Source of the DNA: Minutocellus sp. GHC0000111
Taxonomy: Eukaryota
Length of the DNA stretch: 64,000 nt
Assembly: GCA_977018835.1 (NCBI GenBank)
Contig: OZ361261.1
Coordinates: forward strand, 1 to 64,000
Reading direction: 5' to 3'
Position numbers and translations under genes: made by a program. The notes under the pieces were generated by a model, which was not told the origin of the DNA, made no database searches, and saw only the letters and a list, made by a program, of their open reading frames with translations. This document shows, piece after piece, positions 1 through 64,000 of the stretch (its first letter is position 1; the number at the start of each line of letters is the position of its first letter).

Positions 1-199
1 ACCGATATGTACATGTAATTCCTTCTATCTTCAGCGCGTCACATAACGATAAATGACCGCTCGGCGAAATCGAAACTCAAATCTGCTGCCCCTTCTTTGA
101 GCTCGCGGCACATTCATTCAGAGAACGACTGTGAAGGCAGCATCCGACTGCTGCAAGAAAACTTGCGTGCCACTTCCGCCCCATCTACTTAATATCATC

Positions 200-1714
200 A
201 TGCCAACATCTACGTCGTACCGCCGCGAAAGGCCGAGGCAGCAGCGCCGCCGCTCGTCGTCGTGGTCGCACACCTACCGGAGCAAGTCGCAGGCGTCCCG
301 ATCGTCGTATTACTCCGAAGACGACGACGATGACGATTCGGCATATCTGTCTGCCTCGTCGGCTTCGGAGGAGGAGCGGTCTGTCTCTTCGGCGTCCGAA
401 TCCGAGGAGGAGGAGGAGCATGAACGATGCCGCTCCAAGCGCGGTCAGCGGCCCGACAGGAAATACCGAGACGACGATTACCGCCGAGACAGACACCACG
501 GCGGCAGCAGAAGCAGTCGGCACATCGCCGAGGAGTCATCTCGAAGCCGTCAACGCGAGCGCGAACGGAAGAGGTCATCGGGAACCTAAAAAGACCCCTC
601 GTGATCGTAAACGCGAGACTACTGATACCGGCAATGACAAAGGCTGTGGCGAAGACCCCGCTGCCACCATCGCACGTCTCCAGCACCAGCTCGCCGAGGC
701 CCAGTCGATCAACGCCAAGCTCGAGGCCAAGGCCGCCAAGCAGGACAAGGCGATCAAATTTCGTAAGTTTATACTTGACTGGCCAGGTTTATTTTTATTG
801 AGTTTGAATGCACTATAACATTGCTCTCATTTGCATATAATTGCGAAACCAAATAAATCATGTCTCATGGACTTGACTCCCTCTCGTTTCCACACATGCA
901 GTCTTCAAGGACAACGACAAGCTCAAGCGCAAGCTCGAAGAGAGCAGCAGCAGATCCCAGGGCAAGGCCTTGAGAGATCTGTGCGATCGGAACGATCTGT
1001 TGGTGGCCGAGAATCGTCAGCTCCGGGAACGATATGCAGCCTTGGCGTCCAAGGTGAACGGTGATGAGCCTTCTTCTTCTGCTGGCACGAGTAGAAACGG
1101 CGGCATAGGCGACCGAGTGAGTTCCGGTGCCACCCGATCCACCGCCGGATCCAGCACGGCCACACCCGAATCTCCAGGCGCCGGCAACTCCTCTCCAGTC
1201 CCACCTGCCATTGCATCTGCCCAGCACCAGCAATCTCCTCCTCCTCCTCCTCCTCCTCCCGTTGCCAGCATTCCCCGAGTCGCCTCCCGCCGTCGCAACT
1301 CCATGCTAGCCGGAACAGGAGGAGGAGGCTTCGGCGGCGAAGAACCTCAACCTCTTTCTCAACCCCAACCTCGCCTCGGTACAACGAATACCCTCGCCCC
1401 GCCGTCGCAATTCCATGCTGGGAAGCGGAGTGAGAGAGATTCCCACCAGCATGCTCCAGGCTCCACCTCCCGAGTTTGGTTCGGATCAGAACAATCGCAA
1501 GGACTTTGGCGGGTTGGTCGGTGGTCCACCCGGTACCATCACGGCTCAAGGACGCGGTGAAGAGGAGGATCCCATATTGGGCAAGACCTTTTCGCTCAAT
1601 GTTGCCTCTCCTCCCTCTGCTGCTGCTGGTGGTGGCGGCGGTGGTGGGATCAAAAGCAAAGCGGAGATGGCCAAGAAGAAAATCGGTCTGAGAAGAGCGT
1701 CGATGTTCACTTAG
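200..1714 (+). CDS. Low-complexity / coiled-coil hypothetical protein (intron 763-901; apparent frameshifts near 575 and 1420)
   Basis: ORFs 131-589, 330-818, 970-1560 and 1415-1714 are collinear. Donor gtaagt at 763 and acceptor atgcag at 901 join KF-LFKDNDKLKRKLEE to the 970 frame. Heptad-like segments, Ser/Arg-rich N-terminus, Pro-rich C-terminus. Confidence 0.5.
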
Positions 1715-1814
1715 AATTCAACCCAACTTACTGTTTTATGAGAGAAAAAATACAAACATATTAGCATGTACATACTCCGACTCTCAGCACAAATATCTTC
1801 AACATAATCGGAAC

Positions 1815-2963
1815 CTATTTTACAGCAACTTCCGTTCCATTCGTTCCAGTTGTGATGTTTATTGGTGGTTCTAATGCTGCCTCATCGGTGCTATTTGACG
1901 ACAGTTTTCTGCCGGAATCAATCCGCGCCATAGTTCGAATATCGTTCTGATATTCTCTCAGCACATCCACCAACTCAGTATCGTTCACATGTTTCGCTGC
2001 GAGGTCGTTTAGCTTCTCAAACATCATTTCCCTTTGTGGCACTGTATAGCCGGGAACGTAGTCCTTGCATTCGTATGGGCTCCCGTGGTGTGCCTTGACA
2101 GCTTCTTCCCCTCCCATTATCTTCAACCATATGCACGGTATTTCCGCGACGTCATCTGGGGTTGTAAAGCCCGCCTCTTTCAATAGGTTGGCAAGCCGTT
2201 GCAACACCATGGGTCCCCTGACCGGATCCCATATATGCTCATGGGCCAAATACATGCCGACGCTGTACTTGGTCATTTTCTTCCAAGTCTCGACCGTTTT
2301 GACCCATTCGTCCATCATGCTCTCCAACCATTCGTTTCGAAATGGCCTCCACTCATCTTCTGAAACCTGGCATCCATCGCAGAGACCGTGGTATTTTATT
2401 TGCTTGCCATTGTAGAACGAGGGCAGGGCGAACATGGGATTTCGCATCCCAAGAATTACCTTGTCGTAAAATTTCTCTGATCGGGTATCGGGATGCTTAT
2501 CTCCCATATCGACCACCGGATGTACATTGAAACACGCCGCCGTCTCTGACGGGCCGAAGCACTGTTTGAGCCCAGACGCCTTGGAGGAGGCGTAGAAACT
2601 CTTGCCTCCGGCCGGAAGACCGGTAATGCCTGTAATGAGTTGCTTTAGGAACGGATCATCCATAGTTCCTGGGTGTGCTGGAAACCAAAGCGGCTTAGTG
2701 GACCACTCCCCCTTCTCGTTTGTTGATGGTTGAAACGTCATTGTGCAATTTTTTAGGTGTTCCAGTGGATCGACATAAGTGGTATCGAATGCATTGATCG
2801 GCCCAAGCTGTTCATGGCTGCCTTCTTCCCAGGGCAGATGATCCTGAGTCTCGATGTAGAGAAATACTGCCAGGCCAAGGGCGGCCAGAGACATTGCACG
2901 AAGCCGCAACTGCTTCTTCTTCGCCGACACATGATCGCTCTTTTCCTGCGCTTCAGTTCCCAT
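1815..2963 (-). CDS. Membrane-anchored sulfotransferase-like (P-loop fold) protein
   Basis: 382 aa with an N-terminal TM helix; PLWFPAHPGT (5'-PSB-like) and ILGMRNP..ALPS (3'-PB-like) motifs. Confidence 0.55.
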   Translation of the reverse strand: MGTEAQEKSDHVSAKKKQLRLRAMSLAALGLAVFLYIETQDHLPWEEGSHEQLGPINAFDTTYVDPLEHLKNCTMTFQPSTNEKGEWSTKPLWFPAHPGTMDDPFLKQLITGITGLPAGGKSFYASSKASGLKQCFGPSETAACFNVHPVVDMGDKHPDTRSEKFYDKVILGMRNPMFALPSFYNGKQIKYHGLCDGCQVSEDEWRPFRNEWLESMMDEWVKTVETWKKMTKYSVGMYLAHEHIWDPVRGPMVLQRLANLLKEAGFTTPDDVAEIPCIWLKIMGGEEAVKAHHGSPYECKDYVPGYTVPQREMMFEKLNDLAAKHVNDTELVDVLREYQNDIRTMARIDSGRKLSSNSTDEAALEPPINITTGTNGTEVAVK

Positions 2964-3149
2964 CGTTGCTTTTGGCCATTGTTATCAAATGACGGTTTTG
3001 TGCTTGTTTTTACTGGTCTTGGGTTGGTTTCTATGATGCAGGCATGACATAAATTTATCGAGTCGAACGAGTCCGAGACCACACATAAAATCTTCTGCCG
3101 TCGCCTGCTCTCGTCCGCTCATTTTTTTTGCCGGCTCCGCCCCACCACC

Positions 3150-4019
3150 ATGCTCGCGCGTTCCAGCCCCGCCCTCTGCAGCCGATTCGTCGGCAGGCGA
3201 GCATCTTCTCGATGCATGTCTCCGCTGGCTTCCCGATGTTCCGCCGCCTCATCCCATGCTCTCTCGGGTCTGACGACCAGCCCCGAGAAGACAACGGCTG
3301 GCCGCATGGTAGTGTCGATGACTCATCAAAGTGGAAACTCCCACCAGCGACACTTCAGCACGGTCCAGACGGAGCTGACTGACATTCTGACGCGCGAAAT
3401 CGCCGAGGAGGAATCCAACGGATCCTCCACCATGCCGGAGGACTTGGCCGAACTCAAGGCGCAGATCGAGGAGTCCTGGCGTGTCGTCGACGGCGGTGTG
3501 TCTGGTGATGGTTCGGGCGTCGTCCGGCTCTTCAAGAAGGAGCCACTGGAGGGCAGCGGTGCCAAGGTTGCCATCGCCTTTCACTGCCAGGATACTATCC
3601 CCTCGGAGAGTGACGAGAGCACTGGATCTCTGTTTGATCAAATGACCGAGGGTGGCGGTGGTGACGAAGAAGACGAGGAGGATGCAGTCGCTGTGCGCTT
3701 TACAGTAATGGTCAGCCGTGCGGGCAAGACCATGATTTATACCTGCCTGAGTGAGGATGCCGTCGCCAACGTTGAGAGAGTTGCTGTCGTGGACGGTGAT
3801 GACATTGAGGACCTCATTGCAAACGGTGTCGACGAGAAGGCCTACCAGGGACCTGAATTCACTGAGCTGGCCGAGGATCTGCAGGGTAGCTTGTGCGAAT
3901 TCATCGACGATGTTGCCGGTATCGACACCGATGTGGCCTCCTTTGTTGCCATGTATGCCGATTACAAGGAGCAGACCGAGTACGTCGATTGGCTTCGCAA
4001 GGTCAAGAGCATGGTGTAA
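3150..4019 (+). CDS. MAM33: Mitochondrial acidic matrix protein, MAM33/C1QBP family
   Basis: Arg/Ser-rich presequence, acidic body, C-terminal YQGPEFTELAEDLQ...GID...YADYKEQTEYVDWL signature. Confidence 0.85.
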   Translation: MLARSSPALCSRFVGRRASSRCMSPLASRCSAASSHALSGLTTSPEKTTAGRMVVSMTHQSGNSHQRHFSTVQTELTDILTREIAEEESNGSSTMPEDLAELKAQIEESWRVVDGGVSGDGSGVVRLFKKEPLEGSGAKVAIAFHCQDTIPSESDESTGSLFDQMTEGGGGDEEDEEDAVAVRFTVMVSRAGKTMIYTCLSEDAVANVERVAVVDGDDIEDLIANGVDEKAYQGPEFTELAEDLQGSLCEFIDDVAGIDTDVASFVAMYADYKEQTEYVDWLRKVKSMV

Positions 4020-4183
4020 CACTTAAGTTTTACCACCCAAAAATCGAAACAAGAGGACATTATACCGCATAAGATTACTATTTGACAAGAATTATTTCTA
4101 CCAACAAAATGAAAATGTAAAACACAAAAATGGGTTGCCTATGGCAAACAAAATCTTTTGCCTGGAGTACGCCTACAATACTT

Positions 4184-5269
4184 TTAATCCTTCTTCTTCT
4201 GATTATCGGCTGCCTCGATCTTTTCTTCGCTCTTCTCCTCTTCTGGCGGATACCAAGCACTCAGCAAGGCCGTCCAAACTACGCTGACAGTCAAAACAAC
4301 ATTCAGCTGATGACGAACGGGCACGAAATTGAAGTTAATGAGCTGCACTGGAATCCAGAAAACCCACTGCGCCTGATTTATGAGTGTTGAAAGTCGGACA
4401 AAATAAATTAGTTTGTGAGTTGATTCGGCAGGAGGGCAAAAAGATATCGCAGAATTGCTATCTCAGGTAGCATAACTCACCTTCTGCGTATCCCAGAGTA
4501 CATCGGCGATGCGATCGTAGCACTGCTCCCAGGTCCATCCCTGCAAGGCACCCATGGCACCATGATACAAGCTGTTGGAAAACCAGCTCCAGTATACGAA
4601 CTGCTCCATGATCGTCTTGAATACGGGCACAGACAGACCTTGGAAACCGGCACGGACGGTCATCCATTCCAGAAAGTTATAATGCACATGCGAAAGTGGA
4701 GCGTGGATGGCAAATCCAAACAGTGCCGCACGACCAGTTCTGGCATAGTCATAGACAAATGGTTTTGCAGGTGAGGCACTGTCGCTATTCTTGTCAGAAT
4801 CCTTCTTTTCATCAAAGACAAAATGAGGAACCAGCTGCGCGACGATGTCTCCCAGACCCCATAGAATCATGCCAGTAACGGCCTTGGTGCGGACGGGGGC
4901 AGCCTCGAGATGCGACTCATACCATGCCACAAATCCTGTTTTGGAGCATTTTGCTGCCGCCGTCGTCTCGGAAGTGGCCGCAGCGGCCGTGCTTTTGTAG
5001 CGACCAGCCGCCCGCCCAATCTGATGCTGTGCCGTGCTTCCAAATCGAGCACCATTATGTTGAATTAGCGATGCGCCAGCATTGTAGGCCCTAGCTGTGA
5101 CGGCATGGGACACACGCGCCCTTTCGCCAGAGGTTGAGGCACCGGCAATTGCAAGGATCGCGCCAGCACCTCCGAAAAGAGAAGCCGAATCCTTCTTTTG
5201 GTGCCGGATCTGAGATGCGACCAGTCGGCCGAATCTGGTCGCCATAGAGGCAGAGGACGAGGACCACAT
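4184..5269 (-). CDS. Mpv17/PMP22 family membrane protein (intron 4373-4480)
   Basis: P.RTKAVT...GD.VAQ and YD.ART.R motifs. After the GT-AG intron, exon 2 reads AQWVFWIPVQLINFNFVP..HQL...VW...LS, stop at 4184. Confidence 0.9.
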
Positions 5270-5734
5270 TTAGATAGATACCAGCGGAGCACTGCAAGGC
5301 AATTTTTATGTGGGTGCTGCCTTTGCTATCTTGCGCAGAGGCAAAAGAAGTGAACTTCCGTCTACTGCCGCATCGCCTGCGTCTTCTTCGCTTGGCGCAA
5401 TTTCTGATCCTTTTAGAATAACGAAATTACCAATGGCAATTTTATATTGTTAAAATATGTCTTCGGCGCAAAAAGCGCTCCCATCTCTCTGAGTCAAAAT
5501 TCTGAGCTGGCAGGAGGGGAAGCCGCATCAAACCCATCAACTCGTGCATTCCTCTGCTGAATCAGCTCTCCATAACTCTGACTCAAAGATCCAACGCGTT
5601 GATATCACGCATTATTCGATCTCGAAAGAAGTCTGCACCCATTTCACTCCAGTGGACTTGAGATAGATCACATCTCACTTTTCACAAACACAAACCGAAT
5701 GATCACCTCGCCCTCATCGACATCTCAACAAGCA

Positions 5735-6616
5735 ATGAAGCTCTCCAGCACCGCCCTCCTACTTGCCTCTGGCACCACTGCCGCAGTATCGGCATTTGAA
5801 TTCCCCTCCGCCCTTCGATCACCTACTAAGCTCGAGGCCAGTTCCCTCGCCGCTCCTCTTGACGACCGTCCCATCTTCGACCCGCTTGGCCTCTACGGGA
5901 AGAATTCCGAGGAGCGCAAGAACAATGGCATCGTTCCACTCGAACCCGCCGATCCCTCTGCATCATCGAGGCCTGTTACTGATCCTCTTGGCATCTATGC
6001 CAACAAGGCCGCTTTTGCGGATGCCGCTGACGTTGGCATGTCCACCGCCCTCCCCTTCGTGGCACGACCTGCCTACCTCGACGGCAGCATGGCCGGAGAT
6101 GCTGGCTTCGACCCTCTCGGTCTTGCCGCCAACCCCGACCGTCTCAAGTTTATGCGCGAGGCCGAGCTGAAGCACTCTCGCATTGCCATGCTTGCGGCCG
6201 TGGGATGGCCCGTCGCCGAGCTCGTACACAACAACATGGCACATGCCCTTGGACTCAAGTCGATGCTCCAGGCTGGTGAACGAGTCCCTTCTATTCTCAA
6301 TGGTGGTCTGGGTCACGCCATGGCTGACTACTGGCCTTATATGGCCGCCGCTCTGGTTGCTGGTGGTGCCATTGAGGCCTTTGCCGCCACGGGCGCACTT
6401 TCCAGCGAGCCGCTCGACCAGAGCAAGCGCTCGCTCGAGCTGAGCGAGATCAAGCACGGCCGTCTTGCCATGATGGCCATTGCTGCAATGGTTTTCCAGG
6501 AGGCCTTGACTGGAGTCGGTGTCGTATCGCAGCTCATGAATACACTCCATCACGCCACATTTTCTCCTGAGGAGCTCAACAATTTCTCGGCCGTCCTTCT
6601 CGCAAGGGCACTTTAG
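5735..6616 (+). CDS. Light-harvesting chlorophyll a/c-binding (FCP/LHC family) protein, plastid-targeted
   Basis: Signal peptide ending VSAF; repeated DPLG motifs; [13 protein letters not shown] and [11 protein letters not shown] chlorophyll-binding helices. Confidence 0.9.
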
Positions 6617-6788
6617 AGAGCATGCGTATAAAGACACTGTCTCTCACTCCCCGGGGTCCATTTCATACCACCTGTAACTGCATTGTTGTGTTCATTTCAT
6701 GTTGATTTTTAAAGTTGTACGTTAAAGATAAATAGAAGAGTATATTATAATTATTATCATTTAATCTTTGAGGCGTGGTGTATTTGAC

Positions 6789-7934
6789 TTATTTCCGCTG
6801 TACTTGCCCCCATTTCTCCTTGATGGCCTCTTCAAATGGCTGCTTTCGTATACGCTCAAAGACATCTCGATGAGGGGACGCTTCAGACGACTGAGCGGAT
6901 TGATTATGCAGTAAGCTGTATCGATCGTAATGAACAGGTACCTTTTGAGCTCGGGGCGACTTCCCTGCGCCCAGTTTCGTCTCCACATCTTCAAGCGATA
7001 CGTCAAGCGGGGGGTAAGCGAAATACACGAGAGAACACCGACTTTCCTTTCCTTCTGTTCTGAATGGACAAAGAACTTGATGGCGGGGAGATGGATATTC
7101 ACCGCCGGTTGCCAAACTGAGAAAATCTCCGACGTGCACAAATAAATTTACCGCTTCCTCTGACAAACCATCTCCTGGATCGCCCATTGATGCAGCAACG
7201 TCACTCCACTTATCGCACTCGTGGCAATAGGTCTGCAAGCCGCCTGACGTATCTTGCCAAACAATTGTAAGCGATCCCCAGTCACTGTGCGCACTGCTTC
7301 CGGGGCAAGACTCGCGGGATTCTACCGATGTCAAAGCATCATATCTGAACACTCTCATGAGATCCATGCAGCACTGATCATCATCAGATGGCTGATCCGA
7401 ACACAAACACGGACCATTGTGAAGGACAATATTCGGATCAATACCCAATAACTGCACGACAATCTCGGCCGCGCGGTGCAGACCATCCGTCCATCCTTCC
7501 GCCATATGAAGCCGTTGGCTCACACTTTTACATTCATCGGTATTGTCGTCGGCACTTTTCGCCGCATGACAACGTCTTAGCTCCCAGCTTTGCTTGGGTT
7601 CCGGCTGTTCAGCGGCGCCGGACTCCGAGGTCCTGCCTCGGTAGGTCGCACTCCGCCAGGAAGACGCAGCGAGATACGACGTCTCGACCAGTCCGCCGTC
7701 TGGATTCAACTTTGCAAATTGTATCATCTCTGCATCAAATAATGACTCAATGTCCGAACTCAAATCGCCTCGTAGGTTGTTCAACGGAGAAGTTTGGTCA
7801 GGAGGAACGCCGGAGAATCGAAGGTGAAAGCACCCATGGGAACGGCAGGCGTCTCGAACGCTGGTACTAGCAGCGCTGATTGAGCTCGCATCCACACTGA
7901 TTACGGGGTGGGGAGCGCACGTGCAGGAGGTCAT
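6789..7934 (-). CDS. 2-oxoglutarate/Fe(II) oxygenase (IPNS-like)
   Basis: HSD(WGSLT)...H(QV) iron triad, R-x-S 2OG-binding motif, GGLQ and VHVGDFL motifs. Confidence 0.9.
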   Translation of the reverse strand: MTSCTCAPHPVISVDASSISAASTSVRDACRSHGCFHLRFSGVPPDQTSPLNNLRGDLSSDIESLFDAEMIQFAKLNPDGGLVETSYLAASSWRSATYRGRTSESGAAEQPEPKQSWELRRCHAAKSADDNTDECKSVSQRLHMAEGWTDGLHRAAEIVVQLLGIDPNIVLHNGPCLCSDQPSDDDQCCMDLMRVFRYDALTSVESRESCPGSSAHSDWGSLTIVWQDTSGGLQTYCHECDKWSDVAASMGDPGDGLSEEAVNLFVHVGDFLSLATGGEYPSPRHQVLCPFRTEGKESRCSLVYFAYPPLDVSLEDVETKLGAGKSPRAQKVPVHYDRYSLLHNQSAQSSEASPHRDVFERIRKQPFEEAIKEKWGQVQRK

Positions 7935-8197
7935 CTCTATTGACTGTTGGCTGCTAACAAGAGGTACATGTAGGGCGACTCGACTCGAGTCGAGTCGTCG
8001 GAATCACGTCGTTTCGTCAAGATACCAAAACCAGCACATCATGCGCGGTGTGCGGTGTTTGGCTTGAAAATCTCAGCACTCCTCACGGGGAAAACAATTT
8101 GTCAAATTGGCATATAAATTGAATTCAGGAGTGAAATTAAAAACTCAAGAACCACTTTTAACACAGACGGCAGAGCTGTGCCAATTTTCATTTTTTT

Positions 8198-8411
8198 TTC
8201 ATGACCATGAAGCCAATAATCTCTGCCACCAGAAGACCACCAAGATGTTGGTGAATCGTCATCACAACCTCTGCATCTCTTCTCCATATGTGTAGCTTGG
8301 CTCGCAGTACATAAGTAAGACCAATGATGGAACAAAACTCGTGAAAATTGCCGATCGGCGCATGTCATGTACCTCCACCACGGCGAGAAATCTCTACAAA
8401 TTGCACAGAAA
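8198..8411. repeat. Direct repeat copy A (~215 bp)
   Basis: Aligns by eye to 11222-11434 (ttcatgaccatgaagccaat...ttgcacagaaa) with scattered substitutions and small indels. Confidence 0.9.
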
Positions 8412-9539
8412 ACACGTGATGAATGTTGAATAAATGGGGGCAAACCGACAATGGACCACGTGAACGTTTGGTTTGATAGTATGGTCGAGTGGCGGCGTGG
8501 CCGTGATGTCGTGATCGGGTGCACATCTTGCTCAAAAGGTGGCCACCGACATGAAACTCAATGCTGAGAATTGCTGAGATGCCGTCCCTCGCCACCATTG
8601 AGGGTACAGATGGGAGCCAAGCCGGTACAGTGTTCCACACAACTTTTGACATTTCTCTACTGTGACTACAGCCAAGCGATTGATGACCTTCCACGGCGGT
8701 TTGGGTGGAATTGTGAGGCTCGTTGGGTGCCCCGTGGTTCTTTTGACGCCATTTTTGCTATGATGGGGTGGTCGCTACAATCAGTCTGGGCGAAGCAACT
8801 CATGTTATGTGAAGGTAAGGTGCTGAAACTCATTCGACTTCGCCAAGGTATATTGTAAAGAGGGGAAAGACTGATAGCAGATGTTTGCACTACCGGCAAC
8901 CCATCGTCTTTCAGCAAATTGACATGTGATATCGACACCGCTGACTTCTGCGAACAATTACCACGCTACGCGATGTGCTGAACGAGGTGGTCAATCTACC
9001 CCAAATGGATGATATCGAGGATTAAAAACAAACAATATATACACACAGTGAAGATTGATTGCATTTCCATGGCGGTTGAGTCGGTTGAAGGGGTCAAACT
9101 ACATGGTATTGTATCTTTTGGAGTGCAAAATCTGGTTTCGGTGGTAGTCGCCACAGACAATATGGTGCTAGAGGAGGGCCATGAACGACCAATAGCTGTT
9201 GTAGCTCATCAATTCCCCCCACCTATGATATGTTGATTGCTATTGCTGAAAAGCTTCGCAGGATTTCGGCTACTGGGGGTGATTTGGTTGCCTCTTGAAA
9301 ACTACGTCGACGTCGACGCTACAATTTTCAGGCCGGTGCCCACAAGCGTTGGTACCACTACTGGATGACAAGGACTCCCATTCAATGGATTTGAGGGCAT
9401 GAAACTCCGCCCTATTATGCCCTTGGTGATTTGATATGCCAGTGAAATGTCTCGAGTGACGATATCGGAAGTAAAAGAGGTAAACAGCATGAAATTTCCA
9501 ACCATTTTTTCTTTGTTTGGTGGGAAAATCGACTATGTG

Positions 9540-10610
9540 ATGAAGGATTGGGACCATTCCTACCCAATCACTGCTGTTGCAAGTCGTCATCTCTTAGATA
9601 TGATATCAGGTGGTGGATTGATGAAAAGTTTCGCGGGTTTTCTGTATAGCGTGGTGGTTCGGTGGCTATCTGAGTGTTCGTGGGGTTGTCGGCAGGAATT
9701 TCTGGGAGTTGGATCGGAACGCTGGAAGTGGTGGTGGACCACCACAAATTATCTTCACCGCACAGGAAGCTTATCAAACAACAACCCTTGATATACTCAA
9801 GCGTTTGGCATGCTCGTGATATAGCAATGGTGGCGATGGGGTACATGACAAAGCGACTATATGGTGAAAAATAGCTCTGTTCTGGAGGAGTTTTGCGAAG
9901 CAGCGGGGGAAAATGGCCGAAATGGACATAGATTGGCCATAGTGACATGCAATAGCAGCGGTTAATTATCATCTTCGCCAAGCCATTATATAAGGGCGCC
10001 AATTGACGAAAAGTTTCGCGGGTTTTTGTCCAATCTTGACCCTTCGATGAATGCTCGTGGAGGTCGATGGTGGGATTTTTCCGACGAAATTTCTTGTATT
10101 GAATTGCACCAGAGCGCGGCTGATAATGCCAAAGTTTGAATTGGAAAGGCATCAAACTCCGATATTATGTAGTGGCATTGAATTGATATTGAAGTGTGAT
10201 ATCTATCTTCCTTCGTTAGGGAGAAATAGGACCATAACCGGCTGAAATCCTCCTCGCTTTTGTGGTCCGGGAGGGAAAATTGAAGGCAGAGCGATAGTTT
10301 GGGACCATACTCATCCAATCACTGTAGCTACACATCATCATCTCTCAGTAGTGATATAGGAAAGTGCACCAAAGGAAAAATTCGTTGGTTTTGTGCAGAT
10401 CTTGGTGCTTTCGTGGGCACTTGAGTTCTCTTCGAGGTTGATGGCGGGGGGTTGAGTAGGAGCTCACTCAGATCGCCAATTGTTGCTGCAGAGTACATAA
10501 GAAGCACAAGTACTGCATGGTGAAGTTATAAAAAGACAATCATGGATATACTCAAAGAATTTGAATGGCCAAGTCATGTCGCTATTGTCGGTGTGAATAT
10601 AATTTGAGAC
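9540..10610. repeat. Degenerate internal tandem duplication in a stop-riddled region
   Basis: gggaccat..ccaatcactg..catctct at ~9551 and ~10301; aaagtttcgcgggtttt at ~9625 and ~10011; gatatactcaa at ~9790 and ~10545. Confidence 0.6.
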
Positions 10611-10956
10611 TGGTAAAAATAGGCTGATTTCGTAGAATTTAATTTTCAGCGGTCGAGGCCCTCCACGAAGGATGAAGTACAAAAATAGTACCGGAACATG
10701 CCTACATGTAGGCATGTTATATAATTAGTAGTTGAATTAGGTTGGATTGCTACTTGTAGGTGGACAACCCGGCCAACAATGTTGCTGGTGCAAGTATTTC
10801 TTGCGGCTGGCATGCATTTGCGGCGGCTCACATTTTTAGCGGGATGTTGATGTTGATACTACTACTATTGAATGCAGCGAGACAAGAGAACCACAGCCAT
10901 TTATGAAAAGGATACTAGAATATTAACAAAGACGCTATGTAATCAAATAGAAGATA

Positions 10957-11210
10957 TCAATTTTCACTAGCCTCTCCATATTCGTCTTGACTGTCGAAGC
11001 GGACTGTACGTTCGGTGCCCATCTTGTTGGCTGAGCCTCTCTCACCACCCATTTCCTCGTCGGTCTCATTTCTTTCTTCTTCTTCGCCCCCTTCGTTATA
11101 CTCTCTTTCATGTTTTAGGGTCTCGACCGTAGCCTTGAGAGGCTCCCACTCGTCGACAAGAGCATTGAGCACATCCTTCTTTTTCTGAGACATTGACGAC
11201 AGTCTTCGCC
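10957..11210 (-). pseudogene. 3' fragment of an acidic coiled-coil gene abutting repeat copy B
   Basis: Coding-like reading (RRLSSMSQKKKDVLNALVDEWEPLKATVETLKHE...SEN*) whose 5' end runs into the repeat. Confidence 0.35.
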
Positions 11211-11221
11211 AAATTTCACAT

Positions 11222-11434
11222 TTCATGACCATGAAGCCAATCTCTGCCCCATAAGACCACCAAGATGATGATGAATCGTCATCACAACCTATGCATCTCT
11301 TCTTCGCATGCGTAGCTTGGCTCACAATGCATGAGCAAGACCAATGATGGAACGAAATTCGTGAAAATCGCCGATCGGTGCATGTCTGTCACGAACCTCC
11401 ACCATGGCAAGAAATCGCTACAATTGCACAGAAA
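11222..11434. repeat. Direct repeat copy B (~213 bp)
   Basis: Homologous to 8198-8411. Confidence 0.9.
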
Positions 11435-11640
11435 TGATGTACTTTCAGAGAACCTTTCAGGGAACCCTCCTCTAAATCTGCTGGCGCCTCCTCCCCACTT
11501 GACGGCGCTGTCTCTCGTCCTGACACCATCATGTGTCTTGACTCAAGTGAGAGGTTAGATTGATTGAAGCGTAGAATGGACGGGAAGGTGAAGTGAAGAT
11601 GAAACCTAGAAGCAAGTTATGGAGGCGCTACGCAGTTGGT

Positions 11641-11695
11641 TGTTGTGCAGATGGATGTTGTGCAGATGAATGTTGTGCAGATGAATGTTGTGCAG
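11641..11695. repeat. 15-bp minisatellite (tgttgtgcagatgaa) x~3.7
   Basis: Directly visible tandem units. Confidence 0.9.
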
Positions 11696-11852
11696 TTCGT
11701 CCCAGTTGGTTCGCAGTTTCATGCACATTGCGCAGTCGGGTCTTTTTGCGCTTCAGGGGGAGGGGCTGTAATGCCCCTTATTTAAACCCCCGTATGGCGA
11801 TTGCCCCAATTCGCTCAAAAGATACTCGAGATTGCATTCATCTTACCTGACC

Positions 11853-12835
11853 ATGTCCAACAACCAATCCTTCGGAACTATAGCCGCCGCCACAGCCGGT
11901 GCAGTCGTCATCGGCGGTGCTGCTCTCTATCTCAAATCCTCATCTACAAATGAGAGCAAAGATGAGAAGCTGGCCGCCTCCCGAGCCAAGTCCGCGGCCG
12001 AATGCTTTGAGGATCACGTGGCTTCTCGTCATGGGGCCCTCCAGGAGATATGGCCGGGTGTACTCTATGTTCTAGAGGCATCGGGCTGCGACATGGGCCC
12101 ACCGACGCGAAACATGGTCATCTATCGAATCCCAGGATCAGATGGAGTCCAAAATAATAAAGAGAACCCTCTGGTATTTACAACGCTGTTGCAGTCGATG
12201 AGAACACCATGGAAGAAATCGAAGCACTGGGCAAGCCCACTGTCCTCATAGTTCCAAATTGCTACCACCGTTGCTGTGCATCTGTCTATAAGAAGCGTTA
12301 TCCGGATATCCTTGTCGCCTGCCCAGAGCCGGCACGCGAAAAGGTCTTAGAAGTCGTGGATATCGACAAGACCATTGACGAGTGGGCAAAGATGGACGAG
12401 TACTCAAAGTATGTTACCTCGAAAACGATTGATGGGTGGGGGCCATTCGAGAATGTACTAGAGCTTCAGCTGGAGGCTTCAGCAAAAGGCAAGAAGGCGG
12501 TAGTAGTGTGCGACCTACTTTTTACCGTCCCCTACAAGGACGACGCAGGACATGCCGAGCGGTTCATGACTTGGCTGTTCGATAGTTCTATTGTCCTCCC
12601 AACAGAGAAAGATGAAATCATAGTGCCAAGAGTTGCAAGATTATCTCGCATATTTGCCATTGAGGACTGGAAGAAGGCGGAGAAGTGGTATCGAACATAT
12701 GCTCGAGAAGAAGGCAAGAAAGTAGCATTGATTGTTGTTGGCCATGGGCCACCTGTTGTTGAAGTAGATACTAGAGAGGGATGCACAGTTGCCTTTGAAG
12801 GCATCGCCGATCAGCTTGTCAAGCCTCGTTGGTAA
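11853..12835 (+). CDS. Metallo-beta-lactamase-fold (DUF4336-like) protein, frameshift near 12175
   Basis: N-terminal TM; TRNMVIYR, then EIEALGKP..LIVPNCYH, VVCDL and IVVGHG motifs across two overlapping ORFs. Confidence 0.65.
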
Positions 12836-12877
12836 TTGTGCATACATCAGTAAAGTAAGAAGGATTGGCTCATAATT

Positions 12878-14395
12878 CTACAATAGCGAAACGATTATGA
12901 CTGCTGCCATACAAACATGCAAAGAAATGCCAAGATATGCACGTTGTGCGTTCGATGCATCTCCTGATTTGATTTCTTCACCGTTCTCTTCAGTATCGAA
13001 CGAGCTGCCATAACTGCCCCCTAAATCCAAATCATCGTCAGGCGTTGGCGATGGAGTGGTTGGGTTCTCATTAGCTGTTGTATCAGGTTGCATTGGACTT
13101 GGCGCTGCAGTTGGCTCCTTAGCCAACGCTGAACCCGACGTTGGCGCGCCTGTCTTCTGCCGACCGCTTGGCTCGTTGGTTTCGTCAAAGCTTCCGACAC
13201 CTGCCAGCCTGCATATTTGCTTTATCGAGTCGCAGTCGCATGAATCAAGTGACGTTGGTGGACAATCGAAGCTGACAGAAGCCTCAAACACTTTGCTAAT
13301 GACCGACGTCAGCTCGGGATGATAGTCTTCGAGCAGCTCTCGCCTCCAAATGTCATTGTGAATGCCATCTCCAGCACGACTCGAGTGCGGATAATTCACC
13401 GAGTAAAATGACTGTACTCCCTCGGCCCAAAGTTCTTCGTGATTCGTACCTGCGTAAGTGTTGGACCACAGAACGTCCTTTCCCATCTCGTAGACCATCT
13501 TGATGCGTTCGTTGAGATCAAAGTTGCCCAAGTCATCCTCGCCAAAGTCCACGTATCGCGAAGTCGCCAGCTTGCCACCACTGCCTTGCAAACTGTGCGC
13601 CACCTCGTGGATGCAAATGTTCTCATCGCGATACCGATCGCCCTGCAAGCATAATATGTTTTCTTCGGCACAAGACGAGACGGGAAGCCACTGGGTCGCA
13701 CCAAGGCCACGGTAGGCATTCCAGTCGGTGTTGGCGTCTTGTTCCAAAACCTCGTAGGCCGGAAGCTCTCGACTCCCAATAACCGCAAAATGGACCTCCT
13801 CCTCGCGCAATATCTGCAACAAATGAGGCTGCTTGGCCGATAACTTGGCCAGCGTGAGGGCCGCCTCCTGCAAAGCTGCGTTGCTGACGTCCCTGGAGCT
13901 GACCACGGGGACGCCGCCGACGTCAATCGCCTTGGAGTAGAAATTTTTAGCGGTCAGCCGATCGTGATAACGACTGTCTGGTGGCAAGGTGGAGAGAAAG
14001 GTCGTCAGTGTCTGCGGGTTGGGACCAAAGCAGCACTGCCCACAAGATACGACGTCGGCACCGTTGGTGTTGATGGGCCGGGACGAGCGAGGTCGAAGGG
14101 GAGGCGCAGAGGTGCCATTGACGTTGACGTTGCAGCTGTAGGGCAAGTACGGCTTGTCAGGCAGGTGCTCCGGCGGAGGCAGGGCCAACTCATCCGCAGC
14201 GTTTATGCCGGGGCTGCTGCTGGTGGTGGTGGTGGTGGTGATCGTAGGGCCTGCCTCTGTTTCTGCTCTTGCGCCGGCGCCGGCGGCAGCCATGCAAACG
14301 CAGCATGATAGGGCGACATAATATGTCTTCATCGATAGCTTCAAAGAGCGCATCTCCGATCTTGGCCGGCGTCGCTGCCGCTGTTCGTTCGTCAT
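12878..14395 (-). CDS. Secreted or surface zinc metallopeptidase-like protein (HExxH)
   Basis: Signal peptide; ICIHEVAH; downstream YAGTNHEELWAEGVQSFY; Pro/Thr stalk; hydrophobic GPI-like C-terminus. Confidence 0.75.
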   Translation of the reverse strand: MTNEQRQRRRPRSEMRSLKLSMKTYYVALSCCVCMAAAGAGARAETEAGPTITTTTTTSSSPGINAADELALPPPEHLPDKPYLPYSCNVNVNGTSAPPLRPRSSRPINTNGADVVSCGQCCFGPNPQTLTTFLSTLPPDSRYHDRLTAKNFYSKAIDVGGVPVVSSRDVSNAALQEAALTLAKLSAKQPHLLQILREEEVHFAVIGSRELPAYEVLEQDANTDWNAYRGLGATQWLPVSSCAEENILCLQGDRYRDENICIHEVAHSLQGSGGKLATSRYVDFGEDDLGNFDLNERIKMVYEMGKDVLWSNTYAGTNHEELWAEGVQSFYSVNYPHSSRAGDGIHNDIWRRELLEDYHPELTSVISKVFEASVSFDCPPTSLDSCDCDSIKQICRLAGVGSFDETNEPSGRQKTGAPTSGSALAKEPTAAPSPMQPDTTANENPTTPSPTPDDDLDLGGSYGSSFDTEENGEEIKSGDASNAQRAYLGISLHVCMAAVIIVSLL

Positions 14396-14926
14396 CGTGG
14401 TACGATTGTAGCAAAATGACTTGCTTTCCAGGACTGGCTATGGCGCCATGGCGCATCGCGGGCATCGCGGGAGTCAGTCAGACGACGGCCAGACCAACGA
14501 TCTTGTGCTGCTTGCGATTGCGCGTGCTTGAGTGTTGTGTGTTGTTAGATACTGGGTGGCTGGGCAGGAGCCGATCTATCGACGGATACGGCGGCATGAT
14601 ACAATGGGGGTCCTCGTCATCGGCGCTGCATTGTTGGTTATTATGGCAACGTCTTTGGCATTGCATCATGTGCTGGTCTCAAGCAAATTAGATCGCTTCA
14701 TCATGCAGATGGCTTTGCTCCCTTCTTCCACGCTCGGACGTCAGCACCAAAGATGACGCCAGAGCCGATGTTTCTCCACGCCACGTTGGCCGACAGCTAT
14801 GCTACGCACGTATGGCGATGACGAGCCTCGCTTCCTGTCCATTCACGTCATTATCAAAACTTTTGATGCAGTGCATTTGCCACGATCGAACAATCCTCCG
14901 TCCTTGTTCGGTACCATACTGCAGTG

Positions 14927-16487
14927 ATGCCGCCCACTTCTCCTGACCAAAAGTCGCCACCTACAATCAACGCCGAAGCGCCAGGCAACTGCGGCAGCGG
15001 CCAAGTTGAACTCTCACCAAAGCAGCAAAAGAACGCCCGAAACATGGAATTGGGAATGAAAGAAGAACATTTGCACGACACTCTTCGTCAGGCAGACCAA
15101 GAAATTCTATTCGGCGTTGCCTCCAGCAGCGAAGATGAGGATGACCTATCGTCGATTCCCATCAACGTGAGAGATGTACGCTACCGAAACTTGCACAATT
15201 TTCTCCACGGCCCTGCCATGAATCTTGTGGTAACCGGCCTTGCTGCCTTGGTTATCGGCTTTGGTATCGGTACTGCCACGCAGAACTGGCATATCTTCCC
15301 AAGGGATGCCATCGGTGTCGCTTAGGGCTCTGATTCTGCATCTCCTGCCGATGCAATCATGGATGGCTTTGGTGCCCCTCCGAGGTATCACCACAACATC
15401 ACCGTCATCCCACGACCACCACTATCGCAACTGATTCGCAACAACACAATTGTTGGGGACGTAAGCTGGGAACTCGACTTTGCCGTCATCGGCTTTCCAA
15501 AGGTATGTGTCATGGTCCACCATAAGTCTCACGCTCATCCTCCTACAAACAATGTATCATCTTCCGACCCCACGCTTACTTTTTCCTTCAGTGCGGCACT
15601 TCATATCTCATGAGATACCTGAAAGGGGAGAAGAGCTTTATCTCAACGACCACGAGCTTTGCACTCTGACGTTCAACGATCCTACGAGGCTGGTCAAGAT
15701 GTATCACGGCCTTGATCGCATCACGGCGGACGGCCAGCGAAGGATCAAGGTCGGTCTCAAATGTCCCAAGGATAGCGAGTCGGATTGGGGGCTGCAGCAC
15801 TACTCGACTTACTGGCCCAATACCGACTTTATTGTTACTATGAGGCATCCCGTGTGGTGGTTTCAATCATTTTATAATTACCGTTCGTACCAGCACTACC
15901 CCCGAAGAATGCACGATCCTTTGGATCTCATTGGTCCCTGTCGCGACGACCATCCTGGTCAGATTTGCGCACACAAGGTCTCCCCAAAGGAGGAATGCAC
16001 AAACCAAAACGTTTGCACAGATCGGGCCAACTTTCACTATCCTCTATCTCGTCTACAGAAAACGCCCATGAACACGACCAGAGAGCTCGAATTGCTCGCT
16101 GGTCGGACTATGGACACGATGAGTGGTCTAAAGGGTCGAGTATTTCTAATGGAGGTGGGATATCTTCGTCTGGAGGGATCAGAACAAGCTCAATTCATTC
16201 GCGACCTGAGCAACTTTCTGGGCATGGAGAAGCCTTTACCACCCTTCCCTCCCCATACTAGAGAATTCAAGTACGAGGTTGAAGAGCGAAGACAAGACTT
16301 TATCGACATTTGCGACGACAAGTTCACCCCCCTGAGAGCAGAGCTCATAAAGGGTGGCAGGGCCACGTCGGAATGGCTGCGAGACTTCTTCCTCGAGAGC
16401 GACGAAGTGATTGTCAGCCAGAGGCATATCTTCCTTGAACTCATCTCAAAGTGGTCAATCGATCCCTGTGAGAATGTTGAGGCCTGA
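14927..16487 (+). CDS. Type II membrane sulfotransferase-like protein (intron 15503-15591; frameshifts near 15320 and 15625)
   Basis: Splicing gives LDFAVIGFPK-CGT (5'-PSB); GLKCP and MRHPVWWFQSFYNYR (3'-PB) motifs; TM near the N-terminus. Confidence 0.75.
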
Positions 16488-16602
16488 TCTTCAATAGTTA
16501 CGTGCAATAGCTACTACGTACGTAGCTAGGCCTAAAATCAATTGTACTCAAGATAAATACAACATGAAGTGCTAGATTAAATGCGATGCATGGTCGATAT
16601 CT

Positions 16603-17394
16603 CTATGCGGTCTTAGCGGCCTTTTGGCACTGGCGGATGCTGCTAGGAGGAGTAGGCTGACGACTTTCTCCTCCGAATGATAGCTTGGATGTAAGCTGCA
16701 TTTCCAGGGCTGTGAGATTCTGCTGGAGCATCTCGTTGGCCTTTTGACGACGGTGTCGGTGAGCGTGTGAGTGGTTGCTCCGGTCCATGTCTTCCGACAT
16801 TTCATCTGTGTCTGTCGGAGGTGTTTGAGAACGGTATAGCGCTCGCCTCTTGTCGGTAGAAGAAGAAGAAGATGACGAAGATTGTGCCGAGTTTGACCTC
16901 TTCATCTTCATGGTAGGAACGACGTGGTTGAGAACGTATCGGAGATCGCCAGATGCAATCTCGATGGCTCTGTCTCGTGCATATTTCGTAGCATGTAGAG
17001 AAGCACTAGCGATAAGGTCCGGTTCCTCTTCGCCCATCTGGTGCTGTCGCTCTTGCTCGACCAGGACGGCGCGAACAGCCCGTTTACGTCTGGCCTTCTT
17101 TTCCCTAGATGCATCGGAAGTGACCATGTGCTCGATCCCGCGAAAACAGGTGGCGTCATCGGTGGACTCGTCTTCTCTTCCAGAGAGGATCTCTTTGATG
17201 GAATATCCCTTCTTGTAAAGACGGCGCATGATAACGACGTCAGAGACGACGGCATCACGGGACGCTTCTTCCTCTTCATCTTGCAACCAGAGTTGATGAA
17301 TCTGTTTTTGGGTAAATTCGGAAAGGCCCGGGACGAGGTAGATCCGTGCCGATGGGGCGAAGCTGACTTCCTTTGGCAATCTCGGCGGCGACAT
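16603..17394 (-). CDS. Uncharacterised family protein (VxF...RGIEH...EQERQ), paralog 1
   Basis: Shares motifs with 27861-28700 and 33123-33890. Confidence 0.75.
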   Translation of the reverse strand: MSPPRLPKEVSFAPSARIYLVPGLSEFTQKQIHQLWLQDEEEEASRDAVVSDVVIMRRLYKKGYSIKEILSGREDESTDDATCFRGIEHMVTSDASREKKARRKRAVRAVLVEQERQHQMGEEEPDLIASASLHATKYARDRAIEIASGDLRYVLNHVVPTMKMKRSNSAQSSSSSSSSTDKRRALYRSQTPPTDTDEMSEDMDRSNHSHAHRHRRQKANEMLQQNLTALEMQLTSKLSFGGESRQPTPPSSIRQCQKAAKTA

Positions 17395-17965
17395 GTTGGC
17401 AGAGGTTGGTTGGAAGATAGATCGATCAAGACCTGGGCGCAATTGCAATTGCAATGTTGTGTTGAATGTGAGAGCGAGATACTGTATGGTACTGTATGGC
17501 TCAAATGCACAAAAATAGGCCGAGAGCTAAACGATTACGACCAGGCCAAGGGCTAAATTATGCTCCCTCCCCTTCAAGAATTCACCGAATTCTGACAATG
17601 AAAACGTCGCAAGGTGAACGTTACTTAGAGATCATTTGAGTTCGGCGGAAGATTCTTTGTGTTTGTTTCGGATTACGATTAACGCACCTTAAGATACGGC
17701 CACGCAACACACACCTATTGCCTATTTTGATCGTTGTGCGGCGTTGTGTGTTTGGCTGCGTGGCACGCACGGCGAAGGCGTGCGTGGACTTCGCTTTTAC
17801 CTTTTTCTTCAATTATGCCAACATCGAGGCCTACCGACACCCGGCAATGTCGGGGGGCTGTTGATCATGCGAAAAATACATTGAAAGAAACTCCTCAAAA
17901 GACACAGAAAGTCATTACGACCAGCTCTAACGGGACCAACTCTCAAGGCCGGGCAAGCAGTGCTG

Positions 17966-18603
17966 CCGGTAGATCTACCATACATGCTAGGGCGGGAACA
18001 TACTCTTCAATAAAAATAGTTGAAGCGTTTAGTGCTGAGTGTCTCTTACCATACAAAACGCTGGCAAAACCCAACACATCTCGAAAATGAGCCAAGGCGA
18101 TGGCAAAGAGGCAGCAAAATGGAGGGCGGCGGACAATTCCACAACAATCAACCAATGGCAGGTGCCTTCAAATGTATGATGGACGATATGGAGCGGCGGC
18201 GGCGCGAGGAGACGCGGCGAAAGCATATCATTTCGCATTTTTCGTCACTTTTCCGGTCGTCAGTGACCGCCTGGGCACCGGAAATGGTACAAGATACCGT
18301 TGTTTTGGACGCATATCGACTCGGAATCCCGGACCACCGCACCGAATGTTTCAGTATGGTTCATGAGAGAAGTAACATCGAAAGAACGAGGCGTTTTGGT
18401 GCTCAGTAGCCTCAGAAGTGCCCGATCGTAGCTCACGGTCTACTACTACGTGTAGTTTGTTAGTGAAAAAATTAGTTGAAGCGTTTGTCTAATTGAAGAG
18501 TTTGTTCCCGTACTAGCATGTAACTTTAAATTCCCTCAATAACCTACGAAAAGTAAAGATCTAGCAGCTAGCGGACCTGCATCTATACCGGGTGATCTAC
18601 CGG
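17966..18603. mobile_element. Degenerate MITE-like / inverted-repeat element
   Basis: 31-bp inverted repeat 17981-18011 vs 18492-18522 (3 mismatches); outer ccggtagatc/gatctaccgg pair; direct repeat tagttgaagcgttt at 18017 and 18473. Confidence 0.5.
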
Positions 18604-18639
18604 TAGGGATCCCTACAGCACCCTTGGCGAAACAGTGCA

Positions 18640-20664
18640 TCAAATGATTTCCCTCAAAATCTCCTTCGTCAATACGTCTTGATTTGGGAAATATCTCCCG
18701 ACTTGTTCTCGTTTCCAGTACAGTGGCTTGCCATTCTCGTCCTTCAAGCTCTTGTCGTAGTTAAAGTGATAACGATATTTCTCGATTCGAATGTATTTTG
18801 GTCCTCTTGTCCTTACCTCGCCTCCACTGCTATTGTCATAATTGGAATCATCGCATGGACCTGATAAATCGTCGTTAGATTCGCTTGGCCCCTCCTCATT
18901 ATTTTCATCGTTCTTTTCATTCGACCAAGGATCACCGTCCAATAAAGATAAAACGCCTTCATCTTGCTCCAATAATTTGAGGAGCAACTTGAGCAACCAC
19001 GGTGAACGCTCTATCCCACCGCACACACAAGCTATCCACATGAGCCAGTCAAGCCGATAGTGATAGGGACTGATCCAAGGGCATGGTCTGGTAAGTGGGC
19101 CTGGTTTTACCTTGAAGACATACTCCCGCCATGGTCCAGCAACATTGTCGGCTGATTCAATTATAAGCTCCTCCCTCACTTCACTAACCGACCCGAAGGC
19201 ACCATATGTATTGACAAGCCGATACCTATCGAACGAACCATTCATTATTTGTCTCTTGGCGAGCAAGTTTTGTACAACAGGGATGCTGAGTTTCGCAATG
19301 AGAGCTGCAAAGACCACCGAGACAATATTACGTGCAATCGGCACTGATCTTCCTATAGATGGCGCTATCGCTGCGGAATAAGCCACCACTGCCTCTGCAC
19401 TTGTCTTTAACGGATAAAATAGCTTCATCAGAAAGGCATCGTCAAGACACCATATTGCTGGGACCGCCGTCAACCAGTTAAGAAAACTCAGATTTCCAGA
19501 TGAGATGAGAACGTTCTGGAAAACTAGCTGGATAAGTCCCCCGGCAATTCTCCATTGTCGCGGCAAACCCGGAATGATTAGAAGCCAAGGGGCTACCAAT
19601 TCAACGAAATGGTTGGTGAGAACTTCAAATTTATGCCACGCCTTTGGAGCCGCGTGAAAGTATTTGGTAAAGGGATTAGGAACGGGCTGGGTTTCGTAGA
19701 ACACGTCCATGGCAGTTAGATCGCGCCATTTTTTGTCGTAGCTTTTGATTTTGATTAGTCCTGCACCGAGCATAATCCGAAACAAATGCCACCGCATCGT
19801 CCAGATAACAAGCGTTGGCACCGGAGTAGATGTTGGTATTGCCTTGAGGCTCAGCAGTGGAACGAGAAACATGGCATGGAATCCGAGCTCGGCCAACTGT
19901 GGCTCCCAACCGAAGCCATACCAGGCGTTTCCCACAGCCATTATGGACCTCTGACAAAGCCACAAGGCAAAGAGAATCGGAACATTTGCTGCACCAGTCG
20001 TCAGCAAAAAAGCTGACATTGCAATGCCCGCTTTTGCTATTCCGTCTAACCACGGATCGATCTTTTGTTTGTTTTTTGCCAGATAAAGTAAGCTGAGCAA
20101 CGGTCGGTCCATTCGATCAGAGCGATCGTAAAGAGCCTCGCGAAGATTACAGAATGTAGCGCTCCCATCCAAGGCATCTTCTGCCTTTCGATATGGCCTT
20201 GTGTTTCGGAACCAATACCAAACTGGATTCATTTCATCTTTGTCTCCAAGTTTGGGGTAATTTTGTCTCTGCCGCAACCACTCTTCGCGACGGCGCCGCT
20301 TCATCTTTCCTCGTTCGTATGAAGATTGTAAGATATGTCTCGCCGGCGTAATGCCGTTATCGCCAATCAAGGCCTTGTTCTGATGAAGCGCGACGAGAAA
20401 GGCAGTGCCATAGACGAAACCTAATGCACGAAGGAAAATGGATCTCGTGAGCCAGTAGGATCCAGCACCGACGGGAGAAGAAGAGGCAGCAGCAACAGAA
20501 GCCACACCGCTGACACCAAGTTTGGTTGGCGAAAACATGCTACTTTTGCCAGTAGTACTACGTGAGTTCTGGTTGTGCTCAGCAGACGACGCTACAGTGA
20601 CTGCTGTGGGCAGAGCAAATGCCTCGATCGGTGAAAGAATCACGGACAAGGAAAGTAAGGACAA
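18640..20664 (-). CDS. LMF1: Lipase maturation factor family protein (true start possibly ATG 20716 via frameshift)
   Basis: WYGFGWE..LAELGF, FRIMLGAGLIK, FYETQPVPNP, SGNLSFLNWLT, VNTYGAFG and SPYHYRLDWLMW motifs. Confidence 0.92.
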   Translation of the reverse strand: MSLLSLSVILSPIEAFALPTAVTVASSAEHNQNSRSTTGKSSMFSPTKLGVSGVASVAAASSSPVGAGSYWLTRSIFLRALGFVYGTAFLVALHQNKALIGDNGITPARHILQSSYERGKMKRRRREEWLRQRQNYPKLGDKDEMNPVWYWFRNTRPYRKAEDALDGSATFCNLREALYDRSDRMDRPLLSLLYLAKNKQKIDPWLDGIAKAGIAMSAFLLTTGAANVPILFALWLCQRSIMAVGNAWYGFGWEPQLAELGFHAMFLVPLLSLKAIPTSTPVPTLVIWTMRWHLFRIMLGAGLIKIKSYDKKWRDLTAMDVFYETQPVPNPFTKYFHAAPKAWHKFEVLTNHFVELVAPWLLIIPGLPRQWRIAGGLIQLVFQNVLISSGNLSFLNWLTAVPAIWCLDDAFLMKLFYPLKTSAEAVVAYSAAIAPSIGRSVPIARNIVSVVFAALIAKLSIPVVQNLLAKRQIMNGSFDRYRLVNTYGAFGSVSEVREELIIESADNVAGPWREYVFKVKPGPLTRPCPWISPYHYRLDWLMWIACVCGGIERSPWLLKLLLKLLEQDEGVLSLLDGDPWSNEKNDENNEEGPSESNDDLSGPCDDSNYDNSSGGEVRTRGPKYIRIEKYRYHFNYDKSLKDENGKPLYWKREQVGRYFPNQDVLTKEILREII

Positions 20665-21181
20665 GTAACGTCGCGACGAATCGCCGTCGTTTTCGGTGAT
20701 GCACCATCGTTCTCATCAATGAAGAATCTGTGGCGGTTAGAGTCCGAGGTGGGGCCAAAAAGTTGAGCTGGCAAGTTCCCCGAGTCCGGCATAGGCATAT
20801 CAACTATCGATTTTGAGAGCCTTCAAGAGAGAGAGAGAGAGAGAGCATCAGAGGCAGTTCATGACGACTCCATACTACACACATAGTAATCCGAACTAAA
20901 AGCCTATTGAAAACTAATATGCAGGTAGATTTCTATTATTTGCAGTTTATTCGCTCATACATGTAGAAGTGAAAGGCGGAAGCAAAAAGCAAAAGCGGCA
21001 AACCAAATTGCTTGACCGACAACCTCCAATCGAGTTCCATATTTGAGTTTCAACGGGCTTCAATGCGCGTATTGGCTCCATCCCAAAATGAAATTCGTTC
21101 GCCGCTTGCTCACCGCAATTTATATCACGATTTACTTCCTTTCATTTCTTCTTTTCATTCTCACAAAACAAACTCCAGAGT

Positions 21182-21787
21182 TTACCTTGCGAGCATCCGT
21201 GCGTAGTACTGGTCGTACTCGGCCTTGCTGATCAGCCCATTGGAATCGGGGTCAAAGTCCTCAAATCGGGGGAACTGCGATGCCATCTCGGGATGCTTGG
21301 CCAGATAGTTGTTCTTGTACATGTTGAACTCCGCCCGGCTGACCTTGTTGTCGTTGTTGGTGTCGGCGGCGGCGAACTCACCGTCGAGCTGATCGAGCGT
21401 GACCTGATCGACGTACTGGGCGAGCTCGGCATTCTGCTGCTGCAGGGCCATCACGTCCTTGTAGTACTGCAGGTACAGCTCCTTCTGCTCCTTCTTGAAC
21501 TTCTTGGACACCTTGGCCACGGCCCGCTTGGAGTGGATCTTGCCCCCGAGGAACCAGGACCCGGCGCAGAAGGCCAGGGTCTTGCCCATCCCCGGACCGC
21601 CGCCACCACCGCCGGCCTCCTTGGCGGCCTGGCGGTTGGCGTAGTCGGCGTACAGATTGTCCTGGCCGTAGCGATCGTCGGCATAGTCTTGGTAGTCCTC
21701 GCCTCCGCCCTGCTCGTCGTAATATTGACCTCGTGCGAGCTGACATATCAAAAGTAGGCAAAGTGCACGTCGCATAATGACATTCAT
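21182..21787 (-). CDS. EF-hand calcium-binding protein with signal peptide
   Basis: DTNNDNKVSRAEF and DPDSNGLISKAEY loops. Confidence 0.85.
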   Translation of the reverse strand: MNVIMRRALCLLLICQLARGQYYDEQGGGEDYQDYADDRYGQDNLYADYANRQAAKEAGGGGGGPGMGKTLAFCAGSWFLGGKIHSKRAVAKVSKKFKKEQKELYLQYYKDVMALQQQNAELAQYVDQVTLDQLDGEFAAADTNNDNKVSRAEFNMYKNNYLAKHPEMASQFPRFEDFDPDSNGLISKAEYDQYYARMLAR

Positions 21788-22036
21788 GATTGCGATTGGG
21801 CTTTAGGGATTGGATATAGCTGATGCGTAGGATGTGTCGACTGGACACAAGAGAAAGAGAAAGATGCCGCCGATTCGAATGCTCGTGCTGGCCTACTGGA
21901 GGAGCGAGTTTTGAGCGGGATAGACCGACCGCTGTCTGCAGGTTCAACAAACGTCATTCCACCTGGAGCGCGCGCGCTGTTGGCGAAAACGTGGTAACGA
22001 CGGCCAGACGAACAAGATGTTTCTGAGGCATCAGCA

Positions 22037-22738
22037 ATGAAACCATTTGAATGCAAGACAAAAAGATACGAGTCGTACGCGGCCAACAAGATGTGTGCCT
22101 TTGTCTCCACTGGTCTATCTCGCGTAGCGGAGGCAACTCTAGCCAAACCGACACTGCAAGGCGTGCTAGTCTCTTGGTACGGTCTGGTAGCGGTTGGTCT
22201 GTCAGCTGCAACACTTTCATCCTTGGGACACACCAGCTCTTTCCTTAGCAGATGTAGAGGTGAAGCATCCACCTCTTCGGAGCCGCATCAACATCCCAGC
22301 TCGACGAGATTCCTCAAAACGCTGTGCAGATGCCTTATTGTGCCAGCGTATGCTGAGGAGGCCTTTTGGAGATGCCTCGTGCACCCCCGTCCAACAACTC
22401 TTTCTGCTTTTACATGGGCTACAATTCTACAGATCTTGACGATCAACACGGTATTTACAGCATACCATCCCATCGTCGGCACCATCGTGTGGGAATATCT
22501 CCCAACAAAGCTGGGCCTGCCTTCTATTCACCGTCCAGGAGTATCGCGAATATTCTCCGACCCAGCCTTCTTGATCCTCACTTTCATTCTGGGAAATGCC
22601 TGTACTGCTGCCTACATGATGAGCGGTGGCGGTCTCTATGCGCCAGTTTTCATTCATGGGGTTGCCGTCGCAGTGTGGCTTGAAGTGCTCGGTGGAGCAG
22701 AGGCTCTAAGAATTCACAAATTGAAGGAAGGTGAATGA
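22037..22738 (+). CDS. CPBP/Abi (CAAX prenyl protease 2-like) membrane metalloprotease
   Basis: EExxxR (AEEAFWR), FxxxH (FTAYH) and terminal IH motifs; several TM helices. Confidence 0.8.
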   Translation: MKPFECKTKRYESYAANKMCAFVSTGLSRVAEATLAKPTLQGVLVSWYGLVAVGLSAATLSSLGHTSSFLSRCRGEASTSSEPHQHPSSTRFLKTLCRCLIVPAYAEEAFWRCLVHPRPTTLSAFTWATILQILTINTVFTAYHPIVGTIVWEYLPTKLGLPSIHRPGVSRIFSDPAFLILTFILGNACTAAYMMSGGGLYAPVFIHGVAVAVWLEVLGGAEALRIHKLKEGE

Positions 22739-22835
22739 TGTTCTACCTGAAAGTCCAAAAGGGAGAGGGAAATTTGTATGTGCCGAGTCTCATGTTTGGC
22801 GAGCGCCGGTACATAAAAATCTTTCGCTGATACAC

Positions 22836-23705
22836 ATGGCCAACCCAGAATGCAACAATACCAAACATTATGCATACGAATGTTTTAGCTTCGTTACTAT
22901 GATACCCGTGGACAAAGCCCTCAATTTGGTAGCTTCATCAGCCACTTTGGCTTGGCCATTCATGTCTACATGCCTTCTTTGGTGGTCGTCTGCATCACGA
23001 ATTCAAGCGATCCTTGCCATTTTCATTTCAGCTTTTATTCACAAAGGATCTCAGACGTTTTCCGTCGGTCCACCAAAGTCTATGCAGCATGTCGTTTGTG
23101 CCCTCGGTGCCAAGCTATTGATAACGGGAATACATTCTATCATATTCCGACTCGGGCCATCCTCATGCGCAGTCGCATGGTTATCCCGCATCTTCACCGT
23201 CCTTGCCGCTGGATGTTTCCTCCTTGGAATCAGACAAGGGACACTTATGTACAAGGAACAATGGCGAGATTCCACTTACACCAAGAGTAAACAGCCCTCA
23301 GGAAGGAAAGATAATGCTAAAAAGAAGGCTGTTGCTAAACCAGAAAAGGAAACAATCAATGTCATCCTGTTCGAGAGTGTGTATGATATCACCGACGTCA
23401 TCAGTCGCATTTTCCGCCGAGGCCAGGCAGGCGTGATAATCACCGATGTCTCTACTGAAAGATCCATTACGATTGAATTTTACTGGCACAGATCCAGACA
23501 TGCCAATGGCGTCAACATTGAATTTGCCGCCAGCGCCACGGTTGAGGCGGCGATGGATTTTACCATCGCAAATTCTTTAAAGTATGAACACATTCTTCTG
23601 GAGAGGACGGTTTTCCGCAATTTTCTTTTATTCCTCCACCAACACGCCAACGAGACCAACGAAGTTTCGTCCGGCCGGCGTGTTTATCGAGGTATCCTTC
23701 CATGA
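22836..23705 (+). CDS. Hypothetical membrane protein
   Basis: Long ORF with several hydrophobic segments followed by a soluble domain; start uncertain. Confidence 0.45.
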   Translation: MANPECNNTKHYAYECFSFVTMIPVDKALNLVASSATLAWPFMSTCLLWWSSASRIQAILAIFISAFIHKGSQTFSVGPPKSMQHVVCALGAKLLITGIHSIIFRLGPSSCAVAWLSRIFTVLAAGCFLLGIRQGTLMYKEQWRDSTYTKSKQPSGRKDNAKKKAVAKPEKETINVILFESVYDITDVISRIFRRGQAGVIITDVSTERSITIEFYWHRSRHANGVNIEFAASATVEAAMDFTIANSLKYEHILLERTVFRNFLLFLHQHANETNEVSSGRRVYRGILP

Positions 23706-23917
23706 AGAATGCTCCATTGCGACATAGACACGACGTAGCGTTAAAATTCGCTCTCAAATTAAAGTTATGTTACTTTTGTTACACAGTCAGGGGTCGTCGT
23801 GGATTGTTTCATGTAAATGAGACATATAGAAAAAAAATATCGATGCGCGTTGGCCGATGCCATGATTCGGATTATTCCAGACAATCAATGCGGCCCGCAG
23901 CAATCTGGACATTCTTT

Positions 23918-25120
23918 TCAGCACGAAGCGGCAGTCGCGGACTTTTTTGGCGAAGAAAACTTGTGGAATTTCTTCACCAAACCCTTGGCCTTGCCCAGCT
24001 TGCTTTTCCTCGTCTTGACCTTCTTGCTCTCGACACTGGCAGCAGGTGCAGGAGCCGGAACAGCCGCAGTTGTAGCCGAGGTCGCACCTGCAGCAGTGGT
24101 CACAGCACCCTCCAGCTCCCCAAGGGCCGCCTTGTGCGCGTTCTCCACGACCTCCATCGCCTCCTTCCGTTCCCGAATCTTCTTCTCAAGCGCAGCGATG
24201 AGGAGCGCCTCCCGACCAGCGTACCGCTCGAGCAGGACCTGGCCCTTGCTCTCGAGCTCGTCGGGGGAGAAGCACTGTTCCCCGTAGGCATCTCGGAGCA
24301 GAACCTGGATGCGGCGGGAGGTGGCGTCGGTTTCGATCTTCTGGAGGTCCGAGGTGATGTCGAGGATATCATCTGTGTTGTCGGCGGCGGCGTTGGTTGG
24401 TTCGGGGCCCTCCTCTTCGGTGGTGATGTTGGCCGTGTTGTCGGTGGTGTCTGCCGGGGAGGCCTCGTTCTTGTCCGCAACCACCGCGTTGGGATCGGCG
24501 TCATCTTGAACGGTGGGCCCGACCTTCTCCTCCTTGGTCTTGGCGTTGGTGTCATCGCCGCTCTCGATTTTATGAAGGACCACATCCTCACTGTTGGCCG
24601 GTGCCTTGCTGGTAGTTGTGGCATGGTCCTTGATTTCCTTGTCCTTCTCATCGGTAGTGGTAGTCTTGGCGGTGGTGGCGGCGGTATCCTCCTCCTTGGC
24701 ATCGCTGTTGTCGCCGTTGGCGTTACCGCTGGACGGCGACTCGACGATGGTCTCGGGGGTGTTGCTGGCAGCTGCGCCCTTGGCCTTGGCCTTCTTGATG
24801 GGGGAAACATCGTCGGGGAAGGGGTTGCGCAACATCCCGCTAAAGGCCGAGAGGGTTTCGCTCAGGATGGACCCCTCCTCGTTCCCCTCCTGGGTGGCGT
24901 CGACGTCCTCGTCCTTCTTGTCGGTCTCGATCATTTCCTGCAGGGTATCCGCGGCGGCAGCGGCGGGGGAGTTGGGTTCCTCAAGGACCCCAATGTCCTT
25001 TTGGAGGTCGATGCCGGAGCTCTCGTCGAGGACGCTGTTGCTTCGGCTGGCGTTGTGGACCGACGCCTCGGCATCGCTCACTGTCTCGGCAGCCTGCGCC
25101 GATTGCTTTACCACCGTCAT
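23918..25120 (-). CDS. Acidic low-complexity protein with C-terminal helical domain
   Basis: GC3-rich codon usage; LLERYAGREALLIAALEKK helical motif; basic tail. Confidence 0.7.
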   Translation of the reverse strand: MTVVKQSAQAAETVSDAEASVHNASRSNSVLDESSGIDLQKDIGVLEEPNSPAAAAADTLQEMIETDKKDEDVDATQEGNEEGSILSETLSAFSGMLRNPFPDDVSPIKKAKAKGAAASNTPETIVESPSSGNANGDNSDAKEEDTAATTAKTTTTDEKDKEIKDHATTTSKAPANSEDVVLHKIESGDDTNAKTKEEKVGPTVQDDADPNAVVADKNEASPADTTDNTANITTEEEGPEPTNAAADNTDDILDITSDLQKIETDATSRRIQVLLRDAYGEQCFSPDELESKGQVLLERYAGREALLIAALEKKIRERKEAMEVVENAHKAALGELEGAVTTAAGATSATTAAVPAPAPAASVESKKVKTRKSKLGKAKGLVKKFHKFSSPKKSATAASC

Positions 25121-25515
25121 GGCTGGGGGGGCAGAAGGGAGCAATAATTGAAGAAAATTTGAAGAAAAATTCAAGACCCGGGAATTGTTTGCGCTTGTTT
25201 GAAAATTTTTGAACGGCCACCGCTGTCCAGCCGTCCGAACAATTTGGGTCTGCCGGGCTTGCTCGCATGTTACCTAGGTAGGCCTACCTAGGCGCAGCTG
25301 TTTGAATTTTGCTGAGTTTCCATGATGTGGTCATGACGATATCATAAAAAGGCCTTGCGCCTTGACCTCCTGCCTGCTGCCTGGCACTCAGCTCTGGCAC
25401 TCGCCCCCCTCCTTGTCCACCAGCATGGAGCAGGTTTAAACTACCGGTATTTAGGCAGACATCGAATCTATACATGCGCATGTGTGTGTAGATCTGCGCC
25501 AACTACAGTCTAAGT

Positions 25516-27365
25516 CTAGATTTTCACCGACCCGTCGGTAACAACATAAAACACTCCCATGTGATCCAAACAGGCCAGAACATCGCCGAGCGTCGGTCTG
25601 GTCCCTCCCTCGAATGGAATGAGCGGCTGATAATGTCCAGGGACATATCTCAACGTAATAGTGTTGGTACTTGCCCAATTGCGATCCGTGTCGGCGATGG
25701 ATTTGTATCCCTTTCCCTTGTACACGTCCACAAAGCCAGATGTCGTATCGAACACACACACGGCCCAATCGGCCAGCAAAGTCGAGGAATCCAAGGTGTA
25801 CACCAAAAAGTCCGAGAATGCCTGCACTTCTTCGCCGACCAAGCCCCGTGCCGCCCATTCTGGATGCGCTTTGACGACAGCGGCCTCAATTAGGCGCTTG
25901 AGCTGAAGAGCTGTCTCGCCAGTCATTGCATCGTCGGCCTCCTGCAACTTTTTGGCCACGTCCCTGTCGACGCCGTCCATTCCACCCTCTGGACAAGTCA
26001 ACGCGCCGATGCCACGTAGATACGAGTTCGCAAGGCTAAGATAAAGCACGAGTTGGATATGAGATCGTTGCGTTCATTCACATTGATCGATCCGGCCTCG
26101 TATGGAGTCAATCCCAACTCCGTCAGTGCTGTCTGAAGTTTTTGGGAATTCTCCTCCGAATTGGCGCCGTGATTGGCGAATAAGTCCTCCACGAGGCGCC
26201 GATGGTCCTGCAGCTCGGCATCCCAATGAGCGGTCGACTTGAGGCTGATGGGACCGGTCTCGGGAGACGCCACTTGCGTATTGTCGTGGCCCGGATTCAG
26301 CAATGCCCGATACGCTCGGGCTATTCGAAAGAATTCATCTGCCGACCCACCCTTGTCCGGATGCGTCTCGAGAGCAAGCTTGCGATAGGCAGATTTGATC
26401 TCTTCCACTGTCGCATCGCGCGGTACTCCCAAGATATCGTGCGGGTCCATGGCATTCTGACTGGTTTTGGTGGGCCCACTGGATTCACCCCGGTGCAGTA
26501 CCAGTGCCACGTCCAGCATCGACAGCTCCATCGCCCGGCGGATTTCATCTTGCTCCATCTGTTCCGGATTTTCCCTCGATAGATATGCCGCGGTCTGGGA
26601 AAGAGATCGGCTCATTCGGGAGTGTGCATCTCGTTTGCCCCCGAAAGATCCCCCGCTGCCCCGAGACGGTTGCAGGTCTCTCTTGCCTCTTCGTATCGCA
26701 GAACCAAAGCTCGACATTCGTTTGAATAGATTTCCGCCGCCCCCTGATGACACCGAAGAACTACCTACTACCGGCGCACTGGCATGCCCGTCAAACCCTT
26801 GTTCCGTTATCGGATCCAATGTTGACAAAGACTGTCCCGTTTGGCCCTGATCGACGAGCGCAACTATCGCCGGAACGAAAGAACCTAGCTCAATCTGCGA
26901 CCAATGCTCCCCCGCTTGCAATCCCGACATGCGTTCCAGCCACGTCGAATCCACCACCGGCACATCGTGCGCCTGACATTCGACGATTTTGGACTGCAGA
27001 ATTGCCAGATTGGTAGCAACACCGTTCTCCGACTTGGGTGTTGACGGTGCGTACAATGCATGAGTTGCATCTTCTGGCAGTGGCACCACCTGGCCGCCCA
27101 AGGCTGCGACGAAGGCGGCCATATCCGATGCCGCCGCGCTCGCTGTGCGTTCGTCCTCGCTGTCGGTCAGTATGTAAATGCTTGCACCTGACAATGGGTA
27201 GGACTCCCCTCCACCACCGCCATTGGCAGTCCCAGAAACATTCGTCCTCACAGCATCCTGACTTTCGGCCGAGGGAGCCGGCCGGAGGAGGTCCCAGTGC
27301 CATTCGAACGGATCTGGATTCGACGTCAGATCGTGCGGAAAGGGATGATGAGGTGGACTGGACAT
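25516..27365 (-). CDS. BRCT-UIM-DnaJ-(OTU-like) multidomain protein, frameshift near 26045
   Basis: VAALGGQV...THAL...VVDSTWL (BRCT-like); EIRRAMELS (UIM); ILGV...HPDKGG (J domain); NSCF/YLSLA...GHYQPL (OTU-like). Confidence 0.75.
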
Positions 27366-27860
27366 TGTGATTGCTAATTTATTTTGGTGCGTGTGGAATC
27401 TATCAATGCGCGTATCTTCCAAACCCGGCACGAATGACAAGCACGTCGGTGCCCGTCATGTTCTCGCGTTCTCGATCTCGTGCCAAAGCATAATGAAAAG
27501 ATGTGTTCTGACCGCCATCAGTACGTACGCCAACTCGTAGTCGTCTACGTTACAACAGCCCCTGCGACATGGATTCGACATCTTGGGTTGCTCATCTTGT
27601 GCAGCTTCGCGTCACATCTGCTTCCCCAGCACGATATCTCGATATGCCAACGAAGCAGAAGCCACGGGTTTGGGAAGAGGCGACGCTCTCATTGCGCTTG
27701 TGTGGCATTTCATTGTACCGGTTCTCGATCCCACACAAGTTCTTGTGATCGTAGGCAAACGGCAGAGTAGGAATACATGTATCTTACTTCCTACAATTAC
27801 TTCCTACAATTGATTACTCTCGAGAGGAGATCACCTTATTCAACCAACCAACACAAGATA

Positions 27861-28700
27861 ATGATGCAGCCGGCCGACTCTCCAAGATCCATTGCCAACT
27901 TCTTCACAAGAGACGGCCTCATCCAGAACAACAACAACAAGAAGCAGCAGCAGCCATCACCTCCTCCTCTTCATAGAATTCGATTCGACAACAAAGTCCG
28001 CGTCCTCCTCGTTCCATCGACCAAGGACTTTACGAGAGAAGAGATCGACTCGATCTACACCACGCCCGAAGACACAGACGATATTGAGGATGGGATCATA
28101 GAGACCATGCTTCTCATGAGAAGACGGATGCAAACAACGTCTACCTCGGCCTCTACACCACTACTATCGTTTGATGATGCCCACGAGGAACGCATCGAGA
28201 TGAGCCATCAGACATCGTTTCGAGGTCTCGAGCATTTGCTCCATCCAATGGGAGCCGCACGGCAGAAGAGGGGCCGTCAGCTTCTGATCACTTCCATCGT
28301 CGAACGACAACGAACAGATACGTCTGGCAAACGTATAATCAACGCCGATGAGCTCGCCATGATGTCTCAGCTACTCTCACGAGATGCCATTGACCGTGCT
28401 CGTGCTAAGGGCATCGAATATGAGCGAGCCGAGAAGAAGTCCTATGCAGGCATCTTCCGACCAACGCCGAAACTCTTTGACGAACATACCAATGGTAAAA
28501 AGGACGATGCATGTGCATGTTATGAAGTTCCAACAACTCCTTCTCGAACATACTATGCATCATCGACAAGCAGCCCCAACCTGATGCGATCAATCTCTCA
28601 TAAGGCAAGCAACGCATGGAGTAGTTTTGATTCCGAGAGATCGATGAGGTCGCTCAGATCATACGGGCGCCGTCAAGGGACGTCGGCAAGCTCGGCATGA
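27861..28700 (+). CDS. Uncharacterised family protein, paralog 2
   Basis: RIRFDNKVRV...FRGLEHLL...DRARAKGIEYERAE; close to 33123-33890. Confidence 0.8.
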   Translation: MMQPADSPRSIANFFTRDGLIQNNNNKKQQQPSPPPLHRIRFDNKVRVLLVPSTKDFTREEIDSIYTTPEDTDDIEDGIIETMLLMRRRMQTTSTSASTPLLSFDDAHEERIEMSHQTSFRGLEHLLHPMGAARQKRGRQLLITSIVERQRTDTSGKRIINADELAMMSQLLSRDAIDRARAKGIEYERAEKKSYAGIFRPTPKLFDEHTNGKKDDACACYEVPTTPSRTYYASSTSSPNLMRSISHKASNAWSSFDSERSMRSLRSYGRRQGTSASSA

Positions 28701-29004
28701 GAGAAAGCCCAATTTGCTTATGTTCGATATGTATACGTTGGGGAAAATACGCTCTTAATTCAATACATGAAAGTTGATAGTTAGTAAACGCAGCATGGTG
28801 TCTTGTATATAGTGATACTGTAGATCTATATGGTTAGGATCACGAGGTGCAGGTTGGTAAAGTCCACGTTTCGTCAAAAAGATGATTCGATAGGACTGAT
28901 GCGTCGAGCCGTGCGCCGCCGTTCCACGCAAACGACACGCCTCTAACTATCTTCCACATTACCAAAATAGATTACTCCAACCGACTAGAAATAAGAAAAC
29001 AACA

Positions 29005-29939
29005 ATGAGAAACTCGCCCATAGCCTTCATTGCTATGACCTTGCTCTTCCTGGCATCCCTTCCCTCGTCAGCTGCTTTTAGCGCCTCGCTCAAAGCTCAA
29101 GGCAGCAACGAGACCATTCTTTCTGACGATCATGAGCTTTCCTCTAGCCACGATTCCGGGGCTGAGGCACCGACTGAAGTCGAAAGCTGGACGGAGGCCC
29201 TCTCATCTCCAAAAGTTCAGGAACCAGGCAACTCGTTTATTCTTCAGATACAAATGCAAGGGCAGATGCAAATGGAAACGAGCGCTGTCGGACTGGCAGT
29301 GCTGCAAGATGCCTTCAATGGCATTGATAATCTAACCAAGAAGAACCTCACCGATTTTTGTGAATATGGACTATACTTCGTTGACGTCACAGAGAAATTG
29401 TCTGGCAAGCTTGGCCCTGCCGATCTCAAGGAAAAGCTAAGAATTTATCTGGACGAAGAGTCCGGGAAAGGGGTAGCCAATGCCCTCCAAGATATCGCGA
29501 CCGCAATCTTGGACGCAATGATGAAAAATCCAAAACGCATGCAACGCTTTTTATCCGAAGAAGACGCCGCATTGCTGCAAAAGGACCCGGTCGCATTCGG
29601 GGATAAAAGGAAAGAGGAAATCAAAGCAAGCGTCGAGGCATGGCTCCCATTATTTTCGAACGAACAGTTCTCTGTTTTTTCGATGTGCTGAAAGGGATGG
29701 AGGCTGCTGAACTACATGATACACTCAAGGAAACCATCCGTGATACGAGATCGCTTCTGAAGGGAGTGAAGAAGTTGAACCCCAAGAGAAGCAACTTTGA
29801 TATCAAACTTGTTCGGTGCGTCCTAAAGTATGTACTTCCACCTCAAGATTATGCGAAAATCTCAAAGTACATTACTCTCATGGTCAAGCAGTTTAGAAAT
29901 GCTCAAAACGCCCACAATCCTCTGATTGCGGCTATGTAA
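29005..29939 (+). CDS. Hypothetical protein with signal peptide (SAAF), frameshift near 29680
   Basis: ORFs 29005-29691 and 29640-29939 overlap and both read as helical coding sequence. Confidence 0.55.
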
Positions 29940-30009
29940 CCCACCTGACTGAATATAGTCCTCTACAGTAGAATAAAACATGAAATATCGCACTTCTTCA
30001 TTCCTTCAG

Positions 30010-30849
30010 TTAGTCCTCATTTATCTCATCATCACCGTGTGGGCAATTCAGCACATCGTCCAACGAAGCACCGAACGTATCACCAAAGAACAGTTCTTCC
30101 ATCTCCAATCGCGGCGTCTTGGGCATGGCATCCTCATCATACCCACCACTGCCATCCTCCTTCGCTTCTTCTCTATAGGCATGTCCCGTCGCCACCACGA
30201 GCGGCATGGCGTACCGATTGGGCACCCTTAGCACCTCCCTCGCCCTCCGCACGTCGTACCCCTCCATCATGCACGTGCCCAACCCGTGGCTGTGCGCCGC
30301 CATGGTGTACAGCATGGCGCTCAGCGCGGCGTTCTTGTACGACCAGCTCTCCACCGATTCGATGCTGGGCATGGGCTGGACGGGACTCAGGGCGCTGGTG
30401 GCCAGCTGCTTGAGCAGCGTGGCGGCGTGTCCCTCACCTGTGAGAAACGACGTTGCCACCGGCAATATGGCCATGTAGTTGGGATCCCGACATTGCGATT
30501 GCTTTTCCAGCTCGTAGATCCGCGGTATCCGTTTGCTAATTTCCAAATCCGTCACAAATACCGCCATGGCCGCACAGTCCCTTGTTCGGTATTGGTTGCC
30601 CAGTCCGAGCATGGCCTCGGAAGCTAACTTGTTTTTGATTTGCGGATCGCGGACCAGGATGGTGTGGGTGGGCTGCAGATTGAATCCGCTGGGCGCGGTG
30701 CGGGTGGTTTCCAGTATGGACCGCAGAACGGCGGGTTCGATCCCAGCGCTGGGATCGAACCGTCGGGTCGATCGGCGGCTTTGCGCCAGCTGCCGAAAGA
30801 GACGAGAGACCGCGGTTGCTGAGGTGGTCGTTGCTTTCGCGGCCGTCAT
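30010..30849 (-). CDS. Nitroreductase family protein
   Basis: RRSTRRF, APSGFNLQP and GLGTCMMEGYD motifs. Confidence 0.92.
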   Translation of the reverse strand: MTAAKATTTSATAVSRLFRQLAQSRRSTRRFDPSAGIEPAVLRSILETTRTAPSGFNLQPTHTILVRDPQIKNKLASEAMLGLGNQYRTRDCAAMAVFVTDLEISKRIPRIYELEKQSQCRDPNYMAILPVATSFLTGEGHAATLLKQLATSALSPVQPMPSIESVESWSYKNAALSAMLYTMAAHSHGLGTCMMEGYDVRRAREVLRVPNRYAMPLVVATGHAYREEAKEDGSGGYDEDAMPKTPRLEMEELFFGDTFGASLDDVLNCPHGDDEINED

Positions 30850-31393
30850 TTTCTTGTGTGGATTTGTAGTGGTATGTAATATGCTGCTTTTCAGGTACTT
30901 CGATGAAGAAGAGAAACCCGAGCACGCGACGGCGATACCTGCGTTCCGTGGCGGCTAGTCAAAGTGGAATGGATTGGCCTTGGTCGGACCTTGCTTTTGC
31001 TTCGTCTCCTTGCCTTCGATACGCGGTCGACGATGCTGACTTGGAAAAAATGAGCCGAACCAAAAAATACGGTCGACTTACAGACCATATCGGCGACTTT
31101 TGAGGAGCGCGAGTCGGCGAAGTACCACCGCCACGAAATCCGCCTGCCCGACCTGCCGAACCAAGAACGACCCGCCACATGAAGAGCTGAAAGTAGGACT
31201 GAACTGCTGCTGCTTCCCTCTTTGAGTTGGTACCCATCGCCTTGATACAGTGGGGTTTTCCGTCACATTCTACCACACTTCTTGCTTTGAAACAATTTTC
31301 CATTCAGTTGTTTGTCGGTTGCTGTTCACAATTTAGAAATTGCAATTCCATTCTCGTCTTGCTGCCGAGGGCAAATACTACAGAATAACAGCC

Positions 31394-32944
31394 ATGGAAC
31401 TCGATCCCATCCCCGCCAGCGCCCTCGGTGGGCTGACTTCGACGACCGCCCCGGGCAAGACCTTCGCCACCCGGTCCGATCTGGTGGCCCACTACAAATC
31501 CGACTGGCATCGCTATAATCTCAAGCGTCGGGAGGCCGGCCTGCCCATGCTGCGCGAATCCGACTTCCAGGCCCGATTGGAGGCCGCCCTGGCACTGCGG
31601 AAGGAGCGGGAGCAGAGGGAGGAGCGCAGCGGGACGGGGCATTTGAAGGGTGGCAAGAATAAGGGGAAGAAGGATAAGGGCAAGGATAAGAAGAATCAGA
31701 AGGGAGGCAAGAAGGAGCGGAGGGAGGCCAAGCACTCTGCCGCGCGGACCATGGCCGTCGAGGTGGAGGATACCAGCGACGACGACAACGATGATAGCAG
31801 CGAAGCCGAGCAGGCACAGCAGCAGGAGCAAGATGGCTGCAAGATGGACGAAGATCCGCAAGAGACTTCTACAACCGGAGGTGGCGGAGAGGACCCAACC
31901 CCCGCCATCGACCCGTGCCAGTCCCTCTTCGACAACACCCTCCACCGCAGCCCCGAGGCCTCCCTGTCGTACATGTCGCAAAAGTACGGATTCTTCCTCC
32001 CCGACATGGAGTACTGCATCGACCTCGAGGGTCTGCTGGGCTACTGCCAGGAAAAAGTCAAGCTGGGACACTACTGCCTCTACTGCCAGCGCATCTACAA
32101 GACGTGGAGCGGCTGTCAGAAGCACATGATCGACGCCAGCCATTGCAAGCTCAAGTACGAACGGGGGGTCGACCAGGAGGAGTTCGATGTGTTTTATGAC
32201 TTTAGCGAGGCCAATGCCGAGTTTTTGGGCAGCGGCAAGGGTGGTAGTGCAAAGGAGGATGCCGAGGAGGGAGAGGTCGTGTACGAAGACGACATGGACG
32301 ACGAGGATGGCGAGTGGGAGGATATCTCTGACGATGAGATGGGCGATGACGACGACGACGACGACATGGAAGGTGCAGAGGATGACTACCAGGAGTACGA
32401 GGCCGAGCTCAAGACGCACGGCTTCGACATCACCCCGCTGGGCGAGCTCATCTTCCCCGACGGGCGGATCATCGGCCACCGGGGACTGTCGAGGTACTAC
32501 AAGCAGCGCTTCGCCCCCGACGGGGAGCGGGCTGCCGTGACGGCCGCCCGTCGAGCGGCCGGAGAGCGGGTGTATGCCGGCCGGGTCCATCAGATTGGCG
32601 GCCCTGCCGCTGCTGCCACCGGCGGTGGCGACAACAGCCGAGAGACCACCCTCGCCCTGGCCAAGGCCGGTCTGGTGGCCGGTGCCGCCGCCGGCAGGTC
32701 CGGCAGGGGCATCCTCGTCCCCACCTCGGGCACGTCCGGTCCGTCGGGCGGTGGTGGCGCCGCCGGTGCTGGTAGCTTCACGGCCCTGTCGCTCTACCGG
32801 TACAAGGCGGCCGTGAAGAAGTCCAGGAGGGAGGAGGCCAAGGGCCACCGTCTGCAGCAGAGGACCAAGATGAACATCAACCGGATGGACAAGAAGGCCA
32901 ACCGCTTGATGAACGGAGTGTCGGTTGCCCATGCCGCGAGGTAG
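31394..32944 (+). CDS. REI1: Cytoplasmic pre-60S maturation factor REI1/ZNF622
   Basis: HYKSDWHRYNLKR, YGFFLPD.EYC.DLEGLLGY, CLYC...HM...HCK and IGHR.L.RYYKQ motifs. Confidence 0.93.
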   Translation: MELDPIPASALGGLTSTTAPGKTFATRSDLVAHYKSDWHRYNLKRREAGLPMLRESDFQARLEAALALRKEREQREERSGTGHLKGGKNKGKKDKGKDKKNQKGGKKERREAKHSAARTMAVEVEDTSDDDNDDSSEAEQAQQQEQDGCKMDEDPQETSTTGGGGEDPTPAIDPCQSLFDNTLHRSPEASLSYMSQKYGFFLPDMEYCIDLEGLLGYCQEKVKLGHYCLYCQRIYKTWSGCQKHMIDASHCKLKYERGVDQEEFDVFYDFSEANAEFLGSGKGGSAKEDAEEGEVVYEDDMDDEDGEWEDISDDEMGDDDDDDDMEGAEDDYQEYEAELKTHGFDITPLGELIFPDGRIIGHRGLSRYYKQRFAPDGERAAVTAARRAAGERVYAGRVHQIGGPAAAATGGGDNSRETTLALAKAGLVAGAAAGRSGRGILVPTSGTSGPSGGGGAAGAGSFTALSLYRYKAAVKKSRREEAKGHRLQQRTKMNINRMDKKANRLMNGVSVAHAAR

Positions 32945-33122
32945 ATAAATGATGTTATTTTACATAGAATATCGTGTTCCAAATAGTGGTTTATATAATG
33001 GTTTGTTCATTTTTATCAAGAATTATGACTGGTTTCGTTTCGCCTTGTTTCGTTTCGTTCTGTCGACGATGTTTTGTCTTGTTCCACATCTTGCCACAGG
33101 ATGAAATCCTCGACCGATATTG

Positions 33123-33890
33123 TTACATCTTGCCGTAGGTCGGTGGTCGCCTCCTTGTTGCTGCGGATCTTTCCGGGCGTACATTCGTCGACCAGGAAAA
33201 TGGCGAAGAAGGAGAAAGTTGGTACCGATATGATTTCCTTGCTTGGCGGAGATGAGTTTTGGGGCTCATCAAATTCGGGCAGCTTGCCGATGAGCCTTCT
33301 TGTTGTGGACGAGGGAAGTGTTGTCGAGGTTGTCGAGGAGGTACCAACTCCTCTTCCAAGTTCTTGGTGATGTTTTGCAGGATTAATTGAGAATCAGCAC
33401 GGAAACGCCCCACCTCAGCTCGTTCGTATTCGATGCCACGTGCCCTTGCACGATCTGTGGCATCCTTTGATAGCATCCGCGACATTTGAGCGAGTTCGTC
33501 TTCGTTGACTATGCGCCGGCCGTGCGCATCCCTCTGTTGCTTGTGGACAATTGAATTCAAGAGGAGATGGCGACCGCGCTTTTGCTGCGTTGAACCGGAC
33601 GGACTCAAAAGGTGCTCAATGCCTCGAAAGGTTGTGCCTTCCTTGTCGTCGAAAAACGATAGCCTCCTTCTCGTCTGATTTCTCATCTTGATCGTGGCGT
33701 CGGCAACCTCATCTTCGTTCTGTTCGATATCCCTCTGTGAGATCCAAGTTCGCCGGATCTCCTTCTGTGTCAGGTCTTTTCGCGATGGGATAAACGCTAC
33801 ACGATCGATCGTGCTGAAGCGGACTCCACGGCGACGCGGTTGGGCGGGATCGCTGGGATTGGAGCGATCGTGGCGACAGGAGATATTCAT
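33123..33890 (-). CDS. Uncharacterised family protein, paralog 3
   Basis: GVRFSTIDRV...FRGIEHLL...DRARARGIEYERAE. The ORF-track extension to 33956 runs into the transposon TIR. Confidence 0.8.
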   Translation of the reverse strand: MNISCRHDRSNPSDPAQPRRRGVRFSTIDRVAFIPSRKDLTQKEIRRTWISQRDIEQNEDEVADATIKMRNQTRRRLSFFDDKEGTTFRGIEHLLSPSGSTQQKRGRHLLLNSIVHKQQRDAHGRRIVNEDELAQMSRMLSKDATDRARARGIEYERAEVGRFRADSQLILQNITKNLEEELVPPRQPRQHFPRPQQEGSSASCPNLMSPKTHLRQARKSYRYQLSPSSPFSWSTNVRPERSAATRRRPPTYGKM

Positions 33891-33991
33891 TCTGCTGCGC
33901 AGCTGAGTCTTCGTTTCTCGGTGTTCAACTTTAGGTACAGTGGTTTTCCAAAACACTCCACATAGGCGTACTTACACTCGCGCCACCCGCT

Positions 33992-34808
33992 CCCAGCTCT
34001 GAGTTTTTGCCAAACGGACCGCCAAGCGCCGGGAGTACCGTTCTCGACGATTTGTGGGCCGAATTGCTTCATTCTTTCAACTAAACGTCTCTGTTGGACC
34101 ATACGGTGGTGGCTGACCCCTTGGTCCGGTCGCCGTAGCCCTTCTACACGTATTTTACGACCCCACTGCCCCCCGGAGTGGACCCCGTCGGTACCACCCG
34201 CTGAGTTTGAGGTGAGTGGCCGGCCGAATAAGTCCTCGGATCTACCGCTGCGGCATGGGGATGTTGTCTATGGGTATATTCCCGGTGTCTCCTGCGGCGG
34301 TCCGGGCGGAATCGGCCGAGAACTCATCACGGACGGTCCAATCCTGAGTTCGCGTTTTTCCACCCATTTTTCGGCCCTCACCCACCCTCCTTCCCAATGC
34401 CCCTACCATATCCCCCACAGATCGCCGTCGGCCGTCTCCACCCCCTCAAGTCCTCTCGTTGGTGCTATAGTTTGGCTCTGAGAACGGTGAGTTGGGTCCC
34501 GAGGCGGTATACGTTCGTAATCGTCGGCATGGCATGTCCGACACGTGATTTTTACCCCCCTTTTTGACCCCTCCCCGGAGGTCGGACCTGGCGGCGGAGG
34601 GCATAATGGGTCCGCCGGTGGTGCTGCTACCGGCAGCAGCCTCCCTTGGGGTGTTGGTGGGCGTGTGGATGCCCGCGGGGCGGCCGACGGGCCCGTATTC
34701 TGCTCCCAAACCGGGTCGGACGGCATGGGGATTTTTGTGGGAATTTCGGGACTACATCTCACCTCTTCCTTCTATTGTCCATTTGCTCCGTGTTGGAAGG
34801 GATATCAT
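33992..34808 (+). repeat. Left long TIR of inner element (817 bp)
   Basis: Reverse complement of 38702-39519; by eye about 9 substitutions and one C-run indel. Confidence 0.95.
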
Positions 34809-34931
34809 CGCTCGGACGAACATCATAAGTCCATTCTAATACTATGTGATCCGTCATTGGCATTCATTTGACTGGGTTGGTTGGCTTTGTTTGGTTGGAG
34901 TTGCATTTCTGACAACAAATTGCAATAGAGG

Positions 34932-36233
34932 ATGCGTTTCAATGTCCTTGCCCTTGGGCTGACGATGATCGCCGGGTATGTTCTACCGGTAGGAGCGTCG
35001 GTCCTTAATTCAAGGTTTTTCCAGCAGAGAGTCATTGATTATGTAATCGATTGTATGGGCGATGAGATCTACGACGTTTCTTTCATTTCTGGGAGGAGGA
35101 CTCGAACCAGATTCCATCCCTGTACGAGAGAGGCAAGTTACAAGATTATGCCGCAGGCTGACGTTAGCAATCTGAAGACCTGGGTGAAACACTATGTTCT
35201 CCACGGAGAACTCAAGGTTGACACTATTGAGCGACTGAGGATACTCAAGGCCAAGTTCCCCGAGGAGTTTCGCGATGTTGGTCGTCGAGGGGATTGGAAT
35301 GCCCATGACACTGACACCCTCAAGAGGATCGTGGACGAGAATCCCGATGCATACCTTGATGAGATCCAAAAGGAGATGGTGTTCGCCGGTCGGAAATGTT
35401 ACAGTCTGAGCTACATCTGGAAGCAGCTGACTGGAAATACCATTCGATACTCACTCAAGCGAGCTATCGAAATTGCTGCAGAGCGCGATGAAGAGGAACG
35501 ACGGCGTTATCTTGAATCTCGGGAGATCGGATTACCTCGGCCCGAGATGGCGATCTTCATCGACGAGACGTACAAGGGCCAGAACGATGGCAGGAGGAAG
35601 AGGAGGTGGGGTAGAAAGGGGAAGAAGGCCACGTACCGTCGCCCCCTCACCTTCACTGGCTCTCACGACCGTCGGTACTCTCTTCTTGCTGCTGCCGACA
35701 TCAATGGTTTTGTAATTGAGGCCTGTGAACAAGTCTTTGCCAAGACGAGTGCTACCGATACTGACCCAACCCGAGGTACCATCGATGCCGAGCGATTCGA
35801 GCTATGGGTGGAGGAGTTTCTTTGCCCTACGCTGGGTAACTATGATCTCGAAGAGCCTAGATCCCTTGTCATCCTTGACAATGCTAGCACCCATCACACC
35901 GCTCGTGTTAGGGAGCTTATTCGAGCCACAGGCGCTGAGGTTTTGTACACCGCCCCCTACAGCCCCGATCTCAATCCTGTTGAGGAGATGTTTTCCAAGT
36001 ACAAGGCGATGCTTCGACGGCATCAACACCTGCCCCTTGAGGATGCCCACATGGTGGCCCTTCTCAGCGTAACTCCTTCGGATGCACGGGGGTACTACCG
36101 TAATGCCAAGGTGCCAGGCAGTGAGATGGAGGAAGAGGTCGAGGAAGCTGCGGCCGCCTTTATTTCTCAATCAAATGCTGTCTTTGCTTCCTTGGGGGCT
36201 GCATTGGGGGCGGCCCATCTTGGGTCTTATTAA
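34932..36233 (+). CDS. IS630/Tc1-family DD34E transposase
   Basis: HTH-like PDAYLDEIQ; IFIDET (D1), ILDNASTH (D2), YSPDLNPVE (E, 34 residues after D2). Confidence 0.95.
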   Translation: MRFNVLALGLTMIAGYVLPVGASVLNSRFFQQRVIDYVIDCMGDEIYDVSFISGRRTRTRFHPCTREASYKIMPQADVSNLKTWVKHYVLHGELKVDTIERLRILKAKFPEEFRDVGRRGDWNAHDTDTLKRIVDENPDAYLDEIQKEMVFAGRKCYSLSYIWKQLTGNTIRYSLKRAIEIAAERDEEERRRYLESREIGLPRPEMAIFIDETYKGQNDGRRKRRWGRKGKKATYRRPLTFTGSHDRRYSLLAAADINGFVIEACEQVFAKTSATDTDPTRGTIDAERFELWVEEFLCPTLGNYDLEEPRSLVILDNASTHHTARVRELIRATGAEVLYTAPYSPDLNPVEEMFSKYKAMLRRHQHLPLEDAHMVALLSVTPSDARGYYRNAKVPGSEMEEEVEEAAAAFISQSNAVFASLGAALGAAHLGSY

Positions 36234-36413
36234 TGCATAATTTACTAGACATAGGAATTCCTAATATATATCTAAGTCTAAGTGTGTTTATAGATATAAT
36301 GCATGTGTATGTGTGTATACATCTAAGTCTAGGAATCATTCCTAAGTCTAATGCATGTTAATATAATGTAAAATATGTATTATCGGCATGCAGATGCTCA
36401 AGTTCTAAAGTCT

Positions 36414-38703
36414 CTAAAAGAGATCGGCCACAACGGTTCCAACTGGCTTTTCTTTGATGCTAACCTCGATACTAATGTCGCTGCTGCCAACAATGCGAAG
36501 AGAACCCACTGTGCAGTCATCTTGACGCAGCTCATCCGCTGTTTTTGTTAGCACCAATCCATCAGCTGCACTCCCCTGTTTCCGATCACAGATTGAATAC
36601 GAAAGAAAATGCGTAGCGGAGTCGCCCCTCACCTTGCTCACGTCATCGTCGGAAAGTCTGAAGACGTCGGCGTTCGGATTTCTGTTCTTCAACCGACTCA
36701 TGACAGATGACATCTTTTCGTTCTCATCTTCTGCGGGCGTTGCAATCGATGCCCCATTCCAAGCGCAAGAGAGGGACACCCGCTGCTTTGCGGCCCCACC
36801 AAGCATTGCATTGGCAATTCCAATTAGGCCCCTTTCGTTGCTTTTACCACTTTCGGCAATAGCAGAAGCCATAGCTTTGCTTCCATCCTGCGCTCTGGCA
36901 CCAGAACCACCCTCTCCCTCTACAGACAAAGGCTTCCCATCATCCCCGATAGGATACTCGCCTTTCTCGGGCTTCTTGCCGCCCACTCTGTGGCTAATGA
37001 GCGGCTCATCCCAGTACGTCTCATCAATGAGTTGGTCTATGGAAGGCGGCCAGGTGTCACTTTCGCCGTCAACGAAGGTATACTTCTCATAGACGGGTTT
37101 GCCAATCGCATTCTTGAGCTTGATACTGGCCATTTTAAACATATTGGGGGAAAGGCTCATGTAGAGGCTGCTACTTTCCTGAGAAAGGGGCAAAAAATAT
37201 TGCATAGAGTCAAGAGAATGACGTGGTGAGGATGAGTGCAGCACATGAGGAGGGCATGGCATCAACAACAAAAAGAATCGCATTGGGACTTACGATGCTA
37301 ATTGCTTTCAACAACCAGGCATTCACCATTGCCATCTTCGATTGCGACGAAACCAAATTATCCTGAGACTCTTCTCGTTCTGCTCTATTGGAGGAATGAC
37401 GCTTTGCGACAGGAGAATCAAGGAGGCCCGCACCGGTGTCAACTCCCTGGCTATGCGCAAGAACCTCATCATTGTCGACATCAGGGTCTGGTACGTTTGC
37501 ATCGTCTTCGCCGTTCCCGAATGCCACAGCATCAGGCTTTTTCTCTCCAAAGCTGACGAGCAGAGAAACCTCGTTGTCGGTATTTTTCTTGCGATACTTA
37601 TCAAACAAAGCAAGAGACTCCCCGGAAGAAGTCTCAGGGACGGTGACCATGCCATGGCCCACACCAGTCTGTTTGACATAGAGCCTCGACGATGGGCCGA
37701 GCTTGCCATCATACGCTGTTTGCGTCATTGCTTTGGCAAGAATAGCTGCACGAATCATTCCAATGTTGGCATTAGGAGGCGGTATGGAGAAAGCAACGAT
37801 GCTGTCCGAGCTCTCCACTCTCGGTTTTGGTACGTCAGTGGGTGAGGACCTTTTGGGCTTCTGCTTCCTCGTTGGTTCCAGCAGCGTAATATTGAACGTG
37901 CAGTCCCCGGTGCGCACCCTCGAATTGACAGTAGAGGTAGCAGCACTACTGGCAGCCGAACGCCGAACGCTCTTCATCTTCTTCTTCGATATGATAATAT
38001 CAATAACAATTCGGTCGACCTCGCCCGTTTCCAAACCAACCTTGAATGAGTTCTCAAGGATTATGGATTTCATACTTGTGTCATCATAAACAGGGATAAA
38101 TAGATTGTCCGAGATTCCACTTTTCGAACCTTGTCTGGGGCTGACAATGTCCTCCAGAGTGGAGGGATACCTGGACGAGGGGCGAACGTATATGGCCGAT
38201 CCACTTGCATCTTCCGCCAACTCAATATCCATAGTTCGACATTCGTCACTGAGGAACGATTCCACACAATCCTTGAGCTCTAATCCAGAATCGTCCGAGG
38301 ATACTTCTCGCAACTCATACTCTTTGCCCCTGAAATAATTCATCGACGGAACTACCTTCCTTGCATCGGACGGATTGACCAAAAAACATCTGGCAAATAT
38401 CGGGGCCTTCATGATTAAATCGAGCAAGACCTGATTGATCATGGTGGTGTCCTTAATGACTTGAGGATTGCCTTCCTCATCATCACTGCTGTCCCCGTCA
38501 TCGGCCTTCTTCTTCTTTGCCTTCTTCTTGCTATTCTTACCAGAGCTGCCCTTCTTCTTGGCTGCCGACTTCGTTAGCTTAGCAAAACTGCTGTCGGAGT
38601 CCGAAGCGACCTCTTCCACGACCTCCTCTTCCTCTGACGACGGATCGCCACACATGGATTTCCTTTTTTGAGAACGTGATGATTTTCTAAGATTGGACGA
38701 CAT
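36414..38703 (-). CDS. Transposon accessory protein of unknown function (~724 aa; phase-0 intron 37179-37293)
   Basis: ATG at 38703. Donor gtaagt and polypyrimidine-cag acceptor join ORFs 37210-38946 and 36414-37283 in frame (KAISI-ESSSLY). Lys-rich NLS-like N-terminus. Confidence 0.8.
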
Positions 38704-39519
38704 GATATCCCTTCCAACACGGAGCAAATGGACAATAGAAGGAAGAGGTGAGATGTAGTCCCGAAATTCCCACAAAAATCTCCATGCCGTCCGACCCGGG
38801 TTGGGAGCAGAATACGGGCCCGTCGGCCGCCCCGCGGGCTTCCACACGCCCACCAACACCCCAAGGGAGGCTGCTGCCGGTAGCAGCACCACCGGCGGAC
38901 CCATTATGCCCTCCGCCGCCAGGTCCGACCTCCGGGGAGGGGTCAAAAAGGGGGGTAAAATTCACGTGTCGGACATGCCATGCCGACGATTACGAACGCA
39001 TGCCGCCTCGGGACCCAACTCACCGTTCTCAGAGCCAAACTATAGCACCAACGAGAGGACTTGAGGGGGTGGAGACGGCCGACGGCGATCTGTGGGGGAT
39101 ATGGTAGGGGCATTGGGAAGGAGGGTGGGTGAGGGCCGAAAAATGGGTGGAAAAACGCGAACTCAGGATTGGACCGTCCGTGATGAGTTCTCGGCCGATT
39201 CCGCCCGGACCGCCGCAGGAGACACCGGGAATATACCCATAGACAACATCCCCATGCCGCAGCGGTAGATCCGAGGACTTATTCGGCCGGCCACTCACCT
39301 CAAACTCAGCGGGTGGTACCGACGGGGTCCACTCCGGGGGGGCAGTGGGGTCGTAAAATACGTGTAGAAGGGCTACGGCGACCGGACCAAGGGGTCAGCC
39401 ACCACCGCATGGTCCAACAGAGACGTTTAGTTGAAAGAATGAAGCAATTTGGCCCACAAATCGTCGAGAACGGTACTCCAGGCGCTTGGCGGTCCGTTTG
39501 GCAAAAACTCAGAGCTGGG
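38702..39519 (-). repeat. Right long TIR of inner element (818 bp)
   Basis: Mirror of 33992-34808. Confidence 0.95.
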
Positions 39520-40230
39520 ACACAGCCCCATCTCGTCTCGCCGGTCGGATGAAGCGTTTTTCGGCAGAAGACGAACACGTCACGAAGAAACCCACCAAAA
39601 CCCAATCTCGTTCGTCACCCATTCTTTGACCGTCCAACACCATGGTGGTCCGTCGGCGTTGCGCCGGCGTATAACTATGTTTTCGCACCAAACACGCATT
39701 CATTATCATGTTTGGATGTAGTTGAAGCTTACTGTATCCTCAGATTGGCCTCCGCTGCGTATCAACGCCACGAACCATCGGCCTACTTTTCCTCCATCTG
39801 TCGGCCGTTCGTTTCTCTGGGGTGGCGCCATTGCTCCGTCTTTGTGCTCGTCGTGCTCCCGTTGTGATGCCCCAGACCCTCTGGTACTTTCCCACGTTGT
39901 TGTTGATGATAAACTGCCGGGATTGCGCCGCACCCCCCGCATGACCGACTCTCGCTGATCCCGACCGATCGCATCCCCACTCGACCTCTCCCGGAACTCC
40001 GACAACAATTTTGCGCCCGAGGAGAGACAGACAGCATTGGGATAAGTTTATGCAACAATCAACCCGACAAAGGGACTTTTTGGTCTGGGAGATAAATGGG
40101 TGAGTTAAGAAGGACGTGATGTGTTTGTTTTGGTGTGCTATTTACTTTTTTGCTCAATCGCGACACTGTTTGTAAAAGTTGGATCACGCAATTCATTTGT
40201 CATTGTGTAGCAGCAGTGCAATTTCATTTT

Positions 40231-41826
40231 CTAATTTTGTGCATGCCCTGCTCCCATCTCTACATCCTCATCTCCATCGGTGGCCATCTTGATCATTTGT
40301 TGGCGCTTGTCATCAGTTTCTGCTTTAACAGCTTCGGTCCTTTTCCTTGTTCTTGCCACCCGGGAGTTTCGCTCCCGCCTCTCCTCGACCTTTGGATTGG
40401 ATGCCCTCTCCTCAGCCTTGAACTGCGCCGTCTGTTGGGCCTCATGTCCCTTGACGCCCTGAGTCCGACGATCTTCCTTAACGCCCTCTTGGTGGGCTCG
40501 CTCTACAAACGATTCGTCGAGCCAATGGATGCTGCCCCATCCATTCTTCACTAGCCAAATGTGTTGGTCCAAGATGTGATCTTCGAGTAAGTGCCACTTG
40601 GGCGTTGTGCTAACAATGCCGATTGCCCGTGCTTGCTTGAGGGCACTTGCAATCAATGCTTCAAGCTCTCTCACAGCCTTCTTTGCCTCATCATCCCATT
40701 TCATGTGCCATTTCAGAAACCTGGAACATGTTGCGTCAAGAGTGTGGAGCAAATTAGAGCAAGCTTTGCAGAGCTCTTTGATGTCGTCGTCATCCGTCAT
40801 ACCATCTTCCTCGCGATTGTGCTCTAGGAGAGTTCCTTTGGTGGAGGTGTTGTGGTGGATGAACTCTGTTGTCTTTGGTTTCTTCTTGTTGTTGCCATCA
40901 GAAATGTTAATAGATAAAGCTCTCCAGCACTCTGCCAGCACTGCCCTTATTTTACCTGAGTCGGCCGCCTCAATGCCGGCCTTTTTCAGGAAATGGAAGT
41001 GAGGGGCATCGTCATCCTCGGCATCATCGACAGCTCCCATCTCTGGCTCGCCATCACCGTGCTTCTGACGATTCTTCTCAAAGCACTGCTGCATGCACAT
41101 GCTTGCTTCATGTGCAGCGTCCTCTCTTGCAACATCAGCTTCGTCCTCATGACAGGGCACATGGTCCTCGTCTTCGTCGTCATCGTCCTCACTGATCTCG
41201 CCGGCCTCCGTCGTGGTCAGGGTGCCCACCGTCCCAACATCGTCGTCATTGTCCCACCCATCGTCCTGGCCATTGTGCCCACCCCAGGGAACTTCTGGGG
41301 GGGCCTCGAGCAACATCTGCCTGTTGATTTCGTAGTCCATCGCCGCATGTCCCACCGACACATGTGGTGCGACCGACTTGAGGAATGCGTTGCATGCCTT
41401 CGTCAAATTGAGCCGCGGCGGCGGCATTTCGAGGCGAAATTGTTGCTCGACCGTGACCATGTCGAAAGCCATCCATCCATCCATCATCATGGAGAGCGTC
41501 GGCTGCACGAGGATTGATAGAACCGATTCGAACAAATGTGCTCTTTTGCATGGGGTTCGCTGAACGTCGTCGGCAAGGCAGTGTCTTGACACCATTTCAT
41601 CCCATCCATTCTGGTTGTCTGTCCTCCTCACAAAAAACACATCGCAGTCTTCGTGTTTCTTCTTCTTCAAACCCAAGATGCCCGCAGTGCACATGACGGC
41701 GCCGTACATGATGGGACTGCATCCCAACACATTCATCAAGGAGTCGTTGTTGTTGCCGATGAAATTGTAGTGATGAAGTTCCTTTCTGCGAAGACGGACG
41801 AGCAGTTCAGCCAGGGTGTCCTGCAC
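40231..41826 (-). pseudogene. Degenerate, probably internally deleted transposase with Transib/RAG1/Chapaev-like C-terminus
   Basis: TPKWHLLEDH...GSIHWLDESFVERAHQ motif; lies within the outer TIRs; only 3 Tyr in 531 aa; N-terminal catalytic Asp motifs not recognisable. Confidence 0.65.
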
Positions 41827-42572
41827 CGCAACTCTGTGTCTGCGGTGTTGACCGCGGGATTGCGGCCGTTATTTTTTTGCTCATGGAGAATTATGGATCG
41901 AGACCAACAAGAATGTCACCAGGATGTCGGGAGTGCCTGGTTGGTCTCGTGCCGCAGTTCTCCCACACCAGCGCGAGATGTCGCCTTCGTTCTGCACGCA
42001 GCGGCGGCAATTTGAATTGTTGCCGCCATGGTGGCTCATGTTGGGCGCGCCGGTCGGTTGCTTCGCGCGCCGGCCGGCCACCGAAAGTGCGACCAAAAGC
42101 ATGCGAGTCATCCGGCTGGCAGATGGTGCTGTGGGTAGCGGGTGGCGCGAGTGTAAGTACGCCTATGTGGAGTGTTTTGGAAAACTGCTGTGCTTGTGAT
42201 TTTGCATGCTTGTGTCAACGAATTAGAAGATAAGTGACATTCACAGTGCACTTTCACACCGGCCCATCAACCCCAACAAAGCGGTTCGGTTGATCACCGT
42301 GCATCATTCTTTTCGCTTCGTGCTTTTGCCGCACCTTTTCGACAGCAGCCTGTGCGAACCGTTTAGTTTACGTTTAGCGTTTTGGCGCTGCTGCTGCGGG
42401 TGCGAACCCAAAACCCAAAGTGAGCATGGTCTGTCCGTCGTGTGCAACAAGGCACGGCGAAGTGCCGCCCAGTTTCGCCGTTCCACAGGATGACGATCGT
42501 ACCAGCAGGAATTCTACATCATAATTCCTGCCGAACAGACTTCCACTGTATCGCCGCAGTGAAGTTTAATAA

Positions 42573-43910
42573 ATGCACCCTTTGGTATCAGTGAGAGGTG
42601 GCCTGCTGCTTCGAGCCACGCCCCTTTTCTCCCTTGCATCGTCTGCCTTGGTCTCCGCATCCCGATCAGCCGTCACTTCGACTCATTCATTGGCCTTTAG
42701 AACGAGCACGTGTAGCTTTCATCGCTACCAGACAACTGACACCGAAACAACTCTTGCCAGCGTTCACAACATGGATTCATCTGCGTACTGGAATCGCGAA
42801 AACTCCAAGCACGGAGAAGGCAATGTCGGCGAGATAATCAAGGAAGCCAAGATTATTTGCCCGTGCAAACGTGCAACTGTGCAAACGTGCAACGAAGCAT
42901 TGTACGAGGGAGGTGACAATCTGCCCGAGGGGTCGTCGGTTCTGGCCGTCGGAGCAACGCTAGATGACTTTGACCTGGCGGCGTTGAAAGAAGCGCAGCC
43001 GAACGTGGTGTTTGTGAGCCATCCCAAGGCCCGCGGACCTCTCCCTGACCTCCTAGAGGCGTTGCCCACGGTGGACTGGGTTCATGTGCGCAGTGCCGGT
43101 ATCGATGCCTTCTCATCCGATAAGCTTTCACACATCACGGCCCAGAACAACGTCACGGTCACCAACGCCAAGGGATGCTTCTCCAGTACCCTTGCCGAGT
43201 ATACTATGATGGCATGCTCTTATTTCGCAAAAGATCTCCCATTACTACTCAAGAATAAAAAGGCAAAGGATTGGCATCGCTATAACGTCTTGGAGCTTCG
43301 AGGGGCCACGATGGGCATAATCGGATATGGCGACATTGGCAGAGCCTGTGCCAAGTTGGCTGATTGTTATGGAATAGAGGGGCTGGCCCTCCGGCGCGAC
43401 ACTACCAAAAGCAAGGACGATCCCTACGTCAAGGAATGCATGGGTCTGGATCGGCTGAATGAACTCATGGCCAAAAGTGACTACATCTTGGTGGCCGCCC
43501 CGCTCACGGAAGATACGAGAGGGCTGGTGAGTGCCGAGGCCATATCGCATTCAAAGAAAGATGCAGTCATCATCAATGTCGGCCGAGGCCCCATTATTGA
43601 CGAAGATGCTATGATCGAAGCTTTAGGCGACGGAACGTTGAAGGGGGCAGGGTTGGACGTCACGACTATTGAACCACTCCCGAAGGAAAGTCCGCTCTGG
43701 GAGCTCGACAATGTCTTGCTCAGTCCACACAATATGGACGCAACTGCTCATTTTTGTAAGGAGGCATGTGAGATGATGGTGTACGAGAATCTCCCGAGAT
43801 ATGTGCGCGGAAAGGCACTGTTAAATCCTGTGAACGTAAAGGCTGGATATTACGGCGCCTTAAGAGAAGAAGTGATTAAGAGAAGAAGTGATTATTCGTT
43901 TTCATTGTAA
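42573..43910 (+). CDS. D-isomer-specific 2-hydroxyacid dehydrogenase
   Basis: GIIGYGDIG, INVGRG, LDVT..EPLP..SPLW and LLSPH motifs; organellar presequence. Confidence 0.93.
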   Translation: MHPLVSVRGGLLLRATPLFSLASSALVSASRSAVTSTHSLAFRTSTCSFHRYQTTDTETTLASVHNMDSSAYWNRENSKHGEGNVGEIIKEAKIICPCKRATVQTCNEALYEGGDNLPEGSSVLAVGATLDDFDLAALKEAQPNVVFVSHPKARGPLPDLLEALPTVDWVHVRSAGIDAFSSDKLSHITAQNNVTVTNAKGCFSSTLAEYTMMACSYFAKDLPLLLKNKKAKDWHRYNVLELRGATMGIIGYGDIGRACAKLADCYGIEGLALRRDTTKSKDDPYVKECMGLDRLNELMAKSDYILVAAPLTEDTRGLVSAEAISHSKKDAVIINVGRGPIIDEDAMIEALGDGTLKGAGLDVTTIEPLPKESPLWELDNVLLSPHNMDATAHFCKEACEMMVYENLPRYVRGKALLNPVNVKAGYYGALREEVIKRRSDYSFSL

Positions 43911-43996
43911 ATATCTACCCCTTTCCCTTCTTCACTCGCTATCGGCAAGTCGCTAGTCGATGATCCAGGTTTGGCCGTATCTGGTGACAACTTTTT

Positions 43997-45472
43997 TTAT
44001 GGCTCCCCTTTCATCTTTGATCCTAACCAATCGCAACAATTCGAAAGCAATTTCATAATTCGCGGTCGAAAGTAGATCATGCAGGTAAAGAATCCCTGAA
44101 GTGGCCACAGAAATGAAGCAGCGGAATCAACTTTGTATGCGACAGACAACGGGTCCTCGTATCGATCCGGCTTGATCAGAAGTGAAGTCAGAACCACCGG
44201 CCATGTAATGTAAAAAGAGAGAACATATAGTGCAGACTGCCAAAATACCTTCCTTTCTCGTTCCGTCATTGACATTGTTGTATTTCCCGAACCGTTTGCA
44301 TCGAGTTTCCGGCGAGAAAATCGCCATTTCAGCATCTTTTGTTCTGATTGCCTCACAAAATAAAATATCCTGGCTTGCATAAGAGTGATGGCGGCAATTG
44401 CGACACATATGGGGACAACTCCGATCAAGATCGAATACAGTGGCGTAAATCCAAATAAACCTGTGATAAAGATGGACGGCAACCAACATACATGCCCTAA
44501 TGCCACATAGGCTGGAATGCCAGCACAAGCCAGTACAAGCCCCAACGCAAACGGAATTGCCAAGAGATAGACCCGAACTCTTCGTATCCGGCTCTCATTC
44601 CATCCCTGTGCGATAGTGAGCATGTAGTAGAGCGTCAGAGACGTGTTGAAGAACATCGCCGCGAAACCAAGCTGGAGAAAGAATCCCTGGGCTTTGCAAA
44701 ACGATTCATCACCGCCGGGTGTTGTCGGGGCCGGGATGTCCGCCAAGATGAAAAATATGCTGGACATGAAATCGCAAGACGAGATTCCCAAAATAATCTG
44801 ATGATAAAGGCTCGTTCGTTTCCTTCTATCTCTCAAGATATGAGTAATAAGAGTCAGAGAGCAAATCAAGGATATCGACCCAGAAATTCGGCTCAGCAGA
44901 ATCCACAAGTCCACATTGAAATCAAAGTACGTGCATCCGCAGTAGTAGGAGAAGACTCGCTGGGCCATGCATTGTGTCGAACCATCCTCGAATATGCCCT
45001 GCAAAAGTAGGTCCCAACCCTGGCATGTCGGTACAACCCCAGAGTACCAGTTTTGGATGAAGGGTACAGGTTTAGTTAACAGGGTTTCGCTAATGCTTTG
45101 TCCGTCGGCACAAAGATGGCAGCCACTCCGCTCGTCTTGTGGTGGAGTGCAGCCACATATTGTCGAAACCCGCCTGATTATGGTGCAATCGCCCGAGGTT
45201 TCGTTGTGTGCGGCAATCGCCACGTCTGCCTCCCAGTCGGCGCAAGTGGCGCCGACGCCAAGGGTCGGTTCTAGAAAGGGGACGGACGTGCCCAAGAAAG
45301 ATGGCTGCACGGGATTTCCATCTGCACAAAGTGTGCATATGTTGCCGACATTCGCATCCTCGGGCACATCCTCGGCCGTCACACCAAGAACATTGACGTT
45401 GAGAAAGATGACGGACCAGAGAATGAAAAGGCGCCCGAACACTGGAGTTATCGGTCTGGATCTTGCCTTCAT
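43997..45472 (-). CDS. G-protein-coupled receptor (cAMP-receptor-like) with Cys-rich extracellular repeats
   Basis: Signal peptide; two C.LCADG...C repeats; seven hydrophobic helices with CKAQGFF.Q and PLQGFF motifs. Confidence 0.85.
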   Translation of the reverse strand: MKARSRPITPVFGRLFILWSVIFLNVNVLGVTAEDVPEDANVGNICTLCADGNPVQPSFLGTSVPFLEPTLGVGATCADWEADVAIAAHNETSGDCTIIRRVSTICGCTPPQDERSGCHLCADGQSISETLLTKPVPFIQNWYSGVVPTCQGWDLLLQGIFEDGSTQCMAQRVFSYYCGCTYFDFNVDLWILLSRISGSISLICSLTLITHILRDRRKRTSLYHQIILGISSCDFMSSIFFILADIPAPTTPGGDESFCKAQGFFLQLGFAAMFFNTSLTLYYMLTIAQGWNESRIRRVRVYLLAIPFALGLVLACAGIPAYVALGHVCWLPSIFITGLFGFTPLYSILIGVVPICVAIAAITLMQARIFYFVRQSEQKMLKWRFSRRKLDANGSGNTTMSMTERERKVFWQSALYVLSFYITWPVVLTSLLIKPDRYEDPLSVAYKVDSAASFLWPLQGFFTCMIYFRPRIMKLLSNCCDWLGSKMKGEP

Positions 45473-45846
45473 TTTGAATGCGATGTGCCGCACGAGCTGC
45501 TTGGCGAGTTCAGTACGTGGATCTGTTCATACATGTATCGTTCTTCACGCATCTTTCTTGCTGCTACTATCTTCTTCGATTTTTCACTCTTGTTTTCGGC
45601 TTGACTTTGACTGGTATCTTCAACGTGCTAACCGATGTCCTCATCAAATAAATAGTCATCAGAGCGCGGCGCGCGCGCGGCGGCCCGCCCCAGGGGGGGG
45701 GGGGGGGGTTGCATGCTGCAAAGCGAAGTGCAGCAGCGAAGGTGCAGTGCAATACTAGTACAATACCTTGGTATAATGGGCGTATTCCATGCACAACCTG
45801 ATAGCCCCATGCGTCGCCTCGGCATCATCTAAACAGTAAGGCGACC

Positions 45847-47538
45847 ATGCCGGCCCCAGCCCTTCTGATCGGCGGGCCGGCGGTGGCGTCCGCGGCAGCT
45901 GCGGCATCGGCCGCGGCACCGTACGTCATGTACAAGCTCTCGTCGTCGGCACTTGCGGCGGTACTGGCTCGGAATCTGTGGAAAAGTCTGCCGGCGTGGA
46001 TGCGGGACGACCCGGCCTTGGCCAAGCGCGGCTCGTTGCTTCGGGGTGGCGGTGCCGGCAATGATTATGATGGCACAACTGGTGCCGCCGACCCCGACGA
46101 GACGGAGGAGATGGCCTCTTTGTCAGACGTTATCGCCAGATTGGACAACATGATAACGTCGGCGGGCAAGACCATCGGGACCAAGCTAAAACCTTCGCAG
46201 ATACATGCGGCAATCCTGGCATATGTGCAGCTATCGAACCAAATGCGTGTACACTGCCCCGAGGCGAGGGATCGGCTCTACGAGAAGTGCGCCTTCCATC
46301 GGGATGATGATGCTGATTCACCATCCCCACACATTACCAAGGACGAACTGCGAGAGTTGAGACAGAGCTTGGACTTTGCCACTTGGTCGTATGTGGACTA
46401 CTACGGTCCCGACGACGTGCGCGCCAAGCTGGAATCGGTCGATGGTGACTACTACCTGCACTCGCATAGCACGCACGAAGAGAATGTTCCCGGCAAGGTT
46501 CGATACTTCCTCGCATTGTCGCCTGAACGGAAGGAGATTGTTATTGGAGTAAAGGGAACGTCGTCGTTGGAAGATTTGGTCACGGATGCCGCTGGGACTT
46601 CGACTCCCTTTGACATGATGCATGCTGACAGTGCTGGTGGAGGCAAAAACAATTCATCAGCTACTGAAGATGGACATTGCGAACGCATGAGCATTGAAGT
46701 TGCGGTCGACCAAGAGACCATCGTGGTTGATTCTACTCGTGATGTGAATTGTAGCACGGTATCTGTTGATTGTTTGGACGCACCAACTGAGACGGGCGAG
46801 GCCATTGAAGTTGAGTTGCGCGTTGAGAAGGAGAGCATCATGATTTTACCCGATGGATCGATTTTGCGCTGTCACGAGGGTGTATTGCTTTCCGCCCGCA
46901 GGCTGCTCGGCGATGTTCGTGAGGTCGTTGAGACACTTGGTGTAAAATCTAGCTACTCTGTGAGAATAGTTGGACATAGCCTGGGAGGGGGAGTTGCTAT
47001 ACTTCTTGGTATCCTCCTTCGTTCCAAATTTCCAAGTCTGGCTGAAAGGAATGCCATCCGTGTCCATGCCTTTGCTCCTCACCCGGTGCTAGATATCGAC
47101 GGTGCCACTGGATGTGAGTTCTTTGTCACTTCCGTCATCAACAATTCTGATATTATACCGCGGGGCAGCATAAATGACAAGTTGGGGGCGATGGGGATGG
47201 GACTCGGTGGGCCAAAACGAGCGGCTGCTTTATTGCGAAAATTGAGCCAGGGCACCGGAGGTGAAATGATCATGACTTGGCAAGAAGTCCGAGATCTCAT
47301 TGAAGAAAGCCATCGCAAAGTCGACCTTCGAGATGCCCAGCATTTGTACGTTGGTGGAAGGGTCCTTCTCATCTTTGACTCTTGGAGCACAGACCAGACG
47401 ACAAGGAGTGTTCTAACGCATGGAACTGCAGCGCCACTCCGTCTATTTGAAGTCGATGCACTCAAAATGTTTGCAGATCACTTGACAACATCACATGAGG
47501 CTCGCTTGGATCATTTGGTTGAAACGACGAGGGTCTGA
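45847..47538 (+). CDS. Class 3 lipase (DAG-lipase-like)
   Basis: VKGTSSLEDLVTD, CHEG, VGHSLGGG, DIIPR and C-terminal DH motifs. Confidence 0.9.
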   Translation: MPAPALLIGGPAVASAAAAASAAAPYVMYKLSSSALAAVLARNLWKSLPAWMRDDPALAKRGSLLRGGGAGNDYDGTTGAADPDETEEMASLSDVIARLDNMITSAGKTIGTKLKPSQIHAAILAYVQLSNQMRVHCPEARDRLYEKCAFHRDDDADSPSPHITKDELRELRQSLDFATWSYVDYYGPDDVRAKLESVDGDYYLHSHSTHEENVPGKVRYFLALSPERKEIVIGVKGTSSLEDLVTDAAGTSTPFDMMHADSAGGGKNNSSATEDGHCERMSIEVAVDQETIVVDSTRDVNCSTVSVDCLDAPTETGEAIEVELRVEKESIMILPDGSILRCHEGVLLSARRLLGDVREVVETLGVKSSYSVRIVGHSLGGGVAILLGILLRSKFPSLAERNAIRVHAFAPHPVLDIDGATGCEFFVTSVINNSDIIPRGSINDKLGAMGMGLGGPKRAAALLRKLSQGTGGEMIMTWQEVRDLIEESHRKVDLRDAQHLYVGGRVLLIFDSWSTDQTTRSVLTHGTAAPLRLFEVDALKMFADHLTTSHEARLDHLVETTRV

Positions 47539-47859
47539 AATACATGTACGTACGGTGGAGTGAGTACGTAGGATTTTTGTGTCTGTGCGCCGACCGTCAA
47601 TATTTTCTTAATGACATCATTGTTCGATGGAGTTCGAGAGTTCGGTTCCCTCCGGTGAAGGTTCGCATCAAGACGAGTTCTTGTTGCCACGATCTGTCTT
47701 GAATTTGGCGGAGTATTGCCGCGGCTCTTTTTGTGCGGTCGTCTCATTATTCAACAACTCAGTACGATACGAAGCCAACGACACGACCACTTATAAACAT
47801 TATACAATCCATCAACGAAAATCCCTCGAGGCATAACGACGAACACTGGCAATATGAGG

Positions 47860-50800
47860 GAGAGCATTCTACTTTAGCTCGGAATTTCGATTTCAATTTG
47901 GGCGAACTACTCAAGACGCACTACTTGACGCCGCTGTTCGATCCGAGCAGGTGAGATATCAGCATATTCTTTTTCGATTGGATTTTGTTGCACTTGCAAT
48001 GAGTGAAGGAGGTGTCTCATGTGCAAGGATTGGTTGGGTTGTTTGGCTCGCTCGGTGTGCTGCATTCGCTTACAACTCATTTCATGTTGCTAATTGACAT
48101 ACTTGCTGTCTTTTGATATCAACAGCATCGCCATATTTGGCGCCAGCGAGCGCGAGAACTCGGTCGGCGAGGTGGTCTTTCGAAACTTGCTCGCTGCTGG
48201 ATTTGGCGGCGGGATCTATCCAATCAACCCGAAGCGCGACACAATTCAAGGCCAAAAGGCATACAAAAGCATCGGTGATGTCGCCGATAACATTGATTTG
48301 GCCGTCGTTATTACGCCCGCTCCTACCATTCCAGCCATCGTTCAGGAATGTGGCGAGCATGGGGTCAAGACGATGATCATCATATCGGCGGGATTCCGCG
48401 AGGCTGGAAGTGAAGGACGCAAACTCGAAGACGAGGTGGTTCGCATTGCCAAAGATTTTGGAATATGGTTCATTGGGCCCAATTGCCTTGGTCTGATCCG
48501 CCCACGTGAGGGGATTAATCTCACTTTTGGCAATAACAATGCAAGCCCCGGAAATCTCGCTCTAGTGTCGCAATCAGGTGCGATATGCACTGCCATTCTC
48601 GATTGGGCCGAAGAGAACGACGTGGGGTTCTCCACCGTAATTTCTACGGGCATTGCCGCCGACCTTGATTTCGGTGACTACCTCGACTTTTTGGTGTCTG
48701 ACCCTCAGACAGATAGTATTCTGCTCTACATCGAGGGCATTCAAGATGCAAGAAAATTCATGACTGGACTCAAGGCCGCTGCAAGGATCAAACCCGTCAT
48801 CGTCCTCAAGGTCGGCCGTCACGATGCTGGAGCCGCTGCAAGTATGAGCCATACAGGTGCCCTTGTCGGCTCTGACGCAACCTTCTCCGCGGCCCTATCT
48901 CGTTCGGGAGTCATCCGTGTCGAGTCAGTCTCGGAAATGTTCAGTGCGGCAAACTGCTTGTCATCGCGATATCGCCCTTCCCCTGCGATGAGCTTCGATT
49001 CGAAGAAGATTTCTCCCATGTCCAGCATGGCGATCCCCGAGATGACCCCAATAACTTCTGGGTTACCAGCCCCTTCATCGTTCGACCCAAGTACGTACAA
49101 CGGACGATTGACCATCATCACAAACGGTGGTGGGCCTGGCGTAATGGCTGCTGACAAGGCCACCGACTTGGGCATAGACCTTGCCCAGTTCTCCGAAAAG
49201 ACCTACGCAGCTCTCAACGAAGTGCTTCCCAGTGTTTGGTCCCACGGCAATCCCGTCGATGTAATCGGCGAGGCTCCGCCATCGAGATACCGTGATGCCA
49301 TCGACATCTGTCTGCGAGACCCCGGCGTCGATGGAGCTGTGGTGATCCTCACTCCTCAAGCTATGACGAACCCGGAAGGTGTTGCAGAAGCCGTTGTAGA
49401 ACTAGCCTCTCAGCACACAAAGCCGATCATAACTTCTTGGATGGGCGGCACACAGGTGGAAAGTGGAAGAGCCCTTTTCAAGCGCGCCAAGATCCCAACG
49501 TGTAGAACTCTTGAGAGCGCAGTAGAGGCATTCGGATTCATCGCAACCTACCACAAGAACCAGAAGCTGCTTCTTCAGACGCCAGCTCAATCCTCACGAG
49601 CCCACGACCCTCCAGACATTGAAGGAGCACGTATGATCATCGAGTCTGCTCTCTCCAAGAAGAGAACCGTCCTCACCGAGCCCGAGGCTTACGGCGTCTT
49701 GGGCGCGTTCCTTATCCCTTCCGTAAGGTCTGGCGTCGCAAGGTCTCCATCCGAAGCCTTGATCGTCGCTTCGAGCATTGGTCTCAGTCAAACGCGACCA
49801 ATCGCAATGAAAATTTTGAGCGATGACATATCTCACAAGTCCGACGCCGGTGGGGTTCGTTTGAATATCACCAGTGCTCAGTCCGTGCGTAGCACTTATC
49901 GAGAGCTCAATGATGCTGTCAGGCACGCATGCCCCGAGGCGAATATTGAGGGGGTCGTCGTGGAGGAAATGTATAAATCCTCGAGTGGCCGAGAACTTCT
50001 CATCGGCCTCAGCAATGATAATGTCTTTGGTCCAATCATCACGTTCGGCTCGGGTGGAACCGCCGTCGAGGTTGTCAAGGATTCTGCCCTTGCCTTACCT
50101 CCTCTCAACCGGCATCTTGCTTCCGATTTCATCGATAGGACAAAAGTCGGATCGAAGATGCTCGGTGAATTCCGAAACATGCCACCAGCCAACCGTGAAG
50201 CAATCATCGACGTCCTCCTTCGTATTTCATCTCTGGCATGTGAGCTCCCACACATCCAAGAGATGGACATCAATCCTCTCATTGTCGACGAGAGTGGCGC
50301 TGTGGCTGTTGACGCCCGGATCCGGGTTGCATACCCAAAACCGAGCCACACGCCCTACGCTCATCTGGCCATTCATCCCTATCCTTCCAATCTTTGCAAG
50401 CAATCTCAGCTCCCCAACGGTATGAGTATCACCATTCGTCCAATCCGTCCTGAAGACGTCGACCTCGAGAAATCCTTTGTCCGGCAGCTGTCTGAGGAAT
50501 CTATCCGGCAGCTTCGTCTCACCCCGGAAATGCTCACCAGGCTCACGCAGATAGACTACGATTTGGAATTGTCGCTGATCGCAGTTGCGCAAGTTGAGGG
50601 CTCCGAGGAAGAGGAGCTAGGATTGGCGCGATACGTTGCGAATCCTGACAAGCGCAGCTGTGAATTCCTTCTCGTCGTGAGTGATAAATGGCGAGGACAG
50701 GGTCTGGGACATGCTCTCTTGACCTCTCTTAGCGATGCAGCCCGAGCTCGTGGCTACGAGGTCATGAATGGTGAGGTCCTCGCAAACAATTTCAAGATGC

Positions 50801-50925
50801 TCAAGCTCCTCGAATCATTGGGCTTTCAGATAGAAGACATAGAGGATGAGGACGACATCAAGCTCGCCCAGCTTCGGCTTGCTGGAAAGCGATCGAGATT
50901 GACGGATGGAAGGCGCAGCTTTTAG
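47860..50925 (+). CDS. Bacterial-type acyl-CoA synthetase (NDP-forming)-GNAT fusion, Pat/PatZ-like (intron 47951-48125; start uncertain)
   Basis: Spliced HYLTPLFDPS-SIAIFGAS; GPNCLG, SQSGA, SHTGAL, TNGGGPG, NPVD, ATP-grasp HKSDAGGV and GNAT WRGQGLG motifs. Confidence 0.9.
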
Positions 50926-51217
50926 ATTTTAGACACGAGAGGAAGGAATAATGTGGCGTTTCCGTGGAATATTCTACGACTTCGTAGATGGGACTTGGTT
51001 CCACTTACAGAGAGGAATTTTGACTTGCATTTTTCGCTCCTCTCAGCATGTCGTAGGAGACCTGTCCAAGTTAAGAAAGTAGAGATAGATTATAGTACAG
51101 GTATAAATAAGTAGTGTGACCATAGTTCCTAAATCGTGTTTGACATTCATTATTGTTATCATATTGTGCTATTAGAACTCCCGTTGATTTGTAAGCTTAT
51201 GCGGAGCTACTACGTTG

Positions 51218-53197
51218 CTACATCCGCCTGCGCCTCTTGTTGAAGCCACCGTTGCTCCGTGACGGGCTATCAGAGTCCGTTGCCTCGAGAGATCGCTTGT
51301 TGCTGGAGTCATCGCCATTGGCAGTGACATCGCCAGTATCGTCACCAAGCATGGATGCCATTTCAGCGGCACCAGCTGAAGGCGAAGCGGCGTCCCCGTC
51401 GGCTACATCGCCCGATGCATTGGCGGCTTGAGCTGCGGCCTCCTCCTGACGAGCGATGGCTTCCTCGCGTTCCACGGCTTCGAGGTGTTCCTTGTGCAGA
51501 ACTTCTGCCTTGGCCCGGGCCTCCTTGGTATCGAGGATCATGTTGTGCCTGTTGAGGACGGCCTCGGTCTCCGTCCGGATGATAGACATCATGGAGATCA
51601 TTTCGTCGCTTCGCTTCCTGTTGGAGATGATTTCGGACTGGAGTTCCTTGTTATTGTCGCGCTCCAGTTCCAGCTCTTCGGCGAGATACTCGACCTCCTC
51701 GCGTAACCGATCGAGCTCCTCACGATCCTTGGTGTAGGCTGGCTCAAAGTTTTGGGGGAGGTTGGCCTCGAGCCAGGCCAGAGAGTTGGGATCGGCACCG
51801 AAGGCTCCGCCCGTGCCAAAGGCGCCCGCTCGGTCGGGAGCTGCGCTAAGGTAGGAGTAGTAGACAGGCACGCCGTGGGGGGTGCGGGGCATCATTTGGG
51901 ACATCCAGGGAAGGATGCCATCCTCGTCGGCATACACCGCGGCGTCGATGTCCTTGGCATTGCTTGCGCCGGACCCTTCGTCGCTCGACCCACGCTTATC
52001 CTTCTTCTTGTCCTTTTGGTTGGATTTGCCACCATCGTTGCCATCAGAGGACGAGTCAGCAGGGCGGCCCTTTCTCTGCGCGGCAAGGATCTTCTTGAGA
52101 GCAATGAGATTGACGGGCGATGATGCCTCGTTGCATGCCTTCTCGGCCTCCTCGAGCTGCGAATCAATCCAATTCCAGCAGTCGATGAGGTCCTTCATTT
52201 CGGGAACCTTCTCTCCATCCTTGGTGGTAACTTCGACGCCTTCCATGGCATCGCCATTGGTCTCACCCTCGGCCTTGGACTTGCCAATCGCGACGCCCTT
52301 GTTTCTGGCCTCGAGGCAGGCCAAAATATCTTTTGATACAGCAAACTGCACCCTCCGGAGGGCAACGACCCGTCCCCTCTTCTGAACCATGTCCTGCAGC
52401 AGCTCCATCTGGCCGGTGACGCTGTGCTTGGTCCGTTCGAGGACCTTGCTGGCCCACCAGAAGTGCGACTTGAGACTTTCGTACTCGCCCTCGAGGGTTT
52501 CGCGGCGCGTTTCGGCGATGGCAATCTTCTTCTTGAGCTGGGCCAGACGCTTCTCCTCCTCGGGATCGATCTTGACGGGCATGGCGAAGGGCGCACCCTG
52601 AGGGGGGGCGGCCGCCGACGAGGGCGAGCCGACAGGGACCATCCGCCCATCGGGCATGCGCTGGTATCTGGCCCCGCTGGGACTGCCCTGGGCCGGGTGG
52701 TGGTACTGTCCGGTGACGGGATCGTACCCTCCTCCCTGCTTATTGAATCCAGCGCCGGGATATCCAGGAGAGCCGGGAAGGGGCGGGACCGGCCCATACA
52801 CACCTCTGGCGACCAATTCCTGGTTGGTGTAGGCAAAGAACTGCTGGGAGTAGGTGGTGCAGGCCACGTCGTAGGCCTCCATGTGACGCAGATCCTTGTC
52901 AATATCCTCCTCGGACAGGATCTTGATCTTGCTGGCAATGCGCGAACCGACGGCACGGGCCGACATGCCCCGGGCCAGCAGGGTCAGGTCCATCGGCGTA
53001 CGACGGCGGAGGGGCGCATTGGGATCGACGACGGCCGGGCCGCTGTTATCGTCGGTGTCGTAATCCTCGGCGGAATTCTTGCGCGAGAGCGATCGGCCGC
53101 TGCCACCGCCACGGCCTCCTCGGCGGGTGGGCTTGCCATCGTCCTTGTTCTTCTTGTTGGCAACGGCGCCCGTCCTCTTGCGCGACGTGAATGCCAT
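51218..53197 (-). CDS. Hypothetical coiled-coil, probably nuclear protein
   Basis: 659-aa ORF with GC3 bias, basic termini and long heptad segments. Confidence 0.75.
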   Translation of the reverse strand: MAFTSRKRTGAVANKKNKDDGKPTRRGGRGGGSGRSLSRKNSAEDYDTDDNSGPAVVDPNAPLRRRTPMDLTLLARGMSARAVGSRIASKIKILSEEDIDKDLRHMEAYDVACTTYSQQFFAYTNQELVARGVYGPVPPLPGSPGYPGAGFNKQGGGYDPVTGQYHHPAQGSPSGARYQRMPDGRMVPVGSPSSAAAPPQGAPFAMPVKIDPEEEKRLAQLKKKIAIAETRRETLEGEYESLKSHFWWASKVLERTKHSVTGQMELLQDMVQKRGRVVALRRVQFAVSKDILACLEARNKGVAIGKSKAEGETNGDAMEGVEVTTKDGEKVPEMKDLIDCWNWIDSQLEEAEKACNEASSPVNLIALKKILAAQRKGRPADSSSDGNDGGKSNQKDKKKDKRGSSDEGSGASNAKDIDAAVYADEDGILPWMSQMMPRTPHGVPVYYSYLSAAPDRAGAFGTGGAFGADPNSLAWLEANLPQNFEPAYTKDREELDRLREEVEYLAEELELERDNNKELQSEIISNRKRSDEMISMMSIIRTETEAVLNRHNMILDTKEARAKAEVLHKEHLEAVEREEAIARQEEAAAQAANASGDVADGDAASPSAGAAEMASMLGDDTGDVTANGDDSSNKRSLEATDSDSPSRSNGGFNKRRRRM

Positions 53198-53474
53198 TTT
53201 GTGATTGTTGTTATGAAATCAAATGCACGAAGATATTGCGTAGTATGCGAAAAAAGACAATCCGGGATGGCTGGAGAAGTACACGCAGATGCAGCCAACA
53301 CAAAAATCAACACCAACACGTCGTTTGTGTATATTATGTGCTGGGATCGAGCTGTATCTTGTTCAGGCTACAAAATCTCGAGAATCGAAATTTCACGAAA
53401 TTGTTTCGAGATTATGTGCTGTGAAGGGTTGAAATCGCGAGAAGGGGGTGGCATATGCGATGTACAAGTGAGTA

Positions 53475-54119
53475 AGTGAAAGTTTGTGGTGTGGACTGAT
53501 TGGTGTTGCAGCAGCAGTGCAAACAGATTGGCAGTCATCCGTCCTGCCTGCCGCCAACAAGGCAAGTCCCGTCGAAAAGTGAAAAGAAACCCGGAAACGC
53601 CAACCAGCCGCTTGAACGCTTTCGGCGGTCGGGAACCGGACCTCCGGACCCCTCCTTGCCCTCTGCAAGCCGGGAGGATCGCACCGGCGCTCGGCCCGTC
53701 GGTGCACGAATTTCACCCAATTCCATTGTCCAGGCACAGACAGCCATGACCATGCGCAAGGTCGTGCCGAAATCGAACCGGACTCGACCGCACCGCGTCC
53801 TCTTCCGCACGACAATTTTCCGCTCCGCTGTGCGTTTTTATGCGGTAGGAATCAACGTCATGTCCCAAGGTCGCAAAACGGTACCATCCCGTCGATGAAA
53901 AACCCTCCCAAGCCATGCGCTCTCCGTGAACATACAAACACCCTCCGGGGTTGGACGGTCCGGGAGATGGCCGGTCCCCTTCGGGACGGGCCGGCCATCC
54001 CGGAGCACCATCTTGGCCTCACCTTTCGTGCTGTTTTTTGCCGCGTCGGTTTTTTGGGTTGGGCTCGGACAGCTGGAGGAGCGGTTGAGGTCACTCGAGC
54101 TGCCTCAGCCAGCTTGCAA
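53475..54119. other. GC-rich, TpA-depleted non-coding block (possible TE relic) with hairpin
   Basis: No TpA in 53475-53838 or 53941-54119; inverted repeat at ~53960-54004. Confidence 0.45.
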
Positions 54120-54595
54120 TATTGTAAGGTCATTGGTATTATCGTTAACAAGAAGAAAGGGGGGAAAGAAGGGGAAGAATCGATCACCATCCCCTGAATG
54201 CCAGATCGACCGAAACCGGCCGCAAATAAATGCTCTTCCGCCAAAAGAACACATCACATGCGAACACTCCGATTGATGCCAAACCTGTCAGGCAATTGAC
54301 CTCGTTGCGGCACCACTTACACCCAATACCACCACAAATTGGCGATAAGAGTACTCGGAAAGGTATCTGACCCATCGGTGTCATCCTTGTCCGATCAGAA
54401 TTCGCTACAATCCTCTTTCGCGACACAAATCGCGTCAATCGCAAGTGCCGAAACGAATCTTCCGCTGTATCAGCCTTTGCATTGATTTGTGCCTGCTACT
54501 GCCACTGGCTAGTACAGCCGTCCGCCGTTTGATAGACTACAGCACTCACTTATTGAAATTCGACAAGGTATTGGTATAATCATCATCGATTGATC

Positions 54596-57500
54596 ATGCT
54601 CTCCACACGTCGCATCGGAACACGAGGTGCTGCCTCCCGACTGGTCCACAAGAGTTCTGCTTCCGCATCATCGTCATCATCGTCCCTGCAATCCTCGTCC
54701 ATATGCTGCGTCGGAATTCTTTCCTCCTTTCTAGTGCCAACCCCACCGTCCGCCGTGGCCCACCAGCATCATCAGGGACAGCAGGTTCGGACCAACTACT
54801 CGTCGTTGATCGACCCGGGATCCGCTCACCAGAAGGGCCCTGGTGTCGGTGGTCGGGCCCAGCCGTGGCAACCGGAAGAAAACATTGACATCCAAAAGGT
54901 CACCCAGACGGCGATTGTGAGATAATGATTTCTGGGATTGTATTGTTTATTGGAACATTTGTATGGTATATAACATTGCTCTTGACTTCCTCGGCGGGTC
55001 CTGTGTTCAGTCTGACCATAACCAGTCTACTTCTTGTGCTCCATTATGATCTGACTCTCATCCTTCTCCCTAATTGTCATTATCACACACACACACATGT
55101 ACATCAGATCCATGAGCTTACCAAGCAACAAACAGCAACGATCGAGCAAGTAGTGCCTTGGTTTCTAAACACGATGCCACCTGCCTACTTTCGTCAGGTT
55201 CCTGAGAGCTTCCGGTTGGATCACATCAAGGCAGTGAGCGCCGTTCGGGATGCCAATATGGACCTGTACCTCAACCTGCAGTCTCACCTGCCCGATGGGA
55301 GGCTCGTCCTCACGTTCATCCGGCCGGGGACGCAGCCCGGTCTGCTCTTGCAGATGGTCAAGGACTTGCCTTGGAATCACTTCCAGGGGGGTGATGAGTA
55401 CCTTCCCTTGACCCGAGTCCAGGTCTTCTCGGCCCTCGACGAGAGTATGAGTCTGAACATGTTTGTGTACGGAGACGAAGTGTCCGAACCATTCGACGTT
55501 ACCGTAGCCGGTGCGCGAATTCTGGAATATGCCGATGCTGCTCTGGAGAGCGATGTTCCCGACGAAATTCCAGAAGAAATCTTTGAGCGTGAGGGTCTTA
55601 TTGATTACATGAAGAAGTGCTCCGAGAACTACATCACCCGTTCTGATCCCCGTCGTTATCTCCAGCAGAGGATGCTCTTTGAGCGTGTTTCCGGAACGGA
55701 GGGAACTGCTGTTCATGTCGAGGTGAGAAGATATTTTATGTGCACATTTGGTTTCATTTCATGCTTTGTTTTTACTTCAGCCGATCCTGGTCTGACCACG
55801 TCTTACTTCATAACGGCTCGTTTACTTCTATACCAATGCAGCCATCCCATGTTGATGATGTAAGCGACCATTACTGGGTGGACGTTGCTGTCGCCAATTC
55901 CCTCCCACAGGTTGCTCTCGAACACACATCGAGATTGCTCTTTCTGCACAATTTTGACGTTTTCCGATCTCATCTTGATGTTGTTTCGGATGGTGAGAAT
56001 GGCAATGTGACTCTGCTTCGTATGCTTGTGGCGCCGGTTGATCCCTCGGCTGTGGACGATGCATCGATCGAGCTTCTGAAGCGTGAAATCAAGCGCGCCA
56101 AATGGCTCGATCCCCTAACGATGGATTTGATCTTTGACAAGTATCCGTGGCTGGGGGTGAAGCGTGGAGAAATTATCACCGCCTTTTGCTCCCTCTTGCA
56201 CCCAGTAATGAGCAAGTTGAACTCGCTCGCCTTCTCCAAGGGAAACATATTCGATACGGTGACTGATGAGAAGTACATTGCGTACTCTTCTGCAATAGCA
56301 GATCTTTTCCTCAATCGATTCTATCCCAAAGGCCCGCTTTCCGACGAAGAGCTTGAGGAACAGTCCGAACAGCTGCGTCGAACGATCAGTAGCGATATTG
56401 AAGATACGGTCGCCTCGGAACTTCTCTTGAAGATGATTGATATTGTGAAATACACCTATCGCACGAATATTTTCATGAATGATCGATATGCATTGGGCCT
56501 ACGGTTGAACCCACGCGTCATGATTGTCGAAGGAGAAGAAAAGGAGCTGCCCTATGGCATTGTCTTTGCCCACGGACGTCGCTTCAATGGCTACCATGTT
56601 CGATTCCGAGATATATCTCGTGGTGGCATGAGGTTGGTCACTCCACAGAACCCTGAGCAGTTTGCTCTCGAGTCGGCGCACCAGTATGACGAGTGCTATG
56701 GGCTAGCCTTTGCCCAACAGCTCAAGAACAAGGACATTCCCGAAGGTGGGAGCAAGGCTGTCAACCTGATCAATGTAAATGGTCTCTCGGCGGCGGGCAA
56801 GAATTTCGTCATGCGCAAGTCTGTGAAGGCCTTCACCGATACCATCTTGGATCTGGTTGTTGAGACCGATGAAACGAGAGCAAGACGAGTTGACTTTCTA
56901 GGAAAGAAAGAAACACTGTATCTTGGACCTGACGAGCAGGTGATCCCAGCCGATATTGAATGGATCATCAAGAGGGCTGCGAGACGCGGGTACGAGACAC
57001 CTAATGCATTCATGTCGAGCAAACCACGCGCTGGCATCAACCACAAGGAATATGGTGTTACGAGCGAAGGAGTTAACGTGTATCTTGATGTCGCCCTTCG
57101 CAAGGCTCTTGGGATTGATCCGACCAGTACTCCTTTACGATCAAAATGACTGGTGGCCCGGACGGAGACGTTGCTGGAAACGAAATCAAGATCCTCATTA
57201 GAGAGTACGGACAGAAATGCAAAATCGTTGGCGTTGCCGATCATTCGGGATGTGCTGAAGATCCTGATGGGTTGGATCACAGCGAATTACTTCGCCTGGT
57301 ACACAACAATCTGTGCATCGCACACTTTGACTCGTCCAAACTCAGCGGTGAAGGCGTTGTTCATCAAGCCGACAATGACGCTGGAATCAAAGCAAGGAAC
57401 AACATGCACAATCGACTCGAGGCCGATGCCTTTGTCCCCGCTGGTGGCCGTCAAAATACTATCGACATCCACAACTATCAGCACTTTCTCAAGCCTGACG

Positions 57501-58326
57501 GAACTCCATCTTCTCCGTTGATCGTTGAAGGCGCCAATCTTTTTGTTACTGCTGAGGCCCGACAAAAACTCTATGAGGAGGCCGGTGTTGTAATTGTCAA
57601 GGACTCCAGCGCCAACAAGGGTGGTGTAATTACATCTTCGTATGAGATCATTGCCGCAATGCTTCTGTCCGAAGATGAGTTCTACGATAACAAGGAAGCC
57701 ATTGTTCAAGAGGTACTAGATAAACTCCGGTCTCTAGCGCACATGGAGGCCGAGTTACTTTTCCGCGAAAAGGACAATTTCCAGGGTAAGTAATCCCGAA
57801 GCAGCAAATTCGCCACGAATTTCTGACAGTATTGCTTTATCTAATATTGCCGCACGTACCGCTTGTGATTGTCTCTCCCATTGCACCCACAGAATCCCTA
57901 CCTCAAGTCAGTCAAATAATCTCCAATTCAATCAATGCCGCCACCGATGCTCTCACCCAAGCTCTCGATACGGTCACGGCCGATGAGAAAGAGAAGCTTT
58001 TGCCTCTCTTTAGAGATCATTTGCCACAAACCCTAGCGAACCTCTCCTTTGATAGACATGCGGAGCGCGTGCCGGAGCAGTATATCAAGAATGCTATTGC
58101 TTCTTGCCTCGCTTCCAAAATGGTCTACAAGGAGGGCACGAAATTTATAGATTCTCACCCGAAGGAGAAGCTAGCAGAGGTTGCGCTGAGGTACATCGAG
58201 AAGGAGAATGAAGTGGCCAAGCTGAAGGAGGCGCTGGTAGAAACAGACATGCCGGAGGCAGAAAAAGAAATGATTATCAAATTACTCGAGGCAGGTGGAG
58301 CTCGCACTGCCTTGAGCATGTCGTAA
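54596..58326 (+). CDS. GDH2: NAD-specific glutamate dehydrogenase, large GDH2 type (introns 54917-55107, 55723-55841, 57786-57892; frameshift near 57130)
   Basis: HVRFRDISRGGMR, QQLKNKDIPEGGSK, LGPDE, GINHKEYGVTS, TGGPDGDVAGN, VEGANLF and DSSANKGGVITSSYE motifs; mitochondrial presequence. Confidence 0.92.
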
Positions 58327-60502
58327 TGGGGCGTCATTCTTCAAGCCAGTAAACACATGCAAGTAATATTTATCCTGGCCAAATCAGTACACCAATAAGA
58401 ATAGCGAGAATTGGCGATCGTCGTTTTGCGCTTGTAAGTTTTGATAGCCTCGATGGCATAAGGTTGCCCATTAATAGAAAGTTTCGCAGGTGTGCTGCAT
58501 GTACTGACTTGATGATCATCGCCAAGTTTGTGGAGGTCGACGCCAAATTTCGCGGGGTGCTGATTCGAAATACCAACATTGGTATGCACCGGACGACAAT
58601 GAATCACAACTACTCGATGGGAAGGGCATCAATCGACGGCCCTTGATGTACATGAGAGATTGTTATGGTCATAGAAGGTCCTTTGTACCGGTATTGTACC
58701 GGTATGGGAAGTAATGGAGGCAAATCAATGTGAAAATTCGACGGTTTCCGTAAACCGTAAATCTCGGTGGTCATCGACCTCCACGAAGAGTCAGGGCTCA
58801 TTGCTCAACAGGTAATCACGAACTCAATAACACTCGCATAGTCTTTCGCTAGAATATATATCTAGTGCGACTCTATGGGTAGTAGCTGCTGTAGACTAGC
58901 TTTTTCGGCTATTTCTAGACGTTCCTACTATCTGAGAGCAAGATTGGGGCTGTCGGTGCCCCCTTCGCAACTACTACAGATGATTATTGCTACTAAGTTC
59001 CATAGAGTAGATAAAAATATATTATCTAATGGAAAAGTAACTTATTATGTATACATATAAAGGGACTAAAGCAAATAGATTACTATTGGTTGCGTCCTCA
59101 TGCGGAACTATCAAGATTAACCTCCTGCAATGTTGCTGAGAGGTCCCATAAAATTTGAATAGAATCAATAAATTTATCCCCATCACTCGCAGTAACCCAA
59201 TGAAACTCATCAAAAGTCGAAAGGTATATAAAGCTAGGAGACAACTGCATGGGAATGTTCACGAGTTTGCATGCATGGGGCGGACAGCATCAATTTTACA
59301 TCTCTGACTCAGGGCGCCTCGACCTCCAGCCCATTTCACCAAGATGTTCCACATGCACCAAATAGACAAGATACTTCCCCTTTCTCTTCACCTCCAGGCA
59401 ATTTCTAATGACCCCATCTATGCAGCTAGGTGATACGACCGATAAATGTATAAAAAGTGTCTCCACATTGATATTGTCGGCACCGATGAGTCCAATTGGG
59501 GGGCAAAATTCAATCTCCACCAGCACAGAATTTTACTGCACCGACGCTAATCGAAGTAGTTGGTGTTCGTTTCAACGATATGTGCCAATTCTACGGCCCT
59601 ATGTACCACCATGGCCCATCCAATGCATAAAATCGGCGGTTGGGTTGATAAAACTAACAACAATCCACCTCCAGATCCCTGCTGATCCTCGTATTGCCGT
59701 TGGTGGATGGCGCCAAGAGGGGGTCAATGAAAAGTAGAGACATCATGTCATAGTTCCAGGTGAAACTTGCGATACCCGGACAAATCAATGTCAACACTAT
59801 GAACACGACTCTCCCCAGGTTTCGCAAGTTTTTTATTGGGTTCCGGTCTCACTACTTGTAGCAGCAGGAGCGGTGGTGCCCATTTTGTTGCCATTTTTTC
59901 GTGCAATTGGCAGGCGGAGTGAAGCAGCACAAGTGCTGGCGTGAAGCATTTCTGCGACCAGGAGTTTGGGTATGCAGTCACACACTAGCTAGGCGGCCAC
60001 AGGCCCCTCCAAATCAGACGCCGACGAACACTGTTAGTTTTGTTAGTTTTGTTAGTTTTTCCCTCTTTTCATATCTCCGTCAGATTACGTGGTCGTAGAA
60101 TGACATTTAAAGGCTGCATCCTGCATTCACATCGGAAAAAACACACACGTATCCCGTTCTTGTCCGTTCTTCCTACCCTTGATGGGCACACGGCCAATCC
60201 CTCCATCTGCAATAAATGTTCACTATGTGCGCTTGCGTGGCAGCTTTCTCTCCTCCAATGCCATCTGGCATCAGGCCTCGACAATCGGCCTTGTTCTTCG
60301 AAGCCATTTCTGTCTCATTTGCTATCCCGCCGCCGCTTTCTCTCCCGGCACACACACAGCAAAATCGGCACCATGCGTTGCATGTTGCTTCGCATGTCGG
60401 CAAACACATGTAAAATGCGGTAACCACCTTGTCATTTTGCACTCACTTTACAAGCAAACAAAGAACACAACAATCAAACCAACCCCCCATCAACAAAGCA
60501 AG

Positions 60503-61151
60503 ATGAGCAACCTCTCCAACTCCCCATCCCAAGACGAGCTATCGACGTCGCCGACTACCACCATCATCGAGAGCCTCGACGAATTGGCAGGAGCGATCGC
60601 CGCCTCCTCTGCCTCTGCTTGTCCGAATATGGCCTCTTCGCCGCCAAGATCGACTTCTTCCTCCTCCTCCGAGAGGCCAAATGTAAGCCGTGGTCCTGGC
60701 GACATGTACGAGGCCCCCCCTCAACGACGAGATTGCCGATTCCTCCGAGGAGGATCGGCAGCAGGCCGGGGGCAACAAACGGCGCCGAGAGCGCCGTCGT
60801 CGCCGTCGCTCGGCCCTGTCGGTCGAGTGCCACCCCTTCTTCAACGGGCAGTACCTGGCTTACCTCGAAGACCAAGTGCACAGGAAGGAGACCGAGGCCC
60901 AACAAGGCGAGGACAACGGACAAGAAAACTTCCTACCGACAATGTGCCCTCCCACCCTCATCGCCGAGAAGACCTTCGACAACGCTCACGTCTGGAACGA
61001 GCGCCGTCCCGTCCGAAGGGCCAGAAGGCGAACCAGCCGAAGAAAGACGGGATATCTACAAGAAAAGCACTTCGCCGACGACGCACACACATCCATCCAC
61101 CAATTTTTTATGTTCTACGACAACGACAGCTATCAAACCTACCGAAGATGA
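60503..61151 (+). CDS. Hypothetical protein (frameshift near 60715)
   Basis: ATG after an A/C-rich leader; reading continues in ORF 60690-61151. Confidence 0.4.
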
Positions 61152-61390
61152 AATTGGGATCACAACCGCCAATTCTTTCCCACTCTTCGGACAACGACTC
61201 GACTTGACTCATGTCCTGCCAGTTCAAATGAGAGGCATGGCGCTGCACATTTTTTACAAGACGTAAACTTCTAGCTAGTACTAAAGAAGAATTAACCAAA
61301 ATTGATCTCAATGGACATGATGAATCTTTTTACATACATAAGTGATGCTACTAGTCTACTTTTTACATAGACGAGCTGGTCTAGCTCTAG

Positions 61391-63438
61391 CTAGAAGAAA
61401 CCACATTCCTTCATCGGGGGCATGTAGTGAGAGCTAATGCCACTCCGGGTGTTGCACTGGAAATTCAGCGTCAGGCTCACGATGAAGTGGAACCAGTTCG
61501 TGGGCAGGTACAGGACGTCGCCGGCCTGCAGGATGATCTCGTTGGCCCTGGCCTCGGCAAACTCGGGATAGACCTCCAGGTCTGGCTTGCTCCAGTCCAC
61601 GGCCGAGTGCCGCGCACTGGGGTGGTCCTTGGGATAGAGGGCCATGTTGGGACATTGCTCGGGATGGGCCAGTATGTAGCGTCTCTCCCCTCCCATGACG
61701 GCAATGGCATTGCGGCTGGAAGGTTGGAAATTATGGAAGAGAGATTGGTGAGGTTTAACTCTTTCATGAAAATGTTATTTTGACAGGATCTAATAGCAGA
61801 GCATACCATGGTACATGTAAAAATATTATGTGCCTCTCACCTTCCATCGAAATGGTTCTCAGCAATCACACCCTTCATACCAAAGCGACAGTGGATGCCC
61901 TTCTGTCGATGAGGTTCAACGATGAACAACTGATCCTCCCGAGGCTGGAAGAAGGGCAATTCATCAAATAGATATTCCGACGAATCCTTGTCGCAGCGCC
62001 CCTGCGCGCCACAGCCGATAAGTCGATAGTACCAATGAGGATGGTCCGGTCCCAGCTTGTCATCGGTGGTGTTGGCGTGGCCGAGCCACTCCTCGTAGGG
62101 CATGCGCATCATTTTGGTGGGTGGCTTCCAACCCTCGGGGGGCGTTGGGAATTTCGGATGACGAGCCCGTCCCGCCTTCTCGCGTTGCTTCTTCTTGTTG
62201 GGATTTTCTGCCATCCAGTACATAAAGTGGTTGTTGGGAGAGTATTCCGTCCGATGAGGCGTATCGGACATCAGGTCCAGCATGTAGCCCGGATGATTCC
62301 ATCGCTCGGCCGTTCGAAGAACCTGTGGATCATCGCGAACGACGAAGGGAACCTCGGCTTCCCTGTAAATCTTTGCCTTTTCCATTTCTGTCTCATAGTC
62401 AAACACACAGATGCCCTGGTAAATTTTGGGTCGAGGAGCCGTGTCATCCGGGGGCCAGTTCTGCACAATGTCAATCACCGGCCATGCGTAGGGGTATCCC
62501 TCAGGCGGATAGAGAGGGCAGTTGGTAACAGTATAGGGCAGCTCGTCCGGCTTGATGGGCTCATATGTCTTCACCCTCAACTCCTCATGCACCCTCCGCT
62601 TGGTCCTGTCCATAACCAACGGCAACGTTTCCTCGATCCGCTGCCTCAAATCATAGTACCGCTTCGTCTTGTCCCCAATTCCCTTCATCGAATCAGGACT
62701 GGGCGGCGGATACGTCTTCTGACTCCCCCCAAAGGGCAAATTGGACAGCCACGAGGCGGCCGAGTTGACTCGATTCATCAGCCCACCCCGCCGCTTCTTC
62801 TTTTGGTTGTGATTGTTGTTGCCATTGTCGTATTGGTACGGACTATCTTCGGCGTTGCTATTCTTGTGGAGGTTGTTGGCAGGTCCATGATGATGATGAT
62901 CGTGTTTGGGAGGCAACTGCAAATCGTCCATCATGCCATTGTCCCTGCCTGCCGCAAAATTGTTTCCCGCAAAGAGCGCCCGAAACATGGCCACGGTACA
63001 AAGCAAGAACAGGAAGAAGCCAATCAGCATCATCTGCACGATGGCGTCGGAATCGATCCCTCTGCCGCCAGGTCCAGGCCGTCCTCTGCGGGATCGATAT
63101 CGATTCAGGGAGGACAGACCCCCACCTCCACCGCCTCCCGAGGTTGGAGGACGCCGCTGCTGCCGCGATGCCGCCCGTCGCCTCCGTCGTTCGGCCCGCT
63201 CCTCGGCCTGCCGGTACGATGCGTCCATGGCGCTGGAGGCCGAGGGGTAGTAGCCGCCATTGCCATTGCCACTGCTACCGCTGGCATTAGCACCGACGCT
63301 GATGGCATGGCTTTGCTGCTGCTGCTGCTCGCAATTGGAATCGCTCGATCCCGACTCGCCGAGGTCGGCGGCCACCACGCCGGGCACGGATGATGGTCCG
63401 CCGCCGTCCCTCCCGCGGTACTGCATAGAGGAGGACAT
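61391..63438 (-). CDS. Membrane-anchored JmjC/cupin-8 domain hydroxylase (intron 61716-61840)
   Basis: HFD iron motif; spliced GS-RNAIAVMGGERRY; LQAGDVLYLPTNWFH; TM near the N-terminus. Confidence 0.88.
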
Positions 63439-63921
63439 GTTTTTGCCTGGAAACGCAAATGAATAAGTTTGGTAGCGGTCGTTGTGCTATGCGCTGGCTG
63501 TGCCAATGTCGAAAACCGACGGACGCACCGATTGTGCCAACACAAGACCGAAGTGAAAAATGAGCACAAACCTGAAACCTGACCAGGGCAGGGTGCGTCA
63601 AAAGATACGATGGCAGAATCCCAGTTAGTTGGGAACTGGCAAGTGGTACCTGTTGCAAACGGCCCGTGGCAGTTTGCAGGGAAGGGAGCAAACGCAATAT
63701 GTGCTCTCGGCCTCCAGTCAACTGCTCTCTCGCCGTTTTTGTGGCCATGGACTCTGCATGGTTCGGGTTGCGGCAAGTTGCGATTGCTTCAGGGGATTTC
63801 AGTTGATAATCAGCCACTCGATTCATTCGAATGAATCGACTCCTGACTCGACTCGCTCGATCGATTGACAGGCTAATTATGCCCCCTCGCCTCCTCCCTC
63901 ATTTCTCTCGGCGGCTCCACA

Positions 63922-64000
63922 ATGGCGACCATGAGGAGAAGCGCCGCCGCCGCCGCTGCTGCCGCGACGGCAACTGCATCTTCCCCTGACCAAGCAGATG
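63922..64000 (+). CDS. Possible 5' end of a gene running off the window
   Basis: acaATG context and an open frame MATMRRSAAAAAAAATATASS to the window end. Confidence 0.3.
   Translation, partial: MATMRRSAAAAAAAATATASSPDQAD

Follow-up and report, generated by a model that had tools for sequence, protein, structure and literature searches.

TpA-directed hypermutation of a multi-copy RAG1-fold transposon family in the diatom Minutocellus

We consider it probable that in the diatom Minutocellus sp. GHC0000111 TpA has become TpG or CpA on both strands of transposon copies, with host genes spared, through a TadA/ADAT-type adenine deaminase of the host, which would act on silenced repeats after their insertion. 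That this diatom transposon has undergone TpA hypermutation at all is virtually certain. A repeat-directed A-to-G process of this kind had been proposed in an initial annotation of 64,000 nucleotides of contig OZ361261.1 (hereafter the window). Outgroup-polarised protein columns, variant contigs and unique-DNA controls now bear out a repeat-restricted, both-strand process on one transposon family, and none of the three refuting conditions named in the initial annotation came true.

A TpA-depleted transposon and its nested insertion

The affected element (33936–42192, minus strand) is a copy, with an internal deletion, of a Transib/RAGL-like DNA transposon that has a RAG1 fold; its terminal inverted repeat is 58 nt long. 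Its left terminus (33936–33990) reads TACAGTGG, and a nested insertion lies between it and the remainder of the element; the right terminus (42134–42192) reads CACAGCAG on the minus strand. Within the body lies a deleted transposase open frame (40231–41868, minus strand) of 545 codons, made up of N- and C-terminal parts, from which ~570 central residues are absent and in which three Tyr are left. A full-length family member (P0071) has a RAG1 fold, with Foldseek matches to mouse RAG1 (E = 4e-13), BbRAGL (3e-9) and HzTransib (4e-5). Pfam and PDB sequence searches with the outer transposase yielded coiled-coil noise only and no RAG match. The terminal inverted repeats of Transib/RAG-like transposons begin with an RSS-like heptamer that opens with CAC, and the termini of this one copy may correspond to it. 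To the extent that these transposons are described in the accessible text of PMC10629977, the outer family resembles them in its RAG1 fold and may also do so in a CACAG-like terminus. It differs in that its transposase shares only ~10% sequence identity with RAG1 and in that no 5-bp target duplication was found at this one copy, which is flanked by TTAGG and CTTGT.

The body of the element (39521–42133, minus strand) is depleted in TpA and enriched in CA and TG, with observed/expected (o/e) ratios of 0.30 for TpA, 1.42 for CA, 1.29 for TG and 0.94 for CG. The TpA counts first made by eye proved exact: 20 in 40261–41880 (o/e 0.23) and five in 40955–41880 (o/e 0.11), a depletion for which the background of the window gives a Poisson p between 3e-7 and 5e-7. 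Elsewhere in the window the ratio is 0.58–0.60, and none of 595 windows of 926 nt outside the outer element fell below 0.30. The depletion is limited to the body of the outer element.

The nested insertion (33991–39520), inside the left end of the outer element, is a younger IS630/Tc1-like element with 820-nt inverted repeats that are 99% alike (left, 33991–34808; right, 38702–39520, adjoining the mutated outer body). As in IS630/Tc1/mariner elements, a DDE_3 transposase lies between the repeats; its gene is intact (34932–36233, plus strand; Pfam PF13358, E = 5e-21). A second coding region (36414–38700, minus strand) consists of two open frames with no Pfam match and normal TpA. The insertion is flanked by a single T on the left and a single A on the right, with a full TA on neither side. 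TpA is at a normal level in its body (34809–38701; o/e 0.63), and the DDE_3 transposase has been spared, retaining 18 of the 20 Tyr of a relative that is 96% identical. The two inverted repeats differ by nine substitutions in 818 nt with 27 TA steps. The three TA-type differences originally put forward (34103/39408, 34508/39002 and 34511/38999) do exist, but are three of these nine (p = 0.017). At all three, the left repeat keeps TA and the right one has TG or CA (38999, 39002 and 39408), which by parsimony only would give the direction TA to TG/CA. That all three fall in one repeat of two is too small a number to bear on homology pairing.

Other examples from the initial annotation fared less well. 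The outer termini, cagTGg and cagCAg, were derived there from cagTAg; the differences are real, but they give no direction, because a CG ancestor explains TG versus CA equally well. The flanking TA at 33936, paired with a TG, had to be rejected as evidence of direction, and may represent the opening dinucleotide of a terminus of the CAC type. In the direct repeat at 8180–8411 and 11208–11434, four of 22 substitutions are of the TA type, with TA kept in the first copy and TG/CA in the second at all four sites. A larger share of its differences is CpG-type (eight CG<>TG/CA), and six are transversions.

Direction and specificity across family copies

The outer family has ~90–190 copies per genome, as judged from a contig depth ratio to flank of 93–192. 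We aligned 75 protein pieces of the ~197 members of this one multi-copy cluster, which we assumed to come from this genome. Sixteen columns with Tyr in the outgroup were found, of which 14 were used; the other two had Phe in all copies. At these 14 columns the family carries His 239 times and Cys 190 times (together 429), Tyr 126 times, Ser twice and Arg once. The reverse change is almost absent, with a single Tyr against 708 retained residues at 17 columns where the outgroup has Cys or His. A CG ancestor is excluded because Arg is nearly absent at the outgroup-Tyr columns. Judged from these outgroup comparisons, the direction of change in the outer family is TpA to TpG/CpA.

Both strands were hit equally, with 306 A>G and 336 T>C changes at 20 three-state columns, as in the alga Bigelowiella natans discussed below. 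No same-strand clustering of changes was detected in the family (277 same-strand neighbours versus 285 ± 11 after permutation). A deaminase working on a single-stranded bubble might leave such clusters. Mutation patterns differ in all 19 well-covered copies, and linkage between TA sites does not exceed the permuted value (r2 0.064 versus 0.063). Differences between copies amount to 52% at 19 TA sites and 1.6% at 449 other columns. The absence of linkage could in part come from gene conversion between copies. The load per copy is overdispersed, ranging from 25 to 100% of readable TA sites; the copy in the window (alignment row P0076) is mutated at 15 of 17 readable three-state sites. The correlation of this load with other changes per copy was not significant (rho 0.18, p = 0.16, n = 61), so that either age or episodic targeting may lie behind it. 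In three full-length copies pooled, two of them near twins, Tyr sites were mutated at 10 of 54 positions in the low-copy middle and at 22 of 42 in the high-copy ends, where detection is favoured. With close-outgroup sites only, the figures were 1/10 versus 5/7 (p = 0.035) and 4/10 versus 8/13 (p = 0.41). We take this contrast as a lead only, since selection acting on the catalytic core is a confounder.

The change is strongly confined to TA. At 20 in-codon TA sites, 545 of 847 residues were changed (64%, about two thirds), against 0.74% for other A>G changes after A, 0.28% after C and 0.08% after G. Transversions reached 0.05% and CpG C>T changes 0.65% (at 19 of 82 CpG sites). The share of copies changed is therefore ~90-fold higher at TA than at AA. 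Downstream, the order of preference is TAC/TAT > TAA >> TAG, and a weak secondary context, AAT, was hit in 22 of 813 cases (2.7%), at eight of 18 sites. The initial annotation had described the context as mostly TAC; TAC is indeed preferred, but TAT belongs equally to the preferred class.

Unique-DNA controls and rival explanations

Unique, gene-rich DNA at 42300–58000 served as a control for the variant spectrum, with the proviso that it is mostly coding and under selection. In run X17, transitions accounted for 46 of the 48 variant places of the element, compared with 267 of 431 in unique DNA (p = 2e-7); transversions made up 4% and 38%, respectively. Single-letter sites of the TA type were commoner in the transposon, at 16 of 27 against four of 40 among the places listed for unique DNA (40 of 2068; p = 2e-5). 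A host REI1-like gene (31394–32941, plus strand), used as a negative control, has retained all Tyr of three relatives, and for this one family the pattern is confined to mobile DNA as against host genes. A genome-wide mutability of TpA, or GC-biased gene conversion, visible only under relaxed selection, is very improbable. It would accord with the TpA o/e of ~0.6 over the window and with the mostly coding nature of the control, but only four of 29 listed transitions in unique DNA are of the TA type, under their 0.20 share of opportunity, and the excess of transversions there is lacking in the element. A/T sites of the element outside TA have hardly changed, and gene conversion has no dinucleotide specificity. 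The chance of an assembly or sequencing artefact is negligible: the changes are family-wide and context-specific, and the variants are present in contigs of four public runs (at most two samples), with matching letters at similar shares. Among metagenome contigs, no DNA copies of the outer family were found.

Ordinary C-to-T decay, by CpG methylation or RIP of the fungal type, would make TG/CA or CG ancestral and TA derived or absent. For the outer element it is refuted by the outgroup-polarised columns, where outgroup Tyr or Ile stands against Cys/His or Met/Thr in the copies, and by now it is scarcely credible, although CpG decay exists (0.65% of copies; eight of the 22 direct-repeat differences), the terminal TG/CA pair is compatible with a CG ancestor and a RID-related DNMT4 is present in diatoms (PMC9998398, accessible text). 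The CpG o/e of the body, 0.94 against 0.30 for TpA, also speaks against it. We regard error-prone patch repair as unlikely; here, mismatches in methylated repeats, such as T:G from 5mC deamination, would bring in a polymerase eta-like enzyme, which would erroneously place G opposite T at WA. Polymerase eta prefers TA over AA a few-fold, and the ~90-fold bias of the family lies far above this. Transversions are nearly absent, there are no same-strand tracts, and TA changes outnumber the CpG lesions needed as a trigger by ~100 to one. On the other hand, secondary hits at AA, and AAT above all, exceed those at CA and GA, and CpG decay also occurs in the element. Within the accessible texts, polymerase eta in the A:T phase of somatic hypermutation yields the similar A-to-G at WA and T-to-C at TW (PMC2213188), and diatom transposons are methylated (PMC9998398). 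The ~90-fold lower rate at AA is easier to reconcile with an adenine deaminase than with polymerase eta. Less probable again than patch repair is a thymine-centred route, in which the T of TpA in repeats acquires a modification, such as oxidation by a TET/JBP-type enzyme, and mispairs with G to give T>C. It predicts the same sequence outcome, and modified thymines mark repeats in other protists, but we know of no such pathway that gives near-pure transitions at this rate.

Proposed mechanism and relation to known systems

With an adenine deaminase, hits would fall in each copy after its insertion, A would be deaminated to inosine and then copied as G, and targeting would proceed via silenced or high-copy chromatin. 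The process may act as genome defence, wrecking Tyr, Ile and regulatory motifs that contain TA. A>G and T>C chemistry are indistinguishable by sequence alone, and we lean only slightly towards deamination of A as the chemistry. No published source for a 3′ context preference of TadA was found in the literature; TadA editors in rice have no clear context preference, according to the accessible part of that work.

We found the TpA signature in the literature only for one unrelated alga, the rhizarian Bigelowiella natans, in which TpA-specific hypermutation affects integrated NCLDV and virophage DNA (Mettrop et al., bioRxiv 10.64898/2026.01.13.699255). In the accessible text of that study, in which the word 'diatom' does not occur, the de novo rate is ~1000-fold over background in some lines only, and an ADAT2-like enzyme is proposed as an unproven candidate. 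Common to both cases are TpA to TpG/CpA changes on both strands, restriction to foreign or mobile DNA, and TpA depletion with a gain of CA and TG. The near-exclusive A/T to G/C transitions at TpA in the diatom family (64% versus 0.05–0.74% in other classes) match the de novo spectrum there, and the overdispersed load per copy is compatible with line-restricted activity. The Bigelowiella evidence comes from mutation-accumulation lines and a single-copy viral insert, with transposons implied from Pfam enrichment alone, whereas the diatom data compare the copies of a 90–190-copy DNA transposon, show a trinucleotide preference and include a nested low-copy element that was spared. This locus adds an unsaturated, many-copy measurement of the signature. 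As in RIP of ascomycetes, so far as described in the accessible sources, dinucleotide-specific transitions cripple transposon copies, and repeats are hit while unique DNA is spared. Fungal RIP, however, is a C:G to T:A change, mostly at CpA, that gives rise to TpA and depends on RID during the sexual cycle; the diatom process runs in the opposite direction, T:A to C:G, and removes TpA.

A bolder version is tentative, and we hold it to be more doubtful than probable: a diatom 'reverse RIP', in which a dedicated, copy-number-sensitive DNA adenine deaminase, directed to repeats, converts TAC/TAT steps to G in all transposon copies and on either strand, and shares its origin with the Bigelowiella system across SAR. 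It would then be without precedent as a native adenine editor of genomic DNA in a defence role. If mutation-based transposon defence is true of diatoms, its chemistry is opposite to that of fungal RIP, and the enzyme behind the Bigelowiella signature could be found by knockout and mutation accumulation, because diatoms have genetic tools. Were a natural adenine deaminase of genomic DNA to exist, it would have implications for how DNA editing arose and for the design of base editors. For diatom transposons in general, a majority consensus would be biased towards the mutated state, copy ages based on divergence would be inflated, and TG/CA enrichment should not be taken as CpG decay. The loss of TAA and TAG would also leave defunct elements with long spurious open frames.

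Nested transposons and their family

Inverted repeats delimit two nested elements in the window. In the outer element (33936–42192, minus strand), the matching termini span 58 nt, and a 545-codon frame on the minus strand has no Pfam match. Longer members of its family comprise 1089–1097 residues, with ~570 extra central residues, and their full-length frames (~1090 residues) are still open. In a structure comparison, the predicted model of one long member (mean pLDDT 72) resembled mouse RAG1 (E 4e-13), as well as amphioxus RAGL (3e-9) and Transib (4e-5). At E≤0.001, this RAG1-fold family (proteins P0071, P0074 and P0005) has 622 relatives in the set of protein representatives, and no Pfam family covers it. 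Contig depth relative to the flank gave 93–192 copies of the outer element. The 8.2-kb nested insertion lies between divergent host genes at 33126–33935 (−) and 42573 (+); it sits on the upstream side of the left gene, whose first Met is some tens of bases away.

The inner, IS630/Tc1-like element (33991–39520) carries 820-nt TIRs, which are unusually long, and an intact DDE_3 transposase. A second gene (36414–38700, minus strand) is probably spliced and has no Pfam family. The element is flanked by one T on the left (33990–33991) and one A on the right (39520–39521), and a full TA duplication is absent, as if insertion had occurred between T and A, or the element ended in terminal T...A.

Direction and confinement of the TpA change

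The initial annotation proposed that repeats are mutated from TpA to TpG or CpA. Its TpA counts were exact on recount, and depletion was limited to the outer body (observed/expected 0.30; lowest 500-nt bin 0.05), where CA and TG were raised and CG was near 1. Some of its examples proved less informative. The three TA differences between the inner TIRs are real, and all three changes lie in the TIR adjoining the mutated outer body, yet they make up only 3/9 substitutions (p=0.017). A CG ancestor explains the terminal TG and CA equally well, and in the flanking TA at 33936 the T may represent the C of a CAC-type end, so that neither indicates direction. The 230-nt direct repeat does contain TA-type differences (4/22), alongside 8 CpG-type, 6 transversion and 4 other differences. 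This repeat lies with broken frames and a 15-nt tandem repeat (11632–11691) in an AT-richer block (8000–11700; GC 0.42–0.47), probably another old element, in which TpA is not depleted overall.

Direction was determined from 75 family protein pieces among ~197 cluster members (at most 15 listed per cluster), projected on one near-intact copy with frame-shifted stretches masked, and from nine outgroup proteins 55–70% identical. A TAY codon becomes TGY (Cys) or CAY (His) in a single step; a CG ancestor would have encoded Arg. Sixteen outgroup-Tyr columns were found, and two in which every copy had Phe were removed. The remaining 14 contained His 239, Cys 190, Tyr 126, Ser 2 and Arg 1. Conversely, 17 outgroup-Cys/His columns held a single Tyr versus 708 retained residues. 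Ile columns showed a matching Met/Thr plus cross-codon Val pattern. The host REI1-like gene (31394–32941, plus strand) kept Tyr at 19/19, 18/18 and 19/19 positions against three relatives; its named relatives are all diatoms (e.g. Conticribra, Cyclotella, Eucampia, Skeletonema; ~48–53% identity), and the host is accordingly treated as a diatom.

Contigs (not raw reads) of four runs, from at most two samples, were compared over 39530–42400. One run, X17, had transitions at 46/48 variant places there, and at 267/431 in unique DNA (42300–58000). Among 40 listed element variants (13 more exist), with one outside the element removed and six adjacent pairs merged, TA<>TG/CA accounted for 16/27 single-letter sites. 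Among 40 of 2068 unique-DNA entries, 4 were TA-type, 13 CpG-type and 11 transversions (16/27 vs 4/40, p=2e-5, for listed entries and a mostly coding control). Together, the outgroup-polarised columns, the REI1-like gene and the unique-DNA control confirm that the proposed change is real, directional and repeat-restricted.

Contigs of other samples often diverge from the window in this unique DNA (431 places/15.7 kb in X17), with several larger replacements near 48888–49205 and 53125–53600. A gene at 48094–50922 (+) encodes a protein of 943 residues that joins an acyl-CoA synthetase (ATP-grasp) to a GNAT domain, an architecture known from bacterial protein acetyltransferases.

Unlinked changes and sequence context

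Twenty three-state columns contained 306 coding-strand A>G, 336 T>C, 276 ancestral and 25 other residues. Neighbouring changes showed no strand coordination (277 observed vs 285 ± 11), and TG-versus-CA states showed no linkage between sites in 72 pieces (r2 0.064 vs 0.063; three near-duplicates removed). All 19 of 19 well-covered copies had distinct mutation patterns, and, with the same three near-duplicates removed, 24 well-covered copies differed from one another at 52% of 19 TA sites and 1.6% of 449 other columns. Load per piece ranged from 25 to 100% (65 pieces), with a variance of 0.029 vs 0.012 (0/2000 permutations). A recent burst followed by many independent hits per copy fits such unlinked, copy-specific changes, and gene conversion may have contributed to the between-copy pattern.

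At 20 in-codon TA sites, 545/847 residues were changed. Grouped by the nucleotide immediately 3′ to the mutated A, the mean hazard was 1.21 for C (13 strand-sites), 0.90 for T (17), 0.47 for A (4) and 0.10 for G (6), at sites partly picked for polymorphism and with flanking bases taken from the window's own mutated copy. When the count was restricted to columns at which this copy carries the majority state, A>G occurred at 31/4216 after A (AAT 22/813), 10/3618 after C and 6/7872 after G, with transversions at 35/65408 and CpG C>T at 24/3672. Ordinary CpG decay exists in the family, about a hundredfold weaker than the TA change.

Mechanism and targeting

Because the change is a near-pure transition at one dinucleotide, strand-symmetric and scattered, we lean slightly towards an adenine deaminase acting on DNA as its best explanation. 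Polymerase eta likewise favours WA (PMC2213188), and the weak AAT signal points the same way; however, the 90-fold gap of TA over AA, the scarcity of transversions and the absence of tracts speak against this polymerase. Thymine modification is a less probable alternative.

For Bigelowiella natans, Mettrop et al. (bioRxiv 10.64898/2026.01.13.699255) report that two viral inserts gained 231 de novo mutations, 230 of which were A>G or T>C, each of them at TpA; they suggest an ADAT2-like enzyme and do not mention diatoms. Literature searches at the level of listings and the opening lines of abstracts, with most subscription journals outside their coverage, yielded no published report of TpA hypermutation in diatoms. 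The target here is a multi-copy diatom transposon, whereas there it was viral inserts; the diatom case extends a once-described process to another lineage and another class of target, and is not a new kind. Transposon methylation and a RID-related DNMT4 of unknown function are documented in diatoms (PMC9998398).

Element youth, copy number and chromatin spreading each fit as the basis of targeting. The low-copy inner transposase gene, whose 90% cluster has three members including the window's own copy, is spared, with Tyr retained at 18/20 positions. In full-length copies of the outer element, the low-copy middle appears less mutated than the ends, a suggestive pattern.

Follow-up and report, generated by a model that had tools for sequence, protein, structure and literature searches.

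The window, a stretch of 64,000 nucleotides, contains a real TA-inserted, IS630-like DD34E transposon of 5.6 kb, with terminal inverted repeats (TIRs) of 871 bp and two convergent genes. The reading that we favour, and hold to be probable, is that the second gene, ORF2, encodes a conserved family partner with predicted ubiquitin-shaped domains that aids the element's own transposition. The element spans positions 33938-42190 and measures 5,636 bp net of a nested insert. Its features, read from the sequence unless another basis is given in brackets, are:

33936-33937, no strand: left target-site duplication, TA
33938-34808, forward strand: left TIR, 871 bp, starting CAGTGG (860 of 871 bases identical to the two right-arm segments taken together, nested insert set aside)
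34212-34420, forward strand: 209-nt GT-AG intron inside the left TIR (skipped in RNA contigs of runs X6, X8 and X9)
34932-36233, forward strand: IS630/Tc1-type DD34E transposase, 433 aa, open (DDE_3, NF033545, catalytic spacing)
36234-36413, no strand: AT-rich 180-bp spacer between the ends of the convergent genes
36414-37178, reverse strand: ORF2 exon 2, aa 471-724 (translation; homology to the relative P0070 reaches aa 607)
37179-37293, reverse strand: ORF2 intron, 115 nt, GT-AG, phase 0 (skipped in RNA contigs of X6, X8 and X9)
37294-38703, reverse strand: ORF2 exon 1, aa 1-470 (translation and fold model)
37546-37905, reverse strand: predicted ubiquitin/PB1-like domain 2, aa 267-386 (model residues 188-307)
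37972-38418, reverse strand: predicted ubiquitin/PB1-like domain 1, aa 96-244 (model residues 17-165)
38702-39520, reverse strand: right TIR, inner 819 bp (inverted-arm comparison)
39090-39298, reverse strand: mirror copy of the 209-nt TIR intron (right arm)
39521-42133, reverse strand: nested DNA transposon of 2,613 bp, high-copy, with termini CACAG..CTGTG
42138-42190, reverse strand: right TIR, outer 53 bp, terminus CAGCAG (second inverted pair and sequence)
42191-42192, no strand: right target-site duplication, TG instead of TA (TA in the empty allele)

In run X4, an empty allele passes from the left flank through a single TA into the right flank, with a loose end at 33932, and is without the entire 33938-42190 span. 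In contigs of X8, X9 and X14, the left TIR exits into different flanks at 33935-33936 with the TA kept. ITm-type features are present in the form of a DDE triad, terminal inverted repeats and a TA target duplication, whose right copy is TG at this locus. An earlier note on this DNA had placed the ends at 33992 and 39519, where there is no TA duplication, and had given the arms as ~818 bp long and ~99% identical. The identity holds (809 of the 818 aligned bases agree between 33991-34808 and 38702-39520, with one indel), but the length is too short because the 2,613-bp nested element splits the right arm. On those boundaries, an element of 5.5 kb with CCCAG at its ends would have entered the TIR of an outer, larger one and made no target duplication, and the contiguous inverted match does end at 33991/39520, with a second inverted pair at 33937-33994 and 42134-42191. 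This candidate was nevertheless rejected as extremely improbable: contigs of X1 and X2 lack the nested transposon and join 39519 directly to 42137, TIR contigs extend to 33943 or 33935 with the TA retained, the 2.6-kb piece has inverted termini and a 4-bp duplication (GGGA/GGTA) of its own, and the empty allele misses the outer span as a whole.

The nested transposon contains a decayed 545-codon frame (40234-41868) that gave no Pfam, NCBIfam or PDB match in sequence and profile searches; single contigs within it reach ~100-fold the depth of the flank, contig depth not being a copy number. The observed/expected ratio of TpA is 0.30 in this repeat, about 0.6 in the flanks, 0.67 in the transposase and 0.77-0.87 in the TIRs, and the element's right end carries TpA-to-TG/CA changes, including the TG target duplication. 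The transposase, from what is known of its family, would very probably excise and reinsert the element by ordinary ITm cut-and-paste. For this copy, the earlier description as recent and possibly active is unsupported: an insertion breaks the right TIR 53 bp short of its end, the target duplication there is TG, and positions 4 and 5 are not the same in the two termini. Because the right end is interrupted and bears the TpA changes, this copy is probably immobile; in the likeliest course it would no longer be excisable, yet might provide both proteins in trans. To date, TpA-directed mutation has been reported in the alga Bigelowiella natans (bioRxiv 10.64898/2026.01.13.699255). The present locus records such mutation on a TIR end and a target duplication and shows how TA-targeting elements could become immobilised.

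The transposase, correctly called intact in the earlier note, is open over its full length, with a D211-D316-E351 triad (DD34E) and a match to Pfam DDE_3 at E 4.6e-21. It scores 101.1 bits against NCBIfam NF033545 (IS630 family, cut-off 100), which three of five clade members pass, and weakly matches Mos1 (5.6e-05) and SB100X (0.0009). The D212-equivalent and the other two catalytic residues are invariant in all 20 aligned members; HTH_Tnp_Tc3_2 was found in 4 of 20 members and HTH_33 in 9 of 20. Trees were computed from 65 of 66 protein hits plus 95 of 185 eligible locus ORFs, and again from 27 of these loci, with clade support read by bipartition. The transposase falls within a 63-member IS630-like clade (support 99.9 and 0.995) whose named members are diatoms. 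In a tree without Tc1, mariner or Tec references, a long branch separates this clade from the bacterial, phage and metagenome IS630 rows that were sampled. Viral contigs (67 loci) and prokaryote genomes (79 loci) yielded distant IS630 relatives only, and the metagenome scan gave one clade member and one sister among at least 80 loci. Long inverted arms occur at 4 of the 226 loci listed, and only those of locus L001 flank a clade member, whose transposase is 36% identical to that of the window, 2.58 substitutions per site apart and on a different sub-branch of the clade. Small patches of a second transposase (35958-35998) appear in X4 and X8, with no link to this TIR.

ORF2 runs on the minus strand from an ATG at 38703, on the inner border of the right TIR, through a GT-AG intron (37293-37179) to a stop at 36414, giving 724 residues. 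The intron is absent from RNA contigs, the only form of this evidence, in all three RNA runs examined (X6, X8 and X9), which bears out the intact spliced second gene described earlier. A 20-nt frameshifting deletion in exon 1 is present in three of the seven covering runs (X4 at 37575-37595; X8 and X9 within 37293-37769), so broken ORF2 alleles probably circulate. No third long ORF lies between the TIRs. The spacer has a fold z of -2.36, with 6 of 200 shuffles equally good.

The spliced TIR-intron contigs of X6, X8 and X9 do not distinguish the source arm or a sister element; the spliced leader holds five or more upstream ATGs, and in none of the RNA contigs was it seen joined to either coding exon. 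Since the 209-nt intron is spliced, each TIR likely gives promoter and leader to one gene, the left TIR to the transposase and the right TIR to ORF2. At L001, read from the DNA alone, each side has a splice donor within the arm region and, immediately beyond the arm, an ATG with an AG acceptor ahead of it. By analogy with maize MuDR, there is a good chance that each TIR would act as an inward-firing promoter with a spliced leader, and the two genes would therefore be co-transcribed at similar levels. MuDR has two convergent genes with promoters in its TIRs, a similar layout, but its Mutator-type transposase, 9-bp target-site duplication and second gene are all different.

Exon 1 of ORF2 encodes an acidic, lysine-rich N-terminus followed by the two predicted beta-grasp domains. 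The two-domain model has a mean pLDDT of 60.5, compared with 30.7 for an earlier fold from the two-sequence alignment A2. Ubiquitin-superfamily folds dominate the 50 VIA rows listed, with PB1 domains on top at Z 6.1-7.2, below the tool's caution line of 8. The best rows for domain 1 are the PB1 domains of NBR1 (Z 6.5, rmsd 3.0, 86 aligned) and MAP2K5 (Z 6.4); domain 2, the best conserved part of the ORF2 family, aligns with p62 PB1 (Z 7.2, rmsd 2.9, 86 aligned). Foldseek returned no match to the model at E<=0.001, its best rows being the tandem Ubl domains of USP7 (E 0.003-0.005). The ORF2 exons had no match in Pfam and NCBIfam, including the PB1, TnpB and zinc-ribbon families, and the ORF2 profile gave a single chance row (E 0.74) against PDB sequences. 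The canonical acidic OPCA motif of PB1 was not visible by eye in alignment A3, and no C4 motif occurs in the translation. With moderate confidence, the model suggests that ORF2 carries two ubiquitin/PB1-like beta-grasp domains; the C-terminal ~120 residues, judged by eye, may form a third.

Gene context is known for two loci beyond the window; L002, a sister to the clade, yielded no context that could be used. In the marine metagenome X14, one 3,550-nt contig covers both genes, with 81 differences over 1,144 nt and 130 over 2,134 nt. Both ORFs are 93-94% identical to those of the window, and exon 2 of ORF2 has two listed insertions that add up to +3; the spacer is unalignable at 80%, and the adjoining host gene shows 57 differences over 477 positions. 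This copy is a ~93% identical element from another population, with ORF2 beside the transposase. At L001, the inverted arms and the diverged transposase are accompanied by a convergent gene whose spliced frame encodes 664 aa. With the ORF2 domain-2 profile, this partner is the top non-self match among 9,466 ORFs (E 0.023, 14.0 bits), a score reached by none of 1,000 shuffles (best 7.9); by other measures the homology is weak (pairwise E 0.004; HH probability 1.9%), and the full-length profile score is beaten by 2 of 500 local shuffles. On the domain-2 profile score, the L001 partner is a remote ORF2 homologue in the same convergent layout.

Only three relatives of ORF2 were found among 1.84 billion representatives, all on contigs shorter than 3.7 kb, which makes it unlike a conserved host gene. 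Identity to P0069 and to the ORF2 relative P0070 is 34-41%, and P0070 is without domain 1. The longest contigs of P0070 and of the transposase P0080 both measure 3,621, a hint only. The two-component IS630/Tc1-type diatom family proposed in the earlier note thus survives in the pairing of ORF2 with the transposase in the X14 copy, the remote homologue at L001 and the diatom identity of the named clade members, but not in its coordinates, TIR length or activity in cis. ORF2 is not a one-off captured host gene, since it is found next to the transposase in the ~93% identical copy and, as a remote homologue, next to a 36%-identical enzyme.

ITm elements are the standard example of a transposon with one gene, and the additional genes of the few exceptions encode, to our knowledge, enzymes: a recombinase, kinase, nuclease or methyltransferase. 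L31 (DD37E) elements, which occur in bivalves and cnidarians, are said to have a second ORF in the majority of their full-length copies; they resemble the present element in being ITm with a second ORF and differ as DD37E elements of animals from the DD34E element found here. Autonomous ITm elements usually have one ORF and a length of 1.3-2.5 kb (PMC8533490); the DD34E triad, DDE_3, CAG-starting TIRs and TA duplication are common to that group and the present element, which has 5.6 kb, two genes and 871-bp TIRs. Tec1/Tec2 of Euplotes have about 700-bp TIRs, DD34E and three ORFs, one in the complement, with a tyrosine recombinase (PMC7325037); long TIRs, DD34E and more than one ORF are shared, whereas here there are two ORFs, and ORF2 is modelled as beta-grasp and has no recombinase match in Pfam/NCBIfam. 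TBE of Oxytricha has telomere-tipped TIRs of about 80 bp and three ORFs with a zinc-finger/kinase partner (PMC4724952, PMC7325037), the extra ORFs being conserved beside an ITm transposase and under purifying selection (PMC4724952); an ITm transposase with a conserved extra ORF recurs here, with 871-bp TIRs and two ORFs. Mariner-type elements in algal viruses are likewise TA-flanked, with a nuclease, methyltransferase or Fanzor as extra genes (PMC3627910), none of which was detected as a domain in ORF2. Multi-gene ITm members are thus already known (Tec, TBE and Fanzor-bearing mariners), and the two-gene form is unusual for a normally one-gene class. No description of this family or of the ORF2 partner protein was found in the literature searched, most subscription journals, Repbase Reports and paper supplements lying outside that search. 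A partner of tandem ubiquitin-fold domains, if indeed retained throughout a deep transposase clade, would be a new type of accessory protein.

ORF2 likely helps the element to spread. Its part may be that of a non-catalytic nuclear adaptor whose predicted tandem beta-grasp domains would bind the transposase or scaffold the transpososome, a model to which we give slightly less than an even chance. Rather unlikely, by comparison, is an anti-silencing role, with ORF2 as a ubiquitin/SUMO-shaped decoy that would engage host chromatin or the ubiquitin machinery and protect the element against silencing or mutation directed at TpA, leaving the transposase untouched. The USP7 rows of Foldseek and the SUMO and SUMO-like domains among the VIA rows are consistent with such a decoy, but fold likeness has no functional meaning by itself and PB1 ranks above SUMO. 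Similarly, the nested repeat is TpA-depleted (0.30) and the transposase and TIRs are not; however, the element's right arm already shows TpA loss, and the element is single-copy and young, which is enough to explain its intact TpA content. Still more doubtful is the extended version, an old, diatom-wide IS630-like clade that is obligately two-gene, with mirror TIR promoters co-expressing the transposase and a tandem ubiquitin/SUMO mimic against silencing and a TpA-erasing defence; such a shield would, if true, be the first transposon-encoded Ubl decoy. The element permits a test in a laboratory diatom of the partner as transposition cofactor versus counter-defence.

It is improbable that ORF2 is a captured passenger, kept merely by its position between the TIRs and by mirror-promoter transcription. 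The frameshifted allele in three of seven runs would fit such a passenger, as would the absence of domain 1 from P0070 and a divergence that at depth outpaces that of the transposase (34-41% to P0069 and P0070). Sequence searches, on the other hand, found no host-gene homologue of ORF2, a transposase separated by 2.58 substitutions per site has an open, spliced ORF2 homologue in the matching position, and the coding regions are conserved where the spacer is not.

The window is eukaryotic, its genes spliced and its content diatom-like, and it holds a real transposon that the earlier note rightly sensed but mis-bounded. The long near-identical inverted arms it described are present between 33991 and 39520, matching at 809 of 818 aligned bases with one indel. 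The ends it placed at 33992 and 39519 carry no TA duplication, and a second inverted pair lies further out (33937–33994 / 42134–42191). Contigs of the sequencing runs X1 and X2 connect 39519 straight to 42137, which speaks against a blunt insertion within a larger element. The segment missing from these junction contigs forms an element of 2,613 bp that has inverted termini of its own and a 4-bp duplication (GGGA/GGTA) and is covered in X1 at a depth of ~18,000–22,000 (single contigs) versus 170–190 in the flank. With this nested element removed, the terminal inverted repeats (TIRs) are 871 bp long with 860 positions identical, and the element spans 33938–42190, or 5,636 bp net of the insert, in place of the 818-bp TIRs and 5.5-kb extent first proposed. 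Its components are:

34932–36233, plus strand: transposase gene, 433 aa, DD34E triad D211, D316, E351
ATG at 38703, minus strand: second gene (ORF2), 724 aa, facing the transposase gene and spliced over a 115-nt GT-AG intron
34212–34420, mirrored at 39090–39298: TIR intron, 209 nt, GT-AG, spliced out in RNA contigs from X6, X8 and X9
39521–42133: nested high-copy DNA transposon, 2.6 kb, with CACAG termini, a 4-bp duplication and a decayed frame

The left terminus reads TA followed by CAGTGG. An empty site is seen in X4, where a loose end links left-flank to right-flank sequence across a single TA, and other insertions are seen in contigs of X8 and X9 (one flank) and of the marine metagenome X14 (two records), which exit the TIR at 33935–33936 into different flanks with the TA kept. 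The DD34E transposase of the earlier note was recovered with its complete triad; it scores 4.6e-21 with Pfam DDE_3 and 101.1 bits with NCBIfam IS630 (cut-off 100). Its enzyme, TIRs and TA target place the element in the ITm group, and ordinary ITm cut-and-paste at TA would most likely account for its movement. The window copy, which had been thought recent and possibly active, is probably immobile, because the nested insert breaks its right TIR 53 bp short of the end and the target-site duplication (TSD) on that side reads TG. The insertion lies ~30–50 bp upstream of a minus-strand host gene (33123–33910) that resembles, in common motifs judged by eye, 27771–28700 and 16603–17526. Elsewhere in the window, a 138-nt direct repeat occurs in two copies (8229–8366 and 11249–11386), 88% alike and 3,020 nt apart.

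The frame of the nested element has no match in Pfam, NCBIfam or PDB searches, and its C-terminal motif is reminiscent of RAG1/Transib/Chapaev transposases; the element is present at high depth in RNA run X6. Its TpA observed/expected ratio is 0.30, where the flanks have ~0.6, and of 32 bins the 2-kb bin that holds it ranks lowest. Of the 11 differences between the arms of the outer element, three show TA in the left arm against CA or TG in the right one; the termini CAGTGG and CAGCAG are each one TA to TG/CA step away from CAGTAG, which we infer to be ancestral. TA positions make up 6.9% of the arm; at least four of 11 differences would fall at TA by chance with p 0.005, and five of 12 with p 0.0008, a TpA count that is stronger only if CAGTAG is the correct ancestor. 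The three internal TA changes and the TSD change, directly seen on the right side (38702–42192), are suggestive of TpA-directed mutation. TpA-specific hypermutation of T/A to C/G has been described in Bigelowiella natans (bioRxiv 10.64898/2026.01.13.699255).

Depth of the interior versus the flank is 75 versus 170–190 in X1, 35 versus 82–89 in X2, and 42 versus 44–60 for the flank alleles in X4. These values fit about one copy per diploid genome, depth not being equivalent to copy number. In X1, X2, X4 and X14 the depth of the outer TIR is 3.6–4.7 times that of the interior, and in X8 and X9 loose ends at 34659, 34693 and 34743 leave the TIR for other sequence. Because of this excess depth and the exit at 34659, a sister element with a different interior probably has the outermost ~720 bp of this TIR (33938–34659) in common with the window copy and then diverges.

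ORF2 is spliced, as the earlier note had it: only one of four candidate acceptors yields the full-length 724-aa product, and the 115-nt intron is exactly skipped in RNA contigs of all three RNA runs examined (X6, X8, X9; two studies). Since the 209-nt TIR intron is also spliced in RNA contigs, transcription begins in the outer TIR and heads inward from at least one arm type. The ORF2 ATG sits at the right arm's inner edge and the transposase ATG 123 nt beyond the left arm, an arrangement in which both genes would use a spliced TIR leader, driven by mirror promoters in the two TIRs. The leader contains several upstream ATGs, and none of the RNA contigs joins it to a coding exon. Convergent genes driven from TIRs are known from MuDR, and L31 elements also carry an ORF2.

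The ORF2 protein has no sequence match in Pfam, NCBIfam or PDB. A model of residues 80–390 (six sequences, four distinct clusters; mean pLDDT 60.5, pTM 0.43) was resolved by VIA-align into two domains, with p62, NBR1, MAP2K5, Par3 and Cdc24 as top PB1 rows (Z 6.1–7.2, rmsd 2.6–3.8) and ubiquitin-superfamily folds further down the list; Foldseek gave no match at E≤0.001 and ranked USP7 tandem Ubl domains highest. ORF2 is thus predicted, at the level of fold, to carry ubiquitin-fold (PB1-like) domains. Its N-terminus, acidic and lysine-rich by eye, is a possible nuclear signal. As no catalytic family is evident, protein binding is its likely role. We favor, tentatively and at somewhat under even odds, an adaptor that is expressed alongside the transposase and serves the transposition complex; the main rival, an anti-silencing decoy, is less probable.

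That ORF2 is a passenger appears unlikely, although exon 1 carries, in three of the seven runs covering the site, a frameshifting deletion of 20 nt, which counts against ORF2 as a family partner. The deletion lies at 37575–37595 in X4, with 20 nt missing in the same region in X8 and X9, and is absent from X1, X2, X6 and X14, though X2 and X4 are one sample. The gene is not a one-off capture missing from other copies, as the earlier note had allowed: it occurs in the X14 copy, and a partner gene lies beside the transposase of a metagenome locus, L001. A 3,550-nt X14 contig spans both genes at ~93–94% identity (81/1,144 and 130/2,134 differences), with an unalignable spacer and a neighboring host gene differing at 57/477. 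L001, the one clade member among the 80 loci listed from a metagenome scan, encodes a 36%-identical transposase between inverted arms (279–367 and 3973–4064, truncated by the contig end) and a convergent gene of 664 aa once two GT-AG introns are removed. Pairwise support for homology between this gene and ORF2 is weak (E 0.004; HH probability 1.9%), and its full-length profile score was exceeded by two of 500 shuffles. With the ORF2 domain-2 profile it was the top non-self match among 9,466 ORFs (E 0.023), and all of 1,000 shuffles stayed well below its 14.0 bits. In L001, a donor at 228 with an AG directly ahead of each ATG suggests, from sequence alone, a leader intron like that of the window element. 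Its contig starts with CAG, possibly a TIR terminus, in which case the arm (1–367) is ~367 bp; removal of a transposase intron (1347–1526) just upstream of the catalytic glutamate restores DD34E. Three ORF2 relatives, none named, were found among 1.84 billion representatives (82, 43 and 37%), and a profile search added no others.

The protein search with the transposase gave 66 proteins, 62 of which form a clade with L001 (support 0.995, FastTree, 160 rows; 99.9, IQ-TREE SH-aLRT, 92 rows) that a long branch separates from bacterial, phage and metagenome IS630 rows, in a tree set picked by likeness to the query and without Tc1, mariner, Tec or TBE references. Among ten clusters looked up, the named members in the clade come from Rhizosolenia setigera, Leptocylindrus aporus and Chaetoceros tenuissimus. 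L001 and the Rhizosolenia protein belong to one 16-member sub-branch (99.9). L001 is 2.58 substitutions/site from the window transposase, and the two-gene plan, known from these two points, may therefore be old within the clade.

A typical ITm element has a single ORF and measures 1.3–2.5 kb (PMC8533490); this one has two genes in 5,636 bp. Some mariners bear Fanzor, nuclease or methyltransferase genes (PMC3627910), and the 4.4-kb Ectocarpus TcMar-2 has an extra domain fused to its transposase (PMC12477816). The element is neither Tec, described with ~700-bp TIRs, three ORFs and a recombinase (PMC7325037), nor TBE, described with ~80-bp TIRs and three ORFs (PMC7325037; PMC4724952). Literature searches, whose coverage excluded Repbase and Dfam, returned no description of its family; what is new is the predicted ubiquitin-fold partner together with the proposed mirror-leader TIRs. 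Among other IS630 loci scanned, a Phycisphaeraceae contig has 1,019-nt inverted repeats (3163–4181 / 6615–7633) near IS630 genes, which probably represent two IS copies; a metagenome contig has 128-nt inverted repeats (1015–1142 / 2472–2599) near an IS630 gene.
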